Positions 1 to 64,000 of a stretch of 64,000 nt of DNA are shown here, one piece after another. Source of the stretch: a bacterium. GTDB lineage: Bacteria > Zhuqueibacterota > QNDG01 > DSAB01. The stretch is taken from contig DSAB01000122.1 in the NCBI GenBank assembly GCA_011388275.1, forward strand, positions 15,491 to 79,490. Reading direction: 5' to 3'. The notes below the pieces were generated by a model. The model was given only the letters and a program-made list of their open reading frames with translations. It searched no databases and was not told the origin of the DNA. How positions within the stretch are numbered: the stretch's first letter is position 1; each line of letters starts with the position of its first letter. The position numbers were made by a program, and so were the translations under genes.

Positions 1-11
1 ATGATTCGCCG

Positions 12-588
12 TTGACCCTGAGGGATCTGGAGAAGATCAAGGAGAGTTTTTTAACGATTCTGTCCGGGACCTTTCATACTCGGGTGGAATATCCTGATAA
101 AGATGAAAACAAGAATAACAAGACGGAGTCCGATTCAACGCCGGTGGGTCGTCCGGAATCAAAGCCGGAAGCCGATCCCCGTTCCGCGAAAAACCATTCG
201 CCGACTGGCAAAGCGGGTTCTTGATTATAAGAAACCGCGGGAATGGGGGCCGCTGACCTTCGTGTTTATGGACGACCTCGAAATCCGCACGGTCAATCGG
301 CGCTTTCTCCGGCGTGACCGGCCCACGGATGTTATCGCATTTACGTACGGTGAACCGGATTGCTGGGGTGAGGTTCTCATCAATATCGATCAGGCCGGGC
401 GGCAGGCGAAGGATTACGGAGTGAGCCTGACCGAAGAGGTCGGCCGTCTGGTGGTACACGGGATGCTTCATATCATGGGATATAACGATTCGGATGAATC
501 TTCAAAGAAAAATATGAATGACATGGAAAACCACTGTCTGTCCCTCTGGATGAAGCCGGTCCAAAGAACGTCAAACAAGAAATCATGA
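12..588 (+). CDS. ybeY: Endoribonuclease YbeY. The conserved core (…DRPTDVIAFTY…VVHGMLHIMGYND) reads in the frame of ORF 103..588. A YbeY-like N-terminal helix (MTLRDLEKIKESFLTILSGTFHTRVEY, TTG at 12) lies in a different frame (ORF 12..224). Either a frameshift or an unusual N-terminus.
   Basis: Zinc-binding H-G-x-L-H-(L/I)-x-G-Y-x-(H/D) motif and R-x-D-R-P-T-D-V motif typical of YbeY. Context ybeY-corC. An A-rich low-complexity stretch at 100-260 separates the two frames. Confidence 0.6.
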
Positions 589-607
589 AAAGGAGGATGA
601 CCCTGTT

Positions 608-1900
608 TTGGAAGCGGATGCATGGATATCTCTGGTCGTTTTTATAGGACTTATCGCTTTTTCGGCGTTTTTTTCCGGGTCGGAATCGGCCTTTTTCGCC
701 ATTCCGCAGCATGAGATCAACCGGTTTCGCCGTGACAAACTGGCGAAAAAGAGCATCCGCCGAATGGTCAAATTGTTGAACAGTCCCGGTCGATTGCTGC
801 TTTCTGTATTGATCGGGAATACCATTGTCAATGTGGCTGCAGCAACCGTGGCCGCCCTGTTTATTCACGGACTGATTCAACAGGGTTTGATCAATCGTCA
901 TCTGGGAATTCTTCTTGAGATTATTACCGTGACCCTGGTTCTTTTAATATTCAGTGAAGTCAGTCCCAAAATATTCGCCGTCAAGCAGCCTGTGCGTTTT
1001 GCCTCAATGGTTTCACTTCCGCTGAGTATTTTTATCAGAATCGTATCCCCCCTGACCCATATTTTCGAACAGCTCACTCATGGATTCACCGTGCTGTTGG
1101 GCGTCAAGAAGGAGTCGCCTTTTGTCGATGAACAGGAGTTGAAAGCCCTGTTCAATGTGGGTGAAGACAACGGCGCGTTGGATGAAAATGAACGCGAGAT
1201 GATTCATTCCATTTTCACATTCGGAGAGACCACGGTTAAGGAAGTGATGATTCCCCGAACGGATATGATCTGCGTGGAAAAGGACACCGGTCTGGAAGAA
1301 GTGCTCCGACTGGTCAAGGAGAAAGGCCATTCACGCATACCTGTTTATGACGGGACAGTGGATAATATTTCGGGAATTCTATTTGTAAAGGACCTGCTTC
1401 CCTACAGTCAGGATATGCATCCGGGCAAGAATCTGACGGAATTGGTCAGAAAACCCTATTTTGTTCCGGAAAGCAAGATGATCGATGAGTTGCTGCGTGA
1501 GTTTCAGCTGGAACGTCTGCATATGGCGATTGTGGTGGATGAATACGGCGGAACCGCCGGCCTGGTTACTCTGGAAGATGTCATTGAAGAGATTGTCGGA
1601 GAGATACGAGACGAGTTCGATCGGGAAAAGCCGCTTGTCCGTCAAATTGACACCAACACCTGGATCGTTGAGGGAAAAATCAACATCGAAGATCTGAACG
1701 AAGCATTGACTCAAAGCTTTCCGGCCGAGGAAGATTATGAAACGCTGGGAGGTTTTCTGCTGAGCTTGCTGGGGCATATTCCTTCGGAAAAGGAGGAAAT
1801 AAAATATGGATCCTGGCATATGATCATTGAGAAAGTGGTGGGTCAGCGTATCACCAAGGTCCGAATGATCAAAGAAACGGCTCTGGGGGGGGAGACGTGA
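608..1900 (+). CDS. corC: CNNM/CorC-HlyC family Mg2+/Co2+ efflux protein (DUF21 transmembrane domain + CBS pair + CorC_HlyC C-terminal domain)
   Basis: N-terminal [12 protein letters not shown] motif of DUF21, CBS-pair region and C-terminal transporter-associated domain. TTG start at 608 directly after ybeY. Confidence 0.85.
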
Positions 1901-1922
1901 TGGTTTGCAAGGCGGGGCATTC

Positions 1923-3302
1923 ATGAGCCGTATCCGAAAGCGCCTCAAAGTATATATGGAAGATCTGGCTCCTCATCGGATCATCGTCTTTTCCTTTTTA
2001 GGAATGATCGGAGCGGGAACGCTTCTGCTCAGGAGTCCATGGTCAGGTGCTCAAGGACATCTCACCGGGGTGGAAGCTCTTTTTACCGCTGTTTCAGCGG
2101 TTTGTGTGACTGGATTGACGGTGATCGATATCAGCACTGAATTGTCCGGTTTCGGCCGTTGGGTGGTTTTGATTCTGATTCAATGCGGCGGCCTGGGAAT
2201 CATGACCTTCTCAACTTTTTTTGTCTATTTGTTGGGGCGCCGTCTCTCCATGCGGGACCGGGAGATCATTGATACGACATTGAGCTACACCCAAGAAAGG
2301 AATATCGGGTCGCTTCTCATTCGTGTCATGGGCTTTGTGTTCATGATCGAAGCGATTGGAGCCGCGGCACTCACTTTGCGTTTTCACGAATACTATCCGT
2401 TTGACCGCGCGGTCTATCATGGAATTTTTCATTCCATCTCCGCTTTCTGCAACGCGGGATTCAGCCTCTACGCTCGGAGTTTTGAGGGATTCAGGCAGGA
2501 TGTCTGGATCAATATTATCCTGATGGCGCTTATCGTTTTAGGGGGACTGGGTTTTGTCGTCATTCTTGATTTGTGGCGCGGGCTGATATCCCGAAAACGG
2601 GCCTTGTCATTCCATGCCAAAGTGGTTTTAACGGTGACATTCATTCTGATATTCTCCGGAGGTATCCTGTTCTGGCTCGTGGAGCAGCCCCATATTTTTC
2701 AATCTTTTTCAACCGGAGAGTCGGTTCTGGCGGCTTTGTTTCAGTCTATTACCGCGCGAACCGCAGGGTTCAACACACTGGATATCGGATTATTAACCAA
2801 CACGGCCTGTATGGTTCTGATGTTTCTCATGTTCATCGGCGCGGCTCCCGGTTCCTGCGGAGGAGGCGTCAAAGTCACCACCGCAGGCATTCTGGTTTCC
2901 ATGCTGATATCGAGAATCCGCGGGGCTGATGAAGCACAGATGTTTCATCGAAACGTATCGCGTGAAACTTTTTCTAAAGCACTTGTTATTATCTTCGGCG
3001 CCCTGGTACTGATTTCAGCCGTTTTTTTCGGTCTTCTGCTGACCGAGGGATGGAATATCAGCCCGCAGGAGAGCCGCGGTCATTTTCTCGAGCTGGCGTT
3101 TGAAACGGTTTCGGCGTTCGGCACAGTCGGCCTTTCCATGGGTGTGACCCGTGAATTGTCCACAGGCGGGCGCCTGTTGATCATTTTATTGATGTTTGCT
3201 GGCCGTCTGGGTCCTTTGACACTGGCCGTAGCCCTGTCGGATCCCAGGATGAAGAGAAAAATCCGCTATAGTTACGCCAAAGGGGAAATAATGGTCGGTT
3301 GA
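1923..3302 (+). CDS. ktrB: TrkH/KtrB family K+ uptake membrane subunit
   Basis: Multiple TM segments with repeated GGxG-like selectivity-filter motifs (GGLGIMTF, CGGGVKVTT). ATG at 1923 preferred over the TTG at 1905. Confidence 0.85.
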   Translation: MSRIRKRLKVYMEDLAPHRIIVFSFLGMIGAGTLLLRSPWSGAQGHLTGVEALFTAVSAVCVTGLTVIDISTELSGFGRWVVLILIQCGGLGIMTFSTFFVYLLGRRLSMRDREIIDTTLSYTQERNIGSLLIRVMGFVFMIEAIGAAALTLRFHEYYPFDRAVYHGIFHSISAFCNAGFSLYARSFEGFRQDVWINIILMALIVLGGLGFVVILDLWRGLISRKRALSFHAKVVLTVTFILIFSGGILFWLVEQPHIFQSFSTGESVLAALFQSITARTAGFNTLDIGLLTNTACMVLMFLMFIGAAPGSCGGGVKVTTAGILVSMLISRIRGADEAQMFHRNVSRETFSKALVIIFGALVLISAVFFGLLLTEGWNISPQESRGHFLELAFETVSAFGTVGLSMGVTRELSTGGRLLIILLMFAGRLGPLTLAVALSDPRMKRKIRYSYAKGEIMVG

Positions 3303-3367
3303 CCCGCTTTGGCTCAATATGCGCTTTTTACCGAGGCGATCCGGAATAGACCATTTATGGAGGTTCA

Positions 3368-4018
3368 ATGAGAAGCATCGCCATTATCGGATTGAGCAGT
3401 TTTGGTTATTTCCTGGCAAAAGATCTGGCCCGGGAAGGCATCAAAATCATGGCTCTTGATCTGGATGAGGAAAAGGTCGAGAAGATCAAGCGTTCCGTCG
3501 AAAGAGCCGTTATCGCCGACGGAACCGACAAGGATACTCTGGAAAAGCTTGGCCTCAAAGAACTGGATGGTGTGGTGGTCAGCCTGGGGCAGATAGAGTC
3601 CAGCGTTCTGGCTGTGATGCATCTCCGTGAAATGAAAATAAAACGGATCGTGGCCAAAGCGCTGAGCGAAGAACATGGAAAAATCCTGAATATGCTGGGA
3701 GCCACGGATGTCATTTTTCCTGAAAAGGACATGGCTTTCAGAGTGGCGAGAACACTGACCCATGAGAACATACTCGATCACATCCCCCTGTCTCATGGTT
3801 TCAGTATCATTCAGGTGTCTCCTCCCATGTCATTTCTGCATAAATCTCTGGGCGAACTGGATTTACGGAGAAAGTACGGCATACAGGTCATTGTGATCAG
3901 GGAAATGGTTCCGGAGAATGTGATTATGATACCCACGGCCGATCATGTTATTAAAGACAGTGACGCGCTGGTGATTATGGGAAAAGATAAAGATTTAAAG
4001 AAGATTCAGGATTTATGA
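3368..4018 (+). CDS. ktrA: TrkA/KtrA K+ uptake regulatory subunit (TrkA-N Rossmann NAD-binding + TrkA-C)
   Basis: N-terminal IAIIGLSSFGYFLAKDL Rossmann motif. 216 aa with the typical KtrA two-domain layout. Follows ktrB. Confidence 0.85.
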   Translation: MRSIAIIGLSSFGYFLAKDLAREGIKIMALDLDEEKVEKIKRSVERAVIADGTDKDTLEKLGLKELDGVVVSLGQIESSVLAVMHLREMKIKRIVAKALSEEHGKILNMLGATDVIFPEKDMAFRVARTLTHENILDHIPLSHGFSIIQVSPPMSFLHKSLGELDLRRKYGIQVIVIREMVPENVIMIPTADHVIKDSDALVIMGKDKDLKKIQDL

Positions 4019-4085
4019 TGTTCAGGATAATCGATAAAAATACTTTGTTTTTAAAAATATTTATTTTATCTTAAAAATTACTCAT

Positions 4086-4170
4086 GCGAGAGTGGCGGAA
4101 CTGGCAGACGCGCCAGACTTAGGATCTGGTGTCCTTCGGACGTGTGGGTTCGAGTCCCTCCTCTCGCACC
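4086..4170 (+). tRNA. tRNA-Leu (anticodon TAG), 85 nt with long variable arm
   Basis: Acceptor stem GCGAGAG/CTCTCGC. Anticodon stem-loop CCAGA-CTTAGGA-TCTGG gives anticodon TAG. Long variable arm typical of class II tRNA-Leu. T-arm GGTTCGAGTCC. Confidence 0.85.
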
Positions 4171-4193
4171 CAGTCAATTGAAGGAGTCTGATA

Positions 4194-5474
4194 TTGAAAG
4201 TTGCGGTAAAAACCGTTCATTCCTGGATGAAGCAGGTGGACGTGGAAGTCCCCTATGATGAAGTGGAACCCCATCTGGAAAAGGTGTTCAGGAAATTTCA
4301 GCGGACGATCAATCTGGACGGTTTCCGCAAAGGAAAAGTTCCCCTATCGATCATTCGTCAGCGATATGGAGATGCCGTAAAAGCGGACGCAGCCGAAGAT
4401 CTGATGCAGATCTTTTTTCAAAAAGCCGTCGAAACAGAGCAGCTGAAGGTGGTGGCGCCTGCCAGGGCCAGGAAAATAGAATTCGAAGAAGGAAAGCCTT
4501 TCAGTTTTTCTCTGGATGTCGAAGTCCGTCCGGATATAGAGGTCAGGACCTATTCCGATTTCAAGGTGGAGAAATCGATTCGCAAGGTCACGGATGAAGA
4601 CGTTGAACAATCCTTGCGCTATCTTCGGGAACAGCGGGCCGAGCTGAAACCTGTCAGCGATGGAGCCCGAAGCGGTCACATTCTGCAGGGTGATGTTCAG
4701 GCGTTGGACAGTTCAGGAGTTCCACTGCTCGGTCAGCATTGGGAAGACCGTGTTCTGGTTTTGGGAGAACCGCCGCTGACGGGTGACGCGGCGGAAGTTC
4801 TCAACGGCGTCAGAGAAGGAGAAAGCCGCAAATTCCGGCTCACCGGATCCGGCCGGGAGGGACAGACGCATGATGAATGGTACTCCCTGACGGTTAAATC
4901 AATTCAGGAGAAGATACTGCCTTCTATGGATGACGGCTTCGCTCGATCGATCGGTGAATACGAGAATCTGACGGCATTAAAGGAGGCCCTGAGAAAACGT
5001 TTGACCGAACAGTGGGATGAAGAAGGTGAAGTACAGGTTCAGCACCGTATCGCGGATGAAATTATCCGCCGCAATGATTTTGAGTTGCCTCCGGCCATGG
5101 TCGAAAACATGCTCGACTCGCTTTGGGAGAATTATAAAGACCGTGATCAAAACATGGAGCGTGAAGATTTTTTCAAGGAAAACCGGCCCGATGTCATTTG
5201 GAATCTCAAATGGAACCTGATTCAGGAGAAGATTGCCGAACAGGAAAATCTGCGTGTCACGGATTCCGATTTGGATGAAGAAATCGAAAGATTGGCCGGT
5301 TTGGATTCAAAAAATGAGAAGAAGATCAGAGCATTTTTTACCAAGACGGATGAAAGAAGCCGGTTGAAAGACCGAATGCTGGGGAATAAAATCATGGATT
5401 TGATCAAGTCGCGAATCAAGATCAAGGAGGTTACGGTTAAATCGTCGAAACGAAAGAGCGATCTGATCGTTTGA
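4194..5474 (+). CDS. tig: Trigger factor (ribosome-associated chaperone / PPIase)
   Basis: N-terminal ribosome-binding region with GFRKGKVP signature. 426 aa. TTG start with AAGGAG RBS at 4181-4186. Classic tig-clpP-clpX order. Confidence 0.9.
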   Translation: MKVAVKTVHSWMKQVDVEVPYDEVEPHLEKVFRKFQRTINLDGFRKGKVPLSIIRQRYGDAVKADAAEDLMQIFFQKAVETEQLKVVAPARARKIEFEEGKPFSFSLDVEVRPDIEVRTYSDFKVEKSIRKVTDEDVEQSLRYLREQRAELKPVSDGARSGHILQGDVQALDSSGVPLLGQHWEDRVLVLGEPPLTGDAAEVLNGVREGESRKFRLTGSGREGQTHDEWYSLTVKSIQEKILPSMDDGFARSIGEYENLTALKEALRKRLTEQWDEEGEVQVQHRIADEIIRRNDFELPPAMVENMLDSLWENYKDRDQNMEREDFFKENRPDVIWNLKWNLIQEKIAEQENLRVTDSDLDEEIERLAGLDSKNEKKIRAFFTKTDERSRLKDRMLGNKIMDLIKSRIKIKEVTVKSSKRKSDLIV

Positions 5475-5514
5475 TTTTCCGATCATCAAACAGCAATAAC
5501 ATAAAGGATGGAAT

Positions 5515-6123
5515 ATGAGTTTGGTTCCGATTGTTGTTGAACAGACCGGCCGCGGTGAGAGGGCTTACGATATTTTCTCGAGGCTCCTGAAGGAACGGAT
5601 TGTATTCATCGGTACGGCGATTGATGACAATGCAGCCAGCCTGATCATCGCCCAGCTCCTTTTTCTCGCCGCCGAAGATCCGGAAAAGGATATATTCCTT
5701 TATCTGAACACACCGGGAGGTTACGTTTCATCAGGGTTGGCCATCTATGACACCATGCAGTATGTCCGCCCCGACATCGCGACCATCTGCATGGGACAGG
5801 CTTCCAGTATGGGGGCTCTTCTTCTGGCTGCGGGCACCAAAGGAAAACGTTCGGCATTGCCTCATGCCCGTATCATGATTCATCAGCCCCTGGGAGGCGC
5901 GCAGGGTCAGGCAACGGATATCGAAATACAGACCAGAGAGATTCTTACGCTGCGTGAACGCCTGAATCATATCCTGGTCAAACACACAGGACAGGATTTG
6001 AAAAAAATCGAGCAGGATACGGACCGGAATTTTTACATGTCTTCCGAAGAAGCCAAAGAATACGGACTGATCGATGAAGTCATGGTCCGCAGAGAGAAGA
6101 ACAAGAAAAAAGCGGAGAAATAA
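5515..6123 (+). CDS. clpP: ATP-dependent Clp protease proteolytic subunit ClpP
   Basis: Conserved ClpP core (…RIVFIG…LYLNTPGG…[15 protein letters not shown]…HQPLGG…). Catalytic Ser in GQASSMG. Confidence 0.95.
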
Positions 6124-6125
6124 TA

Positions 6126-7358
6126 TTGGATCGATCCTATACGTGCTCATTTTGCGGCCGGTCTTCCGATGAAGTTGATGCGATCGTTACCGGACCCGGT
6201 GTGAATATTTGCAGTGAATGTGTCCGTTATGCCGAAGAAATCATTCACAGCGATCGAACCAGGGCAACCGAGGCTCGAAGCCAGCCTCTGCCGGTCCCTA
6301 TTGAAATCAAACGGGAACTGGACGAATTTGTCATCGGACAGGAGTCGGCCAAAAAGGCGATCTCGGTGGCTGTGTACAACCATTACAAGAGAATTAACGA
6401 CAGGCCCAATGAGAATGACGTGGAGATATCGAAGAGCAATATCCTCCTGATCGGGCCGACAGGCACTGGCAAGACACTTATGGCTCAGACGCTGGCGCGT
6501 TTTCTTAAGGTTCCTTTTGCCATTGCGGACGCTACCACTCTGACTGAGTCGGGATATGTGGGTGAGGATGTGGAGAATGTTCTGGTTCGTCTTTTAAGCG
6601 CAGCGGATTACCGTCTTGACAAAGCGGAAAAGGGGATCGTCTATGTGGATGAGATTGACAAGATTGCCAGAAAATCTGAAAGCTCGTCCATTACACGGGA
6701 TGTGTCCGGAGAGGGCGTTCAGCAGGGGCTGTTGAAACTGCTGGAAGGATCTGTTGTTTCCGTGCCGCCGAAAGGGGGGCGGAAACATCCTGAACAGAGC
6801 CTGATCCAGGTCAACACCAGGGACATTCTTTTTATCTGCGGCGGATCGTTCGAGGGCCTGGATAAAATCGTCGCGCGGCGTATTGGAGAGAAGACGTACG
6901 GATTCGGCGCCGATATTGTGAGACAGAAAGATTATCAAATGAATGAGCTGCTGCAAAAGACCGGTCCCGATGATTTGCTTCGTTTCGGTCTTATCCCGGA
7001 ATTGATCGGAAGACTGCCGGTTATTTCCGCCCTGAACGAGCTGGATCAACAGTCTTTGCGCCGGATTCTGCTCGAACCCAAAAATGCGCTGGTCAAACAG
7101 TATCAGCGGCTTTTTGAGATCGATCTTGTCAAGCTCGAGTTTGAAGATGCCGCCATTGACGCCGTCGTAAAACTGGCCATGGAAAAAAAGACGGGTGCCC
7201 GGGCCCTTCGAAGCATCATGGAAGAGACCATGCTGGACATCATGTTCGAGCTTCCCTCCATGGAGAATGTAGAGAGATGTTTCATTACCGAATCGGTGAT
7301 TTTAAGAAGGGAAAAACCGGTTTATTCCTTGAAAAAAGTGCAAAAACAAAGGGCCTGA
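6126..7358 (+). CDS. clpX: ATP-dependent Clp protease ATP-binding subunit ClpX
   Basis: N-terminal C4 zinc finger (CSFCG…CSEC), Walker [12 protein letters not shown]+ core. TTG start. Confidence 0.95.
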
Positions 7359-7404
7359 TCCCGTTGACGGGCCGTCTGTCCAAACTTGATGATGAATTCT
7401 GCCT

Positions 7405-10400
7405 TTGGAACAGGCAGGGATACACCTCATGGATGATCGCTGCTGGATCGGCCTCGATGTGGGCTCTGTCAGTATCAATCTGGCCGCTGTGGCCGGAAAA
7501 CTCGATGAAGGAACCCGTAGGGACCTTGAGGCAGACGGTTTTTCGGTGCGGTCTCTTGATATTTGTGGCTTGTCGAATAATAATGACTCCCCGAATCTGA
7601 TACTTTCCCCCTATATACGCCACCAGGGTGAGGTGGGCGGCAGTATTGAAATACTCCAGAATCGATTCAAAAAACATATTCCGGAATCCGGCTGGTGTTC
7701 CGTGTGGGTTACCGGTTCAGGCGGAACCAATCTTCGGCAGCGGAGAGGTTATCAGTATGTGAATGAATTCCAGGCCGCCGCACGGGGTGTTGCCGCGCTT
7801 TGTCCGAAGGTGAAAACCCTTTTCGAACTGGGCGGAGAACGGTCCAAATATATCCGCATCGAACCGGATGCTTCGGGTTCGGTTCGAATACTGGAATATG
7901 AGTGCAACGGAGAGTGTGCTGCGGGTACGGGTTCGTTTTTCGATCAGCAGGCCGGGCGATTGAAAATTCCGATCAATGAAACGGGATCGATTATCCAGGG
8001 GGCCGGCCGGACTGCGTCTATTGCCGGACGATGTTCCGTATTCGCCAAATCGGATATGATTCATGCTCAGCAGTTGGGGTATACGCCCGCCGAAGTGCTT
8101 AAGGGCCTGTGTGAAGCGGTGGCCAGAAATTTCAAAGGAACGATCGCCAAAGGAAAACAGATTGAAGTTCCGGTCGCCCTGATCGGAGGGCTGGCTCAGA
8201 ATCCGGGTGTGGTTGATGCCATGCGAAGGCTGTTCGGCCTGGAAAAGAGGCATCTGATTGTTCCTCCTGAACATGCGTGGATGGGAGCTGTCGGAAGTGC
8301 CCTGACGGCTCAACAGAAAGACACCGGAAAAAAATCCGTTACGGTTTTTTTTGAACCGAAGAAAAAACAAAACTTCGACATTCCCCGAATGCCGCCTCTC
8401 AGGATGGACAAGGTGCGCCTGATGCGTAATGAAAACCAGGTCTACCGGTTTCCGGGAAAGCAAACCGTGGACGCTTTTCTCGGAATTGACATCGGATCGG
8501 TGAGCACCAATCTGGCCCTGCTCGATGAATCGGGATCGTTGATATTCGGATTATACCGGATGACCGATGGACGGCCTGTGGAAGTGGTCACTCGAGCCCT
8601 GAAGGATATGGGCCGGGCCATGAAAAACCGCGTCCGGATACAGGGAGCCGCCACAACCGGTTCGGGACGAGAACTCATTGGAGCCCTCGTGGGTGCCGAC
8701 ATCATCAAAGATGAAATAACGGCCCATAAAACCGGAGCCGTGGATATCAGTCGCCGGATTTGGAAACGAGGGGTTGACACCATATTTGAAATAGGCGGTC
8801 AGGATTCAAAGTTCATTTCCATTCAGGATGGAGTGGTGGTGGATTTCAGCCTTAATGAAGCCTGCGCGGCGGGGACCGGGTCCTTTCTGGAGGAGCAGGC
8901 ACAGGAACTGGGCATCTCCATACGGAATGAGTTTGCCGAACTGGCGCTGAGCTCCGAGACCCCCCTGCGCCTTGGTGAACGGTGCACGGTGTTCATGGAA
9001 AAAGAGCTGATACCTTATTGCCAGCGGGGGATTGACAAAAAAGACATTGCGGCCGGACTGGCCTATTCCATTGTTCAAAACTATCTGAACCGGGTCGTAA
9101 AGAGAAGACACATCGGCGAGCGGATATTCTTTCAGGGGGGTACCGCGTACAACGACAGCGTGGCTGCGGCTTTTGCCACCTTGCTCGATCGGGAAATCGT
9201 GGTGCCTCCTCATAACGGAATCATGGGGGCGATCGGGGCCGCCATGCTGGTCAGAGACACGAACAGGACGCGCGGCACCGGATTCCGGGACTGGAATCTG
9301 GATGCCGTACCCAGACGGATGAAAACCTTCACCTGCCGCGGCTGCTCCAATGAATGCTGCATTCAGGAGTTTGATGTAGAGGGCGAAAAATATTACTGGG
9401 GCGACAAATGCAGCGAACGCTACCGGAAACGGGTAAAAAGCCGGTCAAAGGCCTTTGTCGACGATCTGATAGAGATGCGCCGCAAATGGTTCGAGCCCGT
9501 GTCTGCATTGAAGCCGAAAATGCGAGGGCGTGTGGCGATACCGATGTCCCTGCATTTTTATGACCGGTTGCTTTTCTGGAAGACCTACTTTGATACGCTG
9601 GGGTTCGAAACCGTTTGCACGGGACCGACGACACAGTGCGTGATCCACCAGGGGGTCGAAGCCGCGCAGGCCGAACCGTGTTTTCCGGTTCAGGTGGCAC
9701 ACGGTCATACGCTTTTGGCTGTTTCCCTCAATCCGGATTGGATTTTCTGTCCCAATGTGGTCAGCGAAGAAGATCCGACAAACAGCGTGGCTTCATTTAT
9801 ATGTCCCTGGACCCAAACATGGCCGCTTGTTATTCGCAATACGCCCGCATTTGAAACGAATTTGGAAAAAATCTGGGATCCAAATATTCAGTTCCGTGAG
9901 GGTGAGCGGTTCGTTGCAGGTCAGCTCTACCGTCAGGGCCGGCACCTGGGTTTCTCGAAACACGAAAACCGCCGGGCGGTGGAGGAGGCCTATGCGGCGC
10001 ATCGGCAGTTTTTAATGAAAATCAGGAGAACAGGCTTGTCTGTGTTTCGTCGAATTCAATCGGAGAATATTCCCTGTGTTTTGCTTCTGGGCCGGCCCTA
10101 CAATCTCTATGATTCAGGTTTGAATCTGAATATTCCTCGCAAACTGCGGCATCTGTACGGCGTGAATGTGTTTCCTCTGGATTTTCTGCCGCTGGAGGAA
10201 GTCGACATCCGGTCGGTACATGATCATATGTTCTGGAATTACGGACGCCGCATACTGCAGGCGGCGTGTCTGGCGGCAAAAACACCAAACATGCATGTGA
10301 TCTATTTGAGCAATTTCAAATGCGGGCCCGATTCCTATATTCGGCATTATGTCGAAGAGATCCTGGGGCGTCCTTTTCTCTTCCTGCAGCTGGACAGCCA

Positions 10401-10467
10401 TGCCAATGATGCCGGAATCCTTACTCGCATCGAAGCCTTTCTGGAAAGCCATCAACTGATATCCTGA
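7405..10467 (+). CDS. Large double BadF/BadG/BcrA/BcrD-type ATPase (two tandem CoA-substrate-specific enzyme activase-like domains) with a Cys-rich C-terminal domain of the uncharacterised 2-hydroxyacyl-CoA-dehydratase-related type
   Basis: Two copies of the acetate/sugar-kinase-fold phosphate-1 motif (GLDVGSVSINLA and GIDIGSVSTNLAL). Each is followed by a C-x-x-x-x-A-A-G-T-G-S-F motif (ECAAGTGSFFDQQA; EACAAGTGSFLEEQA) typical of HgdC/BcrAD activases. Long cysteine-containing C-terminal extension. Confidence 0.7.
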   Translation: MEQAGIHLMDDRCWIGLDVGSVSINLAAVAGKLDEGTRRDLEADGFSVRSLDICGLSNNNDSPNLILSPYIRHQGEVGGSIEILQNRFKKHIPESGWCSVWVTGSGGTNLRQRRGYQYVNEFQAAARGVAALCPKVKTLFELGGERSKYIRIEPDASGSVRILEYECNGECAAGTGSFFDQQAGRLKIPINETGSIIQGAGRTASIAGRCSVFAKSDMIHAQQLGYTPAEVLKGLCEAVARNFKGTIAKGKQIEVPVALIGGLAQNPGVVDAMRRLFGLEKRHLIVPPEHAWMGAVGSALTAQQKDTGKKSVTVFFEPKKKQNFDIPRMPPLRMDKVRLMRNENQVYRFPGKQTVDAFLGIDIGSVSTNLALLDESGSLIFGLYRMTDGRPVEVVTRALKDMGRAMKNRVRIQGAATTGSGRELIGALVGADIIKDEITAHKTGAVDISRRIWKRGVDTIFEIGGQDSKFISIQDGVVVDFSLNEACAAGTGSFLEEQAQELGISIRNEFAELALSSETPLRLGERCTVFMEKELIPYCQRGIDKKDIAAGLAYSIVQNYLNRVVKRRHIGERIFFQGGTAYNDSVAAAFATLLDREIVVPPHNGIMGAIGAAMLVRDTNRTRGTGFRDWNLDAVPRRMKTFTCRGCSNECCIQEFDVEGEKYYWGDKCSERYRKRVKSRSKAFVDDLIEMRRKWFEPVSALKPKMRGRVAIPMSLHFYDRLLFWKTYFDTLGFETVCTGPTTQCVIHQGVEAAQAEPCFPVQVAHGHTLLAVSLNPDWIFCPNVVSEEDPTNSVASFICPWTQTWPLVIRNTPAFETNLEKIWDPNIQFREGERFVAGQLYRQGRHLGFSKHENRRAVEEAYAAHRQFLMKIRRTGLSVFRRIQSENIPCVLLLGRPYNLYDSGLNLNIPRKLRHLYGVNVFPLDFLPLEEVDIRSVHDHMFWNYGRRILQAACLAAKTPNMHVIYLSNFKCGPDSYIRHYVEEILGRPFLFLQLDSHANDAGILTRIEAFLESHQLIS

Positions 10468-10503
10468 ATATGGGAAAGGCCTGTAAAAATCGTCAAACCT
10501 TAA

Positions 10504-11802
10504 ATGATAAATGAAATGATAAAGGACAGTAAACAGCATATCCTGAAAGGCAGACGGCTCTATATTCCCAGAATGAGCACCGAAGCCGCGTCCGCGCTGG
10601 CCGCGGCTTTTCGATCGGTCGGCGTGGACGCCTGCATTTCCCCGGAGTCCGACGCACGGACTCTGGATCTGGCTTCACGATTCACCAACGGCGAGGAGTG
10701 TCTGCCCCAGCGGGTGACTCTGGGCAATTTTCTCAAGATCGTTCAGGGTCTAAATTTCGATCCGCGCTCAACGGCGTTTTTTCTGCCCACTTCATCCGGG
10801 CCATGCCGTTTCGGCCAGTATCGCAATCTTCTGAGAAAAGTGCTTGATGAAGCAGGGGCACAGGAAGCACGGATCTTTTCACCCACCAGCAGCAATGGAT
10901 ATGCGGGAATCGCGGATCGGCGATTCCGCTTTCTGGTTACAGTCTGGCGCGCATTGATCCTGTCGGATTCTCTGCGTAAAGCACGACTGATGATTCGGCC
11001 CTATGAAGCCGAGAAAGGTCTGACCGACAGTCTGCATAACCGTTTTCTCGGGAAGGCCTGCCGTGTTTTGGGTGATCCGGATATCGGCTTCCGGCGCCAG
11101 AGGAGAGAGTGTGTCAAAATTCTGCAGTCTGCGGCGGAAGCATTTGAATCCATCCCTTTGAAGGAGAAATTGGGATCCAGGCCGTTGATCGGGGTTGTGG
11201 GCGAGATCTATCTGCGGTTTAATGAGTTCAGCAATCAGCATATGCTTCGGTCGATCGAGAATCAGGGGGGAGAGGTCTGGATCGCGAATATCGCGGAGTG
11301 GGCCTGGTATACCAACTATGAGGAGGAACGCAAGCTTCGGGAAGCCGCCGGAATCGTCACTTTCGAGATGGCCAGAGTCCGTCTGCGGCGATACATTCAG
11401 GAAACGGAAGAGAAAGCGCTGACGCGTCCGCTCAGGAAGTTTTTTCGATCCCGTCCCGAAACCCCGGTACCGAGGCTGCTGGAATACAGCAGACCGTATC
11501 TGCCTGCGCATAAGGCTTTGGGCGAAATGACACTCAATGCCGGAAACGCGGTGGCTTTTTATCATGCCGGATGCGACGGAGTTGTGGATATCAGCCCTTT
11601 TACCTGCATGAACGGCATTGTCTCCGAGGTGGTGTATCCCCGGATCAGCAGGGATCATGAGCAGTTCCCCATACGGATCTTTTATTTCGACGGTGTACCC
11701 TTCGACCTGACAGGGCATCTCGAGATTTTTATGGAGCAGGCCGGGTCCTACCGAAGACGTCGGCTTGAAAAGAGCCGGCGCGGCTCCAGGAGCGGGCAAT
11801 AA
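10504..11802 (+). CDS. Partner protein of the double activase. I interpret it as a member of the uncharacterised acyl-CoA-dehydratase-related (COG3580/3581 / DUF2229-like) family.
   Basis: 432 aa, follows the activase gene after a 36-nt gap. No catalytic motif I can name. Family assignment is by recalled gene-neighbourhood pattern only. Confidence 0.4.
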   Translation: MINEMIKDSKQHILKGRRLYIPRMSTEAASALAAAFRSVGVDACISPESDARTLDLASRFTNGEECLPQRVTLGNFLKIVQGLNFDPRSTAFFLPTSSGPCRFGQYRNLLRKVLDEAGAQEARIFSPTSSNGYAGIADRRFRFLVTVWRALILSDSLRKARLMIRPYEAEKGLTDSLHNRFLGKACRVLGDPDIGFRRQRRECVKILQSAAEAFESIPLKEKLGSRPLIGVVGEIYLRFNEFSNQHMLRSIENQGGEVWIANIAEWAWYTNYEEERKLREAAGIVTFEMARVRLRRYIQETEEKALTRPLRKFFRSRPETPVPRLLEYSRPYLPAHKALGEMTLNAGNAVAFYHAGCDGVVDISPFTCMNGIVSEVVYPRISRDHEQFPIRIFYFDGVPFDLTGHLEIFMEQAGSYRRRRLEKSRRGSRSGQ

Positions 11803-11939
11803 AGGGTTTTATGCTTGACTAATAGGGTTATTTTTCTTATCATGATTGGACCTGATGCTTGTCAGCCGCTCAGATGTCTGCCAGAAAAACAAAAGCGGCC
11901 GGAAAAGATCAAATCCGAATGATTCAAGGGGAGGAGAAG

Positions 11940-14084
11940 ATGAAATCTACTGGCGGAAGCATCAAAGGTTTGCCGGAAAATGCCTATCGGCCATTGAAAA
12001 AGGGAGAAGACTATATTCCCTATGTGCCGGCCGGTCAAACCCTTCATGAAGTGACATGGCGCTCTGTGGGTCTGGGAGTGCTGATGGCGGTGGTGTTTTC
12101 GTTTTCAGCCTGTTATCTGGGACTGGTGGCGGGACAGGTTTTCGAAGCGGCCATTCCCATCGCCATTCTGGCTGTGGGCATGGCGGGTTTGTTCACCCGG
12201 CGCAGTACTTTGCTTGAGAATGTGATTATTCAATCCATCGGGGCCGCTTCCGGAGTGGTGGTGGCCGGGGCGATCTTCACTCTGCCGGCTCTCTACATCC
12301 TGGGTCTTAAGGTCAGTCTGCTTCATACCTTTATCGCGTGCACGCTGGGCGGATTTCTCGGCATCCTCTTTCTCATTCCGCTGCGCCGTTATTTTTGCGT
12401 GGAGGAACACGGCAAGCTGCCCTTTCCCGAGGCCACTGCCACGACCGAGATTCTGGCGACCGGAGAACGGGGCGGCAAATCCGCCAGGGTTCTGGTGCTG
12501 TCCATGCTGGTCGGCGGCATCTATGATTTCTTTGTGGAGGCCATGCATATCTGGCCGAAACAGCTTCGAAGCGATGTGCTGCTGGGAAGAGCCGGAGCGT
12601 TTCTCTCCGAGAAGGCCCGATGGGTGTTGAAAATCGACGGGACCGCGGCTCTGTTCGGCCTGGGTTATATTATCGGCTTGAAATATGTTTCCATCATCGC
12701 GGCGGGATCAATACTCTCCTTTCTCGTCTTTCTTCCTCTGATTTTTCATTTCGGTCAGCACATTCCGTCCATGATTCCGCCTGGAGGCGTTCCCATCGCT
12801 GAAATGTCGGAACTTCAGATCTTCTCCAATTATGTGCAGAAGATCGGTATCGGAGCCATCGCGATGGCCGGTCTGATCGGAATCATGAAAATGGGAAAGA
12901 TCATCGTAACCTCCTTTGCCATCGGAATGAGAGAAATTTTCCAGGGCGGTCAGGCCGGAATCGAAGGCGGAATTCCCCGCACGGAACAGGAGATGAAGAC
13001 CAAGAATGTCATTCTCTTGATCATCGGCACCATCCTGCTCATATTCTTTGCGTTCTGGTTGTTTGCCTCTCCGGCCGGTTCCATGGCCTTTGTGCTGAAA
13101 GTGGCCCTGGTAGGGCTTTTGATCGTCGTTTTTCTGGCATTTATCTTTACTCCCGTGGCTGCCAGGGCCATCGCTATCGTGGGAGTGAATCCTGTATCCG
13201 GAATGACCCTGATCACGCTGATCATCACCTCGCTGGTTCTGGTCGGTATGGGACTGGGGGGTGAGAATTATGCGGTAGGCATGACCATTGCTTTGATTAT
13301 GGGATGTGTAGTGTGCACATCCCTGTCGACTTCAGGCGCCTTTATCACGGATCTGAAAATCGGATACTGGCTGGGTGCCACACCCAGAAACCAGCAGCGA
13401 TGGAAGTTTCTCGGAGTGGTCGTTTCGGCGATTTCCGTTTCTCTGGCTATTTTGCTGATTCACAAGGCGTATGGATTCACTCTGGGCGGCAACATTCTGG
13501 AAGGCGGAGTTCCCAATCCCGCCATTGCGGCCCCTCAGGGGAATCTGATGGCCACCATCATCAAGTCGCTGATGATCGAATCCGAAATTCCCTATCTGCT
13601 TTACGCGCTGGGTGCACTGTGTGCGATTTTACTGGAGATGGCCGGTGTGCCTCCTCTCGCTTTCGCTCTGGGTATGTATCTTCCCATCGAAATCAACATG
13701 CCTCTTCTGGCCGGCGGACTGGTTTCATGGTCTGTGATCCGGCTCAGCAAACGGGTCAGGGCCGCTGAAGGGGATTCGCCCCGTGAAAGAGGGACTCTGA
13801 TCGCTTCCGGGTTTATCGCGGGCGGCGCGCTTATGGGCGTAATGGGCGCTGTGCTGAATCTGAATGAGATCGGCAAACCGGTTCGATTCATCTCTGTGGG
13901 CGCCCGTTATGTCAAAGATATCCTGGGTGATACCGGAAAAGTCATCTGGTCGATTCCCGAGACCGGCGGTTATCTCCCTTACTTCAAGTCGATTTCCGGT
14001 CAATTGATCAGTCTGGCGGCTTTTATCGGATTAGTTGGTTTTTGCTATTTCTATGCAAAAGGAAGGGCCGAAAGAAACAAATGA
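11940..14084 (+). CDS. OPT-family oligopeptide transporter (many TM segments)
   Basis: About 715 aa of highly hydrophobic polytopic sequence with Gly-rich helices, consistent with the OPT superfamily. ATG at 11940 preceded by GGGGAGGAG. The longer ORF from 11859 is probably not used. Confidence 0.6.
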   Translation: MKSTGGSIKGLPENAYRPLKKGEDYIPYVPAGQTLHEVTWRSVGLGVLMAVVFSFSACYLGLVAGQVFEAAIPIAILAVGMAGLFTRRSTLLENVIIQSIGAASGVVVAGAIFTLPALYILGLKVSLLHTFIACTLGGFLGILFLIPLRRYFCVEEHGKLPFPEATATTEILATGERGGKSARVLVLSMLVGGIYDFFVEAMHIWPKQLRSDVLLGRAGAFLSEKARWVLKIDGTAALFGLGYIIGLKYVSIIAAGSILSFLVFLPLIFHFGQHIPSMIPPGGVPIAEMSELQIFSNYVQKIGIGAIAMAGLIGIMKMGKIIVTSFAIGMREIFQGGQAGIEGGIPRTEQEMKTKNVILLIIGTILLIFFAFWLFASPAGSMAFVLKVALVGLLIVVFLAFIFTPVAARAIAIVGVNPVSGMTLITLIITSLVLVGMGLGGENYAVGMTIALIMGCVVCTSLSTSGAFITDLKIGYWLGATPRNQQRWKFLGVVVSAISVSLAILLIHKAYGFTLGGNILEGGVPNPAIAAPQGNLMATIIKSLMIESEIPYLLYALGALCAILLEMAGVPPLAFALGMYLPIEINMPLLAGGLVSWSVIRLSKRVRAAEGDSPRERGTLIASGFIAGGALMGVMGAVLNLNEIGKPVRFISVGARYVKDILGDTGKVIWSIPETGGYLPYFKSISGQLISLAAFIGLVGFCYFYAKGRAERNK

Positions 14085-14103
14085 CTGCTTTATAAAAGGA
14101 CTC

Positions 14104-15948
14104 ATGAATCCAATGAATGTGAAAACCTTTAAATCGGATGTGGATTTTACCGTGCGTATCGCGGGCGAGGGAGGCGAGGGAGTCATCAGCTGCGGCGAAC
14201 TGCTTGCCCAGGCAATCGCCCGGACCGAATACCATGTCTTCACCTATATCACTTACCCGGCGGAGGTTCGGGGCGGATTTTCCATGATTCAGATTCGAGT
14301 CCGGGATTGGACCATTTACAGCATGGGCAGCGAAGTGGATTATCTGGTGGTCTTCAACCAGAAAGCCTATGACCGGACGATACAAGACATCAAGCCGGGA
14401 GGTACGGTCATCTATGACCTCGATGAAGTGGTTCCGGATCAATCCGTTAAGGCGCAAAATGTTCCCATTGCCCTGAATAAAATCCCATTCGAAATCACGG
14501 GCTCCAGACTGGGCAAAAATGTGGTCGCCCTGGGAGCCATGGGCCATCTGTTCGATATCGACAGGAAGCTTCTGTTTCAATTGATGAAGGACAGATACGG
14601 TGCCAAAGGCTCGAATGTGGTTCAAAACAACATCCGGATTCTGGAAGCCGGATTCGAAGCGGGCAGAAAGACAGGCCGGGAGCCCAAATTCCATCTCGGT
14701 TCCGAACCGGACGCCGAAAGCAAATACATGATGCTGTCGGGAAACGAGGCGGTGGCATTGGGAGCTGTGGCCGCGGGCTGCCGCTTTGTGGCCGGTTATC
14801 CCATCACTCCGGCGACGCCGATTTTCGAGACTCTGACTAAAATAATGCCCATGGTCGGCGGCAAGGCCATTCAAATGGAAGACGAGATCGCCTCGATTTC
14901 GGCCATTATCGGGGCTTCGTTCGCCGGGGAGAAAGTCATGACGCCCACGTCCGGGCCCGGGCTGCAGCTGATGGGGGAACAGCTGAACCTGGCTGCCATG
15001 CTGGAGCTTCCCGTTGTGATTATCAATGTGCAGAGGGGTGGGCCCAGTACCGGAATGCCGACCAAGACGGAGCAGTCGGATTTGAAATTCGCCATTTACG
15101 GCACATCCGGAGAGTCGCCGCACGTCATACTGGCGCCGGCAACGGTGGAAGACTGTTTCTATCAAACCATCAGGGCCTTCAATCTGGCGGAACGATTTCA
15201 GCTGCCGGTGATCGTGCTCACGGATCAATCGATCGGGTACCGGAAAGCCACGGTGAAACTGCCCAAATTCAGCGCCATCGAAGAGATCAGGGAAAATGTG
15301 GAGATTGAACATCTGGTGGTTCCGAGTGTGGATAAGATCACCATTGTCAACCGGTTAAAGCCGCGAAAAGAAGACCTCGAAGAGTATCGGCGATTTAAAA
15401 TCACCGGGGACGGAATCTCTCCCATCACAATACCCGGGACTCCAGGAGGACAGTATCTGGGTACCGGCCTGGAACATCGGGAAGACGGACGGGCCGATTA
15501 TACTCCGGCAAACCATCTGGCCATGACACGAAAACGTTTCAATAAATTGAAAACGCTTTCCCGGCGATTTGAGAAGAATCCTCCGGAATATTATGGATCG
15601 CATGACGCGGAGATCGGTATTATCGGATGGGGGTCCACCGAAGGGGCCATTCGCGAGGCGCGGTATATGGCGGAAGAAAAGGGGATCCTGGTGCGCCACC
15701 TTCATCCCAAAGTCATCTCTCCGCTTCCGAACCGGCAAATTCGGCAGTTTCTGCTGGGGTTGAAACAGGTTATGGTGGTCGAAGAAAACTACACCGGACA
15801 ATTCGCCCATTTTATCAAGGGGAAATTCGGTGTCACACCTCTGGAGGTTCATAAATGTGAAGGGGTTCCCATTTCATCGGGAGAGATCTTCAGGGCGATC
15901 GAAAAGGTTGCGAGGATTGTTGATGAAGAGAACATTACAAGATTATAA
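14104..15948 (+). CDS. korA: 2-oxoacid:ferredoxin oxidoreductase alpha subunit (fused gamma-alpha, KorA/OorA-like)
   Basis: N-terminal gamma-like domain (RIAGEGGEGVISCGELLA…), then the alpha core with a pyrimidine-binding domain. Followed by a TPP-binding beta subunit. Confidence 0.8.
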   Translation: MNPMNVKTFKSDVDFTVRIAGEGGEGVISCGELLAQAIARTEYHVFTYITYPAEVRGGFSMIQIRVRDWTIYSMGSEVDYLVVFNQKAYDRTIQDIKPGGTVIYDLDEVVPDQSVKAQNVPIALNKIPFEITGSRLGKNVVALGAMGHLFDIDRKLLFQLMKDRYGAKGSNVVQNNIRILEAGFEAGRKTGREPKFHLGSEPDAESKYMMLSGNEAVALGAVAAGCRFVAGYPITPATPIFETLTKIMPMVGGKAIQMEDEIASISAIIGASFAGEKVMTPTSGPGLQLMGEQLNLAAMLELPVVIINVQRGGPSTGMPTKTEQSDLKFAIYGTSGESPHVILAPATVEDCFYQTIRAFNLAERFQLPVIVLTDQSIGYRKATVKLPKFSAIEEIRENVEIEHLVVPSVDKITIVNRLKPRKEDLEEYRRFKITGDGISPITIPGTPGGQYLGTGLEHREDGRADYTPANHLAMTRKRFNKLKTLSRRFEKNPPEYYGSHDAEIGIIGWGSTEGAIREARYMAEEKGILVRHLHPKVISPLPNRQIRQFLLGLKQVMVVEENYTGQFAHFIKGKFGVTPLEVHKCEGVPISSGEIFRAIEKVARIVDEENITRL

Positions 15949-16777
15949 GAGTCCGATCAAGCCGATCTGGTGTCCCGGCTGCGGCGATTACGGCATACTC
16001 AGGGCCTTGCAGCAGGCTCTGCTGGATCTGAATATCGCGCCGGAAAATATTGTGACTGTTTCGGGCATCGGCTGTTCGGGACGTTTTTCTCACTATTTAA
16101 ACACCTATTCTCTGCACGGAACCCACGGACGGGCCGTGCCTACGGCTCTGGGAGCCAAAGCCGCTCGACCCGATTTAACTGTGCTGGCCATCGGAGGCGA
16201 CGGAGATGGTATGGGAATCGGCGGAGGCCATATTCCCCACGCCGCACGCAAGAATGTGGATATCACCTATTTGCTCATCGACAACCGGATTTACGGGCTG
16301 ACCAAAGGCCAAATGTCTCCCACAACCCCTTTCGGGCAAAAGACCAAGACGTCTCCCTACGGAGTCAGTGAGGCGCCAATGAACGCGCTGGCCGTTTTTC
16401 TGGCCTATGATATTTCATTTATCGCCAGAACGGCGAGCATGAATATTCCGGAGATGACGCAAATACTCAAAGCCGCCATTTCACACCGGGGCATGTCATT
16501 GGTTTACATTTTGTCTCCCTGCATGACTTTCCCGGTTTTAAAATCCAGTGAGATCAAAGAGATGGTGCAACCTCTTCCAAAAGAGCATGACCCGGGTAAC
16601 AAATTGGGGGCTCTGGAGCTGGCCTATACAGAGCGGCCCTTGTATACGGGTATTTTCTATCAGGTGCAAAAACCCGTACTGGAAACACAGCTCAAGCAGC
16701 AGGTTCAGGCGGCTTGCCGGCAACTGGCCGATGGCGAGCCGGTAAGCATCAAACAGCTTCTGAAAAGTTACGTCTGA
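15923..16777 (+). CDS. korB: 2-oxoacid:ferredoxin oxidoreductase beta subunit (TPP-binding)
   Basis: CPGCGDYG motif, GIGCSGR and GGDGDG TPP-binding motifs. Overlaps the korA 3' end by 26 nt. Confidence 0.85.
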   Translation: MKRTLQDYKSPIKPIWCPGCGDYGILRALQQALLDLNIAPENIVTVSGIGCSGRFSHYLNTYSLHGTHGRAVPTALGAKAARPDLTVLAIGGDGDGMGIGGGHIPHAARKNVDITYLLIDNRIYGLTKGQMSPTTPFGQKTKTSPYGVSEAPMNALAVFLAYDISFIARTASMNIPEMTQILKAAISHRGMSLVYILSPCMTFPVLKSSEIKEMVQPLPKEHDPGNKLGALELAYTERPLYTGIFYQVQKPVLETQLKQQVQAACRQLADGEPVSIKQLLKSYV

Positions 16778-16809
16778 AACACTCAAGGATCATTGCGAAT
16801 CAGCTGCAA

Positions 16810-16845
16810 GCTCCCGGAGCGCTTCCCGCCGGGAGCCGTTTTATT
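16810..16845 (+). terminator. Rho-independent terminator candidate after korB
   Basis: Stem GCTCCCGG / CCGGGAGC with an 11-nt loop, followed by CGTTTTATT. Confidence 0.5.
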
Positions 16846-16881
16846 GGGATGTTATCATTCAGCCATTCGCCGGATCGAAGG

Positions 16882-18285
16882 ATGTTTATGAGCTCGGAAT
16901 TTTATGACCGGGATCTTCCCTGGCTTATTCAAACCTATTTTTCAGATCCGAACCGCGTATGCACGCTGGCACCCGCGCAGGTGTTGATGGAAGAGGGTGA
17001 TTACAATGACCGGCTGTACCTGGTTCTGTCCGGAAGCCTTTTTGGATACGTTCAGCGTTCAGAAGGGCAGCCTTACGAAATGTTTCGGGCCAAGCCGAAT
17101 ATGTTTGTCGGTGTCTACAGTTTTTTCTCGCGGACCTATTCCAGTTCGGTTACGGTGGTCGCGGAAGAGCCGACGCGGCTGGCTTACATGGAAAAGGATC
17201 ATGAGCCGGTTGAGAAAGAAAGGCGGGGAGGTCTTTTCGAGCAGTTCATGCCGGTGGTGATCTCCAATCTGGCCTGGCGCCAGCAGCATGAACTTCAGAT
17301 CGCCTTTGAAAAGGAACGCACTCTGAACAAGCTCATCGAATCCGAAAAGCTGGCTTCTCTGGGACAGATGGCGGCGGGAATCGCTCATGAATTGAACAAT
17401 GCCATTTCGGTGCTGGTCCGGAACACGGAATGGTTCAGGGGCTACTTTACACGGCTCCTGAAATCGCAAAAAAGCCCCTTTTTCCCCTTCTATCAGTTGG
17501 GGCAGACGCAGGGCAGGGTGGTATCGAGCCGGGAGGCCAGACGGTGCGTTCAGAGTCTGAAGAGAAAATGGAATGTTTCCGATGCCGACGCGAAAGATCT
17601 GGGAGAGACCGGTATCACGGATGAGATGCTGGCCTCATATCGAGGCGACGTGGCTCAAGATTCCGGTAAAATCCATGAATTCTGGGAACTGGGAGCCACT
17701 CTTCGGGACATGACTCTGGCCGGGCAGATGGCTTCTCATGTGGTGGCTTCGGTCAGGGCGCTCGCCGGACAGAAGCCGGTGCGGACCATGCAAAACGTAA
17801 ACCGGTCCATCGAGGAAGCGCTGGCACTGCTTCACAGCACGCTGCGTTCGGTTCAGGTGACGACCCGGTTTGAAGAGCTGTCGGACATATCGGCGAACAA
17901 GGGAGAGCTGGTTCAGATATGGACCAACCTGATTCGCAACAGCGTGGAGAGTCTGCACGGGCAGGCCGATCCTCCTCCAGTGGTGACGATTTCGACCCTT
18001 TCAAAGAAAACTTACGTGCTTGTCCAGATCAAGGATAACGGTCCGGGCATTCCAAATGATGTGATGCCGAAGATCATTCAACCGAATTTTACCACCAAAG
18101 AAAAGGGCCTGGAATTCGGTTTGGGTTTGGGGCTTACTATAGTCGCCAAAATTGTGAATAATTACGGGGGTGAGATATTCGCGGCGAGCCGGCCTCATGA
18201 AACGATTTTTACGGTTAAACTTCCCGTATTGCCGCGGCCGGAACAAGCCGGGCCGGATTCCGGTGTGGAGAGATCAGAACAGTGA
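16882..18285 (+). CDS. Cytoplasmic sensor histidine kinase: N-terminal cNMP-binding-like domain + HisKA + HATPase_c
   Basis: H-box LGQMAAGIAHELNNAI. N/G boxes (NLIRNSVESL; IKDNGPGIP; GLGLGLTIV). No TM segments. N-terminal LYLVLSGSLFGY region resembles a cyclic-nucleotide-binding fold. Start uncertain (16846-16888). The terminator at 16810-16845 argues against the long ORF from 16714. Confidence 0.75.
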   Translation: MFMSSEFYDRDLPWLIQTYFSDPNRVCTLAPAQVLMEEGDYNDRLYLVLSGSLFGYVQRSEGQPYEMFRAKPNMFVGVYSFFSRTYSSSVTVVAEEPTRLAYMEKDHEPVEKERRGGLFEQFMPVVISNLAWRQQHELQIAFEKERTLNKLIESEKLASLGQMAAGIAHELNNAISVLVRNTEWFRGYFTRLLKSQKSPFFPFYQLGQTQGRVVSSREARRCVQSLKRKWNVSDADAKDLGETGITDEMLASYRGDVAQDSGKIHEFWELGATLRDMTLAGQMASHVVASVRALAGQKPVRTMQNVNRSIEEALALLHSTLRSVQVTTRFEELSDISANKGELVQIWTNLIRNSVESLHGQADPPPVVTISTLSKKTYVLVQIKDNGPGIPNDVMPKIIQPNFTTKEKGLEFGLGLGLTIVAKIVNNYGGEIFAASRPHETIFTVKLPVLPRPEQAGPDSGVERSEQ

Positions 18286-21200
18286 GCGGTAATATGCCGG
18301 CCGCTCCTGCGCCTCGTTCAGGATAGACATTTTGGATCGTTCCAGAGCCACATACGATTTGCTTCCCCAAATGCGTATGGACCGAAGCGTAGGGCTGTCT
18401 ATTCCGCATGTAATCAGGCGCGGTCCCATGGTCAGGCAGCACAGAGTCTCAACTGTATGGCCCCGCAGGCGGTTGAATGACCAGTGGTTCGGTCCGGTTT
18501 CGAGCACCATCAATGTGCCGTTCTTCGAAGATCGAACCGAACACGATCCGATAAAGAGACGGCCGTTCACATAAGGAGTGATGCACCGTATAGAATCTGT
18601 GGTTTTAAATTTTATGGACTGCCATCTCCCGGAGTCCGATTCCATGACCGTCAAGGAGCCTGTCGACTCGTTTGAAAGGCCTGAAGCAAACCAGGCGAGC
18701 CGGTTGTCATTGAGACGGCACAGGCAATCCTGGCTGCAGCCTGTAGCATGATATTGAGTCCAGGTCCGCCGGTCCGGGTTCCAGATTCCCACGGTTCCCG
18801 ATCCTGCCGCGGCTATTCGTCCGTCAGGCAGTGATGCCAAAGACTGAACCGGCGCAAGGCCGGGCTGAATGGTTTCCATCCTTTCTCTCGGGAAATCCCA
18901 GAAACAGATTTTGCCGTCGGCATGGCCGGTCGTCAGACAGCTCTGTGCGCAGGTCTGCATGCTGGTGACCGCGGAAGGCGTGTCGAAAACAGTCTTCAGA
19001 TTGTGAATAAACGACACAGCGGATATGCGGCCGTCTTCATGGAGCGCAAAGACATGGCCGTGTGTGACGGCCAGACCCATCACGGGCGACGGATTCAGGG
19101 GCAGCGTCCAAAAAAGGCGGTCATTCAGTCCGGACAATACACCGACATGGCCCTCCATGCTTCCGAACGCGATTTGACCCTGCGTATAAAGAGCGATGGC
19201 GGAAATTGGCAGGTCTTCCAGGCCGATACATGAAAGGCAAAAATCGTCGGAGGGAACAGGCGGACAGCGCCTGAATCGGCTTTCTCGGGTCTTTATGGAC
19301 TGATACAGCCAGGATATGGGCCGATGATTGACAGGCAAAGAACGTACTGAGAAATCGGCTTTGCCCTTCAAGGGCCGTTTGAGGACCTGATGATTCTCGA
19401 GAGGGCCGACTCGAATCTGTTTGATCCATCCTCTGACTTTCCGGTTCGCGAATATGGCCTGCATCTCTTCCCGGGTCAGGCGCGAAGGAATGGAATTGTC
19501 GAGATGATAAATCAGGAGCCGGTTGTCCCGGTAAAACGGAGTGTCTTCCAGGGGGATTTGCTCGATAAAGGACAGGTTCGTCCTGACCTTTTCAAGAAAT
19601 CCTTCCCGCTTTTCAAGATTCAGGCGCCGCGTTGACAGGGCGGCCTGAAATTTGACCAGAATATCCAGGCTGCCCATCTCATAGAATCGCTGAATCACCT
19701 GATGAAAATAGGCGTCATCTCTCCATCCATCAAGAATGATCAGGCGTTTTTGATGATGACGTTTTATAAATTGCCGAAAAAATTCATCGGCATTTTCGTG
19801 GAGATCCAGGTTGTCCATGGAATAAATATCCGGTGTAACGGTTGTTTGAAGCTTTTTCAGGCCGATCAGACGATTGAATATCTGAACATGGGCCGCATTG
19901 TCCCTCATCAGGTAGAGGATTTCATGCGGCCGGACAGGACCGAATCCGCTTTCAAGAACATGACAAAAATAGGTTTTTCCGGTACCTGAGTCGCCGGTAA
20001 CGGCCATGATCGCGGGCTGACGGGTTTGCATGACATAAAACAGGGATTCGGAAAGCTCATAGAGACCCGTTCGACTGGGTTTCAGCGCCAGAACGGGAAG
20101 CGCGTTGAAGTGGGGAAGGTACAGGGCATAGAGAAAGTTGGGAAGGCCCAGTTTTTTCATGGCCATGACGGCCTCTTCAAAAACCCGGTTATGCCGATTC
20201 TGCATCAGCCTCATCAGATCGATTGGAATGCGGGCATCAAGACCTCCTGATTTTGATTTTTGTGTTCGGCCCAGTTCTCCCAGGGCCCAGGCCCAATAGA
20301 TCTGATCTTCGGGTTTATCAGGAGGGTCCTGATCAAGCAGCTTTTTCAAACTTTCCGGGATTTTCCATTTGCCCAATGTCCAGCAGAATTCGCTCCACTC
20401 AGGTCCAGAGCGCCGGTTTTTCGGGTTTTTCACGGAGAGAGCCGTATCAATGAACTCTCTAAAGTAACGTTTTCCCTTCTCCTGACCCAGGCCGTAGATC
20501 AGCTGAAGACGAAGATTTGAATGCGTATCGGAACACTTTCGAAGAAGCCTCAGAAAGGGACGAATCTTCCGTGTATCGGAAAGTGGAGCCAGAATATTGG
20601 CTGCCTGATACGGAAGACCTGTTTCGATTCGCGATTGAGTCAGAAGACGGAGAGCCGGTCGAATCAGGGGGCGGATGCCGTCATTTTTTACCGCCGGCTG
20701 TGTGATCAATTCCTGAATGAATTCAATCGCATCATCCCGCTGTTTCGGATCATGGAGAAGATGCATCCAGTGATCGATTCGCCCCTGGATCTTTGATTCG
20801 GCGGCGAGAAATGTTGATGATTTCAACAGTTCCCGGCCCGGTTCCCATGATTCCATCCATTGATTGATCGAATTGAGAAAAATTCCCTGGGGACTTGCGT
20901 TTTTCCGTTTCAGCCAGTCTGCGGCTCGCTGCTGCCATTGTGATGCATGAACATCCCACGATGGAGCCTTCTGGCCGAACAGAACGGTCTGCCGCCGGAT
21001 TTCAAGCAGGGCGATCAGCATTTCAAAGAAACGGACACTTTCGGGGCGGGACTGATTGCGCGTTTGAATATCAGGGAATGTAAATATAGGCTCCATTCTG
21101 TTCAGCAGTGGCGTGATCCAGTCCATGTCTTCGATTCCCGATCTCCACAGCCAGTGAGCTGTTTCATTATTGGCTGCCGCACGCGATGTGAAAACAAGAG

Positions 21201-21309
21201 TTTTCCAGTTACCCCGGCGTGATAAACAGACAAAATCGTCGAAGGGATAAACCTTCATGATACTTCGCAGAGAGCTTCGTACTTGTTCTGTCCAGTCGGT
21301 TTTTATCAT
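18274..21309 (-). CDS. 1011-aa multidomain protein: N-terminal HEAT (PBS-lyase-type) repeats, central NB-ARC/STAND-like P-loop NTPase, C-terminal WD40 beta-propeller
   Basis: HEAT-like repeats at aa about 260-390 (…IYGLGQEKGKRYF…; …IYWAWALGELGRT…AVMAMKKLG). Walker A VTGDSGTGKTYF at aa 437-448. Kinase-2-like KRLIILDGWRDD about 85 aa downstream (compare NB-ARC KRFLLVLDDVW). From aa about 700, repeated GH…(D/N)G…W(D/N) units (GHVGVLSG, HGHVFALHEDGRISAV, GHADGKICFWDF, TVGIWNP, RLRGHT…IRIWG). Its ATG overlaps the stop of the upstream response-regulator gene (ATGA). Confidence 0.7.
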   Translation of the reverse strand: MIKTDWTEQVRSSLRSIMKVYPFDDFVCLSRRGNWKTLVFTSRAAANNETAHWLWRSGIEDMDWITPLLNRMEPIFTFPDIQTRNQSRPESVRFFEMLIALLEIRRQTVLFGQKAPSWDVHASQWQQRAADWLKRKNASPQGIFLNSINQWMESWEPGRELLKSSTFLAAESKIQGRIDHWMHLLHDPKQRDDAIEFIQELITQPAVKNDGIRPLIRPALRLLTQSRIETGLPYQAANILAPLSDTRKIRPFLRLLRKCSDTHSNLRLQLIYGLGQEKGKRYFREFIDTALSVKNPKNRRSGPEWSEFCWTLGKWKIPESLKKLLDQDPPDKPEDQIYWAWALGELGRTQKSKSGGLDARIPIDLMRLMQNRHNRVFEEAVMAMKKLGLPNFLYALYLPHFNALPVLALKPSRTGLYELSESLFYVMQTRQPAIMAVTGDSGTGKTYFCHVLESGFGPVRPHEILYLMRDNAAHVQIFNRLIGLKKLQTTVTPDIYSMDNLDLHENADEFFRQFIKRHHQKRLIILDGWRDDAYFHQVIQRFYEMGSLDILVKFQAALSTRRLNLEKREGFLEKVRTNLSFIEQIPLEDTPFYRDNRLLIYHLDNSIPSRLTREEMQAIFANRKVRGWIKQIRVGPLENHQVLKRPLKGKADFSVRSLPVNHRPISWLYQSIKTRESRFRRCPPVPSDDFCLSCIGLEDLPISAIALYTQGQIAFGSMEGHVGVLSGLNDRLFWTLPLNPSPVMGLAVTHGHVFALHEDGRISAVSFIHNLKTVFDTPSAVTSMQTCAQSCLTTGHADGKICFWDFPRERMETIQPGLAPVQSLASLPDGRIAAAGSGTVGIWNPDRRTWTQYHATGCSQDCLCRLNDNRLAWFASGLSNESTGSLTVMESDSGRWQSIKFKTTDSIRCITPYVNGRLFIGSCSVRSSKNGTLMVLETGPNHWSFNRLRGHTVETLCCLTMGPRLITCGIDSPTLRSIRIWGSKSYVALERSKMSILNEAQERPAYYRSLF

Positions 21310-22073
21310 GGCGTCAGGGCCAGAAAAGAAAGTTCTTCATGGAGGTTCAGGGGTGCCAGGATTAAAATCCATCCCCTGTCATACGGATCGTTTCGTGCCG
21401 GCTGTAAATTGTCTTTCATAATTGAATGGATTTCCAGCAGGCATCCTGACACGGGAGACCACATTCGGTGAATACGGCACTCCTGGTCATAAATTTGCAG
21501 ACACGTGTTTCCCTGATAGATGGTTTCATTGATCTCCGGGAATTCCAGTCTGGTTACTCCGGGGATGGTCTTTAAAAAAACAGGATGAATGCCTACGCGG
21601 ACGGCTCCATTGGGCAATACCTGAGCCCAGGCGTGATCAGGAATCAGGTAGTAATTGGAAGGGGCCGATTCGGTGTCTCGGTTGTTTGGGGATTGCTTCA
21701 AAGAAAGCCGTTTGTGAACCAGTGCCCTCTTGACGAGGGCGCGGAGTTCTTCAGGTGTAAATGGTTTCGGAATATAATCGAATGCGCCGTTCTTAATGGA
21801 TTGAACCGCCGTGCGCGTGGAAGGGTAGCCGGTCACCATTATGATCTGAGTGCCTGGTCTTTTCTTTTTCAGGATTGTTAAAATATCCATGCCGCTCATT
21901 CCGGGCATCATAATATCGAGAATCATAATGTCAAATGCGTCCTCGAGTGCCAAACGGAGCCCTTCTTCACCGCTTAATGCCGTGCAGACTTCATACGAAT
22001 TTTCCAAAGCAGCGGCCATACTTTGGCAGACAGAAATTTCGTCGTCGACAATCAATACTCTGGATTGATTCAT
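21306..22073 (-). CDS. Response regulator: canonical REC domain fused to a glycine-cleavage H-protein (GcvH)-like C-terminal domain that lacks the lipoyl-lysine
   Basis: REC with DD(10-11), D53, T81, K103. C-terminal 115 aa aligns by eye to GcvH (YLIPDHAWA… / VGIHPVFLKTIPGVTRLEFPEIN… / …SPVSG… / DPYDRGWILILAP, compare GcvH DPYGEGWIFKIK). The lipoyl-Lys position of the ESVKA motif is occupied by Cys. Confidence 0.75.
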   Translation of the reverse strand: MNQSRVLIVDDEISVCQSMAAALENSYEVCTALSGEEGLRLALEDAFDIMILDIMMPGMSGMDILTILKKKRPGTQIIMVTGYPSTRTAVQSIKNGAFDYIPKPFTPEELRALVKRALVHKRLSLKQSPNNRDTESAPSNYYLIPDHAWAQVLPNGAVRVGIHPVFLKTIPGVTRLEFPEINETIYQGNTCLQIYDQECRIHRMWSPVSGCLLEIHSIMKDNLQPARNDPYDRGWILILAPLNLHEELSFLALTP

Positions 22074-22420
22074 GTGTCACCCCTTGAAGAAGTGCCGTTG
22101 TTCTTCACGGTTAAGGGGATCAGCAGCCCGGTGAAAAAACCGCCCCTTCAGTATCGGTGAGTGAGAGGATAAGGTTATCTTCATCATTTCGGATTCGTAT
22201 CAATTCCTTTATCGTCTAGAATAGTATACGATTACGGATTAACGAAAGCAAGCAATTTGTATCGGTATTCTGAAGCCGAATCCAAACAGGCGTTTTGGCA
22301 TCGTCCGGCGGCCAATAAAAATCTAAGGGAAATATTGGAGAATCGAATGATTTTTTAGTGAATTATATCACAAAAAAACTTGACAAAAATTTAAATTTAT
22401 TGTATATTTTCTCGGATTTA

Positions 22421-22438
22421 TTGTGAACGGTTTAACAA
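22421..22438. promoter_or_regulatory. Candidate Rex operator (TTGTGAACGGTTTAACAA) upstream of rex
   Basis: Matches the Rex box consensus TTGTGAA-N4-TTCACAA with one mismatch. Lies 50 nt upstream of the rex start in an AT-rich promoter region. Confidence 0.5.
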
Positions 22439-22487
22439 AATACGATAGGGTGTCTGACTGGCGAATCATCGGGGAAAATCCTGAATC

Positions 22488-23120
22488 ATGACACAAACAG
22501 GCAAAAGCGCATCCCGTCTGCCCTGTTACCGCCGCGCGCTGATGCGTTTCAAGGAGCTGGGATTCGACAGGGTTTATTCAGAATCGCTCGCTGAATCGGT
22601 GGGTGTCACCTCTTCCCAGGTGAGGAAGGATTTTTCCGTATTCGGCATTTCAGGCAATAAAAAGGGCGGCTATCAGATTGAGACCCTGCTCGATCAACTC
22701 CGTATTATCCTGAAAAAGGACCAGATCCATCCGGTTATACTGGTTGGGGTGGGCAATATCGGGACGGCCCTGATGAACTACAGGGCTTTTGAAAGGGAGA
22801 ATATTGAAATCGTCGCCGGATTCGACATCGATCCGTCGAAGATCAATAAAAAGATGAAAATTCCTGTTCTGCCCATCAACGCGATGGATGATTATTTAAA
22901 ACACCATCAGGTTCGAATAGGCATCATCACGGTGCCGGCGTTGACGGCTCAGCAGGTGTGCAACCGAATGGTTTCTGCAGGCATTAAAGGGATACTGAAT
23001 TTCGCTCCAATCCGGCTGAAAGTGCCGGATGATACCATGATCGAGAATGTGAGTGTGCTGTTAAAACTGGAAAACATCATTTATTTTGTTGAACCCGTTG
23101 TAAACACCGAACCCATTTAA
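22488..23120 (+). CDS. rex: Redox-sensing transcriptional repressor Rex
   Basis: N-terminal winged helix (RLPCYRR…SSQVRKDFS) and Rossmann NADH-binding domain (VILVGVGNIGTAL). 210 aa. Confidence 0.9.
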   Translation: MTQTGKSASRLPCYRRALMRFKELGFDRVYSESLAESVGVTSSQVRKDFSVFGISGNKKGGYQIETLLDQLRIILKKDQIHPVILVGVGNIGTALMNYRAFERENIEIVAGFDIDPSKINKKMKIPVLPINAMDDYLKHHQVRIGIITVPALTAQQVCNRMVSAGIKGILNFAPIRLKVPDDTMIENVSVLLKLENIIYFVEPVVNTEPI

Positions 23121-23133
23121 CCGGAGCCTTTTC

Positions 23134-24159
23134 ATGAGAGCAGTCAAAATCAAGAAGGAAAATCTGTTTGATTTTCTCGAGGCCATCAAGCCTTTCGGTG
23201 ACTTATGGGGTCCTGTGAAAAGCGGAGACGGATATGTCCTGGAGAAAGTGACCGATTATTCGAACATCGAGATGTCGGCTCTGAGAACCAGGATTCCGTT
23301 CAAGAAACTGCTTTTTCCGCCCAAATTCACCATGTTCAAGTTTGATGAGAAGGGGATTCGTTCTTCCGACGAGGAACTCCCGAGACAGGTGATTTTCGGG
23401 CTGCATCCCTGCGATCTTCATGCTTTGCTCATTATGGACAATTTTCACAGTCTTCATTATGTCGATCCCTATTATCGGGAGCGCCGGGAGAGAACGGCCG
23501 TAATCGGTCTTTCGTGTTTTCCGGATGACCGCTGTTTCTGCAAGGCCACCAATACACATTACACGGAGAAGGGGTTTGATCTTTTTCTGACCGATCTGGG
23601 AGATTTCTACATTCTCTGGATCGGATCGAGTCTGGGTGACGACATGGTTCGCGAATGTCCCGAGCTTGTCGATGAGGAGGTCACTCACGACGACCTGGAA
23701 AAGTACATCGCCTGGCGAAAGAAAAGAGAGTCCAATTTTAAACTGAAACTGGATTTCACGGGCATGCCCAGTATCATGGAGCTCAGTTATGACAGTCCTT
23801 TGTGGGACGAACTGGGAGAAAAATGCCTCAGCTGCGGCGCCTGCACCATCGTGTGTCCGACATGTCCCTGCTTCAATGTGATCGATGAAGTGGATATCGG
23901 CGGCGGCACCGGAGAGCGTACCCGCCGCTGGGATTCCTGCATGTTCAGAGAATACTCCATGGTGGCCGGAGGACATAATTTCCGGGAGGCCCGGTCCGAA
24001 CGGCTCAAGCTGCGATTCACCCACAAGCTTCAGGCTTTTGTCGGCGCCTTCGGTGAAGCCGCGTGTGTAGGGTGCGGCCGCTGCATCGGAGCCTGTCCCG
24101 TGGATATCGACATACAGACCGTGGCGCAGAATCTGAAAGGCGAGGAGGTGAAGGCATGA
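23134..24159 (+). CDS. Group-3b (sulfhydrogenase-type) hydrogenase beta subunit: Fe-S protein of the HydB/AsrA family
   Basis: C-terminal Cys clusters CLSCGACTIVCPTCPC and CVGCGRCIGACP. 13 nt after rex with a GGAG RBS. Followed by gamma, small and large subunits. Confidence 0.75.
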   Translation: MRAVKIKKENLFDFLEAIKPFGDLWGPVKSGDGYVLEKVTDYSNIEMSALRTRIPFKKLLFPPKFTMFKFDEKGIRSSDEELPRQVIFGLHPCDLHALLIMDNFHSLHYVDPYYRERRERTAVIGLSCFPDDRCFCKATNTHYTEKGFDLFLTDLGDFYILWIGSSLGDDMVRECPELVDEEVTHDDLEKYIAWRKKRESNFKLKLDFTGMPSIMELSYDSPLWDELGEKCLSCGACTIVCPTCPCFNVIDEVDIGGGTGERTRRWDSCMFREYSMVAGGHNFREARSERLKLRFTHKLQAFVGAFGEAACVGCGRCIGACPVDIDIQTVAQNLKGEEVKA

Positions 24160-25010
24160 AAGCGGAAACACAGCTGCAGAATCCTTACGAACCGGAACCC
24201 ATGCGCCTGATACGACGATACCCTCTGAATGAGGACGTGCATTTTTTCCAGGTTCGCGCGGTGGATATGGAGAAGGCGCTCAGCCTGAATTATCTGCCCG
24301 GCCAGTTCATGATGATCTCTATCAACGGGATCGGAGAAGCCCCGTTTTCCATCTCTTCGACCCCCTCGAGGCCGGGTCTTCTGGAATTCGGTATTCGGAA
24401 AGTGGGCAATATGACCAACCGGATCTTTCAGCTGAAAGAAAACGGCATTTTCGGCGTGCGCGGGCCTTACGGCAACGGTTTTCCGATCGAGAAAATAAAG
24501 GGGAACGATCTGGTGATCATCATGGGCGGTCTGGGCGCGGTTCCGCTTCGATCCCTTCTTTTATACGCGCTCGATAATCGTGATCAGTTTGGAAAGATCT
24601 ATCTGCTGCACGGCGCCCGCACTCCGGATGAGATGCTTTTCCGGAATGAATTTTTTAATATGATGAAACGGGACGATCTTTTCTGCCATCTCACCGTAGA
24701 TCAGGACGATACCGGACAGTGGCCCTTTGAGACAGGCGTGGTCACCCGTCTTTTCGGCAAACTGGCCCATATCGATCCGAAGAACACCTATTTCGCCGTG
24801 TGCGGTCCTCCGGTCATGTATAAATTTGTGGTGGCGGAAATATTAAAATTGAATGTTCCCAAGCATCAGATTCTGATGACTCTGGAACGGCGCATGAAAT
24901 GCGGAGTGGGGAAATGCGGTCATTGCATTATCGGCGGGTATATTTATACCTGCCTGGAGGGACCCGTGTTTTCCTATTGGGACGTGCTTCACATGAAGGG
25001 ACTTATCTAA
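24156..25010 (+). CDS. Hydrogenase gamma subunit: FAD/NAD(P)-binding ferredoxin-reductase-like with C-terminal 2Fe-2S (HydG/AsrB family)
   Basis: FNR-like fold (flavin-binding GEAPFSIS-type motif, NAD-binding GGLGAVPLRS). C-terminal CGVGKCGHC…C cluster. ATGA overlap with the beta gene. GAGGAGG RBS. Confidence 0.75.
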   Translation: MKAETQLQNPYEPEPMRLIRRYPLNEDVHFFQVRAVDMEKALSLNYLPGQFMMISINGIGEAPFSISSTPSRPGLLEFGIRKVGNMTNRIFQLKENGIFGVRGPYGNGFPIEKIKGNDLVIIMGGLGAVPLRSLLLYALDNRDQFGKIYLLHGARTPDEMLFRNEFFNMMKRDDLFCHLTVDQDDTGQWPFETGVVTRLFGKLAHIDPKNTYFAVCGPPVMYKFVVAEILKLNVPKHQILMTLERRMKCGVGKCGHCIIGGYIYTCLEGPVFSYWDVLHMKGLI

Positions 25011-25011
25011 T

Positions 25012-25806
25012 ATGAGGAGTCAACTCGTGAGTCAGGAAAAAAAATCGGTTGGTCTCTACGGTTTTACCGGCTGCAACGGAGACCAGCTTGTGATCATCCA
25101 TAGCGAGGACCAGCTTCTTCCATTCTTCGATTCCGCGAATATCAAGTCCTTTTCCCTGGCGAAAAGCGACAACGATAATTCCGAGCTCGATCTGGCTTTT
25201 GTGGAAGGATCCATATCCAGTCAGGAGCAGGCGGAGCATGTTAAGGCGATTCGGGAGCGGACCCGGTATCTGGTGGCCATCGGCAATTGCGCGTGTTACG
25301 GCGGCATACAGGCCATGGAGCTGGGAGCCAAAGGATGGGATCAGCGGTTCAGAAAAGTATACGGCGACGGATTCTTTATCAACCGCACACCGATCGAATC
25401 CAAGCCCATCGATGTGTTCGTCAATGTGGATTTCTATCTGCCTGGATGCCCCATCGATGCCCGGCAGTTTTTCTACTGTTTCGCCCATTTTCTGCAGGAT
25501 GATGAGCCGGTTTTTCCCGATTATCCTGTTTGCGCGGAATGCCGCTGGCGGGAAAACGACTGTCTGCTCCTGAAAGGAGAGCTTTGTCTGGGGCCGCTCA
25601 CCGCGGCAGGATGCGGAGCCCGATGCCCCAGTCATAATCTGACCTGTCTGGGGTGTTGGGGCCCCATGAAAGAAGCCAATATCGGCGCGGAGTTTAATCT
25701 GCTGAAGGAGAAAGACTATTCACTCGAAGAGATCAAGCGTCGGTTCCGCATGCATACCGGCAGCGGAATGATGAAACCCTTGAAGAAATTATTGGGAGCC
25801 TTATAA
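25012..25806 (+). CDS. [NiFe]-hydrogenase small (delta) subunit, cytoplasmic group-3 type
   Basis: GLYGFTGCNGD proximal-cluster motif and CPGCP motif. 264 aa. No Tat signal. Confidence 0.8.
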   Translation: MRSQLVSQEKKSVGLYGFTGCNGDQLVIIHSEDQLLPFFDSANIKSFSLAKSDNDNSELDLAFVEGSISSQEQAEHVKAIRERTRYLVAIGNCACYGGIQAMELGAKGWDQRFRKVYGDGFFINRTPIESKPIDVFVNVDFYLPGCPIDARQFFYCFAHFLQDDEPVFPDYPVCAECRWRENDCLLLKGELCLGPLTAAGCGARCPSHNLTCLGCWGPMKEANIGAEFNLLKEKDYSLEEIKRRFRMHTGSGMMKPLKKLLGAL

Positions 25807-27092
25807 TGCGTGAAATCGTGGTTGAACCACTCTCCCGCGTGGAAGGGGAAGGCGGCATTACCGTCCAGCTGGACGGAAAGCGGATCAAGGATGTCCGTTT
25901 TGATATATTGGAAGGAACACGGCTTATCGAAACACTGGTGGTCGGAAAAACACCTCAGGAAGATGTGAGTATCGCCTGCCGAATCTGCGCGATCTGCACC
26001 CTTTCCCATCGGTATGCCGCGTTGAGGGGGCTGGAAAAGGCCCTGGGCATCGAGATACCTCCCAAGGCGCATCACATGCGCAGCCTCATGCATCTGGGCG
26101 AATGCCTGGAGAGCAACTCTCTTCACGTGTTCGTTCTGGCGCTGCCCGACTTTCTGGGTTATCCTTCGGCGATTGCCATGGCCGAGAAATACGGCAATGA
26201 GGTGACTCAGGCTCTGGCATTGAAGAAATTCGCCAATCACATCATGGAGGTGACCAGCGGCCGTATGATTCACGGCGAGAATCCGACCATAGGCGGATTC
26301 GGCCGGTATCCGGACCGGGAAGTTCTCCTGAACATCAAAAAGCAGGCCAGGGATTTCCTGGAATTCGCCGTGTACGGCACCAATCTTGTGGCCGGGCTGG
26401 ACATTCCTTCCTTTTTTGAGAAAGAAACCGTATTCATGTGCTGTGAGCCCGGAAATGAGTTCGGCCTCATGGGTGACTCGATTCGCATTTCCACCGGGGA
26501 GGTCGTGGACTGTAACGACTATAAAAAACTGACCAATGAGAAATTCTGTCCGCATTCGGCGGCCAAGCACTGTCTTTATAAAGGAAAACCATTTACGGTG
26601 GGGGCTCTCGCCCGCGTCAACAATCTTGGTGAGCGCCTGAAGGGCCAGGCCGGAAAACTGTTCAAAAAGCACTGGAATGATCGCTGGCTGAAAAATCCGA
26701 TCTACAACAACCACGCCCAGGCTGTTGAGATTGTATGGGCTCTCGAGCAGATCCCGGGAGTGGTCGATGATATCCTGAAAATCAAGGAGGATCCCGCTCT
26801 GGTCAAACCCGCCCGGACCGAAGGCGAAGGGGTCGGCGCGGTTGAGGCGCCCCGCGGGACTCTGTACCATCATTATCAAATCAAGGATGGTCTGATCGCG
26901 GACGCCAACTTTATCATCCCAACGGGTCAGAACCTTGAAGACATTGAGAAATACATGCGGCTGGCTGTTCAGGGGATGATCGACCAGGGCGCCGATGATG
27001 ACGCGATTCGTCTGCAGCTGGAAATCATCTGCCGTGCCTATGACCCCTGCATCAGCTGTTCGACCCATATGGTAAGGATTGAGCGTGTCTGA
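25806..27092 (+). CDS. [NiFe]-hydrogenase large (alpha) subunit, group 3b
   Basis: N-terminal RICAICTLSH (CxxC) and C-terminal DPCISCSTH (CxxC…H) Ni-Fe ligand motifs. The C-terminal extension after H is a substrate for the maturation protease. Confidence 0.85.
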   Translation: MREIVVEPLSRVEGEGGITVQLDGKRIKDVRFDILEGTRLIETLVVGKTPQEDVSIACRICAICTLSHRYAALRGLEKALGIEIPPKAHHMRSLMHLGECLESNSLHVFVLALPDFLGYPSAIAMAEKYGNEVTQALALKKFANHIMEVTSGRMIHGENPTIGGFGRYPDREVLLNIKKQARDFLEFAVYGTNLVAGLDIPSFFEKETVFMCCEPGNEFGLMGDSIRISTGEVVDCNDYKKLTNEKFCPHSAAKHCLYKGKPFTVGALARVNNLGERLKGQAGKLFKKHWNDRWLKNPIYNNHAQAVEIVWALEQIPGVVDDILKIKEDPALVKPARTEGEGVGAVEAPRGTLYHHYQIKDGLIADANFIIPTGQNLEDIEKYMRLAVQGMIDQGADDDAIRLQLEIICRAYDPCISCSTHMVRIERV

Positions 27093-27609
27093 AAATGATC
27101 TGGAAGGCGCCCTTAACCGGCTGGTTCCCCCGAAAAAATGCCTTGTCATCGGTCTGGGAAACGCCGACCGGGCCGACGACGGTCTGGGACTGATTATATC
27201 GGAAAAATTGAAGGCCCGTTTTCCAAGTCGGGCCTTTTCCGAAAGAGAATCTCCTCCCGAGAACATTGTTCTTGACCACCTGAATGATGAGAAAGTGAAA
27301 GGGTTTCTTTTTATCGATGCCATGGATTTCGGCGGCAGGCCGGGAACCTTCCGCATTTTTACATGGGATGACGCGTCCCGTTTCGTGCCCTCTCTTTCCA
27401 CTCATAAGGTGCCCATGACACTGATCATGTCCATTATAAATCAGCATGATAAAGTGCCTCTGCTCCTGGGAGTGCAGCCGGAGTCTGTTGAGCTGATGGG
27501 TGAATTGACCGAACCGGTAAAGCACACCCTGGTCCGCCTGGAGTCCATTCTGGAGCGATGGCTCGAACAGAACGAACAAGGCGAGAAGACTTCAAATGAG
27601 TCATTGTGA
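27079..27609 (+). CDS. Hydrogenase maturation endopeptidase (HoxW/HycI family)
   Basis: LVIGLGNADRADDGLG motif typical of hydrogenase maturation proteases. Follows the large subunit with a small overlap. Confidence 0.7.
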   Translation: MSVSENDLEGALNRLVPPKKCLVIGLGNADRADDGLGLIISEKLKARFPSRAFSERESPPENIVLDHLNDEKVKGFLFIDAMDFGGRPGTFRIFTWDDASRFVPSLSTHKVPMTLIMSIINQHDKVPLLLGVQPESVELMGELTEPVKHTLVRLESILERWLEQNEQGEKTSNESL

Positions 27610-27853
27610 TAGACGATCCTTTAATGGGAATGATTTCACATTAAAATCAATTGCAGGAGAAAGCAGCTGCAGTCAAAAATATCTAATAAATGATATTAGA
27701 AACACTAACCATCTCCCTGATTTATCATAATTAATAAGAGTTTAAGAATGATCGGTTGTTTATCAAATACTTATATTAATATTATTTTAAAAAATCACTG
27801 TACTCAAAAAAGGCAGAGAGTTCACAAAATATAAGCAGATTCGGATTTTTTAC

Positions 27854-27882
27854 TTGACAAATAATATCGCATTCTTTATATT
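27854..27882 (+). promoter_or_regulatory. Near-consensus sigma70-type promoter (TTGACA-17 nt-TATATT) for the second hydrogenase cluster
   Basis: TTGACA at 27854-27859, 17-nt spacer, TATATT at 27877-27882. It sits in a 506-nt AT-rich intergenic region about 230 nt upstream of the 28116 start. Confidence 0.5.
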
Positions 27883-27888
27883 TGTCAA
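27854..27888. repeat. Perfect 10-bp inverted repeat TTGACAAATA-N15-TATTTGTCAA overlapping the promoter
   Basis: Read directly from the sequence; the two arms are exact reverse complements. Confidence 0.6.
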
Positions 27889-28115
27889 AAGCTGATGGCG
27901 CGGCACGAATCCAAAGTCTGTGGGTGGTTATGCATTTCTCAAAAGGGATCATTCATATGGACACTATGCAGCATCATGAAAGCAACACCGTCTTTCAGCT
28001 TTTTTCCCATCTTTCTGGCAGGAAAAAGCGTTAATAATATGATCGGAGTCCGAAAAAGCCCCGGCTGATTCGGACTCTTTACTTTCGGGCCTTCAAAAAA
28101 AAGCAGATAATTTCT

Positions 28116-29120
28116 ATGGCAGAACGCTACTTTATCGGTAAAGTGCAATGGAGCACTCTTCTCGGTGGCTGGATGGAGAAATACCAGATTTTGGCGCCCC
28201 AGAAGCATGAAGGGGGACTTTTTCTGGAGCCCGTCAGCATGGAAAATCTGTCCACGATTGTCTATGATGCAGCGCGGGCCGTGCAGCCCCTGAAAGCCTT
28301 TCTGTTTCCGGCGCTGGAAGAGGTGACTGGAGAAAAGGCCGAGCCGGAAAAACCCTGGCTCTTTCTGGGAATCAAGGCGTGCGGCCTTTCGGCTCTGCCC
28401 ATTCTGGATCAGGCCTATGGCGGTGAATTCGCCGATCCCCATTATCAGAAACGGCGCCAGGAGAGTCTTATCGTCAGTTCGGATTGTTCGCAGCCGTGGG
28501 AGACCTGTTTCTGTACACTGATCGGCGGAAAGCCTTATCCCTCAGAAGGTTTCGATCTCAATCTTTCCAAAGTCTGGGATGGTTTTATCGTGGAGGCAGG
28601 CAGCGCACGGGGCAAGGCTCTGCTGGAGGGGCATGATGAAGTCCTGAAAGAAGTGGTGAAGGAGGAAGCGGAAGCACTCGACAAGATGCGCAAGGAGACC
28701 GTTTCAAAGATCGAAAAGCAGAACAAGGAGTACCGTCTGCCCGCCGATCTTCAAAAATTGATGGCGGGATCCTGGGAATCCGATGTATGGAAGGTTCATT
28801 CAGAAACCTGCGTGGAATGCGGTGCCTGCAACCATGCCTGTCCGACCTGCCACTGTTATTTCCTGGATGATGTGACCCGCAAAGAGTTTGTCAAGCTCAG
28901 AGGGTGGGACGCCTGTCAATATTCCGGATATGCGGTTACAGCCGGCGGAGGCACACCCAGACCCCATCTGTATGAACGGTTTCGCAATCGGTATTTCTGC
29001 AAGATAAAGTATCTCTTTGAAAACTACAACCGTCTCGGCTGCACGGGATGCGGCCGTTGCATCGAAGGATGTCAGGGACGCATCGATATGCGTGCTGCGC
29101 TGAACGATCTGACAAAATAA
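28116..29120 (+). CDS. Second sulfhydrogenase-beta/AsrA-like Fe-S subunit (paralog of 23134..24159)
   Basis: Same architecture and Cys motifs (CVECGACNHACPTCHCYFLDD; CTGCGRCIEGCQG). Confidence 0.7.
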   Translation: MAERYFIGKVQWSTLLGGWMEKYQILAPQKHEGGLFLEPVSMENLSTIVYDAARAVQPLKAFLFPALEEVTGEKAEPEKPWLFLGIKACGLSALPILDQAYGGEFADPHYQKRRQESLIVSSDCSQPWETCFCTLIGGKPYPSEGFDLNLSKVWDGFIVEAGSARGKALLEGHDEVLKEVVKEEAEALDKMRKETVSKIEKQNKEYRLPADLQKLMAGSWESDVWKVHSETCVECGACNHACPTCHCYFLDDVTRKEFVKLRGWDACQYSGYAVTAGGGTPRPHLYERFRNRYFCKIKYLFENYNRLGCTGCGRCIEGCQGRIDMRAALNDLTK

Positions 29121-29134
29121 GGGACCAATTTTCC

Positions 29135-29953
29135 ATGGGTCAGCCAAAGAATCCATATCAGCCGGTCAAAGCCGTTATTGAGAATATCATCGACGAAACT
29201 CCCGGGATCAAGACGTTTGTAATTAAACCTGAAGAGGCATTCGGTTTTCATTGCGGCCAGTTTGCCGAATTGACGGTGCCGGGGGTGGGGGAAGGGCCTT
29301 TTGCCATGTCGTCGCCCTGCCATAAACCCGAGATGCTGGAATTTACCATTCAAAATGTCGGTTACATGACCCAGCGGCTGCACAAGATGAAAAAGGGAGA
29401 TGTGGTGGGTGTTCGCGGTCCTTACGGCAACGGGTTCCCTCTGGAGAAGTATTACGGCAAGGAGGTGGTGCTGCTTATCGGAGGAGTGGGTTTTCCCCCT
29501 GCCCGTGCCTTGCTTTACAGCCTGCTTCATGAAAAGGATAAATTCAAGCGCCTTCTGATGTGTTACGGAGCCAGGACACCCCAGGATGTTGTGTACAAAT
29601 ATCAAATCGAAGATTTTCGCAAACAAATCGAACTCCATATGACGGTAGACAAGGCCGACGAGAGCTGGAAAGAGACGGAAGGCGTTGTCACTGTTCTGCT
29701 GGACAAAGTCAATTTTGATTTGAAAAATGCCGTGTCTGTGGTTATCGGTCCGCCGATCATGATGAAATTCGGGACTCTGAAACTCCTGGAAAAGGGTTTC
29801 AAACCCAGGGACATCTTTCTTTCCATGGAAAGAAAGATGTACTGCGGCATCGGACAGTGCCGCCATTGCATGATCGATCATCTATTCATCTGCAAGGACG
29901 GCCCTGTGTTCACTTATCAAGAGCTCAAGGACTTTCCTGACATTTGGGAATGA
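29135..29953 (+). CDS. Second sulfhydrogenase-gamma/AsrB-like FAD/NAD(P)-binding subunit with 2Fe-2S
   Basis: FNR-like domains (GEGPFAMSSP; LLIGGVGFPPARA). C-terminal CGIGQCRHCMIDHLFICKDG cluster. Confidence 0.7.
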   Translation: MGQPKNPYQPVKAVIENIIDETPGIKTFVIKPEEAFGFHCGQFAELTVPGVGEGPFAMSSPCHKPEMLEFTIQNVGYMTQRLHKMKKGDVVGVRGPYGNGFPLEKYYGKEVVLLIGGVGFPPARALLYSLLHEKDKFKRLLMCYGARTPQDVVYKYQIEDFRKQIELHMTVDKADESWKETEGVVTVLLDKVNFDLKNAVSVVIGPPIMMKFGTLKLLEKGFKPRDIFLSMERKMYCGIGQCRHCMIDHLFICKDGPVFTYQELKDFPDIWE

Positions 29954-30444
29954 GTATGGCAAAACGGCTATTCATCGATCTGGAAAAATGCCGCGAATGC
30001 GGCGAGTGTGAGGTTTCATGCAGTTATTTTTATCATCCCTTCAATGACGGGGTGATGTATCTGCGGGAACTGGCTGAATTCGCCACGACATGCCGTCACT
30101 GCGACGAAGCGCCTTGCGTCAAGAGCTGTCCCACGGACGCGCTGGAGAAGCTGGAAGACGGCATTCTGAAGCGGTATAACCTTCGCTGTGTTTCCTGTAA
30201 AAGCTGCAGCTATGCCTGCCCCTTCGGCACGATTTTGCCGGAACTTTTGCCTTATGCCGTGTCACGGTGTGATTTTTGTATTGGAAGGTTGAAAGAGGGT
30301 GAATCGCCTGTTTGTGTCGGAGGCTGTACTGAGGGCGCCGTCATGTACGGAGAATTCGAGCCGGATCAAAAAGAACATCGATTTTTGGTCGGAGAACATC
30401 TGGTCGTTCATTCAATTCCGTGGAAAAAGGAAGAATACGTATAG
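29950..30444 (+). CDS. Polyferredoxin-like 4Fe-4S subunit (HycB/MbhN-type electron transfer protein)
   Basis: Four Cys clusters (CRECGECEVSC; CRHCDEAPCVKSCP; CVSCKSCSYACP; CDFCIGRL…CVGGC). Start among the ATG/TTG codons at 29944-29956 is uncertain. Confidence 0.7.
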   Translation: MSMAKRLFIDLEKCRECGECEVSCSYFYHPFNDGVMYLRELAEFATTCRHCDEAPCVKSCPTDALEKLEDGILKRYNLRCVSCKSCSYACPFGTILPELLPYAVSRCDFCIGRLKEGESPVCVGGCTEGAVMYGEFEPDQKEHRFLVGEHLVVHSIPWKKEEYV

Positions 30445-30445
30445 T

Positions 30446-31372
30446 ATGAATGCTTATCTCGCTTACCTCGTGTTTCCGGGTTTCCTGTTTACGGCCGCTG
30501 CGGGCATGCTGGCCAGCTGGATCGACCGGAAATTGACGGCCCGGGTTCAGTGGCGCGTCGGGCCGCCGCTGCTGCAGCCTCTGTACGATTTCGTCAAGCT
30601 GCTGGGAAAAGAGACAATCGTTCCCAAAGGAAGCTCAAAGATCACTTTTCTGCTGGCTCCGGTTTTGGGACTGGTCGGAGTAACCTTTGTGTCCACCATG
30701 GTCTGGTCGGCCATGCTGTGGCCCGAAGGCGGATTTACGGGAGATCTGATTGTGGTTCTCTATTTCCTGATGGTTCCTTCACTGGCGGTTATTCTGGGGG
30801 CGTTCGCGTCCAAAAACCGGCTGGCTTCTCTGGGAGCGAGCCGGGAGATGAAGCTTATGCTGGCCGATGAACTTCCTTTTCTGCTGGCGGTTCTGGTAGT
30901 CATCATTCAATCGGGCGGCTCCCTGAAGCTCGGCCAGCTGATGACGTATCAGCAGAGCTACGGGATGATTCTCGGATCCGTTTCCGGGGTTCTGGCTGTT
31001 GTCGTGGCTGTTTTGACCATGCAGGCCAAGCTGACACTGGTTCCCTTTGACATTCCGGAAGCGGAGACAGAAATTATGGGCGGTGTTTTTGTGGAGTATT
31101 CAGGGCCTCCGCTGGCTGTTTTCAAGCTGACTCGAATGATGATGCTCATTACCATGCCTGCGGTTCTGACGCTGCTGTTTCTTGGAGGCGTGAAATTCGA
31201 AGGGTGGCATATTCTGTGGTCCCTGCTCAAGTTTTTCGTTCTGCTGCTTCTCATTACACTGATTCGCAACACCAGTCCGCGTGTTCGAATTGATCAGGCG
31301 GTACGATTCTTCTGGGGGCCGGTTACTGTTATCGGTATTGTAGCCGTTGTTTTGGCACTATTGGGGTTTTAA
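30446..31372 (+). CDS. NuoH/HycD/MbhM-like integral membrane subunit of a group-4 hydrogenase
   Basis: Polytopic. Conserved WRVGPP and PFD(I/L)PEAE(T/S)E motifs of the complex I subunit 1 family. Confidence 0.8.
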   Translation: MNAYLAYLVFPGFLFTAAAGMLASWIDRKLTARVQWRVGPPLLQPLYDFVKLLGKETIVPKGSSKITFLLAPVLGLVGVTFVSTMVWSAMLWPEGGFTGDLIVVLYFLMVPSLAVILGAFASKNRLASLGASREMKLMLADELPFLLAVLVVIIQSGGSLKLGQLMTYQQSYGMILGSVSGVLAVVVAVLTMQAKLTLVPFDIPEAETEIMGGVFVEYSGPPLAVFKLTRMMMLITMPAVLTLLFLGGVKFEGWHILWSLLKFFVLLLLITLIRNTSPRVRIDQAVRFFWGPVTVIGIVAVVLALLGF

Positions 31373-31376
31373 TCTC

Positions 31377-31802
31377 ATGGGAATTAAACTGAAAGCATTG
31401 ACTCGCTCACCGTGGGTTTATCATCTGTCTACGGGGAGCTGCAATAATTGCGACATCGAAATACTGGACTGTCTGACTCCGCGTTACGATCTGGAACGGT
31501 TCGGCATCGTTCTGGTAGGCAGTCCCAGGCATGCCGATGCTCTGCTTGTGACAGGAAACATGACGGCCAAGAACATACCCCGTGTCAAGAAAGTCTACGA
31601 GCAGATGCCGAAACCGGGAGTCGTCATCGCCGTGGGCACCTGCGCGCTGGGGCACGGCGTTTTCAACGGAAGTTATGTGATGCCCCACACCGTGGATGAG
31701 ATTCTTCCTGTGGACATCTACATTCCCGGATGTCCCATGAAACCGGAGGCTTTTATCGCCGGAGTGGCGAAGCTGCTGGCCGTACTGAGGCAGAAAGCCT
31801 AA
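31377..31802 (+). CDS. NuoB-like small subunit of a group-4 [NiFe]-hydrogenase (MbhJ/EchC/HycG type)
   Basis: GSCNNCDIE…G(S/T)CA…PGCP Cys pattern for the proximal 4Fe-4S cluster. Confidence 0.8.
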   Translation: MGIKLKALTRSPWVYHLSTGSCNNCDIEILDCLTPRYDLERFGIVLVGSPRHADALLVTGNMTAKNIPRVKKVYEQMPKPGVVIAVGTCALGHGVFNGSYVMPHTVDEILPVDIYIPGCPMKPEAFIAGVAKLLAVLRQKA

Positions 31803-31820
31803 AAAATAGAAGAGGATTGA

Positions 31821-32258
31821 ATGACCTGGGCAGAAATCGCGAAGCGCATCAAAAAGGAACGCGGCGACCAGATTCTGAAATGGTTTGAACACAATCCGAA
31901 GAGAATCTATGCGGATATCGATCCGGAAAATCTGCTGGATTTTGCGCGGTATCTTTTCAAGGATCTGAATGCCCGTTTTATTATTGCATCGGCTCTGGAC
32001 ACGCCCCGGGGGGGAGTGGAAATCATCTATCACTTCGATTTCCTTCAGCTTCCCCAGGTATTTTCCATACGCGTTTTTGTCAGGAAGCCGGAACTGGAAG
32101 TCGAATCCATTTCACCTGTAATCAAGGGCGCGGAATGGATCGAAAGGGAGATCGCCGAATTGCTGGGTATTACTTTCAGAAACCATCCGAATCCGATTCA
32201 TCTCATCCTGCCCAATGACTGGCCTGAGGGGAACTATCCCCTGAGGAGGGATCAATGA
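31821..32258 (+). CDS. NuoC-like (30-kDa) subunit of a group-4 hydrogenase (MbhK/EchD type)
   Basis: 145 aa with an NuoC-fold signature (E(R/K)E(I/V)xE(L/M)xGI). Position between the B-like and D-like subunits. Confidence 0.65.
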   Translation: MTWAEIAKRIKKERGDQILKWFEHNPKRIYADIDPENLLDFARYLFKDLNARFIIASALDTPRGGVEIIYHFDFLQLPQVFSIRVFVRKPELEVESISPVIKGAEWIEREIAELLGITFRNHPNPIHLILPNDWPEGNYPLRRDQ

Positions 32259-33439
32259 GCGAAATCATTCCCATTGGCCCTTATCATCCATTGCAGGAAG
32301 AGCCTGAATTTTTCAGACTGCACGTCGAAGGTGAAATCGTCAAGAAGCTGGAAATCGAGATCGGCTATAACCATCGCGGCATCGAAAAGCTGGCGGAATC
32401 CAAATCATGGGATCAGGTTGTCTTTCTGGTGGAAAGAATCTGCGGAATCTGTTCAACGAGCCATCCGGCTGCTTCCATCTGCGCCATGGAGGATCTGGGA
32501 GGGATCGAGGCTCCGGAGAGGGCTCAGTATATACGCACCGTCATCTGTGAACTGGAACGGGTTCATTCCCATATGCTCTGGCTGGGTCTGGCCGGTCATT
32601 TCATCGGATACAACACGGTCTGGATGTGGGTCTGGAAATACCGTGAAATCGTGTGCGACCTGCTGGACAAGATCACGGGAAACCGCCAAAGTTACGCCAT
32701 GTTCAAATGCGGCGGCGTCCGAAGGGATATTCTGGATGAGGATATGCTCTGGATACGCCAATCTTTGAACAAACTCAAGCCGGCTCTCGATCTGTTCAAG
32801 GGCGCGGTCATGGATGATCCGGTGATTCACGCGAGGACCAAGGGCGTCGGTGTTCTGACCAGGCAGCAGGCCATCGATTATTGCGTGGTCGGACCCACGG
32901 CCAGACCGTCCGGAGTGGCCATCGATGTGCGAAAAGACAATCCCTATTTCGCGTATGACTGGATCGATTGGGATATTGTCGTCTTGGAAGAAGGCGATGT
33001 GTTTTCCAAGACGGCTGTCCGAATTCTGGAAATGTATGAATCCATCAAGATCATCGAGCAGTGTCTTGACAAGATGAAGCCCGGCGTTATCGATCTGCAT
33101 GTCAAGGAGCTGCCCGCCGGAGAAGGCGTCGGCCGCGCGGAGGCGCCGAGGGGAGAGGTCTTCCACTACTGCATGAGCGACGGGTCCAATTTCCCCATGC
33201 GGTACAAGGTCCGGGCGCCCAGCTATACCAATATCTTTTCCAATGAAGCCGCCTGTGTGGGTCAGACTGTGGCCGATGCGGCTCTGGTGCTGGCCGCGGT
33301 GGATCCCTGTTATTGCTGCACGGAACGTTCCATCACCGTGAGAAACGATCGCGGAGAGGAAAATATTTTGACCGGCGGTGATCTCATCCGGCTTTCTCAT
33401 GAGAGAACCAAACAAATCAGAAAAGAATTGGGTGTATAA
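32255..33439 (+). CDS. Group-4 [NiFe]-hydrogenase large subunit (NuoD-like; MbhL/MbxL/EchE/HycE type)
   Basis: N-terminal ERICGICSTSH (RxCGxCxxxH) and C-terminal DPCYCCTER metal-ligand motifs. 394 aa. Confidence 0.8.
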   Translation: MSEIIPIGPYHPLQEEPEFFRLHVEGEIVKKLEIEIGYNHRGIEKLAESKSWDQVVFLVERICGICSTSHPAASICAMEDLGGIEAPERAQYIRTVICELERVHSHMLWLGLAGHFIGYNTVWMWVWKYREIVCDLLDKITGNRQSYAMFKCGGVRRDILDEDMLWIRQSLNKLKPALDLFKGAVMDDPVIHARTKGVGVLTRQQAIDYCVVGPTARPSGVAIDVRKDNPYFAYDWIDWDIVVLEEGDVFSKTAVRILEMYESIKIIEQCLDKMKPGVIDLHVKELPAGEGVGRAEAPRGEVFHYCMSDGSNFPMRYKVRAPSYTNIFSNEAACVGQTVADAALVLAAVDPCYCCTERSITVRNDRGEENILTGGDLIRLSHERTKQIRKELGV

Positions 33440-35250
33440 TGAATCCGCTTCTTTATCCAATCGTCATTCCATTCATAGCCGGCCTGCTTCTTTATGTGAT
33501 ACCCAGAAGGGTGAAGGGAATTCACGAGGCAGCAGCCCTGCTGGTGAGCGCGGGTACCTTTGGACTGACTGTGTGGCTGTTTTTGCAGAAACCCATGGAA
33601 TGGACGACACAGAACAGCCTCATTCTTCGGCTGGATGATCTGAGCGCGTTCATTCTGCTGGCTGCGGGGCTCTTCGGATTTCTGATTGCCCTGTATTCAG
33701 TGATCTATATGAAGGATCGGAATCAGCGTTCCATGTATTATGGATCCCTGCTGCTGACTCTGGGAGCCACATGCGGCGCGCTGATGTCCAATCATTTGAT
33801 CCTGCTGCTGATCTTCTGGGGATTTCTGGGCATCACACTCTATCTGCTAATTCAAAGCGGCGGTGACGGGGCCGCACCCGCGGCAAAGAAGAGCCTTATC
33901 ATCGTCGGCGGAAGCGACGCGCTCCTGCTTCTGGGAATTGTTTTCATCTATTCCCTGACAGGAACGTTCGAAATGGATAAAATACTGCTTTCCTTCAATA
34001 ACGGACTGGTGACCTGGGTTTTTGTTCTTCTGGCCTTAAGTGCTTTCGCGAAAGCCGGCTCTTTACCGCTTCATACATGGATCCCTGATATGGCAATGCA
34101 CACCCCGATACCCGCCACGGCACTCATGCCCGCGGCATTGGATAAACTGCTGGGGATCTACCTGTTGGGCCGTATGGTTCTGAATCTTTTTCAGATGACC
34201 GGTGCAATGAATCTTTTTCTGATGATCGTGGGCGCTGTTACAATAATCACCGCCGTCATGATGGCTCTTGTTCAGCATGATCTCAGAAAGCTGCTGGCTT
34301 ATCACGCGGTTTCACAGGTCGGATATATGGTGCTGGGTATCGGAACAGGAACAGTAATAGGCATTGCAGGCGGTCTTTTCCATATGTTGAACAATACGCT
34401 GTATAAGACCTGTCTTTTCCTGACCGGAGGATCCGTCAAATATCGGACCGGCAGCACGGATCTGGATGAGTTGGGTGGACTGGCCCGGTTCATGCCGATG
34501 ACCTTTTTATCCTTCATATTTGCCGCTCTGGCGATTTCGGGTATTCCGCCTCTCAATGGTTTCGTATCCAAGTGGATGGTCTATCAGGGCTTGGTGGAAT
34601 TGGGACGGGAAGGCGATAAACTGTGGGTAGTCTGGCTCCTTGCGGCGATGTTCGGCAGCGGCCTGACACTGGCCAGCTTCATGAAATTGACCCATACCGT
34701 GTTTCTGGGTGACAGTGCGAAAAGGGCGGGCAGAAAGATCAAAGAAGTCGGATTTATTATGTGGCTTCCCACGGTTATCCTGGCGGTTCTCTGTGTTCTT
34801 TTCGGCGTATTCGCCATTCAGGTTCCGCTGAAACACTTTATCATTCCCGCCATGGGCTCGGATATCGAATATATAGGATCCTGGTCGCCGGGTCTGGCCA
34901 CAGTGATGATTCTCATCGGAATCGGCATCGGTTTTCTGATTTATCTGGCAGGAAATCTCAAAGGCATTCGTGAAGCCGACAGTTTCATCGGCGGCGAAGA
35001 ACTGGACAGTGAGACGCGGGTGACCGGGACGGGATTTTACAACACTATTCGTGAGATGGGAATGTTCTCCAGAATTTACCGGTGGGCGGAAGATAAATGG
35101 TTCGATGTTTACGATCTGGGTAATCATCTGTTTTCCGGGATCGGAGGCGTGCTTAGCAAGGCGCACACCGGTGTTCTCAATCTTTATGTTTTCTGGTTTG
35201 TTTTTGGACTCATTGTTTTACTTATCGTACTGATGGGAGGCAGTCTATGA
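33439..35250 (+). CDS. MrpA/NuoL-like antiporter-type membrane subunit (MbhH-like)
   Basis: 603 aa polytopic. Conserved antiporter-module motifs (WIPDAM…, GxxG(L/I)F…H). Confidence 0.8.
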   Translation: MNPLLYPIVIPFIAGLLLYVIPRRVKGIHEAAALLVSAGTFGLTVWLFLQKPMEWTTQNSLILRLDDLSAFILLAAGLFGFLIALYSVIYMKDRNQRSMYYGSLLLTLGATCGALMSNHLILLLIFWGFLGITLYLLIQSGGDGAAPAAKKSLIIVGGSDALLLLGIVFIYSLTGTFEMDKILLSFNNGLVTWVFVLLALSAFAKAGSLPLHTWIPDMAMHTPIPATALMPAALDKLLGIYLLGRMVLNLFQMTGAMNLFLMIVGAVTIITAVMMALVQHDLRKLLAYHAVSQVGYMVLGIGTGTVIGIAGGLFHMLNNTLYKTCLFLTGGSVKYRTGSTDLDELGGLARFMPMTFLSFIFAALAISGIPPLNGFVSKWMVYQGLVELGREGDKLWVVWLLAAMFGSGLTLASFMKLTHTVFLGDSAKRAGRKIKEVGFIMWLPTVILAVLCVLFGVFAIQVPLKHFIIPAMGSDIEYIGSWSPGLATVMILIGIGIGFLIYLAGNLKGIREADSFIGGEELDSETRVTGTGFYNTIREMGMFSRIYRWAEDKWFDVYDLGNHLFSGIGGVLSKAHTGVLNLYVFWFVFGLIVLLIVLMGGSL

Positions 35251-35780
35251 TGACCACTCTCATCCTCCTGACCGTTCTCATGATACTTGGCGCCATTGTG
35301 GCCCTGGAGAGCAGGGACTTGCTTTCCGGAATCATCTCTCTTGGAATCATCGGATTCGCTCTGACCATCATTTTTCTGGTTTTGCAGGCCCCGGACCTGG
35401 CTATCGTTCAGATTATCATCGAGACGCTTACCCTGGTCATTCTGATCGCCGCGGTGCTTAAAACCACACGGAAAGAGGTGAATGATCCCGTCAACAAACG
35501 GAAAGTTCTGTTGTGGAGTGCAGGATTGATCGGTGTCGCCGTGTTTCTGCTGGCGGCCTGGCGGGCTCTTCATCATATGCCCGAATTCGGTCATCTCACT
35601 CTCCGTATGGCGCAGGCGTATGTTGATCAGGGCGCGAATCTCACGGGAGCCGGAAATCTGGTGGCAGCGGTGATTCTTGACTTCAGAGGATATGATACTC
35701 TGGGTGAGGCGACTGTCCTGTTTACGTCCGTGGCCGGTGTGGTATCGGTTCTGCGAAAGGTGGGGAGGAAACACGCATGA
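35247..35780 (+). CDS. Mrp-type small membrane subunit (MnhB/MbhD-E-like)
   Basis: 177 aa, 4-5 TM helices, inside the Mrp module. Stop/start overlap with its neighbours. Confidence 0.55.
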   Translation: MMTTLILLTVLMILGAIVALESRDLLSGIISLGIIGFALTIIFLVLQAPDLAIVQIIIETLTLVILIAAVLKTTRKEVNDPVNKRKVLLWSAGLIGVAVFLLAAWRALHHMPEFGHLTLRMAQAYVDQGANLTGAGNLVAAVILDFRGYDTLGEATVLFTSVAGVVSVLRKVGRKHA

Positions 35781-36211
35781 AGGGCATGACACTGATTGTC
35801 AAGGAGATCACCCGGCTGATGGTTCCGTCCATCATATTATTGGGTGTCTACGTCGTTCTGCACGGCCACCTGACTCCGGGGGGAGGATTCGCAGGAGGTG
35901 TTTTGATCGCGGGTTCTTTCGCTTTGATGGTTTTGGCTTATGGATCCGAAGAAACAAAACGCGAAATCAAGATGTGGCATGCCACGTTTGGCGAAAGCAT
36001 GGGCATATTCCTGTTCTGGTTTTTAGCTCTGATGGGTGTCATTCAGGGAACCCATTTTTTCACCAACATTCTGGCCAAGGGTCGGACAGGCGACTTGTTC
36101 AGCGCGGGAATCATTCCGCTGTGTAATATCGCCATCGGTATCGAGGTGGCGGCGGCTCTTTTCGCCATCTTCTTTACCATGGCTGTTATGAGGTTGGGAG
36201 AGAAGTTATGA
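35777..36211 (+). CDS. MnhB-domain membrane subunit (MrpB-like)
   Basis: HGHLTPGGGFAGG motif characteristic of the MnhB/MrpB domain. Confidence 0.7.
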   Translation: MKGMTLIVKEITRLMVPSIILLGVYVVLHGHLTPGGGFAGGVLIAGSFALMVLAYGSEETKREIKMWHATFGESMGIFLFWFLALMGVIQGTHFFTNILAKGRTGDLFSAGIIPLCNIAIGIEVAAALFAIFFTMAVMRLGEKL

Positions 36212-36546
36212 TCCTATTCATTCTGGCAATTCTCCTTTTTCTGATCGGCCTGTACGGCGTGCTGGTGAAGCGAAACCTGATTAAAATGATTATCGGGTTG
36301 ATGATCATGGAATATGCTGTGAATCTTATTTTCACTCTTGTGGGTTACCGTTCGGGAGGAACCGCTCCAATCGTCACCGATTCGATCAGCAGCGTGCTCT
36401 ATGTCGATCCCCTGCCCCAGGCCCTGGTTCTCACCGCGATCGTCATTGGTTTGGGGACCACGGCGCTGGCCGTATCATTTGCTGTTCGGATTTTCGAAAA
36501 ATACGACACTTTCGATGTACGAAAAATCAGGAAGTTACGCGGATGA
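36208..36546 (+). CDS. MrpC/NuoK-like membrane subunit
   Basis: 112 aa, three TM helices, NuoK-like. Confidence 0.65.
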   Translation: MILFILAILLFLIGLYGVLVKRNLIKMIIGLMIMEYAVNLIFTLVGYRSGGTAPIVTDSISSVLYVDPLPQALVLTAIVIGLGTTALAVSFAVRIFEKYDTFDVRKIRKLRG

Positions 36547-38042
36547 ACTTCATACCTTTATTTGTGATTGTACCGCTGGGTGCCGCATTTCTAATGCCCG
36601 TTGTTTCCAGACTTTGGAAAGGCATGTCTGATGTGTTGGGAAACCTGGCCGCCTTGTTTTTGATGGTTTGGTCTTTCGCGGCGCTGCAGATGGGTCATGA
36701 GACCACGGTTTTCTATGCAGGTGGATGGGAACCTGTCGCATCCATTCCTATTGGAATAGCCATGGTCATGGACGGGCTCACGGTTTTCATGCTGATCATC
36801 ATCAATGTGATCGGATTCGCGGTTACCCTGTACTCCGTCAACTACATGAACCATTATACGGACAAGGCTAAATACTATACTTTGTTTCTGCTTATGATGG
36901 CCGGACTCAACGGCGTCGTTTTGGCCGGTGACTTGTTCAACCTGTTTGTGTTTCTTGAAATATCGGCGATCGCTTCCTATTCGCTTGTGGCCTTCGGCAT
37001 CGGATCTGAAGAACTGGAGGCTTCCTTTAAATATCAAATACTCGGTGGAACCGCCTCGACTCTGATTTTAATGGGGATCGCTTTTTTCTATCATATGACG
37101 GGGACACTCAATCTGGCCGATGCTTCCACCGTAATCCAGCAACTGGGCACTCATCCGGGAATTATTTTCGTATCCATCCTTTTTCTGGTTGGCTTCAGCC
37201 TGAAGGCGGCGCTGATACCGTTTCATGCCTGGCTTCCGGATGCTCATCCTTCCGCCCCGGCTCCCATTTCGGCCATGCTTTCGGGAGTGGTGATCAAGGT
37301 CCTCGGTGTTTATGCCCTGATAAGAATCTTTTTCAATGTCTTCGGCATTACAGCGATGCCTTCTGTATTGACGATTTTCATCGTTTTGGGATCGGTTTCC
37401 ATGGTGGCCGGAGCGTTTCTGGCGATCTCTCAAAGTGATTTCAAGAGAATGCTGGCCTATTCATCCATCAGCCAGATAGGGTATGTGCTGTTTGCTTTGG
37501 GCCTCGGGACACCACTGGGAATTCTTGGTGCCATGTTTCATCTGATCAACCATGCTGCGTTCAAATCGCTGCTATTTTTAAATTCAGGGGCGGTTGTATA
37601 CCGAACAAATACTCGGGATCTGGACCAGCTGGGTGGAATTTCACAAAAAATGCCGGTCACCGGTATCACCTCGCTTCTGGGTTCACTCTCAATCAGCGGA
37701 TTGCCCCCTTTTGGAGGGTTCTGGAGCAAGCTGATCATTATCATGGCAGCCGTTGAATCCGGTCATTTTGCGCTGGCCGGCGTGGCTGTTTTTACGAGTA
37801 TTGTTACTCTGGCCTATTACATGAAACTTCAGAAAGAGGCCTTTTACGGAGCATTGAAAGCCTCTTTTGGAAAACTGAAAGAAGCTCCTTTTCTGATGAG
37901 TCTGTCCGTGATTCTGCTGGCGATTGTGGTAACCGGAATGGGTCTTTTATTGATTCCCGAATTCAAATCAGTCATTCTGGACCCCGCCGTGAAGATCATC
38001 AGCGGAGGATTGAACTATTCAAAACTGGTTCTGGGAGGATGA
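36543..38042 (+). CDS. MrpD/NuoN-M-like antiporter-type membrane subunit
   Basis: 499 aa polytopic, antiporter-module signature helices. Confidence 0.8.
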   Translation: MNFIPLFVIVPLGAAFLMPVVSRLWKGMSDVLGNLAALFLMVWSFAALQMGHETTVFYAGGWEPVASIPIGIAMVMDGLTVFMLIIINVIGFAVTLYSVNYMNHYTDKAKYYTLFLLMMAGLNGVVLAGDLFNLFVFLEISAIASYSLVAFGIGSEELEASFKYQILGGTASTLILMGIAFFYHMTGTLNLADASTVIQQLGTHPGIIFVSILFLVGFSLKAALIPFHAWLPDAHPSAPAPISAMLSGVVIKVLGVYALIRIFFNVFGITAMPSVLTIFIVLGSVSMVAGAFLAISQSDFKRMLAYSSISQIGYVLFALGLGTPLGILGAMFHLINHAAFKSLLFLNSGAVVYRTNTRDLDQLGGISQKMPVTGITSLLGSLSISGLPPFGGFWSKLIIIMAAVESGHFALAGVAVFTSIVTLAYYMKLQKEAFYGALKASFGKLKEAPFLMSLSVILLAIVVTGMGLLLIPEFKSVILDPAVKIISGGLNYSKLVLGG

Positions 38043-38043
38043 G

Positions 38044-38529
38044 GTGAAAAAGGCAATTTTGATTCTTTTCATTTTTACTTTATGGCTCCTGCTTACCTGG
38101 AATGCGAGCTGGCAGAGCCTTGTTGCCGGCGGGGTGACTGCCCTGATGGTGGGCCTGATTTTCGGAAATCTGGCGGTAACAGCTCCCATGAAAGTGATAC
38201 AGCCGCAGAGATGGTTCTGGCTTCTGCTCTATATCCCGATATTCATATGGGAGATGGCCAAGGCCAACTTCGATGTGGCTTACCGGGTTTTGCATCCGAA
38301 AATGCCTATACACCCGGGTATCGTCAAAGTCAAAACACGGCTTAAATCACCTCTGGGTATCGCTTTTCTGGCCAATTCCATTACGTTAACACCGGGTACG
38401 TTTACGATTGATTTAAAAGATGAATATCTGTATATACACTGCATCAATGTAAGGCATCAAAAACTGGATGAAGCGACAAAGGATATTGTATCCCGGTTCG
38501 AAAAACTGTTGATTAAAATATTTGATTGA
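38044..38529 (+). CDS. MrpE/MnhE-like subunit
   Basis: 161 aa with N-terminal TM helices. Position in the Mrp gene order. Confidence 0.55.
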   Translation: MKKAILILFIFTLWLLLTWNASWQSLVAGGVTALMVGLIFGNLAVTAPMKVIQPQRWFWLLLYIPIFIWEMAKANFDVAYRVLHPKMPIHPGIVKVKTRLKSPLGIAFLANSITLTPGTFTIDLKDEYLYIHCINVRHQKLDEATKDIVSRFEKLLIKIFD

Positions 38530-38536
38530 GAGCGCC

Positions 38537-38791
38537 ATGAACATTTATTTCATCATACTGGTTGCCTGCTGTTTCGCGTGCCTGATCAGGGCCTGGATTG
38601 GAAAGTCGATTCCTGACCGGATGGTCGCGATCGATATTATGGGTACGCTGGCTGTCGGGATGACGGCTCTCCTGGCCGTTATCACGGAAAGAAATTTTCT
38701 GATCGATGTTGCCCTTGCCTGGATTTTCCTCAGCTTCATTGGAACCCTCGCATTGGCAAAGTATCTGGTACACAAAACGTTGGATGAGTGA
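38537..38791 (+). CDS. MrpF/MnhF-like subunit
   Basis: About 84 aa, three TM helices. ATG at 38537 preferred over the TTG at 38522. Confidence 0.55.
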   Translation: MNIYFIILVACCFACLIRAWIGKSIPDRMVAIDIMGTLAVGMTALLAVITERNFLIDVALAWIFLSFIGTLALAKYLVHKTLDE

Positions 38792-38794
38792 AAA

Positions 38795-39142
38795 ATGGCA
38801 TGGAATGAATGGATCGGGTTCATTATCATCGGGTTCGGAGTTGCTTTTGACGCGCTGGGCTGTCTGGGGCTGCTTCGTTTTCCCGATATTTACAATCGTC
38901 TGCAGGGAGCGACCAAGTGCGTGACATTCGGGACCTGCGGCATTCTTTTTGGAATTTTTGTTATGAACGGATTCACCGGATTCGGAATCAAGGCGCTGGT
39001 GGCCATTCCCTTCGTCCTGTTGACATCTCCGGTGGGGGCGCACGCTCTGGCACGCGGAGCTCATATTTTCGGTGTGCCGCTCTGGGAAAAGAGCGTGGTT
39101 GATCACTACAAACAAGACAGGAAGGATAAACCGAGACTGTAA
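38795..39142 (+). CDS. MrpG/MnhG-like subunit
   Basis: 115 aa, TM helices. Position after the MrpF-like gene. Confidence 0.55.
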   Translation: MAWNEWIGFIIIGFGVAFDALGCLGLLRFPDIYNRLQGATKCVTFGTCGILFGIFVMNGFTGFGIKALVAIPFVLLTSPVGAHALARGAHIFGVPLWEKSVVDHYKQDRKDKPRL

Positions 39143-39153
39143 ACGGGTCGACA

Positions 39154-39774
39154 ATGAAATATCCAAAACTGAGAGAATTAGGCGAAGCCGTCAAATCACT
39201 TTTTTCGAAGCCGTATACAACCAAATTCCCCAAAGTGGCGCATGAGGGATTCGACGGATTCCGGGGGAAACCCGAATTTTTTGATGAATACTGTGTGGGA
39301 TGCGGAGCCTGTACCCAGGTATGTCCGGCCGGCGCGATCGCCGTGATCGATCCTGAAATTATACGGAAAGACAATAAAAGCGCTCCCAAAAGAAAATTGG
39401 AACTGCGCTATGATATGTGCAATTTTTGCGGCAACTGCGAGGCGCATTGCATCACCGAGAAGGGCGTTCAGCTCACAAAAAAATACGATCTTGCCTTGAT
39501 GGACAGGAAACTGGCTGTTGAAACGATAGAGAAAGAACTGGTTGTTTGTGAGATGTGCGGAGGCACCGTAACCACCATTGATCATCTGCGCTGGCTGGTT
39601 AAAAAGCTTGGAACACTGGCGTACGGAAACCCGACACTGCTGCTCGTATCGCAGAGGGAATTGATTCCGGTTCAATCCGGAAGAAAGGGCGAAGAACTTC
39701 GCAGGCCGGATATATTGAAAGTCATGTGCCCCAAATGCAGGCATAAAGTGATGGTCAAAGATATTTGGGGATGA
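39154..39774 (+). CDS. NuoI-like 2x[4Fe-4S] ferredoxin subunit of the group-4 hydrogenase (MbhN/EchF type)
   Basis: CVGCGACTQVCP and CNFCGNCEAHC motifs. 206 aa. Last gene of the cluster. Confidence 0.75.
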   Translation: MKYPKLRELGEAVKSLFSKPYTTKFPKVAHEGFDGFRGKPEFFDEYCVGCGACTQVCPAGAIAVIDPEIIRKDNKSAPKRKLELRYDMCNFCGNCEAHCITEKGVQLTKKYDLALMDRKLAVETIEKELVVCEMCGGTVTTIDHLRWLVKKLGTLAYGNPTLLLVSQRELIPVQSGRKGEELRRPDILKVMCPKCRHKVMVKDIWG

Positions 39775-39820
39775 TGTAACGTTCAATTTGTCTGTTTTAT
39801 CCTAATCACCCGGAACTCAG

Positions 39821-39858
39821 GGCTGTCCGTTTAACATGAGGACAGCCTTTTTATTTTT
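39821..39858 (+). terminator. Rho-independent terminator after the group-4 hydrogenase/Mrp cluster
   Basis: GGCTGTCC-(11-nt loop)-GGACAGCC followed by TTTTTATTTTT. Confidence 0.75.
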
Positions 39859-40140
39859 ATTGGATGACGTTAAAGACACTTATAAGAGTTGTCATCCCCG
39901 GGAAACCGGGGATCCAGGTTTGTATAAATAATTCATGCAATATTTTGGACCGATCATACCGAACTTCGTATTATCTCCTATTATCATCATTAAAAGCATC
40001 CGGAATAATGGAATCAAATCGATTTGTCCGGGATGACGCATCGACCGGCAATTAATGAAAAAACAAAGAATCCTGACAAGCCGCTTCAATCCGTGAGGAG
40101 ATAAAAAAATGACTTGACTTTTAAAAATATATCAATATAT

Positions 40141-40186
40141 TAGTATACGTACACTGACAGTTTGGTGTTAATAATAGTATACGTAG
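40141..40186 (+). repeat. 11-bp direct repeat TAGTATACGTA x2 (34-bp spacing) in the leader of the MerR-like gene
   Basis: TAGTATACGTAC at 40141-40152 and TAGTATACGTAG at 40175-40186. They lie just downstream of a TTGACT-16 nt-TATATT promoter-like element (40114-40141). Confidence 0.55.
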
Positions 40187-40196
40187 AGGTGGTCCT

Positions 40197-40940
40197 GTGA
40201 AGAAAAAACTGTTGATGTTAAACGAGTTACTCGAAAAGATCGACCTTTCAGAAGAGGATCTTGACAAGTGGCTGGAGCTCAATCTCATTGTGCCGGCTGG
40301 ATACACCGATGATGAGGTTCCGGTTTACTATGCTGAAACAATTGAAAAGGTTAAAAAAATTCAAAAGCTCATCGAACTGGGCTATGCACCGGAAGACGTG
40401 CAGAAGATTGAGAAAAAAGTCGGAATGCCCGGAGAGGGGATGGATTCCTCAGAAAAAAAGAAGAAGGGTCAGTATCTGACCGTCGGGAATCTCGCTGAAC
40501 GCGTCGGAGTCAGTACAAGAACCATTAAACACTGGGAGGATAAAGGCATAATCGAGCCCGACACTCGAAGTGAAGGCGGATTCCGGCTCTATTCCGAAAC
40601 CTATGTGTACCTGTGCCAATTAATCAAGGATTTGCAGCTTTTTGGATACTCCCTGGAAGAGATCAAGACTGTATCGGATTATTTCAGGGATTTTAAATCG
40701 CTTCAGGAAAATTTCGATCATGTCCCGGATACGGAGATAGAACATAAAATCCAGGCCATGTTCAGAGAGATCGATTATCTGAACAAGAAAATGGTTTCAT
40801 TCAAAGATGGAATTCAGCGGTGGGAGGATCTGCTGAAGAAGAAACGCAAAGAATTACTCTCTCTTCAGAACCGGAATGAAAAGAGAAGAAAAGAAGAAAC
40901 AGTAAAAACAGTAAAAACATCCAAAAAGAAAAACCAGTAA
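40197..40940 (+). CDS. MerR-family transcriptional regulator with an extra N-terminal domain and coiled-coil, Lys/Glu-rich C-terminus
   Basis: MerR HTH (YLTVGNLAERVGVSTRTIKHWEDKGII) at aa about 92-120. GTG start with GAGGTGG RBS. Confidence 0.65.
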   Translation: MKKKLLMLNELLEKIDLSEEDLDKWLELNLIVPAGYTDDEVPVYYAETIEKVKKIQKLIELGYAPEDVQKIEKKVGMPGEGMDSSEKKKKGQYLTVGNLAERVGVSTRTIKHWEDKGIIEPDTRSEGGFRLYSETYVYLCQLIKDLQLFGYSLEEIKTVSDYFRDFKSLQENFDHVPDTEIEHKIQAMFREIDYLNKKMVSFKDGIQRWEDLLKKKRKELLSLQNRNEKRRKEETVKTVKTSKKKNQ

Positions 40941-40962
40941 AAAGTATAAGAGAGGTAATAAG

Positions 40963-42207
40963 GTGTCCAGATTCGTCTATACCGATTTGAATGAGGAAAT
41001 CAGAAGACAGATCGTATCCGGTTTTGGATCGATTCAAACCTCGGGGGGTGTGGTTCATATTCAAAACATACCGTTTGAATCGACCTGGGAATCACCGGTT
41101 GATTCGGCAATGCCGGAAGATTCGATAATTCATGCCCTGGTAAGGCATCTGAAGAAATCCTATGAGAATACCGGGAATTTCATCACTCAAAGCATAGAGG
41201 GGAAAGACGCTCTTTACAGAGAAAATCGTTTATTTGACTATACTGTCTGGAGCCCTGGAAAAAAACGATCCGATGACATGATTTTCCTGTTTCATGGATT
41301 GAATGAAAAATATTGGGAAAAGTATTGGACCTGGGCCCATTCCCTGGTATTGGGAACCGGGAAAACGGTAATTCTTTTTCCCATGGCGTTTCACATGAAC
41401 CGGGCTCCGGTGTTGTGGAAAGATCCGCGTTCCATGCAGATTCTGAGCCGGGAAAGAAAGGAACTTTTCCCGGATGCCGAAGAGGTATCCTTCGCCAATG
41501 TGGCCCTGAGTTACCGGCTTCAGCTCATGCCGCAAAGATTTGTTTCTTCCGGTCTGCAGACGTATTGTGATCTGAGAAGTCTGATTCAATCCGTCAAACT
41601 TAAGAAACATCCGATTCTGTCCTCGGGAGGCAGAATGGATTTTTTCGGATACTCGATCGGGGCTTTTCTGGCGGAGATGCTGTTTCTCAATAATCCGGAA
41701 CACTGGTTCGATGATTCCAGAATGTTTCTATTATGCGGCGGATCCACACTCGATCATTGCGATCCGAGCAGTCAGTGGATACTTGACAGCGAAGCGTCAC
41801 GGTCAATACATCAGTTTCTATCGGCTGTTACCCAAAGTGAGAAAGAAGGCACATGGCATTCCGGCGGCTGTGCGCCGAATAAGGAGGAGATTCGTCTGTT
41901 CAAATCGTTTTTACGGAAGGACAAGGATGAATTGTATCGCGTGAGCAAATGGAAAGACAGGGCGCGAAACATCCGGTTATTCGGGTTTTCAGAAGACCGG
42001 GTCTTTCCGGAAGAAGGACTGAGAAAAACCTTCGTTTCCGGGGATTCGAATGTGTCGGTTAAAATGGAACTCTACCGGGATGAATTTCTTTTCAGACATG
42101 AAAATCTTTTTCCTTCCCAAAATAAAACAAGGAATGCGGCAAACAGACGTTTTAATGCCGTGTTTGAATCGGCGATCAGCCATTTCGGCACGGAACCGGC
42201 TTGTTGA
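40963..42207 (+). CDS. Hypothetical alpha/beta-hydrolase-fold protein
   Basis: HG motif (IFLFHGLNE) and nucleophile elbow G-Y-S-I-G, consistent with an alpha/beta hydrolase. No specific family recognised. Confidence 0.5.
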   Translation: MSRFVYTDLNEEIRRQIVSGFGSIQTSGGVVHIQNIPFESTWESPVDSAMPEDSIIHALVRHLKKSYENTGNFITQSIEGKDALYRENRLFDYTVWSPGKKRSDDMIFLFHGLNEKYWEKYWTWAHSLVLGTGKTVILFPMAFHMNRAPVLWKDPRSMQILSRERKELFPDAEEVSFANVALSYRLQLMPQRFVSSGLQTYCDLRSLIQSVKLKKHPILSSGGRMDFFGYSIGAFLAEMLFLNNPEHWFDDSRMFLLCGGSTLDHCDPSSQWILDSEASRSIHQFLSAVTQSEKEGTWHSGGCAPNKEEIRLFKSFLRKDKDELYRVSKWKDRARNIRLFGFSEDRVFPEEGLRKTFVSGDSNVSVKMELYRDEFLFRHENLFPSQNKTRNAANRRFNAVFESAISHFGTEPAC

Positions 42208-42217
42208 GGAGGCCCAC

Positions 42218-43648
42218 ATGAAGCGCATCGTATTTATAGAACCCAAAGCACCCAATCTGCATATTTTTTCAAGATTCACTTTGCCCCGGCTGGGCAGTTA
42301 TATTCTGGGCACTCTAATGAGAGAGAGGGGTTGGGATGTTGAAGTGATTGTGGAAGAACGGGACCGGCTCCAGTTCGACAAGCTCGAATCCGCCGATATA
42401 GTCGGAGTTTCGACAATCACACCAACCGCGCCCAGAGCCTATGCCATCGCGGACCGTATTCGTGAAACAGGCATCCCCGTGATTATGGGTGGACCGCATG
42501 TCACCTATCTGACCGACGAAGCCATGGAGCATGCGGATTTTGTCATTCGGGGTGAGGGAGAAAAGGCCTTGATGGCCTTTATTGACGCCTGGGAAGGTGA
42601 ACGAGACTACACCAGGGTTCCGAATCTGGTTTACAGGGAAAACGGAAATGTGGTTAAAAACAGTCTGACGGACTTTATTCAGGATCTGGATTCCATTCCC
42701 TATCCGGATTTTTCACTTTTAAAGGGAAGCATTCTGGATATAGCCGGGCAGAGAATCATTCCGGTGCAGACTTCACGAGGATGTCCGTTCGACTGCTCGT
42801 TCTGTTCCGTGACCGGCATGTTCGGAAGGAAGTACCGGTTCCGCTCGACTGAAAACATCATCAGGGAGCTGAGACAGTACAACCAAAGAAGAAACAATAT
42901 CTTTTTTTATGACGATAATTTTACGGCCAACAGAAAGAGAGCCAGAGAACTCTTGTATGCCATGATTGATGAGAAATTTAAATTTAAATGGTCCACTCAG
43001 GTCCGGGTCGATATCGCCCGGGACACCGAACTGGTGCGTTTAATGAAAAAGGCCGGCTGTCATACATTGTATATCGGTTTTGAATCCGTGAATCCGGAAA
43101 GCCTGAAATCGATGAAGAAAGAACAGACCATCGAAGAAATCAGAAACGCGATCGAGATACTGAGAAAACACCGAATTCATATACACGGGATGTTCGTCTA
43201 TGGATTCGATGAGGATGACTGGAAAACCGTCAAGGAGACCGTTCGGTTTGCCAAAAGGGCCAAGCTCTCCTCGACCCAGTTTCTGATTCTCACGCCGCTT
43301 CCAGGCTCCCAATTCTATGAGAAAATGAACCGGGAAAACAGGATTCAATTCCGCGACTGGAATCTGTACGATGCTCATCATGTGGTCTTCCGGCCGGCCC
43401 GGTTTTCATTCCCGGAATTGCAGAAGGCCCAGATTTTCAGCCATCAGAAATTTTACTCATTCTATGAATCGCTGAAAAAATTCGTCGAGGGAAGGTGGCT
43501 TGATCTGGGATTGGCGCATTACGCGCGTGGTTTGAACCGGTCATGGAAAAAGCAGAATAAAACGTATTTAAAGGTGCTTGATTTACTTCGGCCAAAAAAG
43601 AAGGAGAGTATTTCAATTCAATACACGGAGAATGTCATCCTGGAGTAG
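42218..43648 (+). CDS. B12-binding radical SAM protein (class B radical SAM, function unknown)
   Basis: N-terminal cobalamin-binding-like Rossmann region, then the radical SAM CxxxCxxC motif (SRGCPFDCSFCSV). ATG at 42218 with GAGGAGG RBS. Confidence 0.75.
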   Translation: MKRIVFIEPKAPNLHIFSRFTLPRLGSYILGTLMRERGWDVEVIVEERDRLQFDKLESADIVGVSTITPTAPRAYAIADRIRETGIPVIMGGPHVTYLTDEAMEHADFVIRGEGEKALMAFIDAWEGERDYTRVPNLVYRENGNVVKNSLTDFIQDLDSIPYPDFSLLKGSILDIAGQRIIPVQTSRGCPFDCSFCSVTGMFGRKYRFRSTENIIRELRQYNQRRNNIFFYDDNFTANRKRARELLYAMIDEKFKFKWSTQVRVDIARDTELVRLMKKAGCHTLYIGFESVNPESLKSMKKEQTIEEIRNAIEILRKHRIHIHGMFVYGFDEDDWKTVKETVRFAKRAKLSSTQFLILTPLPGSQFYEKMNRENRIQFRDWNLYDAHHVVFRPARFSFPELQKAQIFSHQKFYSFYESLKKFVEGRWLDLGLAHYARGLNRSWKKQNKTYLKVLDLLRPKKKESISIQYTENVILE

Positions 43649-43684
43649 AAACACATCGATATCGCCATTCTTTGCGTTCGACCG

Positions 43685-43725
43685 GACGGCCTGGTAGAAA
43701 CGGTTTTCCTGCAGGCCGTCTTTTA
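43685..43725. terminator. Hairpin plus T-tract between the convergent genes (possible bidirectional terminator)
   Basis: GACGGCCTG-(18 nt)-CAGGCCGTC followed by TTTTAT. Confidence 0.4.
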
Positions 43726-44367
43726 TCAGGGTAAGATGATACGGGAAAACCCGGTGTTCAGTTTCTCCCACGATTCAAACGGAGAAGTATGGATTCCTAT
43801 TCTGATTCTCAGTATCGAACAGCCATGCCGTATGTAATAGTCGACCAGTGGACGGGTTCGTTCGTTATAGATCGCCAGTTTCTTTCGTATGGACGGCAAA
43901 GAATCATCCGTTCTTTCGGACCGATCTCCGCCGGTGTTCATCCGGATCCTTTTTCGAAGTGCACGGGTGGAACATTGGAGAACCGCCACGGTGCGAATAT
44001 GAACCAGAGATTGAACGGAACGGGCCTGTTCAAGGTGACGCGGGAGCCCGTTCATCAGAATTAAATCGTCCGGCTGAATAGAGCGTGAACGATAAAATGA
44101 GAGAAAGAGACGCTCGGCGATTGGGAAGTGATCCGGTTCGAGAAGCAGATTCCGTTTTAAAAGGTTTCGAATGAATTTCTTTTCCTTTGGATGGAGCAGG
44201 TCTGAAGAGGGATGAATTGATCGGCGAAGCATGGATCCGAAATCGAAATGATGACAGGCGCGGCCCGCAAGACCGTTCCGTTCAGACCGGGCGCCGAGCG
44301 GCGTCTTGCCTGAGCCGGTCGGGCCGAGCAAGAGGGCTGCCAGCGGATGGGGGAGAACGGCTGTCAC
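43726..44367 (-). CDS. Divergent adenylate-kinase-like / nucleoside-monophosphate-kinase-like P-loop protein
   Basis: Walker A LLLGPTGSGKTP, NMP-binding-like HFDFGSMLRR (compare AK H(I/L)STGDMLR), and a LID-like R-x-x-GG-D-R-x-x-R-x-DD. Confidence 0.5.
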   Translation of the reverse strand: MTAVLPHPLAALLLGPTGSGKTPLGARSERNGLAGRACHHFDFGSMLRRSIHPSSDLLHPKEKKFIRNLLKRNLLLEPDHFPIAERLFLSFYRSRSIQPDDLILMNGLPRHLEQARSVQSLVHIRTVAVLQCSTRALRKRIRMNTGGDRSERTDDSLPSIRKKLAIYNERTRPLVDYYIRHGCSILRIRIGIHTSPFESWEKLNTGFSRIILP

Positions 44368-44390
44368 GGATTTTCTCCGGATTTGAGGCT

Positions 44391-44966
44391 TCAGGGTTCC
44401 TGACGCAGTCTCTTTCGTATATACCGGCAGTAAAGCGCGGCCGCCGGATTATGTCCCAGCATTCGGTCTTTGACAATGAAGGTGGTCACCGGTGCCTTCG
44501 AGTATCGGGTGAACTGGATATCGTGGCCGATGCAGAGGCCGCAAATGATATTGAGATCCGTATGGGCCCGATTGAGAAGAAGAGCCTGACCGATTGGATT
44601 GCACATGGTTTCATAAGCCGCCGGATCGATCTTTTCCAGAGCGAGAATCTCTTTGGATACGGCCCCCGTCTTGCAGCAGACGCTGAATACTTCGAATTCT
44701 GATTCCAGAAAACCACTCAGCAAGGCGGCTTCCTCGGAGAGACCGATACAAAAGGCTATGCCCAGCCGTCGATAGTTCATATCATGAGCGAATTGTATCA
44801 GTTCTTCCAGCCGGTTCTTTTGTCCATAGAATCTCGATTCAATACTTGAGGCAATCCGGGCCAGATCAGCGATTTCTTGATTGTAGTGTTTCAGGCTTTC
44901 CGGACCGATTCGAAAACAGTCCTTGTCATTCCGGCATTGCCTGTCCTGACACGCATCGCAGCGCAT
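44391..44966 (-). CDS. DUF1847-family Cys-rich metal-binding protein
   Basis: MRCDACQDRQCRNDKDC N-terminal Cys cluster plus conserved internal Cys (CIGLSE; CCKTG; ICGLCIGHD). ATG at 44966 chosen to avoid the long overlap with apbC. Confidence 0.6.
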   Translation of the reverse strand: MRCDACQDRQCRNDKDCFRIGPESLKHYNQEIADLARIASSIESRFYGQKNRLEELIQFAHDMNYRRLGIAFCIGLSEEAALLSGFLESEFEVFSVCCKTGAVSKEILALEKIDPAAYETMCNPIGQALLLNRAHTDLNIICGLCIGHDIQFTRYSKAPVTTFIVKDRMLGHNPAAALYCRYIRKRLRQEP

Positions 44967-44982
44967 GATTACTTCCGTTTTT

Positions 44983-45816
44983 TTATGAGGACAGAGTGGA
45001 AACCAGACGCCGCGCGGCTTCGATAAAGGCGGCTGAGGCCGGATTTTCCGGATCGGAAAGCACGATAGGAATTCCCTCATCGCCTCCCGAGCGGACTGCC
45101 AGATCCATGGGAATGCTGCCGAGAAAAATGGCATCCATGTGCCGGGCCATGGATTTGCCGCCGCCGCGGCCGAAGACATCGATGGTTTTCCCGCAGTGAG
45201 GGCATATCAGGCCGGACATGTTCTCAACAACTCCGATGAATGGGATCTCAAGTTTCTTGGCCATATTAACCGCGCGACGACAGTCGATCAGTGAAATTTC
45301 CTGGGGAGTCGTGACGACAATCGCTGCCTGGGGCTGCATCTTTTGTGCCGTAGTCAGCACTTCGTCGCCCGTTCCCGGGGGCAAATCAGCCAGCAGGAAA
45401 TCCAGTTCACCCCAGACCACATCCGCTAAAAATTGAGTGATGGCACTTGAGCGCAAAGGACCTCGCCAGATTACCGGCGCGTCTTCGGGTATCATGGGCG
45501 CGATGGAGATGACCTGCAAACCGGCCCTTTCCTGCGGTGAAATCGTCTGATTTTCAGGATCGGTTAAAGGGAACCCCTGAAGACCCATCATTTTGGGCAC
45601 ATTGGGTCCGGTAATATCTGCGTCCAGAAGTCCGACACGGTATTGATGCTGAACCAGAGCGTAGGCCAGGTTGACGGAGACGGATGTTTTCCCAACGCCT
45701 CCTTTGCCGCTGAAAATCACAACTCGGTTTTTGATTTTGGAAAGTGTATATTGAATCCTCTGCTCTTGCTGTTTCTGAGCGTCGGCTTTGTTTGACTGAT
45801 CCTGTGATTTCGCCAT
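44983..45816 (-). CDS. apbC: Mrp/ApbC/NBP35-family Fe-S cluster carrier ATPase
   Basis: Deviant Walker A GKGGVGKTS, CxxC motif (CPHCG), ParA-like fold. Confidence 0.85.
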   Translation of the reverse strand: MAKSQDQSNKADAQKQQEQRIQYTLSKIKNRVVIFSGKGGVGKTSVSVNLAYALVQHQYRVGLLDADITGPNVPKMMGLQGFPLTDPENQTISPQERAGLQVISIAPMIPEDAPVIWRGPLRSSAITQFLADVVWGELDFLLADLPPGTGDEVLTTAQKMQPQAAIVVTTPQEISLIDCRRAVNMAKKLEIPFIGVVENMSGLICPHCGKTIDVFGRGGGKSMARHMDAIFLGSIPMDLAVRSGGDEGIPIVLSDPENPASAAFIEAARRLVSTLSS

Positions 45817-45866
45817 GTATTATCCTTTTGATTAGAATGGTTTCAGCCGGGCATAACGATTCCGGC

Positions 45867-46109
45867 TCAGGATTTTTCGCAGCAGCGTTTGGGATTCTCG
45901 CAGGGATTGTTTAACTGATTGCGACAGTTTTTACGATAATCGGTGGCATAAAAGCCGGGCCCCTTGAAAATAACGCCGTTTCCGCCCGAAATGAGGCGTT
46001 TTGGTGTGCTCCCGCATTCGGGGCAATGTTGAAGAGACTCATCGGTGATATTCTGAAATGCGGTGAACCGATGGCCGCATTCATTGCACAGATATTCATA
46101 GGTGGGCAT
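45867..46109 (-). CDS. FmdB-family zinc-ribbon protein
   Basis: YxCxxCG…CPxCG pattern (YEYLCNECGH…CPECGS). 80 aa. Confidence 0.7.
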   Translation of the reverse strand: MPTYEYLCNECGHRFTAFQNITDESLQHCPECGSTPKRLISGGNGVIFKGPGFYATDYRKNCRNQLNNPCENPKRCCEKS

Positions 46110-46152
46110 GATGGGTTCCTCTCAGAAGTCGAACACTTATTCTGGAATATCC

Positions 46153-46596
46153 TTAACTGCCGTTATTCTGCGGCCAGTTCTCTATCGCTTGTTTCAGACA
46201 CTGCGCGGCCAGAACCGCGCAATGCGTGTGAGAAGGCGGAAGGCCGTCGAGTTCTATGATGATATGCTGCGGATGGATTCGCATCGCCTGAACCCGTGTT
46301 TTCCCGAGTGCGAGGCTTGTAACGGCGCTGCCGCAGGCGAGCGTTGCGCCGCACCCGTCGGTGAGAAAAGAGGCCTGTTCGATTCGGTCATCCATGATTT
46401 TTAAAAAGATAGTCATGGAGTCTCCGCAGCTTCCACGGCAGTGACCGACGGCATCGGGTTCATCCATCTCTCCGACATGTCGGGGTTCGTAAGCGAGCGT
46501 CAGGACCTTATCGGAGAAGGATTCATTCGTTTCGCCAATCAGCGCGCTGTGCAGTTTGGAAAAGATCGATTCCGGCTCATCACATGGCCTGGTCAT
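46153..46596 (-). CDS. NifU/IscU-like Fe-S cluster scaffold domain protein
   Basis: Three conserved Cys in an IscU-like arrangement (GHCRGSCGD…GCGATLACGS). Confidence 0.6.
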   Translation of the reverse strand: MTRPCDEPESIFSKLHSALIGETNESFSDKVLTLAYEPRHVGEMDEPDAVGHCRGSCGDSMTIFLKIMDDRIEQASFLTDGCGATLACGSAVTSLALGKTRVQAMRIHPQHIIIELDGLPPSHTHCAVLAAQCLKQAIENWPQNNGS

Positions 46597-46838
46597 GATA
46601 TATCCCCAAAAGAAAGGTTGAATAAACAGAATGAGACAGCAATGATATGAATCAGACCATATCCAAAAAGTATAAATAAATCATACGGAAAAGTCAAGAC
46701 AAATCGATTGATCGGCCGTATCCTGAAAAAAAACTCCGATTTTTGAAGGGACGGCGGGCCGATTTTCAGTTGACAATAACGGCAATTATCAATATATTTA
46801 CATCGATAGACGAAAAAAAAGAACCGGGCCGGGGGCCA

Positions 46839-47354
46839 GTGCATACTTATCTTGGATTGGGTTCAAATAAAGAGGATCGATTCTTCAATCTGTATCAGGG
46901 AATCCTGGCTCTGGACGGGATTCCCCGGCTGAAAAGGATAAAAACCTCATCGGTTTATGAATCGGAACCGTGGGGAAAGTCCGGCCAGGCCTGGTTTCTC
47001 AATCAGGTCACAATGATCGAGAGTTCCCTGTTTCCCGATGAGCTTCTGTCTACTGTTCAGGCCATAGAAGATGCTTTGGGCAGAGACCGCAGGGAAAAGT
47101 GGGGCCCCCGATCTCTGGACATTGATATACTGGCTATGGGATCGCTGCGAATACAGCGTTCCAATCTGCAAATTCCCCATCCATTGCTGGCGGAACGGCG
47201 TTTCGTACTGGTTCCTCTTCATGAAATAGCCCCTGATTTACTGATTCCGGGAAAGAATCAGACGGTTACCCATCTGCTGCGTGATTGCATGGATACCGGA
47301 CGCGTGAATAGAATCGGAGAGATGCGGGTACAAGAGGGAAGGAGTCTGCGTTGA
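46839..47354 (+). CDS. folK: 2-amino-4-hydroxy-6-hydroxymethyldihydropteridine pyrophosphokinase (HPPK)
   Basis: xxYLGLGSN N-terminus; ESEPWG, LDIDIL and ERRFVLVPL motifs. Start uncertain: GTG at 46839 fits the HPPK N-terminus, while the ORF extends to 46743. Confidence 0.8.
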   Translation: MHTYLGLGSNKEDRFFNLYQGILALDGIPRLKRIKTSSVYESEPWGKSGQAWFLNQVTMIESSLFPDELLSTVQAIEDALGRDRREKWGPRSLDIDILAMGSLRIQRSNLQIPHPLLAERRFVLVPLHEIAPDLLIPGKNQTVTHLLRDCMDTGRVNRIGEMRVQEGRSLR

Positions 47355-47989
47355 AGGGACTATATTATATCGCGATTGAAGGTGTCATCGGTGCCGGAAA
47401 AACCAGCCTGGCCCGCCTCATGGCGGATAAACTGGATGCCAGGCTGATTCTTGAAGAATCGGAGAGCAATCCCTACCTGGAAGATTTCTATCGCGACCCC
47501 AGACGTTACGCCTTTCAAATCCAGCTATTTTTCCTTCTGAGCCGGTATCGCCAGCTTCTCGATCTTCCCCAAACGGATCTCTTCCATTCAACCCTGATTG
47601 CAGATTATATTTTCCTCAAGGATAAAATTTTCGCATATCTGAATCTGGAAAAACGTGACCTGATTCTGTATGAGAAGGTTTCCACGCTTCTTGAGAAGGA
47701 ACTACCCAAACCGGATCTGGTCATCTATCTGCAGTCGGGAACCGATCGGCTGATCAGCAATATTCGAAACAGAAACAAACCGTATGAGCGTCATATCTCT
47801 TCCGAATACATCAAACAGTTGAATGAGGGATACAACGATTTCTTTTTCCGCTATACGGAGACGCCTCTTCTGGTGATCAATACGTCGGAAATCGATTTCG
47901 TGCGCAATGAAGAAGATCTCAATGATTTAATACAACAGGTACTTCATCCTCCGGCGGGGATGAAGTACTATGTCCCAAGGAAAGGATAA
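47351..47989 (+). CDS. Deoxynucleoside kinase (dNK/dGK family)
   Basis: Walker A IEGVIGAGKTS, ERS-like and Arg-rich lid motifs. 212 aa. Confidence 0.8.
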   Translation: MKGLYYIAIEGVIGAGKTSLARLMADKLDARLILEESESNPYLEDFYRDPRRYAFQIQLFFLLSRYRQLLDLPQTDLFHSTLIADYIFLKDKIFAYLNLEKRDLILYEKVSTLLEKELPKPDLVIYLQSGTDRLISNIRNRNKPYERHISSEYIKQLNEGYNDFFFRYTETPLLVINTSEIDFVRNEEDLNDLIQQVLHPPAGMKYYVPRKG

Positions 47990-48185
47990 TAAACCGATTA
48001 TGGTTCGGATCATAGTGATCGGCCTGTTAATCTACGCGGGTCATAAAATCTGGAAATGGATGAGCCTGTCAAAATCTCCCAAAACAGAGGTGCACGGCAG
48101 ACCGAGAAAGACAACACTGGATATCGATTCATCGAATGTCGAAGATGCCAAATTTGAAGACATCGATGATTCATCGGGATCATAA
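47970..48185 (+). CDS. Small hypothetical membrane protein (71 aa)
   Basis: One predicted TM helix (IVIGLLIYAGHKIW). Overlaps the end of the dNK gene. Weak support only. Confidence 0.3.
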   Translation: MSQGKDNKPIMVRIIVIGLLIYAGHKIWKWMSLSKSPKTEVHGRPRKTTLDIDSSNVEDAKFEDIDDSSGS

Positions 48186-48219
48186 AGTCTGAAATCGAAT
48201 TGACAGAAAAGGAGAAAGC

Positions 48220-48606
48220 ATGTCCAAAGAATGTATCAGTACGGATCGTGCGCCTTCTGCCATCGGTCCATACAGCCAGGCTGTGCGAATCCGGGCCGGG
48301 GATCTGATATTTACCGCGGGGCAGCTTCCCATGGATCCAAAGAGCGGTTCGCTGATCGATGGTGATATTGAAGCGCAGACTGTCCGGGTTCTGGAAAATA
48401 TCAAGGCCGTTCTGGAAGCCGCGGGCTCCGGTCTGGATCAGGTTGTAAAGACCACGGTTTTTCTGAAGAGCATGGATGATTTTCCGCGTATGAATACAGT
48501 CTATGGCACGTTCTTCAAGGAAAATCCACCGGCCCGGTCGGCCGTTGAAGTCTCCAGGCTGCCCAGGGATGCCCGAATCGAGATCGAATGTATCGCCACG
48601 ACTTGA
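48220..48606 (+). CDS. ridA: RidA/YjgF-family reactive intermediate deaminase
   Basis: 128 aa; GPYSQA…; C-terminal PARSAVEV…LP…IEIE signature. Confidence 0.9.
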
Positions 48607-48636
48607 TTTGCATGAACACGCACACAGGATGGGGGA

Positions 48637-49164
48637 TTGGCAGTGGGTTTCAGGGAGAAAAAGCCGGTTATTGCCGGGGTGCACGGACCCAGAGGGGAAT
48701 TTGGAATCATTCCCCTTTTATTCTTGATTTGCCTGAATGGATTCTGCCGGACGGGCGCAGAGGCGGACACAGCCGGCATACACGCTGAGCCGGTCAAATC
48801 GCCTCGGGCAGCCATGCTGCGTTCCGCTTTCATACCGGGCTGGGGGCAGTGGTATAATGAAAAACGTCTCAAGGCGGTTCTGGTTCTGGGCGCGGAACTG
48901 GCCCTGATCGGGAACGCCGTTTATTTCAATCAGTTGGCGGTCCGCAGCGAAACCGAGTATGATCGCCAGTTTTATCGCGAGAACAGGCGGCTTTATCTAT
49001 GGTGGTTTGCCGCCGCTCATATTCTGAATGTGCTTGATGCGCTTGTTGATGCGCATCTTTGGGGCTTTGATACCGGACCGGATCTTTCAGGCCGTATGGC
49101 TCCGGTTTCAACACCGGTATGGGTCGGTATTCTGCTGCCTCTCGATCGATTCGTGGTTTTCTGA
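48637..49164 (+). CDS. Hypothetical secreted/membrane protein with an IPGWGQWYN motif
   Basis: N-terminal signal-peptide-like hydrophobic stretch and conserved Gly/Trp motif. Family not recognised. TTG start uncertain. Confidence 0.4.
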   Translation: MAVGFREKKPVIAGVHGPRGEFGIIPLLFLICLNGFCRTGAEADTAGIHAEPVKSPRAAMLRSAFIPGWGQWYNEKRLKAVLVLGAELALIGNAVYFNQLAVRSETEYDRQFYRENRRLYLWWFAAAHILNVLDALVDAHLWGFDTGPDLSGRMAPVSTPVWVGILLPLDRFVVF

Positions 49165-49210
49165 ACATCAATCTTGTCTGAATACCGACCAGGAAACAGA
49201 GGAGTTAACA

Positions 49211-49756
49211 ATGACCCGTGAGCAGGCCGTCCGATTGATCGATGAAAATGTAACAAACAGGAATCTAAAGAAACATATGCTGGCTGTTGAGTCGGTGATG
49301 CGCCATCTGGCCAGACACTTGAAAGAGGATGAAGACAAGTGGGCTTTGGCCGGACTGCTTCATGATCTCGATTACGATTCAACAGAGAACGATTTCTCGA
49401 AACACGGATTGAGAACTGTTGAAATGCTGGCGGATACGGATGTGCCCGAAGACGTGGTTTATGCCATTAAAAGTCATCCGGGTCATTTTCCGAGAAAGAG
49501 TTTAATGGACAAGGCTTTATACGCGGCGGATCCCGTGACCGGCCTTATCGTGGCCGCGGCATTGATGCATCCTGATCGCAAACTGGCCGGAGTTGATGTG
49601 GATTTTTTAGAAAGACGTTTCGGCGAGAAGCGTTTCGCGGCGGGGGCCGATCGCGATCAGATCAGATCCTGTGAAGAACTGGGAATATCGCTGCGAGACT
49701 TTCTTCAAATAGCATTGAACGCCATGCAGGAAATACATGATGACCTGGGCCTGTGA
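49211..49756 (+). CDS. HD/HDIG-domain phosphohydrolase
   Basis: H…HD…H…H…D metal-binding pattern (KHMLAV…LLHDLDY…HGL…HPGH). AGGAG RBS; ATG at 49211. Confidence 0.75.
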   Translation: MTREQAVRLIDENVTNRNLKKHMLAVESVMRHLARHLKEDEDKWALAGLLHDLDYDSTENDFSKHGLRTVEMLADTDVPEDVVYAIKSHPGHFPRKSLMDKALYAADPVTGLIVAAALMHPDRKLAGVDVDFLERRFGEKRFAAGADRDQIRSCEELGISLRDFLQIALNAMQEIHDDLGL

Positions 49757-50107
49757 ATGAGATGCGCTGCCATCCATTTGATTTTGGTCTTCATGACTGT
49801 CAGTCTGATAATGGCTCCGGACTGTACGGCACAGGACTCAAGAGAAAAAGACAGATGGCTTTCCCGTGACAAGGGCCAGCATTTTGTCGTCAGTCTCTTG
49901 TTGACAGGTGCCACCGGAACTCTACTGGTACGGCGCTGCGGGTATCATCGTGATCAGGGTTTTGCGGGAGGCGCTGTTTTGACTCTGGGGGCGGGTTTGA
50001 TAAAAGAATGGCGCGACAGCCGGCGCCTCGAAGGCCGATTCAGCTGGAAAGATCTGGCCGCGGATCTTCTCGGCATTATTTTGGGAGGATGGCTTCTAAT
50101 ATGGTAA
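49757..50107 (+). CDS. Hypothetical small membrane protein/lipoprotein-like
   Basis: 116 aa. N-terminal signal-like segment followed by two hydrophobic helices. No family recognised. Confidence 0.35.
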   Translation: MRCAAIHLILVFMTVSLIMAPDCTAQDSREKDRWLSRDKGQHFVVSLLLTGATGTLLVRRCGYHRDQGFAGGAVLTLGAGLIKEWRDSRRLEGRFSWKDLAADLLGIILGGWLLIW

Positions 50108-51174
50108 CCGGAGAAAGCGCATTCCCCCTGCATGAAGCCGTGGGAGCGGTTCATCTGCATTCGAATTTTTCTGACGGCTCTCTGCCGATAGAAGAGATCG
50201 CGGCTATTGCTTCCAGGAAAAAGATCAATTTTCTGCTTTTTTCCGATCACAACACGCTGGAGCCCAGGCGGCTGGGGCTGGAGGGGTGGAAGGAAGACGT
50301 TCTGGTCCTTATCGGATGCGAAATCAACGATGCTGATGATCGCAATCATTATCTGGCTTTCTTAATTGATCGTGAGATCGATCCGAAAATGTCGGCGGAA
50401 GAGTATGTCGCGCATATATGGTCCATGGGCGGTTTTGGTATCATCGCGCATCCGGCTGAAAAAAGGAACTTTTCCGATGCCTATCCACCGTACCCATGGA
50501 CGGCATGGAATGCCAAAGGGTTTGACGGCATTGAAATATGGAATCAGCTTTCCGAATGGATGGAGGGCCTGACCCGGCTGAATATGCTGTGGAGAATATG
50601 GCATCCGCTTCGATCGATCCGCTTTCCCGTATGGGAAACGCTTCAGCGTTGGGATCAGCTGAACAGGGAGCGGCGGATAACCGGAATCGGCGGAATCGAT
50701 GTGCATGCTTTTCCATTTCGTATTGGTTTCATTTCAATAGAGATCTATCCCTATAAGGTGCAGTTTCGTTCCATTCGCACACATGTTCTGACCTCTCGTC
50801 CGCTCATCAATGAGCGAGGGGAGAAATTGCCTTGGAGAGAGGCTGAATCGGTTGTTTTCGAGGCTTTAAAGCAGGGGCGCTGTTTCGTGGTTAATTATTC
50901 GGTGGGTGACGGGCGGGGTTTCCGGTTCTGGGGAGAACAGAACAACCGGGTTTATCAGATGGGCGATCGGTGGTGTTCAAAGGGAACGATTACTTTTCGG
51001 GCGGTGACGCCTCTGACAGGGAAAATTCACCTGCTTCGGGACGGCAAAAGAGTGTGCCGGGCAAAAGGCAAGGAGCTTGTCTGTTCGGGCGATCAGCCGG
51101 GGGTATACCGGGTCGAAGTATTTCGTAAAAACCGGGGATGGATCTATTCCAACCCTATGGTTTGGATGCAGTGA
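50101..51174 (+). CDS. PHP-domain (polymerase/histidinol-phosphatase-like) metal-dependent phosphoesterase
   Basis: HLHSNFSDG N-terminal motif, SDHN, and AHP His clusters. Confidence 0.65.
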   Translation: MVTGESAFPLHEAVGAVHLHSNFSDGSLPIEEIAAIASRKKINFLLFSDHNTLEPRRLGLEGWKEDVLVLIGCEINDADDRNHYLAFLIDREIDPKMSAEEYVAHIWSMGGFGIIAHPAEKRNFSDAYPPYPWTAWNAKGFDGIEIWNQLSEWMEGLTRLNMLWRIWHPLRSIRFPVWETLQRWDQLNRERRITGIGGIDVHAFPFRIGFISIEIYPYKVQFRSIRTHVLTSRPLINERGEKLPWREAESVVFEALKQGRCFVVNYSVGDGRGFRFWGEQNNRVYQMGDRWCSKGTITFRAVTPLTGKIHLLRDGKRVCRAKGKELVCSGDQPGVYRVEVFRKNRGWIYSNPMVWMQ

Positions 51175-51181
51175 GGTTGTC

Positions 51182-52588
51182 ATGACAGGCAGTGATGATA
51201 AACCACGTGAATTTTGCGGCATTACCGGTATTTACGGTCATGAACAAGCTGCGGAACTGGCCTATCTGGGATTATACGCTTTACAGCACCGCGGCCAGGA
51301 GGGAGCGGGAATTGTCTCTTCGGATGGCAGGAAAGTCTGTCAACACCGCGGTCGGGGTCTGGTGAACGATGTGTTTTCTTCCCCTGAGATCCTGAGGCGT
51401 CTCGACGGTCACATCGCCATTGGACATAACCGGTATTCCACATCCGGTTCTGACAAGAACATCAATGTTCAGCCGGTACTCGTCAATTACAAGGACGGCC
51501 CGCTGGCATTGGGTCATAACGGCAATCTGGTCAATGCCCTGTCCATTCGACGCAAACTGGAAAGCGAGGGTGCTCTGTTTCAGACGACCACGGACAGTGA
51601 AGTCATCATCCATTTGATCGCCCGCTCAAAAAAAACATCACTGGTTGAGTGCGTTTTGGATGCGCTGCGTCAGGTCAAGGGCGCCTACTCTCTGGTGATC
51701 ATGACTCGAGATCAATTGATCGTGGCCAGAGATCCACATGGTTTCAGACCTCTGGCGCTTGGGTCGATGGGCGGAACAGTTGTCGCAGCTTCCGAAACCT
51801 GCGCGATGGATTTGCTGGGAGCTGCCTATGAAAGGGATGTCGAACCCGGTGAATTGATTTTAATCAATGAAAAAGGAGTCGAGTCCTTTCGGATTTCGAA
51901 AAGGACAACCCATGCCCATTGCATTTTCGAATTCGTCTATTTTTCCCGACCCGATTCCAGAATTTTCGAACAGAACGTGGACAAGACACGCAGGAAGCTG
52001 GGCAAGCGTCTGGCGGAAGAACACCCGGCGAAAGGAGATATCGTCATCTCGGTTCCCGACTCGAGCAATACTGCGGCTTTGGGATATGCCATGGCCGCGG
52101 GCATTCCTTTTGAACTGGGGCTGATCAGAAATCACTATATCGGCCGAACATTCATTCAACCTCAGCAGGATATTCGGCATTTCAATGTTAAAGTCAAATT
52201 CAATCCGGTCGTCGGAGTATTGAAAAACAAACGGATAATTGTTGTTGAAGATTCCATAGTCAGGGGAACGACTCTTCGTGTTCTGACGCAGCTCTTGAAA
52301 AAAGCCGGAGCCCGAGAAGTTCATGTGAGGGTGAGCTCACCTCCTATTGTCAGCCCCTGTTTTTACGGCATGGATTTTCCGACCCGTGACGAACTTATTG
52401 CCGCGAAAAATGATATCGATACCATCCGGGAATATCTGTCTGCGGACACACTGGGCTATTTGTCTCTCGAGGGGTTGAAAGCTTCGGTGCCTTCCCAGGG
52501 ATGCGGATATTGTGCAGCCTGTTTCGGCGGTGCCTATCCGGTACAGGTTGAGGATAATTTTGATAAACGGGCCTGTGAATCGTGTTGA
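51182..52588 (+). CDS. purF: Amidophosphoribosyltransferase (glutamine PRPP amidotransferase)
   Basis: N-terminal Cys nucleophile after Met processing (CGITGIYG), Ntn-hydrolase domain, PRTase motif (VVEDSIVRGTT), and C-terminal Cys pattern for the 4Fe-4S cluster. Confidence 0.9.
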   Translation: MTGSDDKPREFCGITGIYGHEQAAELAYLGLYALQHRGQEGAGIVSSDGRKVCQHRGRGLVNDVFSSPEILRRLDGHIAIGHNRYSTSGSDKNINVQPVLVNYKDGPLALGHNGNLVNALSIRRKLESEGALFQTTTDSEVIIHLIARSKKTSLVECVLDALRQVKGAYSLVIMTRDQLIVARDPHGFRPLALGSMGGTVVAASETCAMDLLGAAYERDVEPGELILINEKGVESFRISKRTTHAHCIFEFVYFSRPDSRIFEQNVDKTRRKLGKRLAEEHPAKGDIVISVPDSSNTAALGYAMAAGIPFELGLIRNHYIGRTFIQPQQDIRHFNVKVKFNPVVGVLKNKRIIVVEDSIVRGTTLRVLTQLLKKAGAREVHVRVSSPPIVSPCFYGMDFPTRDELIAAKNDIDTIREYLSADTLGYLSLEGLKASVPSQGCGYCAACFGGAYPVQVEDNFDKRACESC

Positions 52589-52605
52589 AGGAGCGAATCA
52601 AAAAG

Positions 52606-53514
52606 ATGCGGGGGGGCGGTCTTTGGGATATGCTTTTCCTCATGAGACCCATTGTATTGATTCCTGTGTGGACCTTTTTTCTGGCAGGTTATTGGAGGGT
52701 GGAACCGGACCGTTGGTTCAGACTGGAGATCTGGCCGTTTCGAGTCTGGCTGACCGGGGGCGGCGTAACCCTGGTCATGGCCATGGCTTATATTCTTAAT
52801 CAGATAGCAGACCGTGAGACGGACCGGCTGAATAACAAGTTGTTTCTCCTTTCCGAAGGATATGTCGAACTGAAGAGTGCCTGGATTCTGGCAGCGGCAT
52901 CCGGGTTTCTGGGTTTGATTCTTGGATTTCTATCCGGGATACGCGAGGGGATTCTTCTGTTTGCCCTGGCGGTTCTGGCCGGTTATTTATATAACTTTCC
53001 GCCTGCGGAATGGAAAAACCGTGTGTTCCCCGGTTTCCTGACCAATGCCGCCGGAGGGGCCGTTATTTATCTGGCCGGTGTATGGGCCGGTCAGGGAAAG
53101 GGCACACTGCTTCATTCAACGGCCTATCTGCTTGCCGGCGGTGGTGTGTACCTTTTAACCACGGTTCCAGACCGTGAAGGCGACCGCCGAGCCGGCAAGA
53201 TGACATTTTCAGTGAAGTTCGGATTGAAAATCACCGTATGGACGGCCTGTGTCATGGTGGTTTCAGCTGTAGGCATGGCCTGGTTTGTGTCTGATTTTAT
53301 TTTGGCGGTACCCGGCCTGTTGATTCTGCCCTTTTTCCTTTATTCGTTCCTGCGGCCTGATGAAGAATCGGTCATTCGAAGTGTCAAGGCTTCTGTATTC
53401 GGACTCTTTGCGGGTGCGGCTGCCGCCTTTCCGGTATACGGAGCGGCGGTCATTATGCTGATTGTAATTACACGATGGTATTATCGACGAAGGTTCGGTT
53501 TAACGTATCCCTGA
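52606..53514 (+). CDS. UbiA-superfamily aromatic/polyprenyl prenyltransferase (specific substrate unknown)
   Basis: Polytopic. Asp-rich NQIADRETDRLN motif (NxxxDxxxD) and second Asp-rich region (DREGDRRAG). GTG at 52582 is an alternative start. Confidence 0.65.
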   Translation: MRGGGLWDMLFLMRPIVLIPVWTFFLAGYWRVEPDRWFRLEIWPFRVWLTGGGVTLVMAMAYILNQIADRETDRLNNKLFLLSEGYVELKSAWILAAASGFLGLILGFLSGIREGILLFALAVLAGYLYNFPPAEWKNRVFPGFLTNAAGGAVIYLAGVWAGQGKGTLLHSTAYLLAGGGVYLLTTVPDREGDRRAGKMTFSVKFGLKITVWTACVMVVSAVGMAWFVSDFILAVPGLLILPFFLYSFLRPDEESVIRSVKASVFGLFAGAAAAFPVYGAAVIMLIVITRWYYRRRFGLTYP

Positions 53515-53540
53515 AAAAACTTCATTTACTTTCGAGAGTG

Positions 53541-54101
53541 ATGAATATGACGAGTAAAAATTGGACCATCCCCAATATGCTGAGCATCGTTCGATTGTTC
53601 TTTCTTGTTCCGATCCTGCTTCATCTCGCTGCCGGTCATAGGACGGCCGCTGTTCTCTGGATGCTGGGCGGTGCATTAACCGATTCTCTGGATGGATTGA
53701 TCGCCAGGAGGTTCAATCAATGTTCTGACCTGGGCAGGATTCTCGATCCTCTGATGGATAAAATAACCGTGGTCACTGTAGTGATCTATATGATAATCAG
53801 CCCCGGCTATTTCTTTCCTCTCTGGTACGCTGTCTTTATGATTTTGCGGGAATTGATGCTGCTCCTGGGGGGATTATGGGTAATGCACAGGCGGAGCAGG
53901 GTGCCGGAGTCCAACAGGGCCGGTAAGAACTCAGCCTTCGCCAATGGGCTGACGGTTATTCTGTTCGTCCTGAATTGGCAGCCTTACGCATGGATCGCGC
54001 TGATTGGAGCGCTGATATTAACTTTCATTTCAACTGCAGGGTACATTCGAAACTGTCTGTCAACACTGTCTGCCGAAACAGAGAAAAAAGCAGGTATCTG
54101 A
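53541..54101 (+). CDS. CDP-alcohol phosphatidyltransferase family protein
   Basis: D-x2-D-G-x2-A-R-x8-G-x3-D-x3-D signature (TDSLDGLIARRFNQCSDLGRILDPLMDK). Confidence 0.75.
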   Translation: MNMTSKNWTIPNMLSIVRLFFLVPILLHLAAGHRTAAVLWMLGGALTDSLDGLIARRFNQCSDLGRILDPLMDKITVVTVVIYMIISPGYFFPLWYAVFMILRELMLLLGGLWVMHRRSRVPESNRAGKNSAFANGLTVILFVLNWQPYAWIALIGALILTFISTAGYIRNCLSTLSAETEKKAGI

Positions 54102-54103
54102 AG

Positions 54104-55027
54104 ATGAGAAACAAAGCCTGGCATACGGGTCTTTCAAGATCCAGAAAAGGTTTTCTAAGCCGGTTGAGCGATATATTCAAGGGGAAGCCTTCCATCGATG
54201 AAGAGACTTTTGATGAACTGGAGGCACTTCTGATCGAAAGCGATCTGGGAGTCGAAATCACGACCCGGCTGCTTGAAGAACTGAGAAGCCATCAAAATAC
54301 AGAAGATTTCCTGAATGTGTTCGAATATTTAAGAAAACGTCTTCTGGAGATGCTTTCCGGAATGAAAGAAAACGCGCCGATTCACGGCGGGCGGCCTCAT
54401 GTGATTTTGGTCGTGGGCGTGAATGGATCGGGAAAAACCACGACTGTCGGAAAACTGGCTCATCGCTACCGCAGCCAGGGTAAAAAGGTTCTTCTGGCGG
54501 GCTCGGATACATTCCGGGCCGCGGCCGGTGAACAGCTGGAAGAATGGGCACAGAGATCCGCTACCGACGTGATCAGACAATGCATGGGCGCGGACTCGGC
54601 GGCTGTCGCCTTTGATGCACTGAATGCCGCCCATTCCAGAGGCGTGGATGTCTTAATCATAGACACGGCGGGCAGACTCCACAATCGGGCCAACCTGATG
54701 GAAGAGCTTAAGAAAATACCGAGGGTTCTAAAGAAGAAAATGGATACCGCGCCGCATGAAGTACTGCTGGTGCTGGACGCTACCACCGGTCAGAACGGCT
54801 TGAATCAGGCCCGTATTTTCACAGAGGCCGTTGGAGTGACCGGTCTTGTATTGACCAAGATGGATGGAACCGCGCGAGGCGGTATCGTGGTCAGCATTCA
54901 GCAGACGCTGGGAATTCCGGTCTGCTGGGTGGGAATCGGTGAAGGCCGGGACGACCTGCTTCCTTTTGATGCCGGGGCGTTTATCGACGGCTGGTTTGGA
55001 CGGGATGATGAGATCGCCGCCGGTTGA
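54104..55027 (+). CDS. ftsY: Signal recognition particle receptor FtsY (short form, NG domain)
   Basis: GTPase motifs GVNGSGKTT, DTAGR, TKMD(GT)ARGG. Confidence 0.9.
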   Translation: MRNKAWHTGLSRSRKGFLSRLSDIFKGKPSIDEETFDELEALLIESDLGVEITTRLLEELRSHQNTEDFLNVFEYLRKRLLEMLSGMKENAPIHGGRPHVILVVGVNGSGKTTTVGKLAHRYRSQGKKVLLAGSDTFRAAAGEQLEEWAQRSATDVIRQCMGADSAAVAFDALNAAHSRGVDVLIIDTAGRLHNRANLMEELKKIPRVLKKKMDTAPHEVLLVLDATTGQNGLNQARIFTEAVGVTGLVLTKMDGTARGGIVVSIQQTLGIPVCWVGIGEGRDDLLPFDAGAFIDGWFGRDDEIAAG

Positions 55028-55065
55028 TTGAATCCCGCATTGAACAGAGAACGCAATCGATTAAG

Positions 55066-56400
55066 ATGAAATCAAACGGAACGGATTTATCGCTTCGGGC
55101 CTCGATTATCACGCTGGGATGCCCCAAGAATGAAGTCGATTCGGAAGTGCTGTCCGGAGAACTGACGGCTCATGGCGTGGAAATCGTGGATGATGAGGAA
55201 TACGCCGATATTCTTTATGTGAACACCTGCGGTTTTATCGAAGCGGCCAAACGGGAATCGATTGGAGCAATTCTTCAGGCCGTTAAATGGAAACAACGCC
55301 GGACCGGAAGACGGGTTGTCGTCTGGGGATGCTTGTCACAGCGGTACCGTGAATTGAAGGAGTTGATTCCCGAGATCGATGGCTGTTTCGGGGTCGAACC
55401 CTTTGAGATAATGATACGGAATACGGCATTTTCCGGTTACCGATGGACGGAAGCGGCGTGGAACCGGCGTTATCCGTGCTCCCCGGGTCATACCGCCTAT
55501 GTCAAAATTGCCGATGGATGCAGCCATTCATGTGCTTTTTGTGCCATACCCATGATAAAAGGCCCTTATCGCAGCCGGCCGATGGAGTCTGTCGTGACCG
55601 AGGTTCGGCATCTGGCGGCGCGGGGTGTCAAAGAGATTATCCTTATCGCCCAGGATACAGGAGCCTATGGTATGGACCGGAAAGAGAAACAGGGACTTTA
55701 CCGGCTGCTGAGAGGGCTTGTCCGTGTACCCGGTCTATGCTGGATACGCATGATGTATCTGCATCCAGCTCATCTTTCAGAAAATATCATCAGTATGATG
55801 GAAGGAGAACCGAAAATCTGCCGGTATGTCGACATGCCGCTGCAGCACATCGACGAAACCCTGCTCAGGGCCATGAGAAGACCGGTGTCCCGCGATAAAA
55901 TCGTTCAACTGATCGAGCGCCTGAGAACCATTCCGCAAATGGTGTTGAGGACGGCGTTTATCGTCGGTTTCCCCGGTGAAACAGAATTCCGTTTCAGGAC
56001 ATTAATGGATTTTATTCGAGAAAACCGTTTCGACCGCTTGGGAGCATTTGTCTTTTCCGCGGAAGAGGGGACGGAGGCTTTTGCCATGAGCGGGAAAGTC
56101 CGTCCGGTTACTGCGGCCGCCCGGTACAGGCAGCTGATGGCTCTTCAGCAGAAGATCTCCAGAGAGCTGAATGAAGCCAGGATAGGGGAAACGGTGGATG
56201 TCCTCATCGATGAATACGATGCGTTCAGCCGGAGAAGCGCGGGCCGGACTTCCGGAGACGCTCCGGAGATCGACCAGACGGTTTGGGTCAATGGGTTCCA
56301 TGAGCCGGGCCGGATCATTCCAGTGACACTCACTGCAGGTTTTGAGTATGATTTGGAAGGTTCTCCGGCGGTAAAGTTAAAAATGGATATCGGGAGGTAA
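55066..56400 (+). CDS. rimO: Ribosomal protein S12 methylthiotransferase RimO
   Basis: MTTase N-domain (ITLGCPKNEVDSE), radical SAM CxxxCxxC (CSHSCAFCAIP), C-terminal TRAM domain. Confidence 0.85.
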   Translation: MKSNGTDLSLRASIITLGCPKNEVDSEVLSGELTAHGVEIVDDEEYADILYVNTCGFIEAAKRESIGAILQAVKWKQRRTGRRVVVWGCLSQRYRELKELIPEIDGCFGVEPFEIMIRNTAFSGYRWTEAAWNRRYPCSPGHTAYVKIADGCSHSCAFCAIPMIKGPYRSRPMESVVTEVRHLAARGVKEIILIAQDTGAYGMDRKEKQGLYRLLRGLVRVPGLCWIRMMYLHPAHLSENIISMMEGEPKICRYVDMPLQHIDETLLRAMRRPVSRDKIVQLIERLRTIPQMVLRTAFIVGFPGETEFRFRTLMDFIRENRFDRLGAFVFSAEEGTEAFAMSGKVRPVTAAARYRQLMALQQKISRELNEARIGETVDVLIDEYDAFSRRSAGRTSGDAPEIDQTVWVNGFHEPGRIIPVTLTAGFEYDLEGSPAVKLKMDIGR

Positions 56401-56403
56401 GCT

Positions 56404-57027
56404 GTGAAGACCCTTGATTTGGGTGTATTCGCTTCCGGAAGGGGAAGCAATTTCGAGGCGATTCTGGACGCCATCGGCCAGGGACGCCTTCAGGCAAGGC
56501 CGCGTTTGCTGATCAGCAATAACCCCGAAGCAGGGGCCCTTATGATCGCAAGGCGCCATGCCGTTCCCACGGCAGTGGTCAGCCGGTCCGATTTTTCAGA
56601 ACGGGAAGCTTTTGTCCGTGAAATGCAAAGGCATTTGGATAACCACCAGGTTGAGATTATCGCTCTGGCCGGATATATGAAGAAAATACCCCCGGAGATC
56701 ATCGGGCGGTATCGGCAGCGAATCGTGAATATTCATCCGGCTCTGCTTCCTTCTTTCGGAGGACGGGGGATGTACGGTTTGCGCGTTCATGAAGCCGTTC
56801 TTGAAGCCGGATGTAAAGTAACCGGTGTCAGTATCCATCTGGTGGACGAGGAATACGACCGCGGTCCCATCATCGCCCAGCGCTGTGTGCCGGTGGAGCC
56901 GGCCGATACAGCCGAAAGTCTGGCGGAAAGGACTTTGAGAATGGAGCACACTCTGTATCCGGAAGTTTTGCAATGGTTTGCCGAAGGCCGCGTGAGAACA
57001 GAGGGGCGGACTGTTTATATCGAATGA
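56404..57027 (+). CDS. purN: Phosphoribosylglycinamide formyltransferase
   Basis: GVFASGRGSNFEAIL N-terminus, N(I/V)HPALLP and catalytic HxxxxE(A)xDxGPII motifs. GTG start. Confidence 0.9.
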   Translation: MKTLDLGVFASGRGSNFEAILDAIGQGRLQARPRLLISNNPEAGALMIARRHAVPTAVVSRSDFSEREAFVREMQRHLDNHQVEIIALAGYMKKIPPEIIGRYRQRIVNIHPALLPSFGGRGMYGLRVHEAVLEAGCKVTGVSIHLVDEEYDRGPIIAQRCVPVEPADTAESLAERTLRMEHTLYPEVLQWFAEGRVRTEGRTVYIE

Positions 57028-57243
57028 TGCAAAGGGTCCGCATCGTCCATTTCCTGCACGGGATAAAACAAGCTGGTATCTCTTTTGCAGCTCTTTAATC
57101 TTTAATGCGGTCCGGAAACAGAATCGACTGAAAACAGACCGGCATGCCGGACGAAAGCGGCTGTTTTTCGCCAATCCATCGTGTGTTCGGCGTATACGTC
57201 TATCGAAACCATGCAGATTCAAACAAACAGGAGGATGTGACAT

Positions 57244-58916
57244 TGAATGTGAAACGCGCTTTGATCAGTGTATCCGATAAAACCGGCATCATTGAATTGG
57301 CAAACGGCTTGAAGGATCTTGGAATAGAAATTATCTCAACAGGGGGAACGGCCCGTCTGTTAGGCGATAAAGAGATTCCCGTCATACCCGTTGAAAAGAT
57401 AACCGGTTTTCCAGAAATGATGGACGGACGGGTCAAAACCCTGCATCCAAAGATTCATGGGGCTTTTCTCGGTCTTCGTGAAAATCCGGAACACGTCAAG
57501 CAGGCTGAGTCCATGAATATTCAATGGATCGACCTGGTTGTAGTCAACCTGTATCCATTTGAAAAGACTGTAGCCGGCAGCGATGTGAACCTCGAAGAGG
57601 CTGTCGAGAATATCGATATCGGCGGACCCGCCATGCTGAGAAGCGCAGCGAAAAACTACCGGCATGTCGCGGTGGTAACCGATCCGGCTGACTATCCGGT
57701 GATTCTGGATGAGCTCAAGACTGGAGAAATCTCTCTTGAGACCCGACAGCGCCTGGCTGTACGGGTATTCAGAAGAACAGCCGATTATGACAGCGCCATC
57801 GACCGTTATCTGTCTGAAACATTAATGGATGAAAAGATTCTAAGGCTGCACTATGAAGGGGGAGAAACGCTTCGCTATGGAGAAAACAGCCATCAGCGGG
57901 CCCTGTTTTATCGGGACAGGAACTGCGGTGAACCGTCAGTGGCTGATGCGGATATTCTTAACGGAAAGGAAATGTCGTATAATAATTATATCGATGCTGA
58001 CGCGGCTCTTGAGGCGGTGAAGGATTTACCGTCCTGTGGCGTTGCAGTCATAAAACATACCAACCCGTGCGGATACGCCACAGGAAAGAGTCCGGCTGAA
58101 GCCCTGGAAAGAGCCTGGGCCGGAGATCCCATCAGCGCTTTCGGTTCGGTAATCGCCTGCAACAGCCGTGTCGACCTGGCCTTTGCGCAGTTCCTGAAAG
58201 GAAAGGATGTCCGTCATGTCGGATATATTGTCCGCGACGGCAAGATGCTTCCCCAGGATCTTCCGGGCAAATTCGTGGAAGTCATCATCGCTCCGGGTTA
58301 TGATGACGAGGCCCTGGAACTCCTGAGCCGGACCAAAGCCCTTCGTCTTCTTCGAATCCGTGAATTGAAGGATTATACGGCGGAACTCCTGACATTCAGA
58401 AAAATTACCGGCGGCATGCTGCAAATGGAGAGGGATTTAGCCGTGATGGAGTCGTTTCAGGTTGTCACCAAGCGGTCCTTTGACGAGGAAAAGACGGCAC
58501 TGGCCGAATTCACGATGAAAGCGTGCAAGCACACCAAATCCAATGCCATCGTACTCGGGAGAGCGTATGGTTCCGGATCGTTTCAGTTGATCGGTATGGG
58601 GGCCGGGCAGCCCAATCGTGTGGATTCATTGAGGAAGCTGGCTGTCATCAAGGCCATGGAGAACCTTCAGATTGAATACGATGCCTGTCAGCCCGGAGAA
58701 TCTTTGATCGATTATACCAGAAAAGCGATGGGTGAGATGGTTCTGGCTTCCGATGCGTTTTTCCCCTTTGATGACACGGTTCGTGCGGCCGCGGAATACG
58801 GCATACGCTATATTGTTCAGCCGGGAGGATCCAAAAGGGATCAGGATTCCATTGACGCGTGCGACGAATTGGGGATGGCTATGGCATTCACCGGAATGAG
58901 ACATTTCAGACACTAA
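57244..58916 (+). CDS. purH: Bifunctional AICAR transformylase / IMP cyclohydrolase
   Basis: MGS-like N-domain (KRALISVSDKTG…STGGTA) and AICARFT domain. TTG start at 57244 with AGGAGG RBS 9 nt upstream. The ORF-track ATG at 57144 is unlikely. Confidence 0.9.
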
Positions 58917-58929
58917 AGTCGGAGATACA

Positions 58930-59961
58930 ATGGGCTGGTCGCTTTGGAGCTTTATAAGCAGTGATATCGCGATGGATCTTGGAACTGCCAATACTCTGAT
59001 CTACGTGAAACGCAGAGGCATTCTTCTCAATGAGCCTTCGGTTATCGCTGTTCGAAAAGAAGATTTTCAGGTACTGGCAGTAGGCCGGGAAGCCCGGGGG
59101 ATGTGGGGCAAAACACCGGAAGAGATCATGACGGTTCGACCGATGAAGGACGGTGTCATCGCTGATTTTGATCTGGCTGAAATGATGATTAAAAAATTTA
59201 TCAGGAAAGTGCAGGTCAAACATTTTTTTCATCCGATCATGACCATCTCCATACCGTCCGGGATTACGGAAGTGGAAAGACGGGCGGTCCGCGATTCGGG
59301 GGAACATGCCGGAGGACGGGAGGTCTATCTCATCGAAGAACCCATGGCTGCCGCGATCGGTGTCGATCTTCCTGTTGAAGATCCGGTCGGCAGTATGGTC
59401 GTTGATATCGGCGGCGGCACGACGGAGATCGCGGTTGTGGCTATGTCCGGCATTGTCACCAAGATTTCCATCCGAATCGCCGGTGATGAAATGAACGATG
59501 CCATCGTCCAGTATTTTAAAAAGAAATACAATCTGCTGCTGGGCGAGATGATGGCCGAACAAATCAAGATCGATTCCGGATCCACTCGTCCTTTCAAGGA
59601 CTTGAGTAAAGTACCGGTTCGGGGACGAGATTTGATTACCGGTATACCCAGAAACATGGAAGTCGCCGCCGATGAGATACAGGACGCTCTGGAAGAGCCG
59701 GTCAGGGCCATTGTCGAAGCCGTACTGCTGGCCCTGGAAAAAACCCCGCCGGAACTGTCATCGGATATTCTCGAGAGAGGTATTATCATGACCGGGGGCG
59801 GATCTCTGCTGAAGGGGCTGGATGCGCGTTTACGGAAAGAAACCAATATTCCGGTTAATCTGGCTGAAGATCCGCTGACCGCCGTGGTTCGCGGTGTGGG
59901 AAAAGTGCTGGAAGATCTGGATCGGTATAAACGAATTCTGAATTTAAAGGCAAGACGATAG
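58930..59961 (+). CDS. mreB: Rod shape-determining protein MreB
   Basis: Actin-fold phosphate motifs (DLGTANTLIYV; DIGGGTTEIA; MTGGGSLL). Confidence 0.95.
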   Translation: MGWSLWSFISSDIAMDLGTANTLIYVKRRGILLNEPSVIAVRKEDFQVLAVGREARGMWGKTPEEIMTVRPMKDGVIADFDLAEMMIKKFIRKVQVKHFFHPIMTISIPSGITEVERRAVRDSGEHAGGREVYLIEEPMAAAIGVDLPVEDPVGSMVVDIGGGTTEIAVVAMSGIVTKISIRIAGDEMNDAIVQYFKKKYNLLLGEMMAEQIKIDSGSTRPFKDLSKVPVRGRDLITGIPRNMEVAADEIQDALEEPVRAIVEAVLLALEKTPPELSSDILERGIIMTGGGSLLKGLDARLRKETNIPVNLAEDPLTAVVRGVGKVLEDLDRYKRILNLKARR

Positions 59962-59969
59962 GATCGAAA

Positions 59970-60764
59970 ATGGAGAATGCCGGCGGTTTTTTAAGCAGGA
60001 CACGAAATCATTGGGTTTTGGCTGCGGCAGTCGGTATGTCTTTATTGTTGATGGCTTTGGAAGATTCGACGGCCATACTCTCTGTACGCCGGGCAATTCA
60101 CGGTGTTATCGGTTATTCTGTAAAAGTACTGGATATTCCGCCTCGAATGGTCAGCGCTCGAAAACGGGTCGTTCAATTGCAAAAAGACCTGGGTGAAGTC
60201 GAATTTGAACGCATGCAGTATGAAGAGATCCTTCGGGAAAACCATCATCTCCGCAGGCTTATGGGTTTCAGAGAGAGGACCGATTTTGACCTCATACCCG
60301 CGAGGGTGACGGGTATCGGAGCTTCGAGTATTCGGGGTGCCGTTTTTCTGGATGTGGGTTGGAAAAATGGCGTCGAGAAGAATTGGGTACTCATCACGGA
60401 TCAGGGCGTCGTAGGCCGCGTTCTTTCTGTCAGCGAGGAGTCATCTATGGGTCATCTGCTGACAGATCCCAATTTTCGTATCAGCGTCAGGGTTCAGCGC
60501 AGCCGGGTGATGGGTATTGTCAGATGGGAGTACGGCAACGTCTGTGTGATGGAGGGAGTGTCACGCAGCAGCGACGTAAAAGCGGGAGATCGGATTGTCA
60601 CTTCCGGATTCAGCCGTATTTATCCGCCGGGCCTTGCCGTTGGAGTTGTTTTCGAAGTCTCCATCGATGAAGACAGCCTTTTCAAGGTCATTCGTCTGAG
60701 AACCGCTGTGGATTTCAACACGATAGAGGAGGTGCTGATCATCAGACCGGGTGAAGAGGTCTAA
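59970..60764 (+). CDS. mreC: Rod shape-determining protein MreC
   Basis: N-terminal TM/coiled-coil, C-terminal beta-rich domain. Conserved mreBCD order. Confidence 0.8.
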   Translation: MENAGGFLSRTRNHWVLAAAVGMSLLLMALEDSTAILSVRRAIHGVIGYSVKVLDIPPRMVSARKRVVQLQKDLGEVEFERMQYEEILRENHHLRRLMGFRERTDFDLIPARVTGIGASSIRGAVFLDVGWKNGVEKNWVLITDQGVVGRVLSVSEESSMGHLLTDPNFRISVRVQRSRVMGIVRWEYGNVCVMEGVSRSSDVKAGDRIVTSGFSRIYPPGLAVGVVFEVSIDEDSLFKVIRLRTAVDFNTIEEVLIIRPGEEV

Positions 60765-61269
60765 TAGAATGGAATCCGTGGTAAAATGGATTGTACGAAT
60801 CATCGGTGTATATGGGCTGATAGTTGCCCAGACATTTGTTGCGTCGAAAATCCGTGTTCTGGGTGTCGGACCGGATTTTATCCTTTTGGGTGTCGTTATC
60901 TGGTCATACGGTCGAACACGGGTACAATCGGTGGCTGCAGGATTCTTTATGGGATTGTTTCAGGATCTGGCCGGAATGGGGCTGATCGGATTGAATGCGC
61001 TGGCCAAAGCCGTTACCTGCTACCTGTTGGGCGCATGGATTTCAGACAGGCCGGTGGAGGGTTTGGGGCTGCGCTCCGTCACGCTTTTTACAGCCGCTGT
61101 TATCCATTCCCTCATCGTCTCCCTGTTTTTCACTCGTGATGCGAATATGGGCTATCCGGTTTACCTGTTTCGCTACGGCTTTCCCCAGGCTGTTTATACA
61201 ACACTGACGGGTGTGCTGTTTTTTCTGTTGGCTTTGACCTGGGAGATGCGGATGAGGGATCGGTCGTGA
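60751..61269 (+). CDS. mreD: Rod shape-determining protein MreD
   Basis: 172 aa polytopic membrane protein directly after mreC. Confidence 0.7.
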   Translation: MKRSNRMESVVKWIVRIIGVYGLIVAQTFVASKIRVLGVGPDFILLGVVIWSYGRTRVQSVAAGFFMGLFQDLAGMGLIGLNALAKAVTCYLLGAWISDRPVEGLGLRSVTLFTAAVIHSLIVSLFFTRDANMGYPVYLFRYGFPQAVYTTLTGVLFFLLALTWEMRMRDRS

Positions 61270-63026
61270 AGGCCCTGGACTCGGTACGGGATCGTCAGGT
61301 CAGAATTATCAATCTCTTTATTATTGGTGCCTTCGGACTCCTTTTACTGCGGTTTTTTCAGCTCCAGGTACTTGGTGTGTCTGAATACAGGGCCTGGTCG
61401 GATCGGAACAGCGTTCGACAGATTTCCGTTCCGGCGAATCGAGGGAAGTTGTATGATCGGACCGGGCACATTCTGGTGGATAACCGCCCCAGCTATTCTC
61501 TGTTCGTCATCCCGTTCGAATACAACAGGAATCCTGTGGATGCGGACCTTCTGGACGATCTGATTGGGATGTCACCCGCGAACATCGAGAGCCGTATTCT
61601 GGAGGTTGGGGGAAATCCGTTTACACCGGTTCGCATTATCCGTGACATGGATTTTGAAACGCTCTCAACTGTCGAAGAAAACAGGCTGGATCTGCCCGGT
61701 GTGTTCTTCCAGATAGAACCCGTTCGAACATATCCTTCCGAAGTTTCCGCCAGTCACGTTCTGGGCTATCTTGGAGAAGTGACCAGGAAGGACATCCGGA
61801 TGCACGGGAATCTGCGTCAGGGTGAAATAATCGGAAAGAACGGTTTGGAACGGCGATATGACGGACTGCTGCGCGGCGTAAAGGGTTATCAATACATGGA
61901 AGTGGATGTCAGAGGCCGGGAAGTGGGAAATTTCGGAAAACGGCGTGACCTCTTACCGGTTACCGGTTATGATCTGTCTCTGACTCTGGACCACGAGATT
62001 CAGCGATTGGCTGAGTCGCTCCTGAAGGGCGCAGGGGCGGTGGTTGTGATGGATCCGTTTAATGGAGATATTTTGGCCATGGCGAGCAAACCCGACTATT
62101 CTCTGGAAAGTTTCGCTCGGGGAATGACACCGGATTCCTGGGATGCATTGCGCACGGATCCCAAGCGGCCGCTTCTGAACAGGCCGGTTCAGGCACAGAT
62201 CCCTCCGGGATCCACCTGGAAGCTGGTGACAGCAGCCGCTGCTTTGGAGAACGAACTGGTTTCTGCGAAAGACACGATATTCTGTGAAGGATATTTCCGT
62301 CTGGGCAGCCGGATCTATCAATGCTGGCGACCCTTCGGGCATGGATCCGTGGATATCATAAAGGGTTTGAAAGAGTCCTGCAATGTATTTTTCTATCAGT
62401 TGGGGCTGCGTGTTGGTGTTGAACTGATGGAAAAAACCGGGCGCCGTATCGGAATGGGCCGGATTTCTCAAATCGATCTGGACGAAGAAGCTCCGGGATT
62501 ATTGCCCGATGAAAAATATCTGGATCAAAAGTACGGGGAAAAAGGTTGGACTCGAGGTTTAATGGCCAACATGGCTGTGGGACAGGGTGATCTTCTGGTT
62601 ACTCCGATTCAGATGGCCCGGCTGACTGCGTTTATAGCCACAAAGGGAGTTCTTCCAGTACCCCGAATTGTCAAGGCCTGGCGCAGAAATGCTCTGGAGA
62701 CCTGGACGAATATCGAAATTCAGACAAGTCATGTCATGTTCAGACACGACGTTTTCTCAACGCTGGAGGAAGGCATGCTGCGAGCTGTCAATGAATCCGG
62801 TGGAACGGCGACGGCGTCCCGGGTTCCGGGATGGGATGTGTGCGGTAAAACCGGCACCGCCGAGAATCCTCAAGGGGCTCCTCATGCCTGGTTTGTTGGC
62901 TATGCGCCACGAAAGAATCCAAGGGCCGTGGTGGTTGTGCTGCTGGAGAACGGAGGAAGCGGAGGCATAGCCGCAGCGCCTGTCGCGGGCCGGCTTTTCA
63001 GGAAAATGGCGGAAAAATGGCCTTAA
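61266..63026 (+). CDS. mrdA: Penicillin-binding protein 2 (elongasome transpeptidase)
   Basis: N-terminal TM, dimerisation domain, transpeptidase motifs STWK (…GSTWKLV…), SCN (…SCNVFF…) and KTGT (…GKTGTAE…). Confidence 0.9.
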
Positions 63027-64000
63027 AAAATCGCTTTGAATTAAGAACCTGGGACAGACCGCTATTGGGAGCCATCCTGGGCTTGATGATCGCTGGATTG
63101 TTCTGTCTTTACAGCGCGACTTCACGCGATGGTTCATTGTGGAATCCTTTCAACAAACAGATTATCTGGATGCTTCTGGGATGGGGCGTCATCATCGGAA
63201 TGATGTTCATACCAACACGTTTCTTCTATCGTGGTGCGTATTTGTGGTACGGATTATCCATTGTTTTACTTGCTGCCGTTCTTGTTCGGAGTGGAAGAGG
63301 GGTCAACCGCTGGATTGATCTTGGAGTTATTCAATTTCAGCCTTCGGAGCTTGCCAAAGTCGCCTCCATTCTTTTGATGGCCAAAATACTCTCTGAAGAT
63401 CGTGTCGACCGATTTAACTGGAAAAGAGGCCTGCTGGCAGGAGCGACTGTAATACCGCCCATGCTGCTCATCGCCCGGGAGCCGGACATCACAACCGCTC
63501 TGGTATTTATTCCCATGGCCCTGATCATGCTGCTCTGGGCGGGCATGCCTTTCAAGTGGCTTGTGTGGATCATCTGTCCCGCTCTGGGTTTCTTTGCCGG
63601 ATTTGTTCCTGTTCTTCTGGCTGTATTGATTCTTGTTCTGATTTCGGTCATGGTATTAAAACGAATGCGCTGGGTCATGATTGGCCTTCTTGTGGGGAGT
63701 TGTCTGGCGGTCGGTCTACTGGCTCCTTCGATCTGGTCTCAAATGGAGCCGTATCAGCAGCAGCGGATAATGATTTTTCTGGGGATGAGATCCGATCCTC
63801 ATGGCGCTGCCTATCAGGTTATTCAATCCAAGGTCGCCATCGGGTCCGGGGGTATCATCGGCAAAGGATTTCTGCAGGGGTCACAAACCCAGCTACGATT
63901 TCTGCCGGAGCAGCATACGGATTTTATTTTTTCGGTACTTGGAGAAGAGTTCGGTTTTATCGGCGCGGCACTGGTCATGATACTGATTGTCACCCTGCTT
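63017..64000 (+). CDS. mrdB: Peptidoglycan glycosyltransferase RodA (SEDS family), 3' truncated by the window end
   Basis: [24 protein letters not shown]… start overlapping the mrdA stop. SEDS signature …[27 protein letters not shown]… near the window end. Confidence 0.85.

Follow-up and report, generated by a model that had tools for sequence, protein, structure and literature searches.

Introduction

P-loop kinases are recognized by a motif order of Walker A, a base after strand 2, Walker B and an Arg-rich LID. The central domain of a giant bacterial protein described here shares this order with members of the kinase-GTPase class (adenylate, uridine, PRK and APS kinases, the polynucleotide kinases Clp1/Grc3, and PSTK), having a GxxxxGKT Walker A, an Asp after strand 2, an hhhhD Walker B and an Arg-rich LID-like helix pair, and is predicted to share their compact five-stranded P-loop fold; like Clp1/Grc3, it has a kinase core with extra flanking domains. 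Unlike these enzymes, it belongs to no kinase family by sequence (PRK, AAA_18 and AAA_33 stay below cut-off), and it sits inside a 1000-residue HEAT/WD40 protein. The eukaryotic HEAT and WD40 kinase scaffolds Vps15, Raptor and LRRK2/Roco resemble it by analogy only, in that one polypeptide joins a nucleotide-binding or kinase module, an alpha-solenoid and WD40 platforms. Their catalytic module, a eukaryotic protein kinase or a Roc GTPase, is not homologous to the P-loop kinase-like one found here, and the present protein is bacterial, has another domain order and is wired to a two-component system. The Apaf-1, NB-ARC and NACHT STAND proteins, including Avs, are likewise large, multidomain and of signalling type, with a P-loop NTP-binding domain followed by C-terminal WD40 repeats, but the present protein is of another P-loop class as judged by fold neighbours, has a D-G in place of a D-[DE] Walker B, and has no HD1/winged-helix arm, recognisable effector or defence context.

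CheY, DivK, RssB and the PhyR-type partner switches are response regulators whose signal passes by protein-protein contact. The regulator encoded beside the giant protein shares with them a canonical receiver in which all catalytic residues are present, the lack of a DNA-binding output and presumed partner binding; it differs in that its output is a degenerate GcvH (lipoyl-domain fold) and its partner would be a translationally coupled P-loop/HEAT/WD40 protein. The output domain has the fold of GcvH and GcvH-like lipoyl carriers, to which it is homologous, and their motifs W...G, SPVSG and DPY.EGW, but it carries Cys for the lipoyl-lysine and a remodelled hairpin (conserved HRxW), is fused to a receiver, and lies outside any glycine-cleavage context. 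In the literature we found neither a GcvH-like domain reported as a response-regulator output nor a description of the regulator/big-protein cassette; the original prediction likewise did not recognise the combination as a described system.

Organization of the locus

The locus lies within a 64,000-nucleotide stretch of DNA, referred to in its entirety as the window, and comprises the following features.

16849-18285 (or from 16888), + strand: soluble histidine kinase with cNMP-binding-like sensor, HisKA-type H-box and HATPase_c (Pfam)
18274-21309, - strand: gene of the 1011-residue helical / HEAT / P-loop kinase-like / WD40 protein (ORF; homologues)
18277-19212, - strand: WD40 beta-propeller region, about aa 700-1011 (homologue Pfam; family profile)
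19405-20118, - strand: orphan P-loop kinase-like domain, aa 398-635
19972-19995, - strand: Walker A GDSGTGKT, G439-T446 (invariant in 38 homologues)
20125-20616, - strand: HEAT repeats, about aa 232-395, degenerate in the window copy (homologue Pfam; family profile)
20620-21309, - strand: N-terminal helical domain, aa 1-230
21306-21309, - strand: ATGA stop/start overlap of regulator and big gene (sequence; family N-termini; N-terminal model)
21306-22073, - strand: response regulator gene, 255 residues, REC plus GcvH-like output domain (ORF; Pfam)
21327-21644, - strand: GcvH-like domain, aa 144-249, without lipoyl-lysine (Pfam; family profile; alignment)
21732-22058, - strand: REC (receiver) domain, aa 6-114, phospho-acceptor pocket intact (Pfam; invariant residues)
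22074-22487, no strand: divergent control region shared by the regulator operon and rex (sequence)
22356-22373 and 22421-22438: two Rex-box-like palindromes (matches to TTGTGAANNNNTTCACAA)

The 255- and 1011-residue reading frames were found with the coordinates and motifs originally claimed for them, and the proposed overlap is borne out by the junction letters, ACGCCATGATAAAA, in which the regulator TGA and the big-gene ATG overlap as ATGA. A Shine-Dalgarno sequence, AAGGGGTG, stands 5 nt ahead of the regulator ATG and none is present upstream of the ATGA start, an arrangement that fits reinitiation coupling of the big gene to the regulator. The NCBI annotation gives a shorter big protein of 994 residues starting at M18. 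We prefer the long start because relatives have 33-41 residues ahead of an invariant Trp (the window protein has 34 from the ATGA start and 17 from M18), and because the confident N-terminal model contains a helix at residues 6-19 that an M18 start would cut; it is the ATGA start that agrees with the family.

Conservation of the gene cassette

Synteny was sampled at about 85 loci from uncultured Aminicenantes, Gemmatimonadota, WOR-3, Zixibacteria and others. A gene for the GcvH-like domain lies immediately 5' of the big gene, on the same strand, in all loci with upstream DNA save one, mostly with a gap of 0-25 nt or an overlap, and a Cache/HAMP histidine kinase is immediately upstream in 70 of the 70 loci for which 2 kb or more of upstream sequence is available; any further gene is conserved in at most about 19 of the 85. 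The tight coupling and co-translation proposed for the two genes are thus matched by a pairing kept in essentially every relative, and the possibility that they are not syntenic is strongly contradicted. Linkage of the pair to a histidine kinase also holds throughout the relatives, but the kinase there is the upstream Cache/HAMP protein. The canonical order is membrane Cache/HAMP kinase, regulator with REC and non-lipoylated GcvH-like domain, and a protein of about 1050 residues that runs from a helical N-domain through HEAT repeats and an orphan P-loop kinase-like domain to a WD40 propeller. The window locus is a variant that has lost its canonical Cache kinase.

At least 289 homologues of the big protein, of about 1050 residues each, were collected. 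At its N-terminus the protein has a generic helical scaffold in which no effector is recognisable. The HEAT and WD40 parts named in the original prediction are clear at the family level, Pfam matching HEAT_2 in 37, HEAT_PBS in 34 and WD40 in 36 of 38 homologues, and the family profile matching the bacterial WD40 protein 2ymu_A at 1.8e-55 and alphaRep HEAT proteins at about 1e-22. Taken by itself, the window protein shows them weakly, with no Pfam HEAT match and a WD40 score of 24.6 bits, under the cut-off of 27.

The central P-loop domain

The predicted Walker A, GDSGTGKT, and kinase-2-like motif, KRLIILDGWRDD (aa 521-532), are present in the window protein and invariant in 38 homologues. R469-D470 follows strand 2, LIILDG occupies aa 523-528, and a LID-like segment, STRRLNLEKREG, lies at aa 559-570. 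The elements invariant across the family (GDSGTGKT, R-D after strand 2, LIILDG and STRRLNLEEREG) occur in the motif order of P-loop kinases, which argues for a kinase-type core. The class is ambiguous at the level of sequence: sub-threshold matches were obtained to NACHT (18 of 19 members, best 1e-4), AAA_18, AAA_22 and PRK, and HMMER, including an exhaustive HMMER scan, detected no known kinase family. The domain is an orphan, with 64 matches in 1.84 billion proteins, all of the same architecture, and is the most conserved part of the big protein (69% mean column identity versus 47% overall), arguing for one conserved substrate or partner. The P-loop core is confident in the predicted model, and two methods of structural comparison place it exclusively among P-loop proteins of the kinase/GTPase class; the best 50 Foldseek matches, aligned over approximately the full length, are kinases save two FtsY entries. 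The modelled fold shows a core of kinase type, not STAND type.

Instead of a phosphotransferase, the P-loop domain may be a nucleotide-dependent switch or timer, with the big protein serving as scaffold or accessory regulator, either joining the kinase-regulator pair in an assembly or exerting feedback on it, in a 'three-component system'. We consider this rather unlikely, given that kinases are the best matches by both methods, that the Arg-rich LID-like segment and the invariant R-D are present, and that no NKxD-type guanine-specificity motif was seen by eye in the family consensus; it would, however, accommodate the HEAT and WD40 repeats, which are classic scaffolding modules, the constant linkage of a kinase to the cassette, and the fact that no substrate is identifiable.

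The original prediction assigned the protein the logic of an Apaf-1-like, NB-ARC-type STAND ATPase hard-wired to a phospho-receiver. In an Avs-like protein of this kind, ligand sensing by WD40 would lead to oligomers. This reading is not supported and is improbable. All STAND models stay below cut-off, Walker B carries an invariant D-G without a second acidic residue, PADLOC returned no significant matches, and the N-terminal scaffold is not an effector; about 107 residues separate Walker B from a disordered, poorly conserved linker (aa 636-699, low confidence, pLDDT <50), and the model contains no HD1, helical arm or winged helix ahead of the WD40 region. Against these stand the succession of P-loop and WD40 repeat region, a family-profile match to Apaf-1 via WD40, and weak sub-threshold matches over the Walker A-Walker B stretch to NACHT, NB-ARC (4 of 19) and nSTAND. 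Of the alternative that had been named to it, an ordinary PRK/uridine kinase, the kinase-type fold holds and 'ordinary' does not, as the domain is an orphan.

The response regulator

Both parts of the predicted REC-GcvH-like regulator exceed their Pfam cut-offs, Response_reg (aa 6-114) with E 1.8e-28 and GCV_H (aa 144-249) with 33.8 bits against a cut-off of 22.2. Receiver residues D10, D11, D53, T81 and K103 do not vary among 72 aligned family members, which shows the catalytic residues to be intact, and the regulator carries neither a DNA-binding nor an enzymatic output domain. The family profile matches authentic GcvH at about 1e-20. At the lipoyl-lysine column the window has Cys and the family G/K/N. 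The hairpin is longer by one inserted residue and carries the family-specific motif QG...HRxWSPxSG, and ESVK is replaced. By profile match and alignment, the output domain is shown to be a true GcvH homologue that has lost its lipoyl-lysine.

It is very improbable that the domain is a working lipoyl or acyl carrier tying the regulator to glycine-cleavage-type or redox metabolism. Despite the clear homology, the above-cut-off GCV_H match, a hairpin-position Lys in 14 of the 72 members and redox enzymes beside some loci, the Lys is missing in the window and about 80% of the family, the hairpin is lengthened, no gcvT, gcvP or lipoyl-ligase genes occur among conserved neighbours, and one locus (L014) keeps the receiver/big-protein coupling with the GcvH-like domain absent altogether.

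Genomic context

Defence islands often contain giant P-loop/WD40 proteins. That the cassette is an anti-phage or conflict system with WD40 as sensor of invader proteins is nevertheless the least probable reading, since GcvH, lipoyl and Cache are absent from a survey of giant P-loop/WD40-type defence systems (PMC7159879), PADLOC gave no significant matches, the flanking genes are housekeeping (tRNA synthetase, pst, Ham1, hydrogenase), gene order is stable and seems to be inherited vertically within clades, apparently mostly with one copy per genome (3 MAGs gave two loci each) and no mobile elements at the loci, and the catalytic core is highly conserved, not diversifying.

The predicted soluble kinase with a cNMP-binding-like sensor was confirmed by Pfam (cNMP_binding, 37.6 bits against a cut-off of 27.5; HATPase_c), and a base-by-base check of its TGA (18283-18285) against the big-gene stop (18274-18276) gave the predicted 12-nt 3' overlap. 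Its frame probably starts at 16849 or 16888 rather than 16714, in view of a terminator-like hairpin at 16821-16836 and GAAGGA ahead of the ATG at 16888. It is the one kinase, and the regulator the one receiver, in the whole 64 kb. The convergent arrangement was found in this window only, in contrast to the upstream Cache/HAMP kinase of relatives, and with 18 of 57 identities in the phospho-His (DHp) helix, versus 26-52 for family members, that helix is not family-like; the convergent kinase may be the cognate kinase of the regulator.

The window operon is divergent from rex and a NiFe hydrogenase. The two palindromes between them are the sole matches with at most 2 mismatches to TTGTGAANNNNTTCACAA in the 64 kb (background 9 per 1.05 Mb), and promoter-like hexamers occur on both strands of 22074-22487. 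Redox enzymes also adjoin some cassette loci.

Discussion

We infer physical contact between regulator and big protein, the direction of information flow, catalysis and the convergent kinase as partner; a role of the big protein ahead of the two-component pair, or in feedback on it, would fit equally well. In the mechanism that we favour, the kinase would phosphorylate receiver Asp53, and the regulator would then contact its co-translated partner, for which the HEAT or WD40 surfaces may form the docking platform. This contact would switch the activity of the P-loop domain, which, judging from its motifs and predicted fold, would most likely be a phosphotransferase that uses ATP and has one conserved substrate. 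In the window, with the Cache kinase lost, the convergent cytoplasmic cNMP-like kinase is the only candidate input, and the operon lies divergent to rex and the NiFe hydrogenase. Taken as a whole, with the phosphotransferase included, this explanation seems to us reasonably probable. On this explanation, the regulator and the big protein make up the output half of the three-gene signalling cassette conserved in uncultured bacteria.

Organization of the locus and translation starts

The 255-aa response regulator with a GcvH-like output domain (the regulator) and the 1011-aa HEAT/P-loop/WD40 protein (the big protein) lie on the minus strand, and a soluble histidine kinase with a cNMP-binding-like sensor (the convergent kinase) approaches them on the plus strand. 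The first three features below are taken from the ORF listing.

21306-22073, minus strand, regulator gene, 255 aa
18274-21309, minus strand, big-protein gene, 1011 aa
end at 18285, plus strand, convergent kinase ORF
16821-16836, terminator-like hairpin ahead of the convergent kinase start

The junction sequence, GCC-ATGA-TAAAA, contains the overlap between the regulator stop and the big-protein start described in the original prediction, with the ATG of the big gene sharing bases with the regulator TGA. A good Shine-Dalgarno sequence precedes the regulator and none precedes the big gene, a pattern typical of termination-reinitiation coupling. At the opposite end, the stops of the convergent kinase (18283-18285) and of the big gene (18274-18276) agree with the predicted 12-nt 3′ overlap. 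The hairpin, together with a GAAGGA that precedes the ATG at 16888, indicates that the convergent kinase starts at about 16849-16888.

The NCBI product for the big protein (P0001, ‘MAG TPA bacterium ENN03_09715’) has 994 aa and begins at M18, which is probably 17 residues too short (window 21259-21309). Family members carry 33-41 residues ahead of an invariant Trp, and the window protein carries 34 when counted from the ATGA start and 17 from M18. Residues 1-240 are modeled with confidence (pLDDT 89.9), including a helix at residues 6-19. The family N-termini and this helix favor the start that overlaps the regulator stop.

Repeat domains of the big protein

At least 289 homologues of the big protein were identified (∼1050 aa, 30-37% identity), originating from KSB1, Eisenbacteria, WOR-3, Aminicenantes, and unclassified metagenome-assembled genomes (MAGs); no member of the family is more divergent than the window copy. 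Among 38 homologues, HEAT_2 is detected in 37, HEAT_PBS in 34, and WD40 in 36, and the family profile matches alphaRep HEAT proteins as well as a bacterial WD40 protein (1.8e-55). The proposed HEAT and WD40 architecture is thus clear for the family, but WD40 is weak in the window copy, which when searched alone yields a sub-threshold WD40 match and weak matches to AAA_22, AAA_18, and PRK, with no match to NB-ARC or NACHT. At the family level, the predicted WD40 propeller supplies a C-terminal repeat sensor such as STAND proteins possess. A fold search with the N-terminal domain returned generic solenoid matches only.

The central P-loop domain resembles kinases

The most conserved block of the big protein is the central P-loop domain. 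The Walker A sequence GDSGTGKT noted from the DNA is present and invariant, as are R469-D470, which follow strand 2, LIILDG, and the Arg-rich, LID-like STRRLNLEEREG, with S559, T560, R562, N564, E566, and R568. The Walker B aspartate is D527, and neither it nor G528 varies in 38 sequences; Walker B is therefore D-G rather than D-[DE], and the NB-ARC-like kinase-2 motif claimed for LIILDG lacks its second acidic residue. The functional roles of Walker A, R469-D470, D527, and the LID motifs are putative.

Neither the window protein nor any of the 38 homologues matched an NB-ARC, NACHT, or STAND profile at its curated cut-off. When the central domain was isolated from 19 members, sub-threshold matches were obtained to NACHT in 18 (best 1e-4), to NB-ARC in four (best 5e-3), and to nSTAND in about five, all confined to the stretch between Walker A and Walker B. 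PRK (PF00485) matched in 19 of 19 members (best E 0.014; 14.8 bits against a cut-off of 22), AAA_18 reached 1.2e-5 and stayed below its cut-off, and AAA_22 was likewise sub-threshold. With AAA_18, AAA_22, PRK, and NACHT all below threshold, sequence alone leaves the class of the domain ambiguous. When the domain profile was searched against the PDB, nothing beyond Walker-A-level noise was obtained (KaiC, RAD51D, and PRK at E 0.02-0.8).

The structural model, which spans aa 385-697 and draws on 38 homologues, contains a confident core (pLDDT 85-98) that forms a five-stranded α/β unit. Walker B is followed in the model by two strands and several short helices and then, at residues ∼636-699, by a linker of low conservation and pLDDT <50; neither a helical arm nor a winged helix lies between the nucleotide-binding domain and the WD40 repeats in the modeled region. 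The top 50 Foldseek matches, aligned over approximately the full length, are all P-loop kinases except for two FtsY entries, and include adenylate kinase, PRK, thymidylate, APS, gluconate, and shikimate kinases, PNKP, and PSTK. STAND or AAA+ proteins, the neighbors expected of an ASCE-type fold, are not its nearest structural matches. The kinase-type motif set and the modeled five-stranded core with its kinase neighbors argue for a P-loop kinase fold, and the domain is provisionally assigned to the kinase-GTPase class on fold neighbors and motifs.

On these profile, motif, model, and fold-neighbor results we reject a STAND/Apaf-1 classification, and the Apaf-1-like NB-ARC/STAND NTPase of the original prediction has to be given up: no profile reaches its cut-off, Walker B is D-G, the arm is absent, and the neighbors are kinases. 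Apaf-1 itself was matched by the family profile through the WD40 repeats only.

No named kinase family, PRK/uridine kinase or other, was recovered at a curated cut-off in the Pfam, PDB profile, or HMMER searches. When 1.84 billion cluster representatives were scanned exhaustively with HMMER, 64 proteins with the central domain were recovered; apart from two repetitive artefacts, each has the architecture of the big protein or is a fragment thereof. The two artefacts (database proteins P0285 and P0286, ∼3400 aa) matched one 60-residue stretch of the kinase-like domain 11 times and were discarded; their Pfam matches are spurious and of zero stretch. Because the scan yields only cassette-type architectures and their fragments, we regard the central domain as an orphan.

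A receiver joined to a remodeled GcvH domain

The regulator has the receiver domain expected of a two-component response regulator, as judged by its match to Response_reg (E 1.8e-28; 99.4 bits against a Pfam cut-off of 30.2) and by the invariance of the receiver catalytic set, D10, D11, D53, T81, and K103, in the family alignment. Its output domain scores 33.8 bits against GCV_H (cut-off 22.2), and the profile of this domain matches authentic GcvH at about 1e-20, identifying it by homology as a true GcvH relative. A single-sequence search with the window domain, in which the word prefilter limits sensitivity, recovered one protein, and an alignment-based search recovered mostly genuine GcvH and fragments.

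The conserved lipoyl-lysine and ESVK motif of GcvH is absent from the window copy and is not conserved in the family (n = 72). The lipoyl-lysine column is occupied by Cys199 in the window and most commonly by G (18), K (14), or N (13) among the 72 sequences, the hairpin carries a one-residue insertion, and ESVK is replaced by a family-specific QG...HRxWSPxSG signature. With this column variable and the hairpin remodeled, a function as lipoylated carrier is rejected for the window copy and most of the family, and exaptation for protein interaction is the reading of this domain that we prefer.

Several cysteines are strongly conserved in both proteins. In the regulator (window numbering), C16 is found in 67 of 72 sequences and C191 in 64 of 72; in the big protein, C219, C449, and C958 are invariant or nearly so, with the invariant C449 adjoining Walker A. 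These residues may indicate thiol or redox sensitivity.

Conservation of the cassette

The anatomy of the cassette and its conservation are directly visible in the homologous loci. Wherever upstream DNA exists, a GcvH-like domain is encoded immediately upstream of the big gene and on the same strand (four metagenomic and 80 genome loci), L014 being receiver-only, and the gap between the two genes is mostly 0-25 nt or an overlap. The gene immediately preceding the regulator encodes a Cache_3-Cache_2/HAMP/HisKA/HATPase kinase (the Cache kinase) in all 70 of the loci whose upstream DNA extends for 2 kb or more; the eight loci without the kinase are cut by contig ends. No further conserved gene was found beyond clade-level synteny, the other flanking clusters being housekeeping genes. 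The regulator and the big gene therefore travel together, and their constant partner is the upstream Cache kinase; the convergent kinase is peculiar to the window among the loci compared.

Variants of this arrangement occur. In L014 (6597-6962, Stahlbacteria), the gene after that of the Cache kinase encodes a 121-aa receiver-only regulator, and the stop codon of this gene still overlaps the start of the big gene. Zixibacteria loci contain two tandem REC-GcvH genes, and Zixibacteria SM23_81 has two cassettes on different contigs (L006 3669-5373; L009 4782-6471), each with the tandem pair. In three loci (L010, L011, and L013), 1.5-1.8 kb is inserted between kinase and regulator, which in L010 is a CoA-transferase-like gene.

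All carriers are MAGs, of which ∼29 are labeled Aminicenantes and ∼27 ‘uncultured Eubacteriales’; the remainder are Gemmatimonadota, WOR-3, Zixibacteria, and others. The ‘uncultured Eubacteriales’ label is suspect because most of these loci have Aminicenantes-type flanking genes, which suggests that the taxonomy of these ∼27 is wrong. Two contigs (L012 and L076) of the bin ‘Candidatus Heimdallarchaeota MAG_8’ also carry the otherwise bacterial cassette, probably through bin contamination.

In 15 loci of the Aminicenantes-type clade, a PstS-like gene is located divergently upstream of the Cache kinase, and in L004 (680-4483), the locus with annotated neighbors, it belongs to a pstSCAB-like transporter set accompanied by a phosphate-selective porin. 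This adjacency was set aside as a functional clue and, being confined to a single clade, was treated as inherited synteny.

A role in anti-phage defense is rejected on the PADLOC result (E 0.04 at best for the big protein; 1e-3 for the regulator, a generic receiver match) and on the housekeeping neighbors of the cassette, which show no defense-island context. No published description of the cassette was found in the literature searched, in keeping with the original prediction, which did not recognize the coupling of a STAND NTPase to a REC-GcvH-like regulator as a described system.

The window variant

The Cache kinase is absent from the entire 64-kb window, which holds one kinase (the convergent kinase) and one receiver (the regulator); the two may plausibly form a pair. 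The convergent kinase matches cNMP_binding and HATPase_c above their cut-offs and has a weak HisKA H-box. Its phospho-His (DHp) helix is not family-like and shares 18 of 57 identities with those of the family Cache kinases, the likeness being confined to the generic H-box. In its sensor (16888-17400), the phosphate-binding cassette, FVGVYSFFSRTYSSSVTVVA, looks non-canonical by eye, as neither the G-E nor the R-[ST]-A typical of such cassettes is present; the ligand may therefore not be cAMP or cGMP.

Upstream of the regulator are a 414-nt AT-rich region, a divergent rex gene, and a four-subunit NiFe hydrogenase.

22356-22373, Rex-operator-like palindrome, two mismatches to TTGTGAANNNNTTCACAA
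22421-22438, Rex-operator-like palindrome, one mismatch to TTGTGAANNNNTTCACAA
22488-27092, rex and cytoplasmic NiFe hydrogenase (Fer4_22, FAD/NAD, small, and large subunits)
28194-29926, second, paralogous Fer4_22 and FAD/NAD subunit pair
32318-33184, weak large-subunit matches
L085 1695-12096 and L001 742-11138 (closest relatives), cassette directly downstream of hydrogenase and HycI

The two palindromes, both within the 414-nt region, are the sole matches to the Rex consensus (two mismatches or fewer) in 64 kb, against a background of nine per 1.05 Mb. Promoter-like hexamers on either strand overlap or abut them. Rex boxes are dismissed as a general property of the cassette, as they occur in one of 70 loci only. 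In L085 and L001, hydrogenase, HycI, Cache kinase, REC-GcvH regulator, and big protein are all co-directional. The hydrogenase is of the same type as in the window. This layout makes the hydrogenase neighborhood ancestral in the clade of the window, which itself shows an inversion, the addition of rex, and loss of the Cache kinase. Counting all 87 loci, ∼8, spread over several clades, have a NiFe hydrogenase within 7-9 kb. The cassette may be linked to H2 or redox metabolism, an adjacency that is suggestive and not general.

A possible signaling relay

Two-component systems are usually read as a sensor kinase acting on a transcription factor. For the cassette, we infer binding between regulator and big protein, a direction of flow, and catalysis. 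The sensor kinase would phosphorylate D53 of the regulator; the regulator, produced in a constant ratio to the big protein, would bind it; and the bound regulator would gate the kinase-like P-loop domain, whose strong conservation points to a single conserved substrate. We offer only tentatively, and at rather less than even confidence, the reading of a previously unrecognized pathway, in which a His-Asp relay runs via a receiver with an exapted, non-lipoylated GcvH domain to a dedicated orphan P-loop kinase on a HEAT-WD40 scaffold in uncultured Acidobacteriota/FCB-type phyla, tied perhaps in the clade of the window to cytoplasmic NiFe-hydrogenase/NADH (Rex) redox. If this relay holds, the two-component output would be a second, unrelated kinase activity and not transcription.

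The likeness to RssB and PhyR lies in two-component logic with a protein-binding regulator, a property that the cassette would share. The cassette is not a STAND system, its regulator is homologous to the GcvH carrier and is not a carrier, and its central domain belongs to none of the named kinase families. The combination of a P-loop, an hhhhD strand, and WD40 repeats in sequence is thus insufficient to call a STAND ATPase. With the STAND claim fallen, what stands is a conserved, uncharacterized cassette with an orphan kinase-like domain.

The cassette is well conserved, being present in ∼100 species-level GTDB genomes and in hundreds of metagenomic proteins. It is unusual in that the output of the regulator is a disabled lipoyl-carrier fold, in that the sole conserved partner is a giant protein whose P-loop domain has no detectable sequence relatives in 1.84 billion proteins, and in that the carriers (Aminicenantes, Gemmatimonadota, WOR-3, Zixibacteria, KSB1, and Eisenbacteria) are all uncultured. 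Should the P-loop domain prove to be an active kinase under the control of the phosphorylated regulator, the cassette would bring bacterial signaling a new output class, along with a further exaptation of GcvH and a kinase family not seen before.

Follow-up and report, generated by a model that had tools for sequence, protein, structure and literature searches.

The regulator described here joins an intact receiver (REC) domain to an H-protein (GcvH) domain without the lipoyl-lysine. It is encoded in a 64-kb stretch of bacterial DNA, referred to as the window, and its gene overlaps that of a large protein with HEAT-like, P-loop and WD40 regions. Taking the evidence together, we propose, with about an even chance of being right, a phospho-switched pseudo-H-protein that belongs to a three-gene module and would dock on the downstream HEAT/P-loop/WD40 protein. 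The output would be post-translational and not transcriptional, because the pseudo-H-protein domain would act on the downstream protein.

The regulator gene and its receiver domain

The regulator gene and its domains were located from the ORF list, the sequence and Pfam searches.

21306..22073, minus strand: response-regulator gene, REC plus lysine-less GcvH-like domain, 255 aa
21732..22058, minus strand: receiver (REC) domain, aa 6-114 (Pfam PF00072 Response_reg, E 1.8e-28)
21327..21644, minus strand: GcvH-like output domain with predicted H-protein fold, aa 144-249 (Pfam PF01597, PDB phmmer, AF2/Foldseek)

The receiver carries D10, D11, T81 and K103 besides the phospho-acceptor Asp53 (codon 21915..21917), and conservation counts showed all five residues to be invariant in the family (120/120 members). 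The catalytic residues are thus intact, and the domain is predicted to be a canonical phospho-accepting receiver. It resembled AtoC/NtrC receivers most (NCBIfam E 9e-27). NtrC/AtoC-type regulators differ from the window protein, which has neither the sigma-54 AAA+ domain nor an HTH and carries the GcvH-like domain alone after the receiver. Pfam gave no DNA-binding or enzymatic domain in the regulator, which consists of just REC and the GcvH-like domain, joined by a linker of ~25 aa. Public MAG data contain an identical protein (P0001), annotated just as 'response regulator'.

The output domain has a predicted H-protein fold

An earlier note had aligned the C-terminal ~115 aa to GcvH by eye, over a span (21309..21669, minus strand) that corresponds to residues ~136-255 of the 255-aa ORF. 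Profile and sequence searches bore this out. Pfam GCV_H (PF01597) matched aa 144-249 over profile positions 4-108 of 122, scoring 33.8 bits for the whole protein (E 3.6e-8) and 36.4 bits for the domain alone, above the gathering cut-off of 22.2. The top 13 phmmer matches among PDB sequences were all H-proteins, the best being 3tzu_A (E 6.5e-12, query residues 9-116 of 124). NCBIfam GcvH models matched the regulator at E 1e-10 to 1e-7, with scores far below the GcvH equivalog cut-offs (35.4 versus 115.85 bits for TIGR00527 and 40.8 versus 117 for NF002270).

Structure prediction agreed with the sequence searches. The AF2 model of aa 136-255, built from a 41-sequence alignment, had a pLDDT of 94.9 and a pTM of 0.88. 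All 22 Foldseek matches at E <= 0.001 were H-proteins or GcvH-L, with TM 0.74-0.86. The E. coli H-protein (3a8i_E, 3a8k_E and 3a7a_B) matched the model at E ~2e-9 and TM 0.84-0.86, with an rmsd of 1.9-2.0 A over 116-118 columns, and biotinyl/lipoyl domains formed the next class at TM < 0.45. Chance similarity to GcvH was ruled out by the Pfam, PDB and fold scores, and the model predicts a true H-protein hybrid barrel-sandwich fold for the output domain.

The lipoyl-lysine is missing and a family-specific patch lies beside its position

21477..21479, minus strand: Cys199 codon, aligned to the H-protein lipoyl-lysine, at hairpin tip Q197-E198-C199-R200 (alignment, column counts, DSSP)
21456..21515, minus strand: conserved patch beside the old lipoyl hairpin, Y186-Q187-G188 ... 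H202-R203-x-W205-S-P207 (conservation counts)

The lipoyl position was mapped by MAFFT alignment with E. coli GcvH. The Lys of ESVKA aligned to Cys199, each lying 8 residues before the P of PVSG, as the earlier note had read it by eye. The HMMER pairwise alignment with 3tzu shifted the lipoyl position by one residue to Glu198, and DSSP on the AF2 model placed Q197-E198-C199-R200 in the hairpin turn. The position is without Lys whichever alignment is taken, because the only Lys residues of the domain are K168 and K220, with none within 169-219. On this basis the GcvH-like domain is predicted to be unable to carry lipoate.

Among 120 family members the residues at the lipoyl column were G (39), D (22), K (17), E (12) and N (9), with R and others also occurring. 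Lys one column before the lipoyl position was found in 13/120 members. Cys was outside the eight commonest residues of the column, and the hairpin tip was the least conserved position of its region. A special meaning of Cys199 was rejected, since the column varies across the family.

The patch flanking the old hairpin was strongly conserved: Q in 119/120 members, G in 120/120, H in 106/120, R or K in 116/120, W in 120/120 and P in 120/120. The alignment places S-A-G ... S-D-I-Y-A-P at the matching positions of bona fide GcvH, so that SAG is replaced by YQG and SD(I/V)Y by H(R/K)xW in the REC-fused family. Overall, the GcvH-like domain was as conserved as the receiver. The patch did not track the adjacent partner gene described below, being retained in partner-less loci too; it may serve some other contact, or the partner may be encoded elsewhere in those genomes.

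Size and spread of the family

The earlier note had called the architecture unusual. It is rare among response regulators and we found no literature on either REC-GCV_H regulators or their HEAT/P-loop/WD40 partner, but the family is sizeable and has already been labelled automatically, by the JGI pipeline, as 'CheY-like chemotaxis protein/glycine cleavage system H lipoate-binding protein'. It comprised at least 120 protein clusters at 90% identity, supplied 79 of the 149 best representatives at 50% identity, and had members in several candidate and FCB-type phyla. The family is well populated and, on these data, confined to uncultivated lineages. Related lysine-less GCV_H domains also occurred in other fusions, with an FAD-oxidase/Fer4/CCG enzyme (P0242) and with a periplasmic-binding-protein-like domain (P0371).

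A large downstream gene recurs with the regulator

18274..21309, minus strand: partner gene, 1,011 aa, overlapping the regulator gene by 4 nt (ATGA); HEAT-like repeats at the N-terminus, a P-loop kinase-like domain in the middle and a WD40 beta-propeller at the C-terminus
19375..20118, minus strand: central P-loop domain of the partner, aa 398-645 (conservation profile, AF2 pLDDT 80.1, Foldseek)
18277..19242, minus strand: WD40 beta-propeller region of the partner, ~aa 690-1011 (weak WD40 and Beta-prop matches, weak PDB WD40 sequence matches)

The TGA stop of the regulator gene (21308..21306) overlaps the ATG of the partner gene (21309..21307). Related loci were gathered with an 8-sequence alignment, and partner counts were taken from 31 regulator-anchored loci. 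A partner homologue lay directly downstream of the REC-GCV_H gene in 23 of these 31 loci; the adjacent partner was absent in the other 8, for example in WOR-3 (L001, L007, L008 and L009) and Aminicenantes (L006). Among the 17 partner-positive loci measured, the window had the ATGA stop/start overlap and nine others had a 2-nt gap, spacings typical of co-translated partners. The kinase-regulator-partner order was kept in loci labelled, among others, Cloacimonadota, Gemmatimonadota, WOR-3, Eisenbacteria, KSB1 and Calditrichota, and partner-anchored look-ups returned the triad of kinase, regulator and partner in 3/3 cases. No regulator-partner gene fusions ('Rosetta stone') were found among 120 partner homologues. 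Because the partner gene nearly always follows the regulator gene, the output of the regulator is probably protein binding and not DNA binding. The conserved, translationally coupled 1,011-aa gene thus supports the earlier suggestion of a protein-protein interaction module, although the binding itself, like the swinging-arm mimicry that the note also put forward, is what we infer.

In these loci the partner genes encoded ~1,010-1,080 aa, and the family of ~1,050-aa proteins was labelled as hypothetical, HEAT or WD40 and nothing more. The window partner gave no Pfam, NCBIfam or PDB-sequence match above threshold, and its homologues carried many WD40/beta-propeller Pfam matches. The P-loop domain was the most conserved part of the protein. 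Its Walker A motif, G439-DSGTGKT446 (GDSGTGKT, 19972..19995), was invariant, and LIILDG and arginine-rich motifs were also conserved (in the window, LIILDG and STRRLNLEKREG). These motifs suggest that the partner probably binds and hydrolyses NTP.

All 17 Foldseek matches of the P-loop domain at E <= 0.001 were nucleoside/nucleotide-type P-loop kinases. The best PDB matches were adenylate, UMP/CMP, thymidylate, uridine-cytidine and APS kinases and PRK (E 1e-4 to 1e-3). The predicted kinase-like fold class depends on these structural matches, which were weak (TM 0.33-0.43). Profile searches of PDB and Pfam yielded generic P-loop matches alone (RAD51/KaiC/AAA_18/TsaE, E > 1e-5). A STAND/AAA+ NTPase had been considered for the repeat-NTPase-repeat layout and was not supported: NACHT/nSTAND/AAA Pfam models stayed below their cut-offs (best E 6e-4), and no STAND or AAA+ protein was found in the top 50 Foldseek matches of the domain. 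A defence system was not supported either, there being no PADLOC hit.

Histidine kinases of the module

16882..18285, plus strand: cytoplasmic histidine kinase with cNMP-binding domain, 467 aa (Pfam cNMP_binding and HATPase_c; H-box AAGIAHELNN)

A Cache/HAMP HisKA kinase was encoded directly upstream in 17 of 24 clustered regulator-bearing loci, and likewise in all six later regulator-anchored look-ups. The kinases of the family are closest in likeness to AtoS/ZraS-type kinases. The 64-kb window contained no Cache kinase and no second REC. Its only kinase is the cNMP-binding kinase, whose gene points towards the partner gene, the two overlapping at the 3' end of the latter. Its DHp and CA regions were 45% and 34% identical to those of the family's Cache kinase, its H-box is related, and it is the only candidate for a cognate kinase in the window.

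Redox and metabolic neighbours

22488..27609, plus strand: rex, then genes for the four subunits of an NAD(P)H-type [NiFe] hydrogenase (Fer4_22, FAD/NAD-binding, small, large), then the HycI protease (Pfam)

The hydrogenase operon is divergent from the regulator gene in the window, and the same operon adjoined the module in L002, L029, L032, L033, L034 and L006. In Aminicenantes the hydrogenase genes came directly after the regulator, with no adjacent partner. An HdrA-like/FlpD/Fer4_22/FAD-NAD module lay upstream in L036, where the regulator is still REC-fused, and a CoA-transferase gene sat between kinase and regulator in 8 loci. Redox genes were adjacent in at least four lineages, but most loci were without redox genes nearby. 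We regard the hydrogenase adjacency as a correlative physiological context for the module. The recurrent neighbours (NAD(P)H-linked hydrogenase, Hdr-like modules and CoA-transferase) suggest control of fermentative and redox metabolism.

Comparison with known systems

The window domain is homologous over its full length to GcvH (PF01597; E. coli 3a7l/3ab9, T. thermophilus 1onl), sharing VGI, LPE, PVSG and DPY..GW. It differs from GcvH in being without the lipoyl-lysine, in a variable hairpin tip one residue longer, in its fusion to REC, in its scores far below the NCBIfam equivalog cut-offs and in having no gcvT, gcvP or lpd nearby. A Pfam scan of the 42 larger ORFs of the window identified no gcvT/gcvP/lpd, LipA/B or lipoate ligase genes, and the window had no second GcvH-like ORF. 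Assignment as a functional GcvH, LbpA or GcvH-L was therefore rejected, with no lysine, no ligase or gcv genes among the scanned ORFs and scores below the equivalog cut-offs.

Several H-protein folds have, like the window domain, been recruited outside glycine cleavage: GcvH-L, LbpA, the chlamydial 'not_gcvH' (TIGR03077) and the 'GcvH-related protein' NF045810. GcvH-L of the SirTM/macrodomain operon (5a35) was a structural match (E 4e-6, TM 0.75), and TIGR03077 and NF045810 were weak sequence matches to the regulator. LbpA is the lipoate-binding protein of the sHdr sulfur-oxidation system. Both GcvH-L and LbpA keep the lysine, are lipoylated, and are stand-alone proteins with dedicated ligases; unlike them, the window protein has no lysine and no nearby ligase and is fused to REC. 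No sHdr or sirtuin/macrodomain/LplA2 genes were found in the window or in 36 loci, L036 having the HdrA-like/FlpD module.

Most response regulators bind DNA, and the members of the protein-binding minority (CheY, PhyR and RssB) each revealed new regulatory logic. PhyR combines a receiver with a degenerate sigma-factor-like domain and RssB a receiver with a pseudo-PP2C domain, and these outputs are catalytically dead mimic domains that bind a partner protein. We use PhyR and RssB as a working analogy without homology, in which a receiver controls the exposure of a degenerate domain and the output is a protein-protein contact. In PhyR systems nepR is encoded next door, as the partner gene adjoins the REC-pseudo-GcvH gene. 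The differences are that the output fold is unrelated and that the putative partner is a giant HEAT/P-loop/WD40 protein and not an anti-sigma factor or protease adaptor target.

Proposed mechanism and alternatives

The proposed module would consist of a sensor histidine kinase, the REC-pseudo-GcvH regulator and the ~1,000-aa HEAT/P-loop kinase-like/WD40 protein, with the regulator gene in the middle. The kinase would be a periplasmic Cache/HAMP protein elsewhere; here that part would probably fall to the cNMP-binding kinase next door or to a kinase encoded beyond the window. Phosphorylation of Asp53 would change the presentation of the pseudo-H-protein domain, which may then bind or release the co-translated downstream protein through the surface formed by Q187, H202, R203 and W205. 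Binding or release would switch an NTP-dependent activity of the large partner, or its role as a scaffold. What we infer in this scheme is that the two proteins bind physically and by which surface, in which direction regulation runs, what its physiological target is and which kinase is the cognate one here.

The module is still a two-component system and resolves no long-standing question, and its function is predicted from sequence and models. It makes one testable module of two 'hypothetical' families, in one of which the output domain would be a disabled version of a carrier protein from central metabolism, and it offers a concrete case of reuse of the H-protein fold after loss of lipoate. 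Its ties to hydrogenase and redox clusters are relevant to fermentation in sediments and digesters and to H2 cycling there. A wider reading, which we hold to be plausible and somewhat less probable than the docking proposal, is that Cache kinase, REC-pseudo-H-protein and HEAT/P-loop-kinase-like/WD40 hub form an undescribed bacterial signalling pathway from an extracellular metabolite signal to a post-translational, NTP-dependent output. A phospho-switched decoy of a lipoyl carrier would dock on a eukaryote-style scaffold, and NAD(P)H/H2-linked fermentative metabolism would be what the pathway regulates across many uncultivated phyla (WOR-3, KSB1, Cloacimonadota, Eisenbacteria, Gemmatimonadota, Calditrichota and Aminicenantes).

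Other targets or ligands of the domain have to be weighed against docking on the downstream protein. The docking partners of canonical H-protein are the P, T and L proteins, of which L is an FAD/NAD(P)H oxidoreductase, and the pseudo-H-protein could likewise dock on a redox or metabolic enzyme (a hydrogenase or Hdr-like FAD/NAD-binding diaphorase, or a CoA-transferase) and so adjust electron or carbon flux according to phosphorylation. This is consistent with the hydrogenase operon adjoining in the window, in KSB1/Calditrichota-type loci and in Aminicenantes, where it takes the place directly after the regulator, with the HdrA-like/FlpD module upstream in L036, with the CoA-transferase of 8 loci and with the enzyme fusion in P0242. 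We nevertheless consider it unlikely, as the redox neighbours are lineage-specific and missing near most loci, while wide conservation and tight coupling are seen for the HEAT/P-loop/WD40 gene. The domain might instead be a small-molecule sensor, its lipoamide-arm cleft remodelled with His, Arg, Trp and Gln for a metabolite, so that a cytoplasmic ligand and the kinase signal are integrated. The family-specific residues cluster on two strands beside the old hairpin, a region that lines the arm-binding cleft in the H-protein structures from pea and E. coli, and P0371 fuses a lysine-less relative to a periplasmic-binding-protein-like domain. Such a sensor would leave the tight coupling to the downstream gene unexplained, and we know of no ligand-binding precedent for GcvH folds; we rate it as more doubtful than docking on a redox enzyme.

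Retention of a covalent carrier function, by modification of Cys199 here or of a hairpin Lys in a minority of members, appears very improbable. The Cys lies exactly at the hairpin tip of the window protein, and Lys occupies the lipoyl column or the one before it in the minorities counted above, but among REC-fused representatives Lys was at the lipoyl column in just 4 of 79. A function that depends on the tip would keep the tip residue, so the variability of the tip, with Cys not even among its common residues, counts against a carrier, as does the lack of lipoate ligase, LipA/B, gcvT/P or Lpd among the scanned ORFs of the window. Finally, the GcvH-like domain could be a mere dimerisation or autoinhibitory appendage, with the receiver signalling by itself (CheY-like or as a phosphate sink) and the downstream gene co-expressed without being a direct partner. 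The retention of the patch in loci without an adjacent partner and the fully canonical receiver fit such an arrangement, partner binding being a prediction, and we judge it improbable to the same degree as docking on a redox enzyme. To our knowledge, the H-protein fold is not known as a dimerisation module. The conservation of the GcvH-like domain equals that of the receiver, and Q187, W205, H202 and R/K203 are surface-type residues missing from bona fide H-proteins, which together argue for a specific conserved ligand or partner and not a passive appendage.

Domain structure of the regulator

The regulator and its neighbouring genes on the window are as follows.

16882..18285, + strand: cytoplasmic cNMP-binding histidine kinase, the only kinase in the window
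18274..21309, - strand: partner gene, encoding 1,011 aa
21306..22073, - strand: regulator gene, an ORF encoding 255 aa

Pfam placed a receiver domain at aa 6-114 of the regulator (E 1.8e-28) and GCV_H (PF01597) at aa 144-249 (profile positions 4-108 of 122; 33.8 bits vs a gathering score of 22.2), and found no DNA-binding, AAA+ or enzymatic domain. The receiver was closest to AtoC/NtrC-type receivers (NCBIfam) and looks functional from its residues, as D10, D11, the acceptor D53, T81 and K103 were all present and invariant in 120/120 relatives. The earlier note had read 21309..21669 (residues about 136-255) as a GcvH-like domain fused to a receiver, and this held: the 13 best PDB-sequence matches of the C-terminal 124 aa were all H-proteins (top 3tzu_A, E 6.5e-12). 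NCBIfam GcvH models also matched, far under their equivalog cut-offs.

The AlphaFold2 model of aa 136-255, built from a 41-sequence alignment of family members, had a mean pLDDT of 94.9 and a pTM of 0.88. Foldseek against the PDB gave 22 matches at E <= 0.001, every one an H-protein or GcvH-L. E. coli H-protein entries aligned over 116-118 columns with TM 0.84-0.86 (rmsd 1.9-2.0 A), and generic biotinyl/lipoyl domains came next at only TM < 0.45. The predicted fold is that of an H-protein. Neither of the outcomes that the note had named as contrary to its reading, no GCV_H match or another fold, was observed.

The lipoyl position and a conserved patch

We aligned 120 family members and E. coli GcvH with MAFFT; the E. 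coli sequence is presumed to stand for the protein. Cys199 of the regulator aligned with the Lys of ESVKA, each 8 residues ahead of the PVSG Pro. The HMMER pairwise alignment placed Glu198 there, a shift of one residue. The lysine-to-Cys change that had been claimed was thus recovered by MAFFT, and by either alignment the hairpin, with its turn at Q197-E198-C199-R200 (DSSP), has no lysine. Because K168 and K220 are the sole lysines of the domain, the hairpin cannot be lipoylated. The lipoyl column varied across the family (G39, D22, K17, E12, N9, others; n=120), with Lys in only 4/79 REC-fused cluster representatives at 50% identity. Judged from these alignments, the Cys is incidental and the family trait is the lost lipoyl lysine.

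Conservation in the family sits on two strands beside the hairpin. The first reads Y-Q-G (Q 119/120, G 120/120), where the E. coli H-protein has S-A-G, and the second reads H-(R/K)-x-W-(T/S)-P (H 106/120, R or K 116/120, W 120/120, P 120/120), where the E. coli H-protein has S-D-I-Y-A-P.

Although homologous to GcvH, the domain lacks its lysine, equivalog-level scores and, among the 42 window ORFs scanned with Pfam, gcv context, and for these reasons it should not be filed as an H-protein. The moonlighting GcvH paralogues GcvH-L and LbpA retain the lysine, in contrast to the regulator.

Size and spread of the family

At least 120 REC + GCV_H clusters were found among 5.8 billion proteins searched. 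All listed relatives were 250-280 aa, carried both domains and were 43-50% identical to the regulator. A profile of the GcvH-like domain gave 7,922 matches at E <= 0.001 and 2,071 at E <= 1e-10 among 1.84 billion representatives, totals that take in true GcvH; 79 of the best 149 representatives were REC-fused. The family genomes, MAGs without exception, were labelled Cloacimonadota, Aminicenantes, WOR-3, Gemmatimonadota, Eisenbacteria, KSB1 and Calditrichota; a divergent pair came from Chlorobiota. The architecture had been called unusual. Among response regulators it is indeed rare, and a full-text literature search found no paper on it, but the family is sizeable by its number of clusters, and a JGI pipeline label already covers it ('CheY-like chemotaxis protein/glycine cleavage system H lipoate-binding protein'); a MAG protein identical to the regulator is named only 'response regulator'. 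Automatic annotation thus already shows the architecture, which is uncharacterised.

The Chlorobiota pair (L026:966-2968) consists of two tandem REC + GcvH-like genes of 265 and 384 aa. They are much more divergent, at only 27-29% identity to the regulator, have no adjoining partner gene and do not keep the H-(R/K)-x-W patch. Other architectures, too, contain GCV_H domains that lack Lys at the lipoyl column (P0242, P0371, P0389, P0260, P0346). These include a 1,391-aa protein with three tandem GCV_H, FAD_binding_4/FAD-oxidase_C, Fer4 and two CCG (HdrB-like) domains, a 561-aa protein with a weak PBP-like domain and GCV_H (Arg at the lipoyl column), and tandems of 413-444 aa among the profile matches.

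A conserved three-gene module

We collected 23 genome loci via the GcvH-like domain and further loci via exact-protein look-up, and compared their ORFs with the window proteins. The partner gene lay directly downstream of the regulator in 23/31 loci, counting regulator-anchored loci with enough downstream sequence. In the window the regulator stop codon overlaps the partner start (ATGA at 21306..21309); among the 17 partner-positive loci measured, nine others had a spacing of 2 nt. Upstream of the regulator, a kinase of about 660 aa with Cache_3-Cache_2/HAMP/HisKA domains was present in 17/24 clustered loci and in 6/6 later regulator-anchored look-ups, and partner-anchored look-ups gave the order kinase, REC-GCV_H, partner in 3/3. 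All-against-all ORF clustering of 26 of the first 27 loci showed no further broadly conserved gene, and no regulator-partner fusion was found among 120 partner homologues. Loci without an adjoining partner were a WOR-3 subgroup (L001, L007-L009), Aminicenantes L006, L014, L022 and Chlorobiota L026. Beyond the earlier observation, the main advance is this module with its large, unannotated partner.

The partner passed no Pfam, NCBIfam or PDB-sequence threshold; its only matches, to WD40 and AAA models, fell below the cut-offs. The homologues, about 1,050 aa in length, make up a coherent family that databases label hypothetical, 'HEAT repeat' or 'WD40 repeat', with HEAT_2/HEAT_PBS and many beta-propeller matches in Pfam. 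Mainly via these homologues, the N-terminal flank is assigned to HEAT-type repeats and the C-terminal flank to a WD40 propeller. Conservation is highest in the centre (aa about 400-640), which carries an invariant Walker A G-D-S-G-T-G-K-T with L-I-I-L-D-G and S-T-R-R-x-N-L-E-x-R-E motifs; its sequence profiles gave generic P-loop matches only against PDB and Pfam. The AF2 model of aa 398-645 (pLDDT 80.1) had 17 Foldseek matches at E <= 0.001, all nucleoside/nucleotide-type P-loop kinases. Adenylate, UMP/CMP, thymidylate, uridine-cytidine and APS kinases, phosphoribulokinase and gluconokinase dominated the top 50, and no STAND, AAA+ or RecA protein was among these matches. Because the matches were all kinases but weak (E 1e-4 to 1e-3, TM 0.33-0.43), we label the modelled domain only 'P-loop kinase-like', outside any named kinase family. 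No defence-system signal was found for the partner.

The family Cache kinase is absent from the 64-kb window, where the regulator is the sole receiver-domain protein. The 16882..18285 kinase has an N-terminal cyclic-nucleotide-binding domain in place of a membrane sensor, and its gene is convergent with the partner gene, the 3' ends overlapping by 12 nt. Compared with the family Cache kinases, it is 45% identical in the H-box (AAGIAHELNN) and DHp region and 34% identical in the CA domain. It is a plausible candidate for the cognate kinase, and it may replace the Cache kinase in the source genome.

Redox neighbours and proposed mechanism

Upstream of the regulator, and divergent from it, the window carries rex, a four-subunit NAD(P)H-type [NiFe] hydrogenase and its protease. 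This hydrogenase operon recurred directly ahead of the triad in five loci of KSB1/Calditrichota type (L002, L029, L032, L033, L034), and in Aminicenantes L006 it directly followed the regulator. In L036:1-4815 the place of the hydrogenase is taken by a putative electron-bifurcating module, which directly precedes a hybrid kinase and the triad and comprises an HdrA-like flavoprotein (1,020 aa), FlpD (MvhD-like), a ferredoxin-like protein, Fer4_22 and FAD/NAD subunits. An acetyl-CoA hydrolase/transferase-family gene (431 aa) lies between Cache kinase and REC-GCV_H in an Eisenbacteria/Gemmatimonadota-type group (L010, L013, L017, L019, L022, L028, L030, L035); the proteins are 75-82% identical in seven loci, L035 being assigned by Pfam only. 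Chance is an unlikely source of these repeated neighbours, which by their adjacency suggest fermentative and redox metabolism.

We give about even odds to a mechanism in which the phosphorylated regulator acts via its lysine-less H-protein domain on the partner. The kinase would phosphorylate D53, the domain would then bind or release the co-translated HEAT/P-loop/WD40 partner through the conserved patch around the old lipoyl hairpin, and the NTP-dependent activity or scaffolding of the partner would change. The working mode of the regulator may be most like that of the mimic-domain response regulators PhyR and RssB, an analogy and not a homology. The main weakness is that the patch is also kept in loci without an adjoining partner. 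Docking of the domain on redox enzymes or CoA-transferase would suit the recurring neighbours, which are lineage-specific, and we hold it unlikely. We judge just as doubtful a passive appendage for dimerisation or autoinhibition, set against the near-invariant patch; a remodelled ligand pocket beside the hairpin is less probable again, and an alternative covalent carrier, for a family with so variable a lipoyl column, is very improbable. The note's observation was confirmed and its interpretation, a phosphorylation-controlled interaction module, partly supported.

Further features of the window

Two Rex-operator-like inverted repeats, 22356..22373 (TAGTGAATTATATCACAA) and 22421..22438 (TTGTGAACGGTTTAACAA), lie on either side of the -35/-10 of a near-consensus promoter (TTGACA 22380 ... 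TATATT 22408) that precedes rex and the hydrogenase operon, in the intergenic region common to rex and the divergent regulator gene. With up to 2 mismatches allowed, TTGTGAANNNNTTCACAA matched the 64 kb at these two sites only, vs 0.22 matches expected. The soluble hydrogenase operon is followed directly by a membrane-bound (group-4-like) cluster for another hydrogenase at 28116..38042 (+), comprising a second Fer4_22 + FAD/NAD pair and after it Fer4_11, NuoH-like, Oxidored_q6, 30-kDa and 49-kDa/NiFe large-subunit and Mrp/Proton_antipo_M genes. An uncharacterised cluster at 40197..45816 encodes a MerR-family regulator, DUF6051 and a B12-binding radical-SAM protein, with DUF1847 adjoining a NUBPL/ParA-type Fe-S P-loop NTPase on the other strand. 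The regions 7405..11802 (+) and 14035..16777 (+) encode a 1,020-aa fusion of BcrAD_BadFG activase and DUF2229, next to which lies a DUF2229-like gene, as well as an OPT transporter and a two-gene 2-oxoacid:ferredoxin oxidoreductase, a gene content that fits a fermentative anaerobe.

Follow-up and report, generated by a model that had tools for sequence, protein, structure and literature searches.

Organization of the Gene Cluster

The window analyzed (64,000 nucleotides of bacterial DNA, GCA_011388275.1 DSAB01000122.1:15491-79490, numbered from its first letter) contained a cluster of 16 genes, hunA-P, at 28116-39774 on the + strand, with intergenic gaps of -4 to +18 nt (Table 1). An earlier note on this DNA had reported an uninterrupted + strand cluster of 16 genes, and all of them were found where it had placed them, with minor corrections to the starts of hunB and hunC. 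The subunit roles proposed there agreed with the Pfam assignments (E-values from 1e-11 to 1e-72 across the Hun proteins). The reading frame of hunN opens with TTG at 38522; its start is probably the first ATG, at 38537.

Judged by its sequence, the cluster is almost certainly the hun operon. Pfam content and gene order agreed for 16/16 subunits with Table S5 of Glass et al. (bioRxiv 10.1101/536078; later Environ Microbiol), who named the operon in Atribacteria and other subsurface bacteria, and the HunG signature of these authors, CGIC...CYCC, was present in HunG of the window. The operon is thus already known: it received its name in 2019-2021 in work on metagenomes and occurs widely among anaerobic bacteria; its novelty was overstated in the earlier note. 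Such clusters have been labeled 'Mbh-Mrp-oxidoreductase type' and described as an 'enigmatic' group-4 hydrogenase with AsrA/AsrB/CooF. Most carriers are described as fermenters, and some hun-carrying MAGs are predicted acetogens. Biochemical data on any Hun complex were not found in the literature searched.

Table 1. Features of the hun locus and its surroundings (positions in the window).
Feature	Position	Strand	Assignment	Basis or remark
2-oxoacid:ferredoxin oxidoreductase	14035-16777
Rex operators (two)	22356-22373, 22421-22438		upstream of rex	within 22356-23120 feature
rex	22488-23120	+	of the hunR type (Glass et al.)	heads 3b-hydrogenase operon directly upstream of hun
Group-3b hydrogenase operon	23134-27092		complete, bona fide	upstream of hun
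HycI gene	27079-27609	+	HycI-type hydrogenase maturation endopeptidase	Pfam HycI; sole one in window
Promoter-like site	27854-27882	+	sigma-70 type, TTGACA-17-TATATT	11/12 matches
hunA	28116-29120	+	Fe-S subunit, sulfhydrogenase beta/AsrA-like, 334 aa	Pfam Fer4_22
hunB	29135-29953	+	FAD/NAD(P)-binding [2Fe-2S] subunit, sulfhydrogenase gamma/AsrB-like, 272 aa	Pfam FAD_binding_6 + NAD_binding_1 + DHODB_Fe-S_bind; start corrected to 29135
hunC	29950-30444	+	16-Cys four-cluster ferredoxin-type connector, CooF/HycB-like, 164 aa	Pfam Fer4_11; start corrected to 29950
hunD	30446-31372	+	NuoH/MbhM-like membrane subunit	Pfam NADHdh, E = 1.9e-67
hunE	31377-31802	+	NuoB-like small subunit with proximal [4Fe-4S] cluster	Pfam Oxidored_q6; 4 Cys conserved
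hunF	31821-32258	+	NuoC-like	Pfam Complex1_30kDa
hunG	32255-33439	+	[NiFe] large subunit, 394 aa	Pfam Complex1_49kDa + NiFeSe_Hases
hunH	33439-35250	+	antiporter-like, MbsH'/NuoL-like, 603 aa	Pfam Proton_antipo_M
hunI	35247-35780	+	fused MbhD + MbhE-like	Pfam MbhD + MbhE
hunJ	35777-36211	+	MnhB/MrpB-like	Pfam MnhB
hunK	36208-36546	+	MrpC/NuoK-like	Pfam Oxidored_q2
hunL	36543-38042	+	antiporter-like, MrpD/MbhH-like, 499 aa	Pfam Proton_antipo_M
hunM	38044-38529	+	MrpE-like	Pfam MNHE
hunN	38537-38791	+	MrpF-like	Pfam MrpF; probable start
hunO	38795-39142	+	MrpG-like	Pfam MrpG
hunP	39154-39774	+	NuoI/HycF-like 2x[4Fe-4S] subunit, 206 aa	Pfam, conservation, profile matches
Terminator	39820-39858	+	intrinsic	10-bp G+C-rich stem, 11-nt loop, T-run; fold z = -2.6

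Subunits of the Complex

HunA and HunB matched over their full length the beta and gamma subunits of Pyrococcus furiosus sulfhydrogenase I (PDB 9nez_B, E = 1.7e-44, and 9nez_C, E = 1.6e-46, respectively), confirming the beta/gamma identity assigned earlier to the first two genes. Fifteen cysteines of HunA (62 sequences) and the four [2Fe-2S] cysteines of HunB (68 sequences) were 100% conserved; the HunB motifs GGxGxxP, RGPYG, and GExPFxxSS were at least 90% conserved in the same 68 sequences, which come from at least eight phyla. The true 3b beta and gamma subunits, whose genes lie 4 kb upstream, shared only 30% and 37% identity with HunA and HunB, respectively; HunB proteins shared at least 44% identity among themselves, and any HunB shared 32-41% with the resident 3b gamma subunit. 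The top NCBIfam matches were ShyB/HydB for HunA and AsrB/ShyC/HydG for HunB. Both proteins missed the TIGR02910/02911 cut-offs (HunA, 117 bits against 323; HunB, 226 against 289), and no AsrC/siroheme gene was found in or beside the cluster in the Pfam annotation of the locus; membership in AsrABC was rejected on these grounds. To our knowledge, all characterized HunB homologues (HydG/ShyC, AsrB, PyrK, NfnA) use NAD(P)(H).

Two connectors were encoded. HunC matched ArrB, HycB (7z0s_B), and the HycB3/4 subunits of HDCR in the PDB; HunP resembled HycF and carries a C-terminal extension with four additional conserved cysteines (CxxC...CxxC). A layout of HycB plus HycF forms the joint between formate dehydrogenase and hydrogenase in the FHL of Escherichia coli.

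The large subunit, HunG, contained the motifs L1 (RICGICSTSH) and L2 (DPCYCCTER), and beyond L2 the protein continues for 36 aa as a C-terminal extension, presumably removed by cleavage. All four ligand cysteines were intact, and C63, C66, C352, C354, and C355 were invariant in 80 relatives. HunG scored 283 bits with MbhL (6cfw_L), 269 with HycE (7z0s_E), and 193 with the MBS/Mbx large subunit. It reached no NCBIfam equivalog cut-off and by this measure belongs to no biochemically characterized clade, whereas placement in a well-characterized one would have counted against the earlier note. The HunG clade of Glass et al. (bioRxiv 10.1101/536078) is called 4g by HydDB, yet is distant from other 4g sequences.

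In the membrane arm, HunH aligned end to end with 6u8y_X and 4he8_L, and HunL matched 6cfw_H over its full length (285 bits).

Conservation, Boundaries, and Regulation

The hunABC genes lay upstream of hunG in 61 of the 62 related loci with enough upstream flank, in at least eight phyla including Omnitrophota, Planctomycetota, Elusimicrobiota, and Bacteroidota. Of the 48 loci whose downstream flank was long enough, 41 had all nine downstream genes. In pairwise comparisons, the identities of HunA, HunB, and HunC correlated with those of HunG (r = 0.86, 0.87, and 0.79, respectively), showing that the modules are inherited together. The nearest 80 genomic relatives of HunG (60-88% identity) all showed hun synteny, and their phyla were those of Glass et al., which indirectly supports a place of HunG in the published HunG clade. 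The earlier note had named a lack of conservation of the beta/gamma genes with the membrane module as grounds for abandoning its reading; the 61/62 loci show that the linkage is conserved.

That note had also proposed a promoter of the operon's own, a strong terminator behind it, and a group-3b hydrogenase just upstream, and all three were recognized (Table 1), the first as a promoter-like site. This site sits within a 10-bp inverted repeat, TTGACAAATA/TATTTGTCAA (27854-27888), and its -35 and -10 hexamers were kept in two relatives (L001 and L003). The terminator was absent from the automatic scan solely because its 11-nt loop exceeds the limit of that scan, which accepts loops of at most 8 nt.

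The HycI-type endopeptidase is a candidate for processing the HunG C-terminus; in about 14 related loci, a homologous gene comes after hunP. A 2-oxoacid:ferredoxin oxidoreductase was also encoded nearby.

Rex is an NADH sensor whose targets are derepressed at high NADH. Boxes with at most one mismatch were found upstream of hunA in 16/61 loci (0.01 sites expected from shuffles), and at most two mismatches gave 25 sites in these 61 loci (0.26 expected); altogether, Rex boxes preceded hunA in 23/61 loci, and a rex gene adjoined hun in about 16 related loci. In the window, no Rex box was found directly upstream of hunA; the rex gene, with two operators of its own, was located 5 kb upstream of hunA, ahead of the 3b operon.

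Proposed Function

We infer the subunit assembly, electron donor, reaction direction, and ion stoichiometry of Hun as follows. Hun would be a 16-subunit membrane-bound [NiFe] hydrogenase of four modules. In the input module, HunB would hold FAD, a pyridine-nucleotide site, and a [2Fe-2S] cluster, and HunA several Fe-S clusters; their homologues in soluble sulfhydrogenase are the gamma/beta pair, which binds NADPH. HunC, a four-cluster HycB/CooF-type ferredoxin, and HunP, a HycF/NuoI-type protein with 2x[4Fe-4S], would form the wire. In the catalytic module, HunE would carry the proximal cluster, HunF and HunG the [NiFe] site, and NuoH-like HunD would serve as the membrane dock, while the ion arm would consist of the antiporter-like HunH and HunL and the small Mrp subunits HunI, J, K, M, N, and O.

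With chances that we put slightly above even, this architecture points to an NAD(P)H:H+ oxidoreductase that works in both directions and links the reaction NAD(P)H + H+ <-> NAD(P)+ + H2 to the movement of Na+/H+. Where H2 pressure is very low, as in sediments, Hun would rid the cell of NAD(P)H by making H2, at little or no energy cost or with a small gain; at higher H2, the ion gradient would have to drive it forward, or reversal would result in H2 uptake and NAD(P)+ reduction. Ferredoxin may additionally feed the Fe-S wire. Besides the homologies, this reading draws on the conserved cofactor motifs of HunB, the linkage of HunABC to the membrane module, and the strong enrichment of Rex boxes upstream of hunA in other genomes; the absence of such a box directly upstream of hunA in the window counts against it.

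A possible but rather doubtful alternative is an Mbh-type enzyme fed by ferredoxin only, in which electrons of reduced ferredoxin would pass via HunABC or HunP to HunG and reduce protons there, the Mrp-like arm would export Na+/H+, and HunB would retain its NAD(P) site as a relic or for regulation. Glass et al. (bioRxiv 10.1101/536078), who also reported hunR in Atribacteria, predicted reduced ferredoxin as the donor, and the Ace Lake MAG papers likewise take ferredoxin as donor. Among solved large subunits, the closest is MbhL, from a ferredoxin-dependent enzyme, and the 2-oxoacid:ferredoxin oxidoreductase genes lie near hun; the Rex boxes are no proof of NADH use, since the ferredoxin-dependent Ech hydrogenase of C. 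bescii is also under Rex control. Under standard conditions, making H2 from NAD(P)H costs energy (-320 vs. -414 mV), which fits poorly with an enlarged two-pump MBS-like arm unless the arm is reversed; a more exergonic donor would suit it. However, HunB has kept its FAD and NAD(P) motifs at 90% or more across at least eight phyla, which is unexpected if the site is vestigial. Moreover, MBH oxidizes ferredoxin without beta/gamma or HycB-like subunits, so Hun would have no need of three further subunits and their roughly 10 cofactors. Since proteins of the AsrB type are pyridine-nucleotide flavoproteins, the analogy drawn to AsrAB is a weak one.

We consider improbable a dedicated energy-conserving uptake hydrogenase, in which HunG would oxidize H2, HunB would reduce NAD(P)+, and the drop of ~94 mV would drive ion export, supplying NAD(P)H and ion-motive force to H2-utilizing anaerobes, e.g., Omnitrophota with the Wood-Ljungdahl pathway. 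The architecture is equally that of the NAD(P)H:H+ oxidoreductase, SHI of P. furiosus, whose beta and gamma subunits are the homologues of HunA and HunB, presumably runs from H2 to NADPH, and predicted acetogens occur among the hun-carrying MAGs; however, derepression from Rex at high NADH fits an NADH-consuming rather than an NADH-producing enzyme, and the carriers are mostly described as fermenters.

A sulfur-linked role, of the kind suggested in the past for AsrAB or for beta of sulfhydrogenase, would make HunAB a sulfur/polysulfide or sulfite reductase module of an MBS/Mbx-like complex and is very improbable: HunA and HunB do resemble AsrA and AsrB at the profile level and the membrane arm is akin to that of MBS, but no AsrC/siroheme gene was found in or beside the cluster, the [NiFe] ligands are, unlike in MBS, intact and invariant, and the MBS large subunit scores below MbhL and HycE. 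The same cysteines and scores speak against the Mbx-type ferredoxin:NAD(P)+ oxidoreductase suggested in the earlier note; of that interpretation, the beta/gamma identity and linkage stood.

Comparison with Known Systems

The Hun of Glass et al. has the same 16 genes, order, and Pfam domains, the CGIC...CYCC signature, and an associated Rex-type regulator, and its carrier phyla overlap with those of the relatives found here (Omnitrophota, Elusimicrobiota, Bacteroidota). In contrast, rex does not adjoin hun in the window, the 3b operon and the HycI gene lying between rex and hunA, and for this host, an unclassified bacterium, the nearest relatives of HunG come from MAGs (83-88% identity).

P. 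furiosus MBH (6CFW; group 4d, ferredoxin-dependent, Mrp-linked) shares with Hun an intact [NiFe] site with both CxxC pairs and small subunits of the MbhD/E, MnhB, and MrpC/E/F/G types; MbhL is the best PDB match of HunG, and MbhH corresponds to HunL over its full length. However, MBH has 14 subunits with a single antiporter-like one, whereas Hun has a second (HunH), a HycF-like NuoI subunit, and the three added cytoplasmic subunits HunABC. Membership in MBH was rejected due to the two Proton_antipo_M subunits and HunABC. P. furiosus MBS/Mbx (6U8Y) resembles Hun in having two antiporter-like subunits, HunH corresponding to MbsH' end to end, but it acts on polysulfide, which it reduces, and no longer has the [NiFe] cysteines; the presence and invariance of all four ligand cysteines in HunG excluded membership in MBS/Mbx.

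In P. furiosus sulfhydrogenase I (9NEZ; group 3b), beta and gamma are full-length homologues of HunA and HunB with conserved cofactor motifs; the partner of HunAB, however, is a membrane-bound group-4 enzyme rather than a soluble delta/alpha pair, and group 3b was rejected because the hydrogenase subunits beside HunAB are of the NuoB/NuoD type.

E. coli FHL (7Z0S; group 4a) and the Mrp-linked formate/CO enzymes of Thermococcus (group 4b) share the modular logic of Hun: a soluble oxidizing enzyme, a HycB/CooF-type protein, a HycF-type protein, and the small and large subunits, joined in group 4b, as in Hun, by an Mrp module. The input of Hun is a flavin/Fe-S beta-gamma pair instead of a molybdopterin formate dehydrogenase or CODH, genes for which were not found in or beside the cluster. 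Complex I shares the NuoB/C/D/H/I/K/L/M-type core and a pyridine-nucleotide-type input at the far end of the Fe-S wire; the input module of Hun is, however, unrelated to NuoEFG, and its acceptor site is a proton-reducing [NiFe] center rather than a quinone pocket.

Operon Structure and Flanking Genes

The hun operon of the window consists of 16 genes in a row, all on the + strand. When each gene is begun at its most plausible start codon, the spacing ranges from -4 to +18 nt, and seven junctions are 4-nt overlaps of the ATGA type. The Pfam search gave an assignment for every one of the 16 products. The operon is followed by a terminator with a G+C-rich 10-bp stem, an 11-nt loop, and a T-run (z-score of the fold, -2.6). 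It is preceded by a promoter-like site, whose hexamers were kept 5' of hunA in L001 and L003, the closest relatives among the best 80 of more than 585 loci with HunG relatives. The earlier note had described an uninterrupted overlapping cluster of 16 genes with its own promoter, a strong terminator, and a group 3b [NiFe] hydrogenase just upstream; all of these were found, which confirms the observation, and the description of the locus was accurate.

Features of the window, with Pfam assignments of the hun products
Feature	Position	Strand	Domains or remarks
BadF/BcrA-type CoA-enzyme activase	7405-10467		1020 aa
Long ORF	10504-11802	+	432 aa
2-oxoacid:ferredoxin oxidoreductase	14035-16777
Long ORF	18274-21309	-	1011 aa
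Two near-consensus Rex operators 5' of rex	22356-22373, 22421-22438
Group 3b operon	22488-27609		rex, beta, gamma, delta, alpha, HycI-type protease
rex	22488-23120		Rex repressor; PF06971 + PF02629
HycI-type protease gene	27079-27609
hun promoter-like site	27854-27882		TTGACA-17-TATATT
Inverted repeat, 10 bp	27854-27888		TTGACAAATA(N15)TATTTGTCAA
Leader ORF	27958-28035		25 codons
Leader ORF, hairpin, and T-rich run together	27958-28090		hairpin GAGTCCGAA...TTCGGACTC
hun operon	28116-39774	+	16 genes
HunA			Fer4_22
HunB			FAD_binding_6 + NAD_binding_1 + DHODB_Fe-S_bind
HunC			Fer4_11
HunD, HunE, HunF			NADHdh, Oxidored_q6, Complex1_30kDa
HunG			Complex1_49kDa + NiFeSe_Hases
HunH			Proton_antipo_M; 603 aa
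HunI, HunJ, HunK			MbhD + MbhE, MnhB, Oxidored_q2
HunL			Proton_antipo_M; 499 aa
HunM, HunN, HunO			MNHE, MrpF_PhaF, PhaG_MnhG
HunP			NuoI/HycF-like two-cluster ferredoxin
Terminator	39820-39858
Promoter-like site	40114-40141
MerR-family regulator, DUF6051 protein, B12-binding radical SAM protein	40197-43648
Long ORF	50008-51174	+	388 aa

The hun promoter hexamers sit inside an inverted repeat, which is no Rex box and could be an operator of some other regulator. The hunA leader, about 230 nt long, contains a short ORF and a hairpin followed by a T-rich run right before the hunA start, an arrangement that may be an attenuator. This leader feature was not kept in L001, L003, or the related locus L004, and an Rfam scan of the whole window gave one tRNA, no rRNA, and no match in the leader.

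The three genes 3' of the terminator, which have a promoter-like site to themselves, show no evident connection with hun. The three long ORFs had no Pfam match at E <= 1e-6; the longest adjoins a response-regulator gene and a histidine-kinase-type gene. The CoA-enzyme activase and the 2-oxoacid:ferredoxin oxidoreductase mark an anaerobic, fermentative metabolism of the host that generates ferredoxin.

Affiliation with the Hun Family

The Pfam results agreed gene for gene, in the same order, with Table S5 of Glass et al. (bioRxiv 10.1101/536078), which gives one Pfam family for each gene hunA-P. These authors defined Hun, a complex of 16 subunits, from MAGs of Atribacteria and Firmicutes and recorded it as well for Omnitrophica, Elusimicrobia, Bacteroidetes, and Kosmotoga in culture. 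The window has both HunG motifs that they use as diagnostic, CGIC (in RICGICSTSH) and CYCC (in DPCYCCTER), and the two motifs were invariant among the relatives. The identical architecture was named 'Mbh-Mrp-oxidoreductase type' in the Elusimicrobia literature, appears as an 'enigmatic' group 4 hydrogenase with cooF, asrA, and asrB in that on Saganbacteria, and is just a 'group 4g Mbh linked to Mrp' in further MAG papers. HunA, HunB, and HunG have no curated equivalog in NCBIfam, and none of the three reached an equivalog cut-off. The window system is one more member of the already named Hun family and not a new one; only its placement beside a Rex-controlled 3b hydrogenase sets it apart.

HunG scored 283 bits with MbhL, 269 with HycE, 210 with Nqo4, and 193 with the MBS large subunit. 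The Mbx/MBS assignment, which the earlier note had offered as an alternative, finds no support and was rejected in view of the intact [NiFe] cysteines and the lower MBS score.

Conservation in Related Genomes

A search for HunG relatives in GTDB, with each species represented by one genome, showed the operon type to be abundant: the matches listed came from more than 585 species-level genomes, which belong to many candidate phyla from sediments and aquifers. For the 80 best matches (60-88% identity), the loci with their flanks were compared with all window proteins by tblastn; the hunA-P order was found again throughout these loci. Of the 62 loci whose upstream flank reached 4.6 kb or more, 61 had hunA, hunB, and hunC 5' of hunG. 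The downstream flank reached 7.5 kb or more in 48 loci; 41 of these carried the full set of nine downstream genes, and the misses were mostly the short MrpB-like gene. Pairwise identities correlated with those of HunG (r = 0.86 for HunA, 0.87 for HunB, 0.79 for HunC, and 0.91 for HunP), and HunB proteins shared at least 44% identity among themselves vs. 32-41% with the resident 3b gamma subunit. Synteny, correlated identities, and the likeness among HunB proteins indicate that the input module was inherited together with the hydrogenase core and not taken from the adjoining 3b operon. The assignment of the beta/gamma pair to the membrane hydrogenase, which the earlier note had said non-conservation in related genomes would refute, thus withstood that test.

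Some loci deviated from this layout. In L071 (10001-12681), from a Candidatus Auribacterota MAG, hunP and a gene for a HycI-type protease came immediately after hunABCDEFG, with no Mrp or antiporter-like genes within 10 kb downstream. Seven loci (L020, L027, L033, L038, L039, L042, and L061) carried an extra MrpD-like gene between hunG and hunH (30-34% identity to HunL) and therefore encode three antiporter-like subunits. In L004 (about 1000-3600), a second, distant group 4-like cluster lay directly 5' of hun (NuoH, NuoB, and NuoD at 29-35% identity). L006, from a Nitrospirota MAG, had a 3.8-kb insertion at the hunB/hunC junction (3136-6954) with ORFs of 153, 668, and 310 aa, which had no Pfam match except an N-terminal methylation (pilin-like) motif. 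An insertion of molybdopterin proteins at this junction, reported by others, was ruled out in L006, the sole locus with a large gap, where molybdopterin domains were absent.

Regulation and Maturation

The rex, 3b, and protease genes together with hun form a 17.5-kb hydrogenase island of 22 genes; a 3b operon likewise lies 5' of hunA in the related locus L018. A gene of the same kind as the window rex was given as hunR by Glass et al. (bioRxiv 10.1101/536078). Between the protease gene and the hun promoter, the analysis detected nothing resembling a terminator, so read-through into hun under Rex control is possible. Directly 5' of hunA in the window, there was no Rex box at up to two mismatches, only a TTCACAA half-site. 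Within 480 nt around the hunA start of related loci, the consensus TTGTGAAnnnnTTCACAA was matched with at most one mismatch by 16 sites in 16 of 61 loci (0.01 expected from dinucleotide shuffles) and with at most two by 25 sites in 23 of 61 (0.26 expected); boxes 5' of hunA occur, for instance, in L003, L038, L051, and L060. A rex gene adjoined hun in about 16 loci. This enrichment and the adjoining rex genes point to control by NADH/NAD+ as a common trait of Hun. Such control agrees with reductant disposal and does not identify the donor, because the ferredoxin-dependent Ech hydrogenase of C. bescii is also controlled by Rex.

About 14 related loci (e.g., L016, L017, L018, L021, L023, and L030) carried a HycI-type endopeptidase gene 3' of hunP, its product sharing 26-34% identity with the window protease. 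This position suggests that the 36-aa extension at the HunG C-terminus has a protease dedicated to it. The window has a single HycI-type gene, placed 5' of hunA, and hyp maturation genes were absent among its annotated proteins.

Electron Donor

Along their full lengths, HunA is homologous to the beta and HunB to the gamma subunit of P. furiosus sulfhydrogenase I (9nez_B, E = 1.7e-44; 9nez_C, E = 1.6e-46). In the 62-68 sequences compared, 15 HunA cysteines and all four that bind the [2Fe-2S] cluster in HunB were 100% conserved, and the flavin and nucleotide motifs GExPFxxSS, RGPYG, and GGxGxxP of HunB were at least 90% conserved. HunC, of the HycB/CooF/ArrB connector family, has 16 cysteines, sufficient for four clusters. 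Among complex-I-type NuoI homologues, HunP was nearest to HycF. Besides the eight cysteines of its two [4Fe-4S] clusters, HunP (gene at 39154-39774) has four more in a C-terminal extension (CxxC...CxxC, residues 132-195, 98-100% conserved in 47 sequences), which may bind zinc or a further metal and perhaps serve as a docking point for HunC.

The best-supported reading, which we consider somewhat probable, is that Hun is a reversible NAD(P)H:H+ oxidoreductase. Electrons would enter at the FAD of HunB and pass through its [2Fe-2S] cluster to the HunA clusters; by way of HunC, HunP, and HunE they would then reach HunG and its [NiFe] site. At the membrane interface with HunD, the redox chemistry would be coupled to ion movement via HunH, HunL, and the small Mrp subunits. 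This reading is favored because the nucleotide-binding subunit is conserved, because the wiring resembles that of FHL, where the substrate-oxidising enzyme takes the corresponding place, and because MBH uses ferredoxin without requiring any such input module.

Its chief difficulty is thermodynamic. At standard state, the step from NAD(P)H to H2 runs uphill (-320 vs. -414 mV); Hun would therefore work at the very low H2 of sediments, spend ion-motive force, or operate in reverse as an uptake enzyme. A stronger donor such as ferredoxin would be a better match for the enlarged pump arm. The ferredoxin-only model, as published and as routinely adopted in MAG studies for a 'group 4g Mbh', seems rather unlikely. 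A dedicated uptake role would suit the potentials and fits less well with regulation by Rex; we regard it as improbable. A sulfur-linked role is very improbable, and an AsrABC sulfite reductase was ruled out, AsrC being absent and the scores lying under the cut-offs.

In the literature searched, neither biochemistry nor transcriptomics was found for Hun or for a [NiFe] group 4 enzyme from Kosmotoga. To our knowledge, no NAD(P)H-coupled group 4 hydrogenase has been demonstrated biochemically. If shown, NAD(P)H:proton oxidoreduction by Hun would be a new bioenergetic reaction and could account for the disposal of NADH as H2 in many uncultured anaerobes; metabolic reconstructions of the carriers would need revision as to the way NADH is rebalanced and the amounts of H2 released and of energy conserved. 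The interest lies in this donor question, experimentally tractable in cultured Kosmotoga, and not in the window locus itself.

Comparison with Known Complexes

HunL matches MbhH of MBH along its full length. For HunH, which is longer, the end-to-end alignments are with MbsH' of MBS (6u8y_X) and with NuoL of complex I. Taken together, the subunit matches show Hun as a four-part mosaic, with an input module of the sulfhydrogenase type, FHL-type connectors, an active hydrogenase of the Mbh/HycE type, and an MBS-like Mrp arm with two pumps. We tentatively suggest that Hun, with a beta/gamma-type input recruited independently of NuoEFG, may amount to a 'complex I that reduces protons': an NAD(P)H:proton oxidoreductase that translocates ions and is switched on through Rex when NADH accumulates. 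If HunAB indeed couples Hun to NAD(P)H, this would be a second, independent case of a nucleotide-oxidising module grafted onto the Mbh/complex I scaffold.
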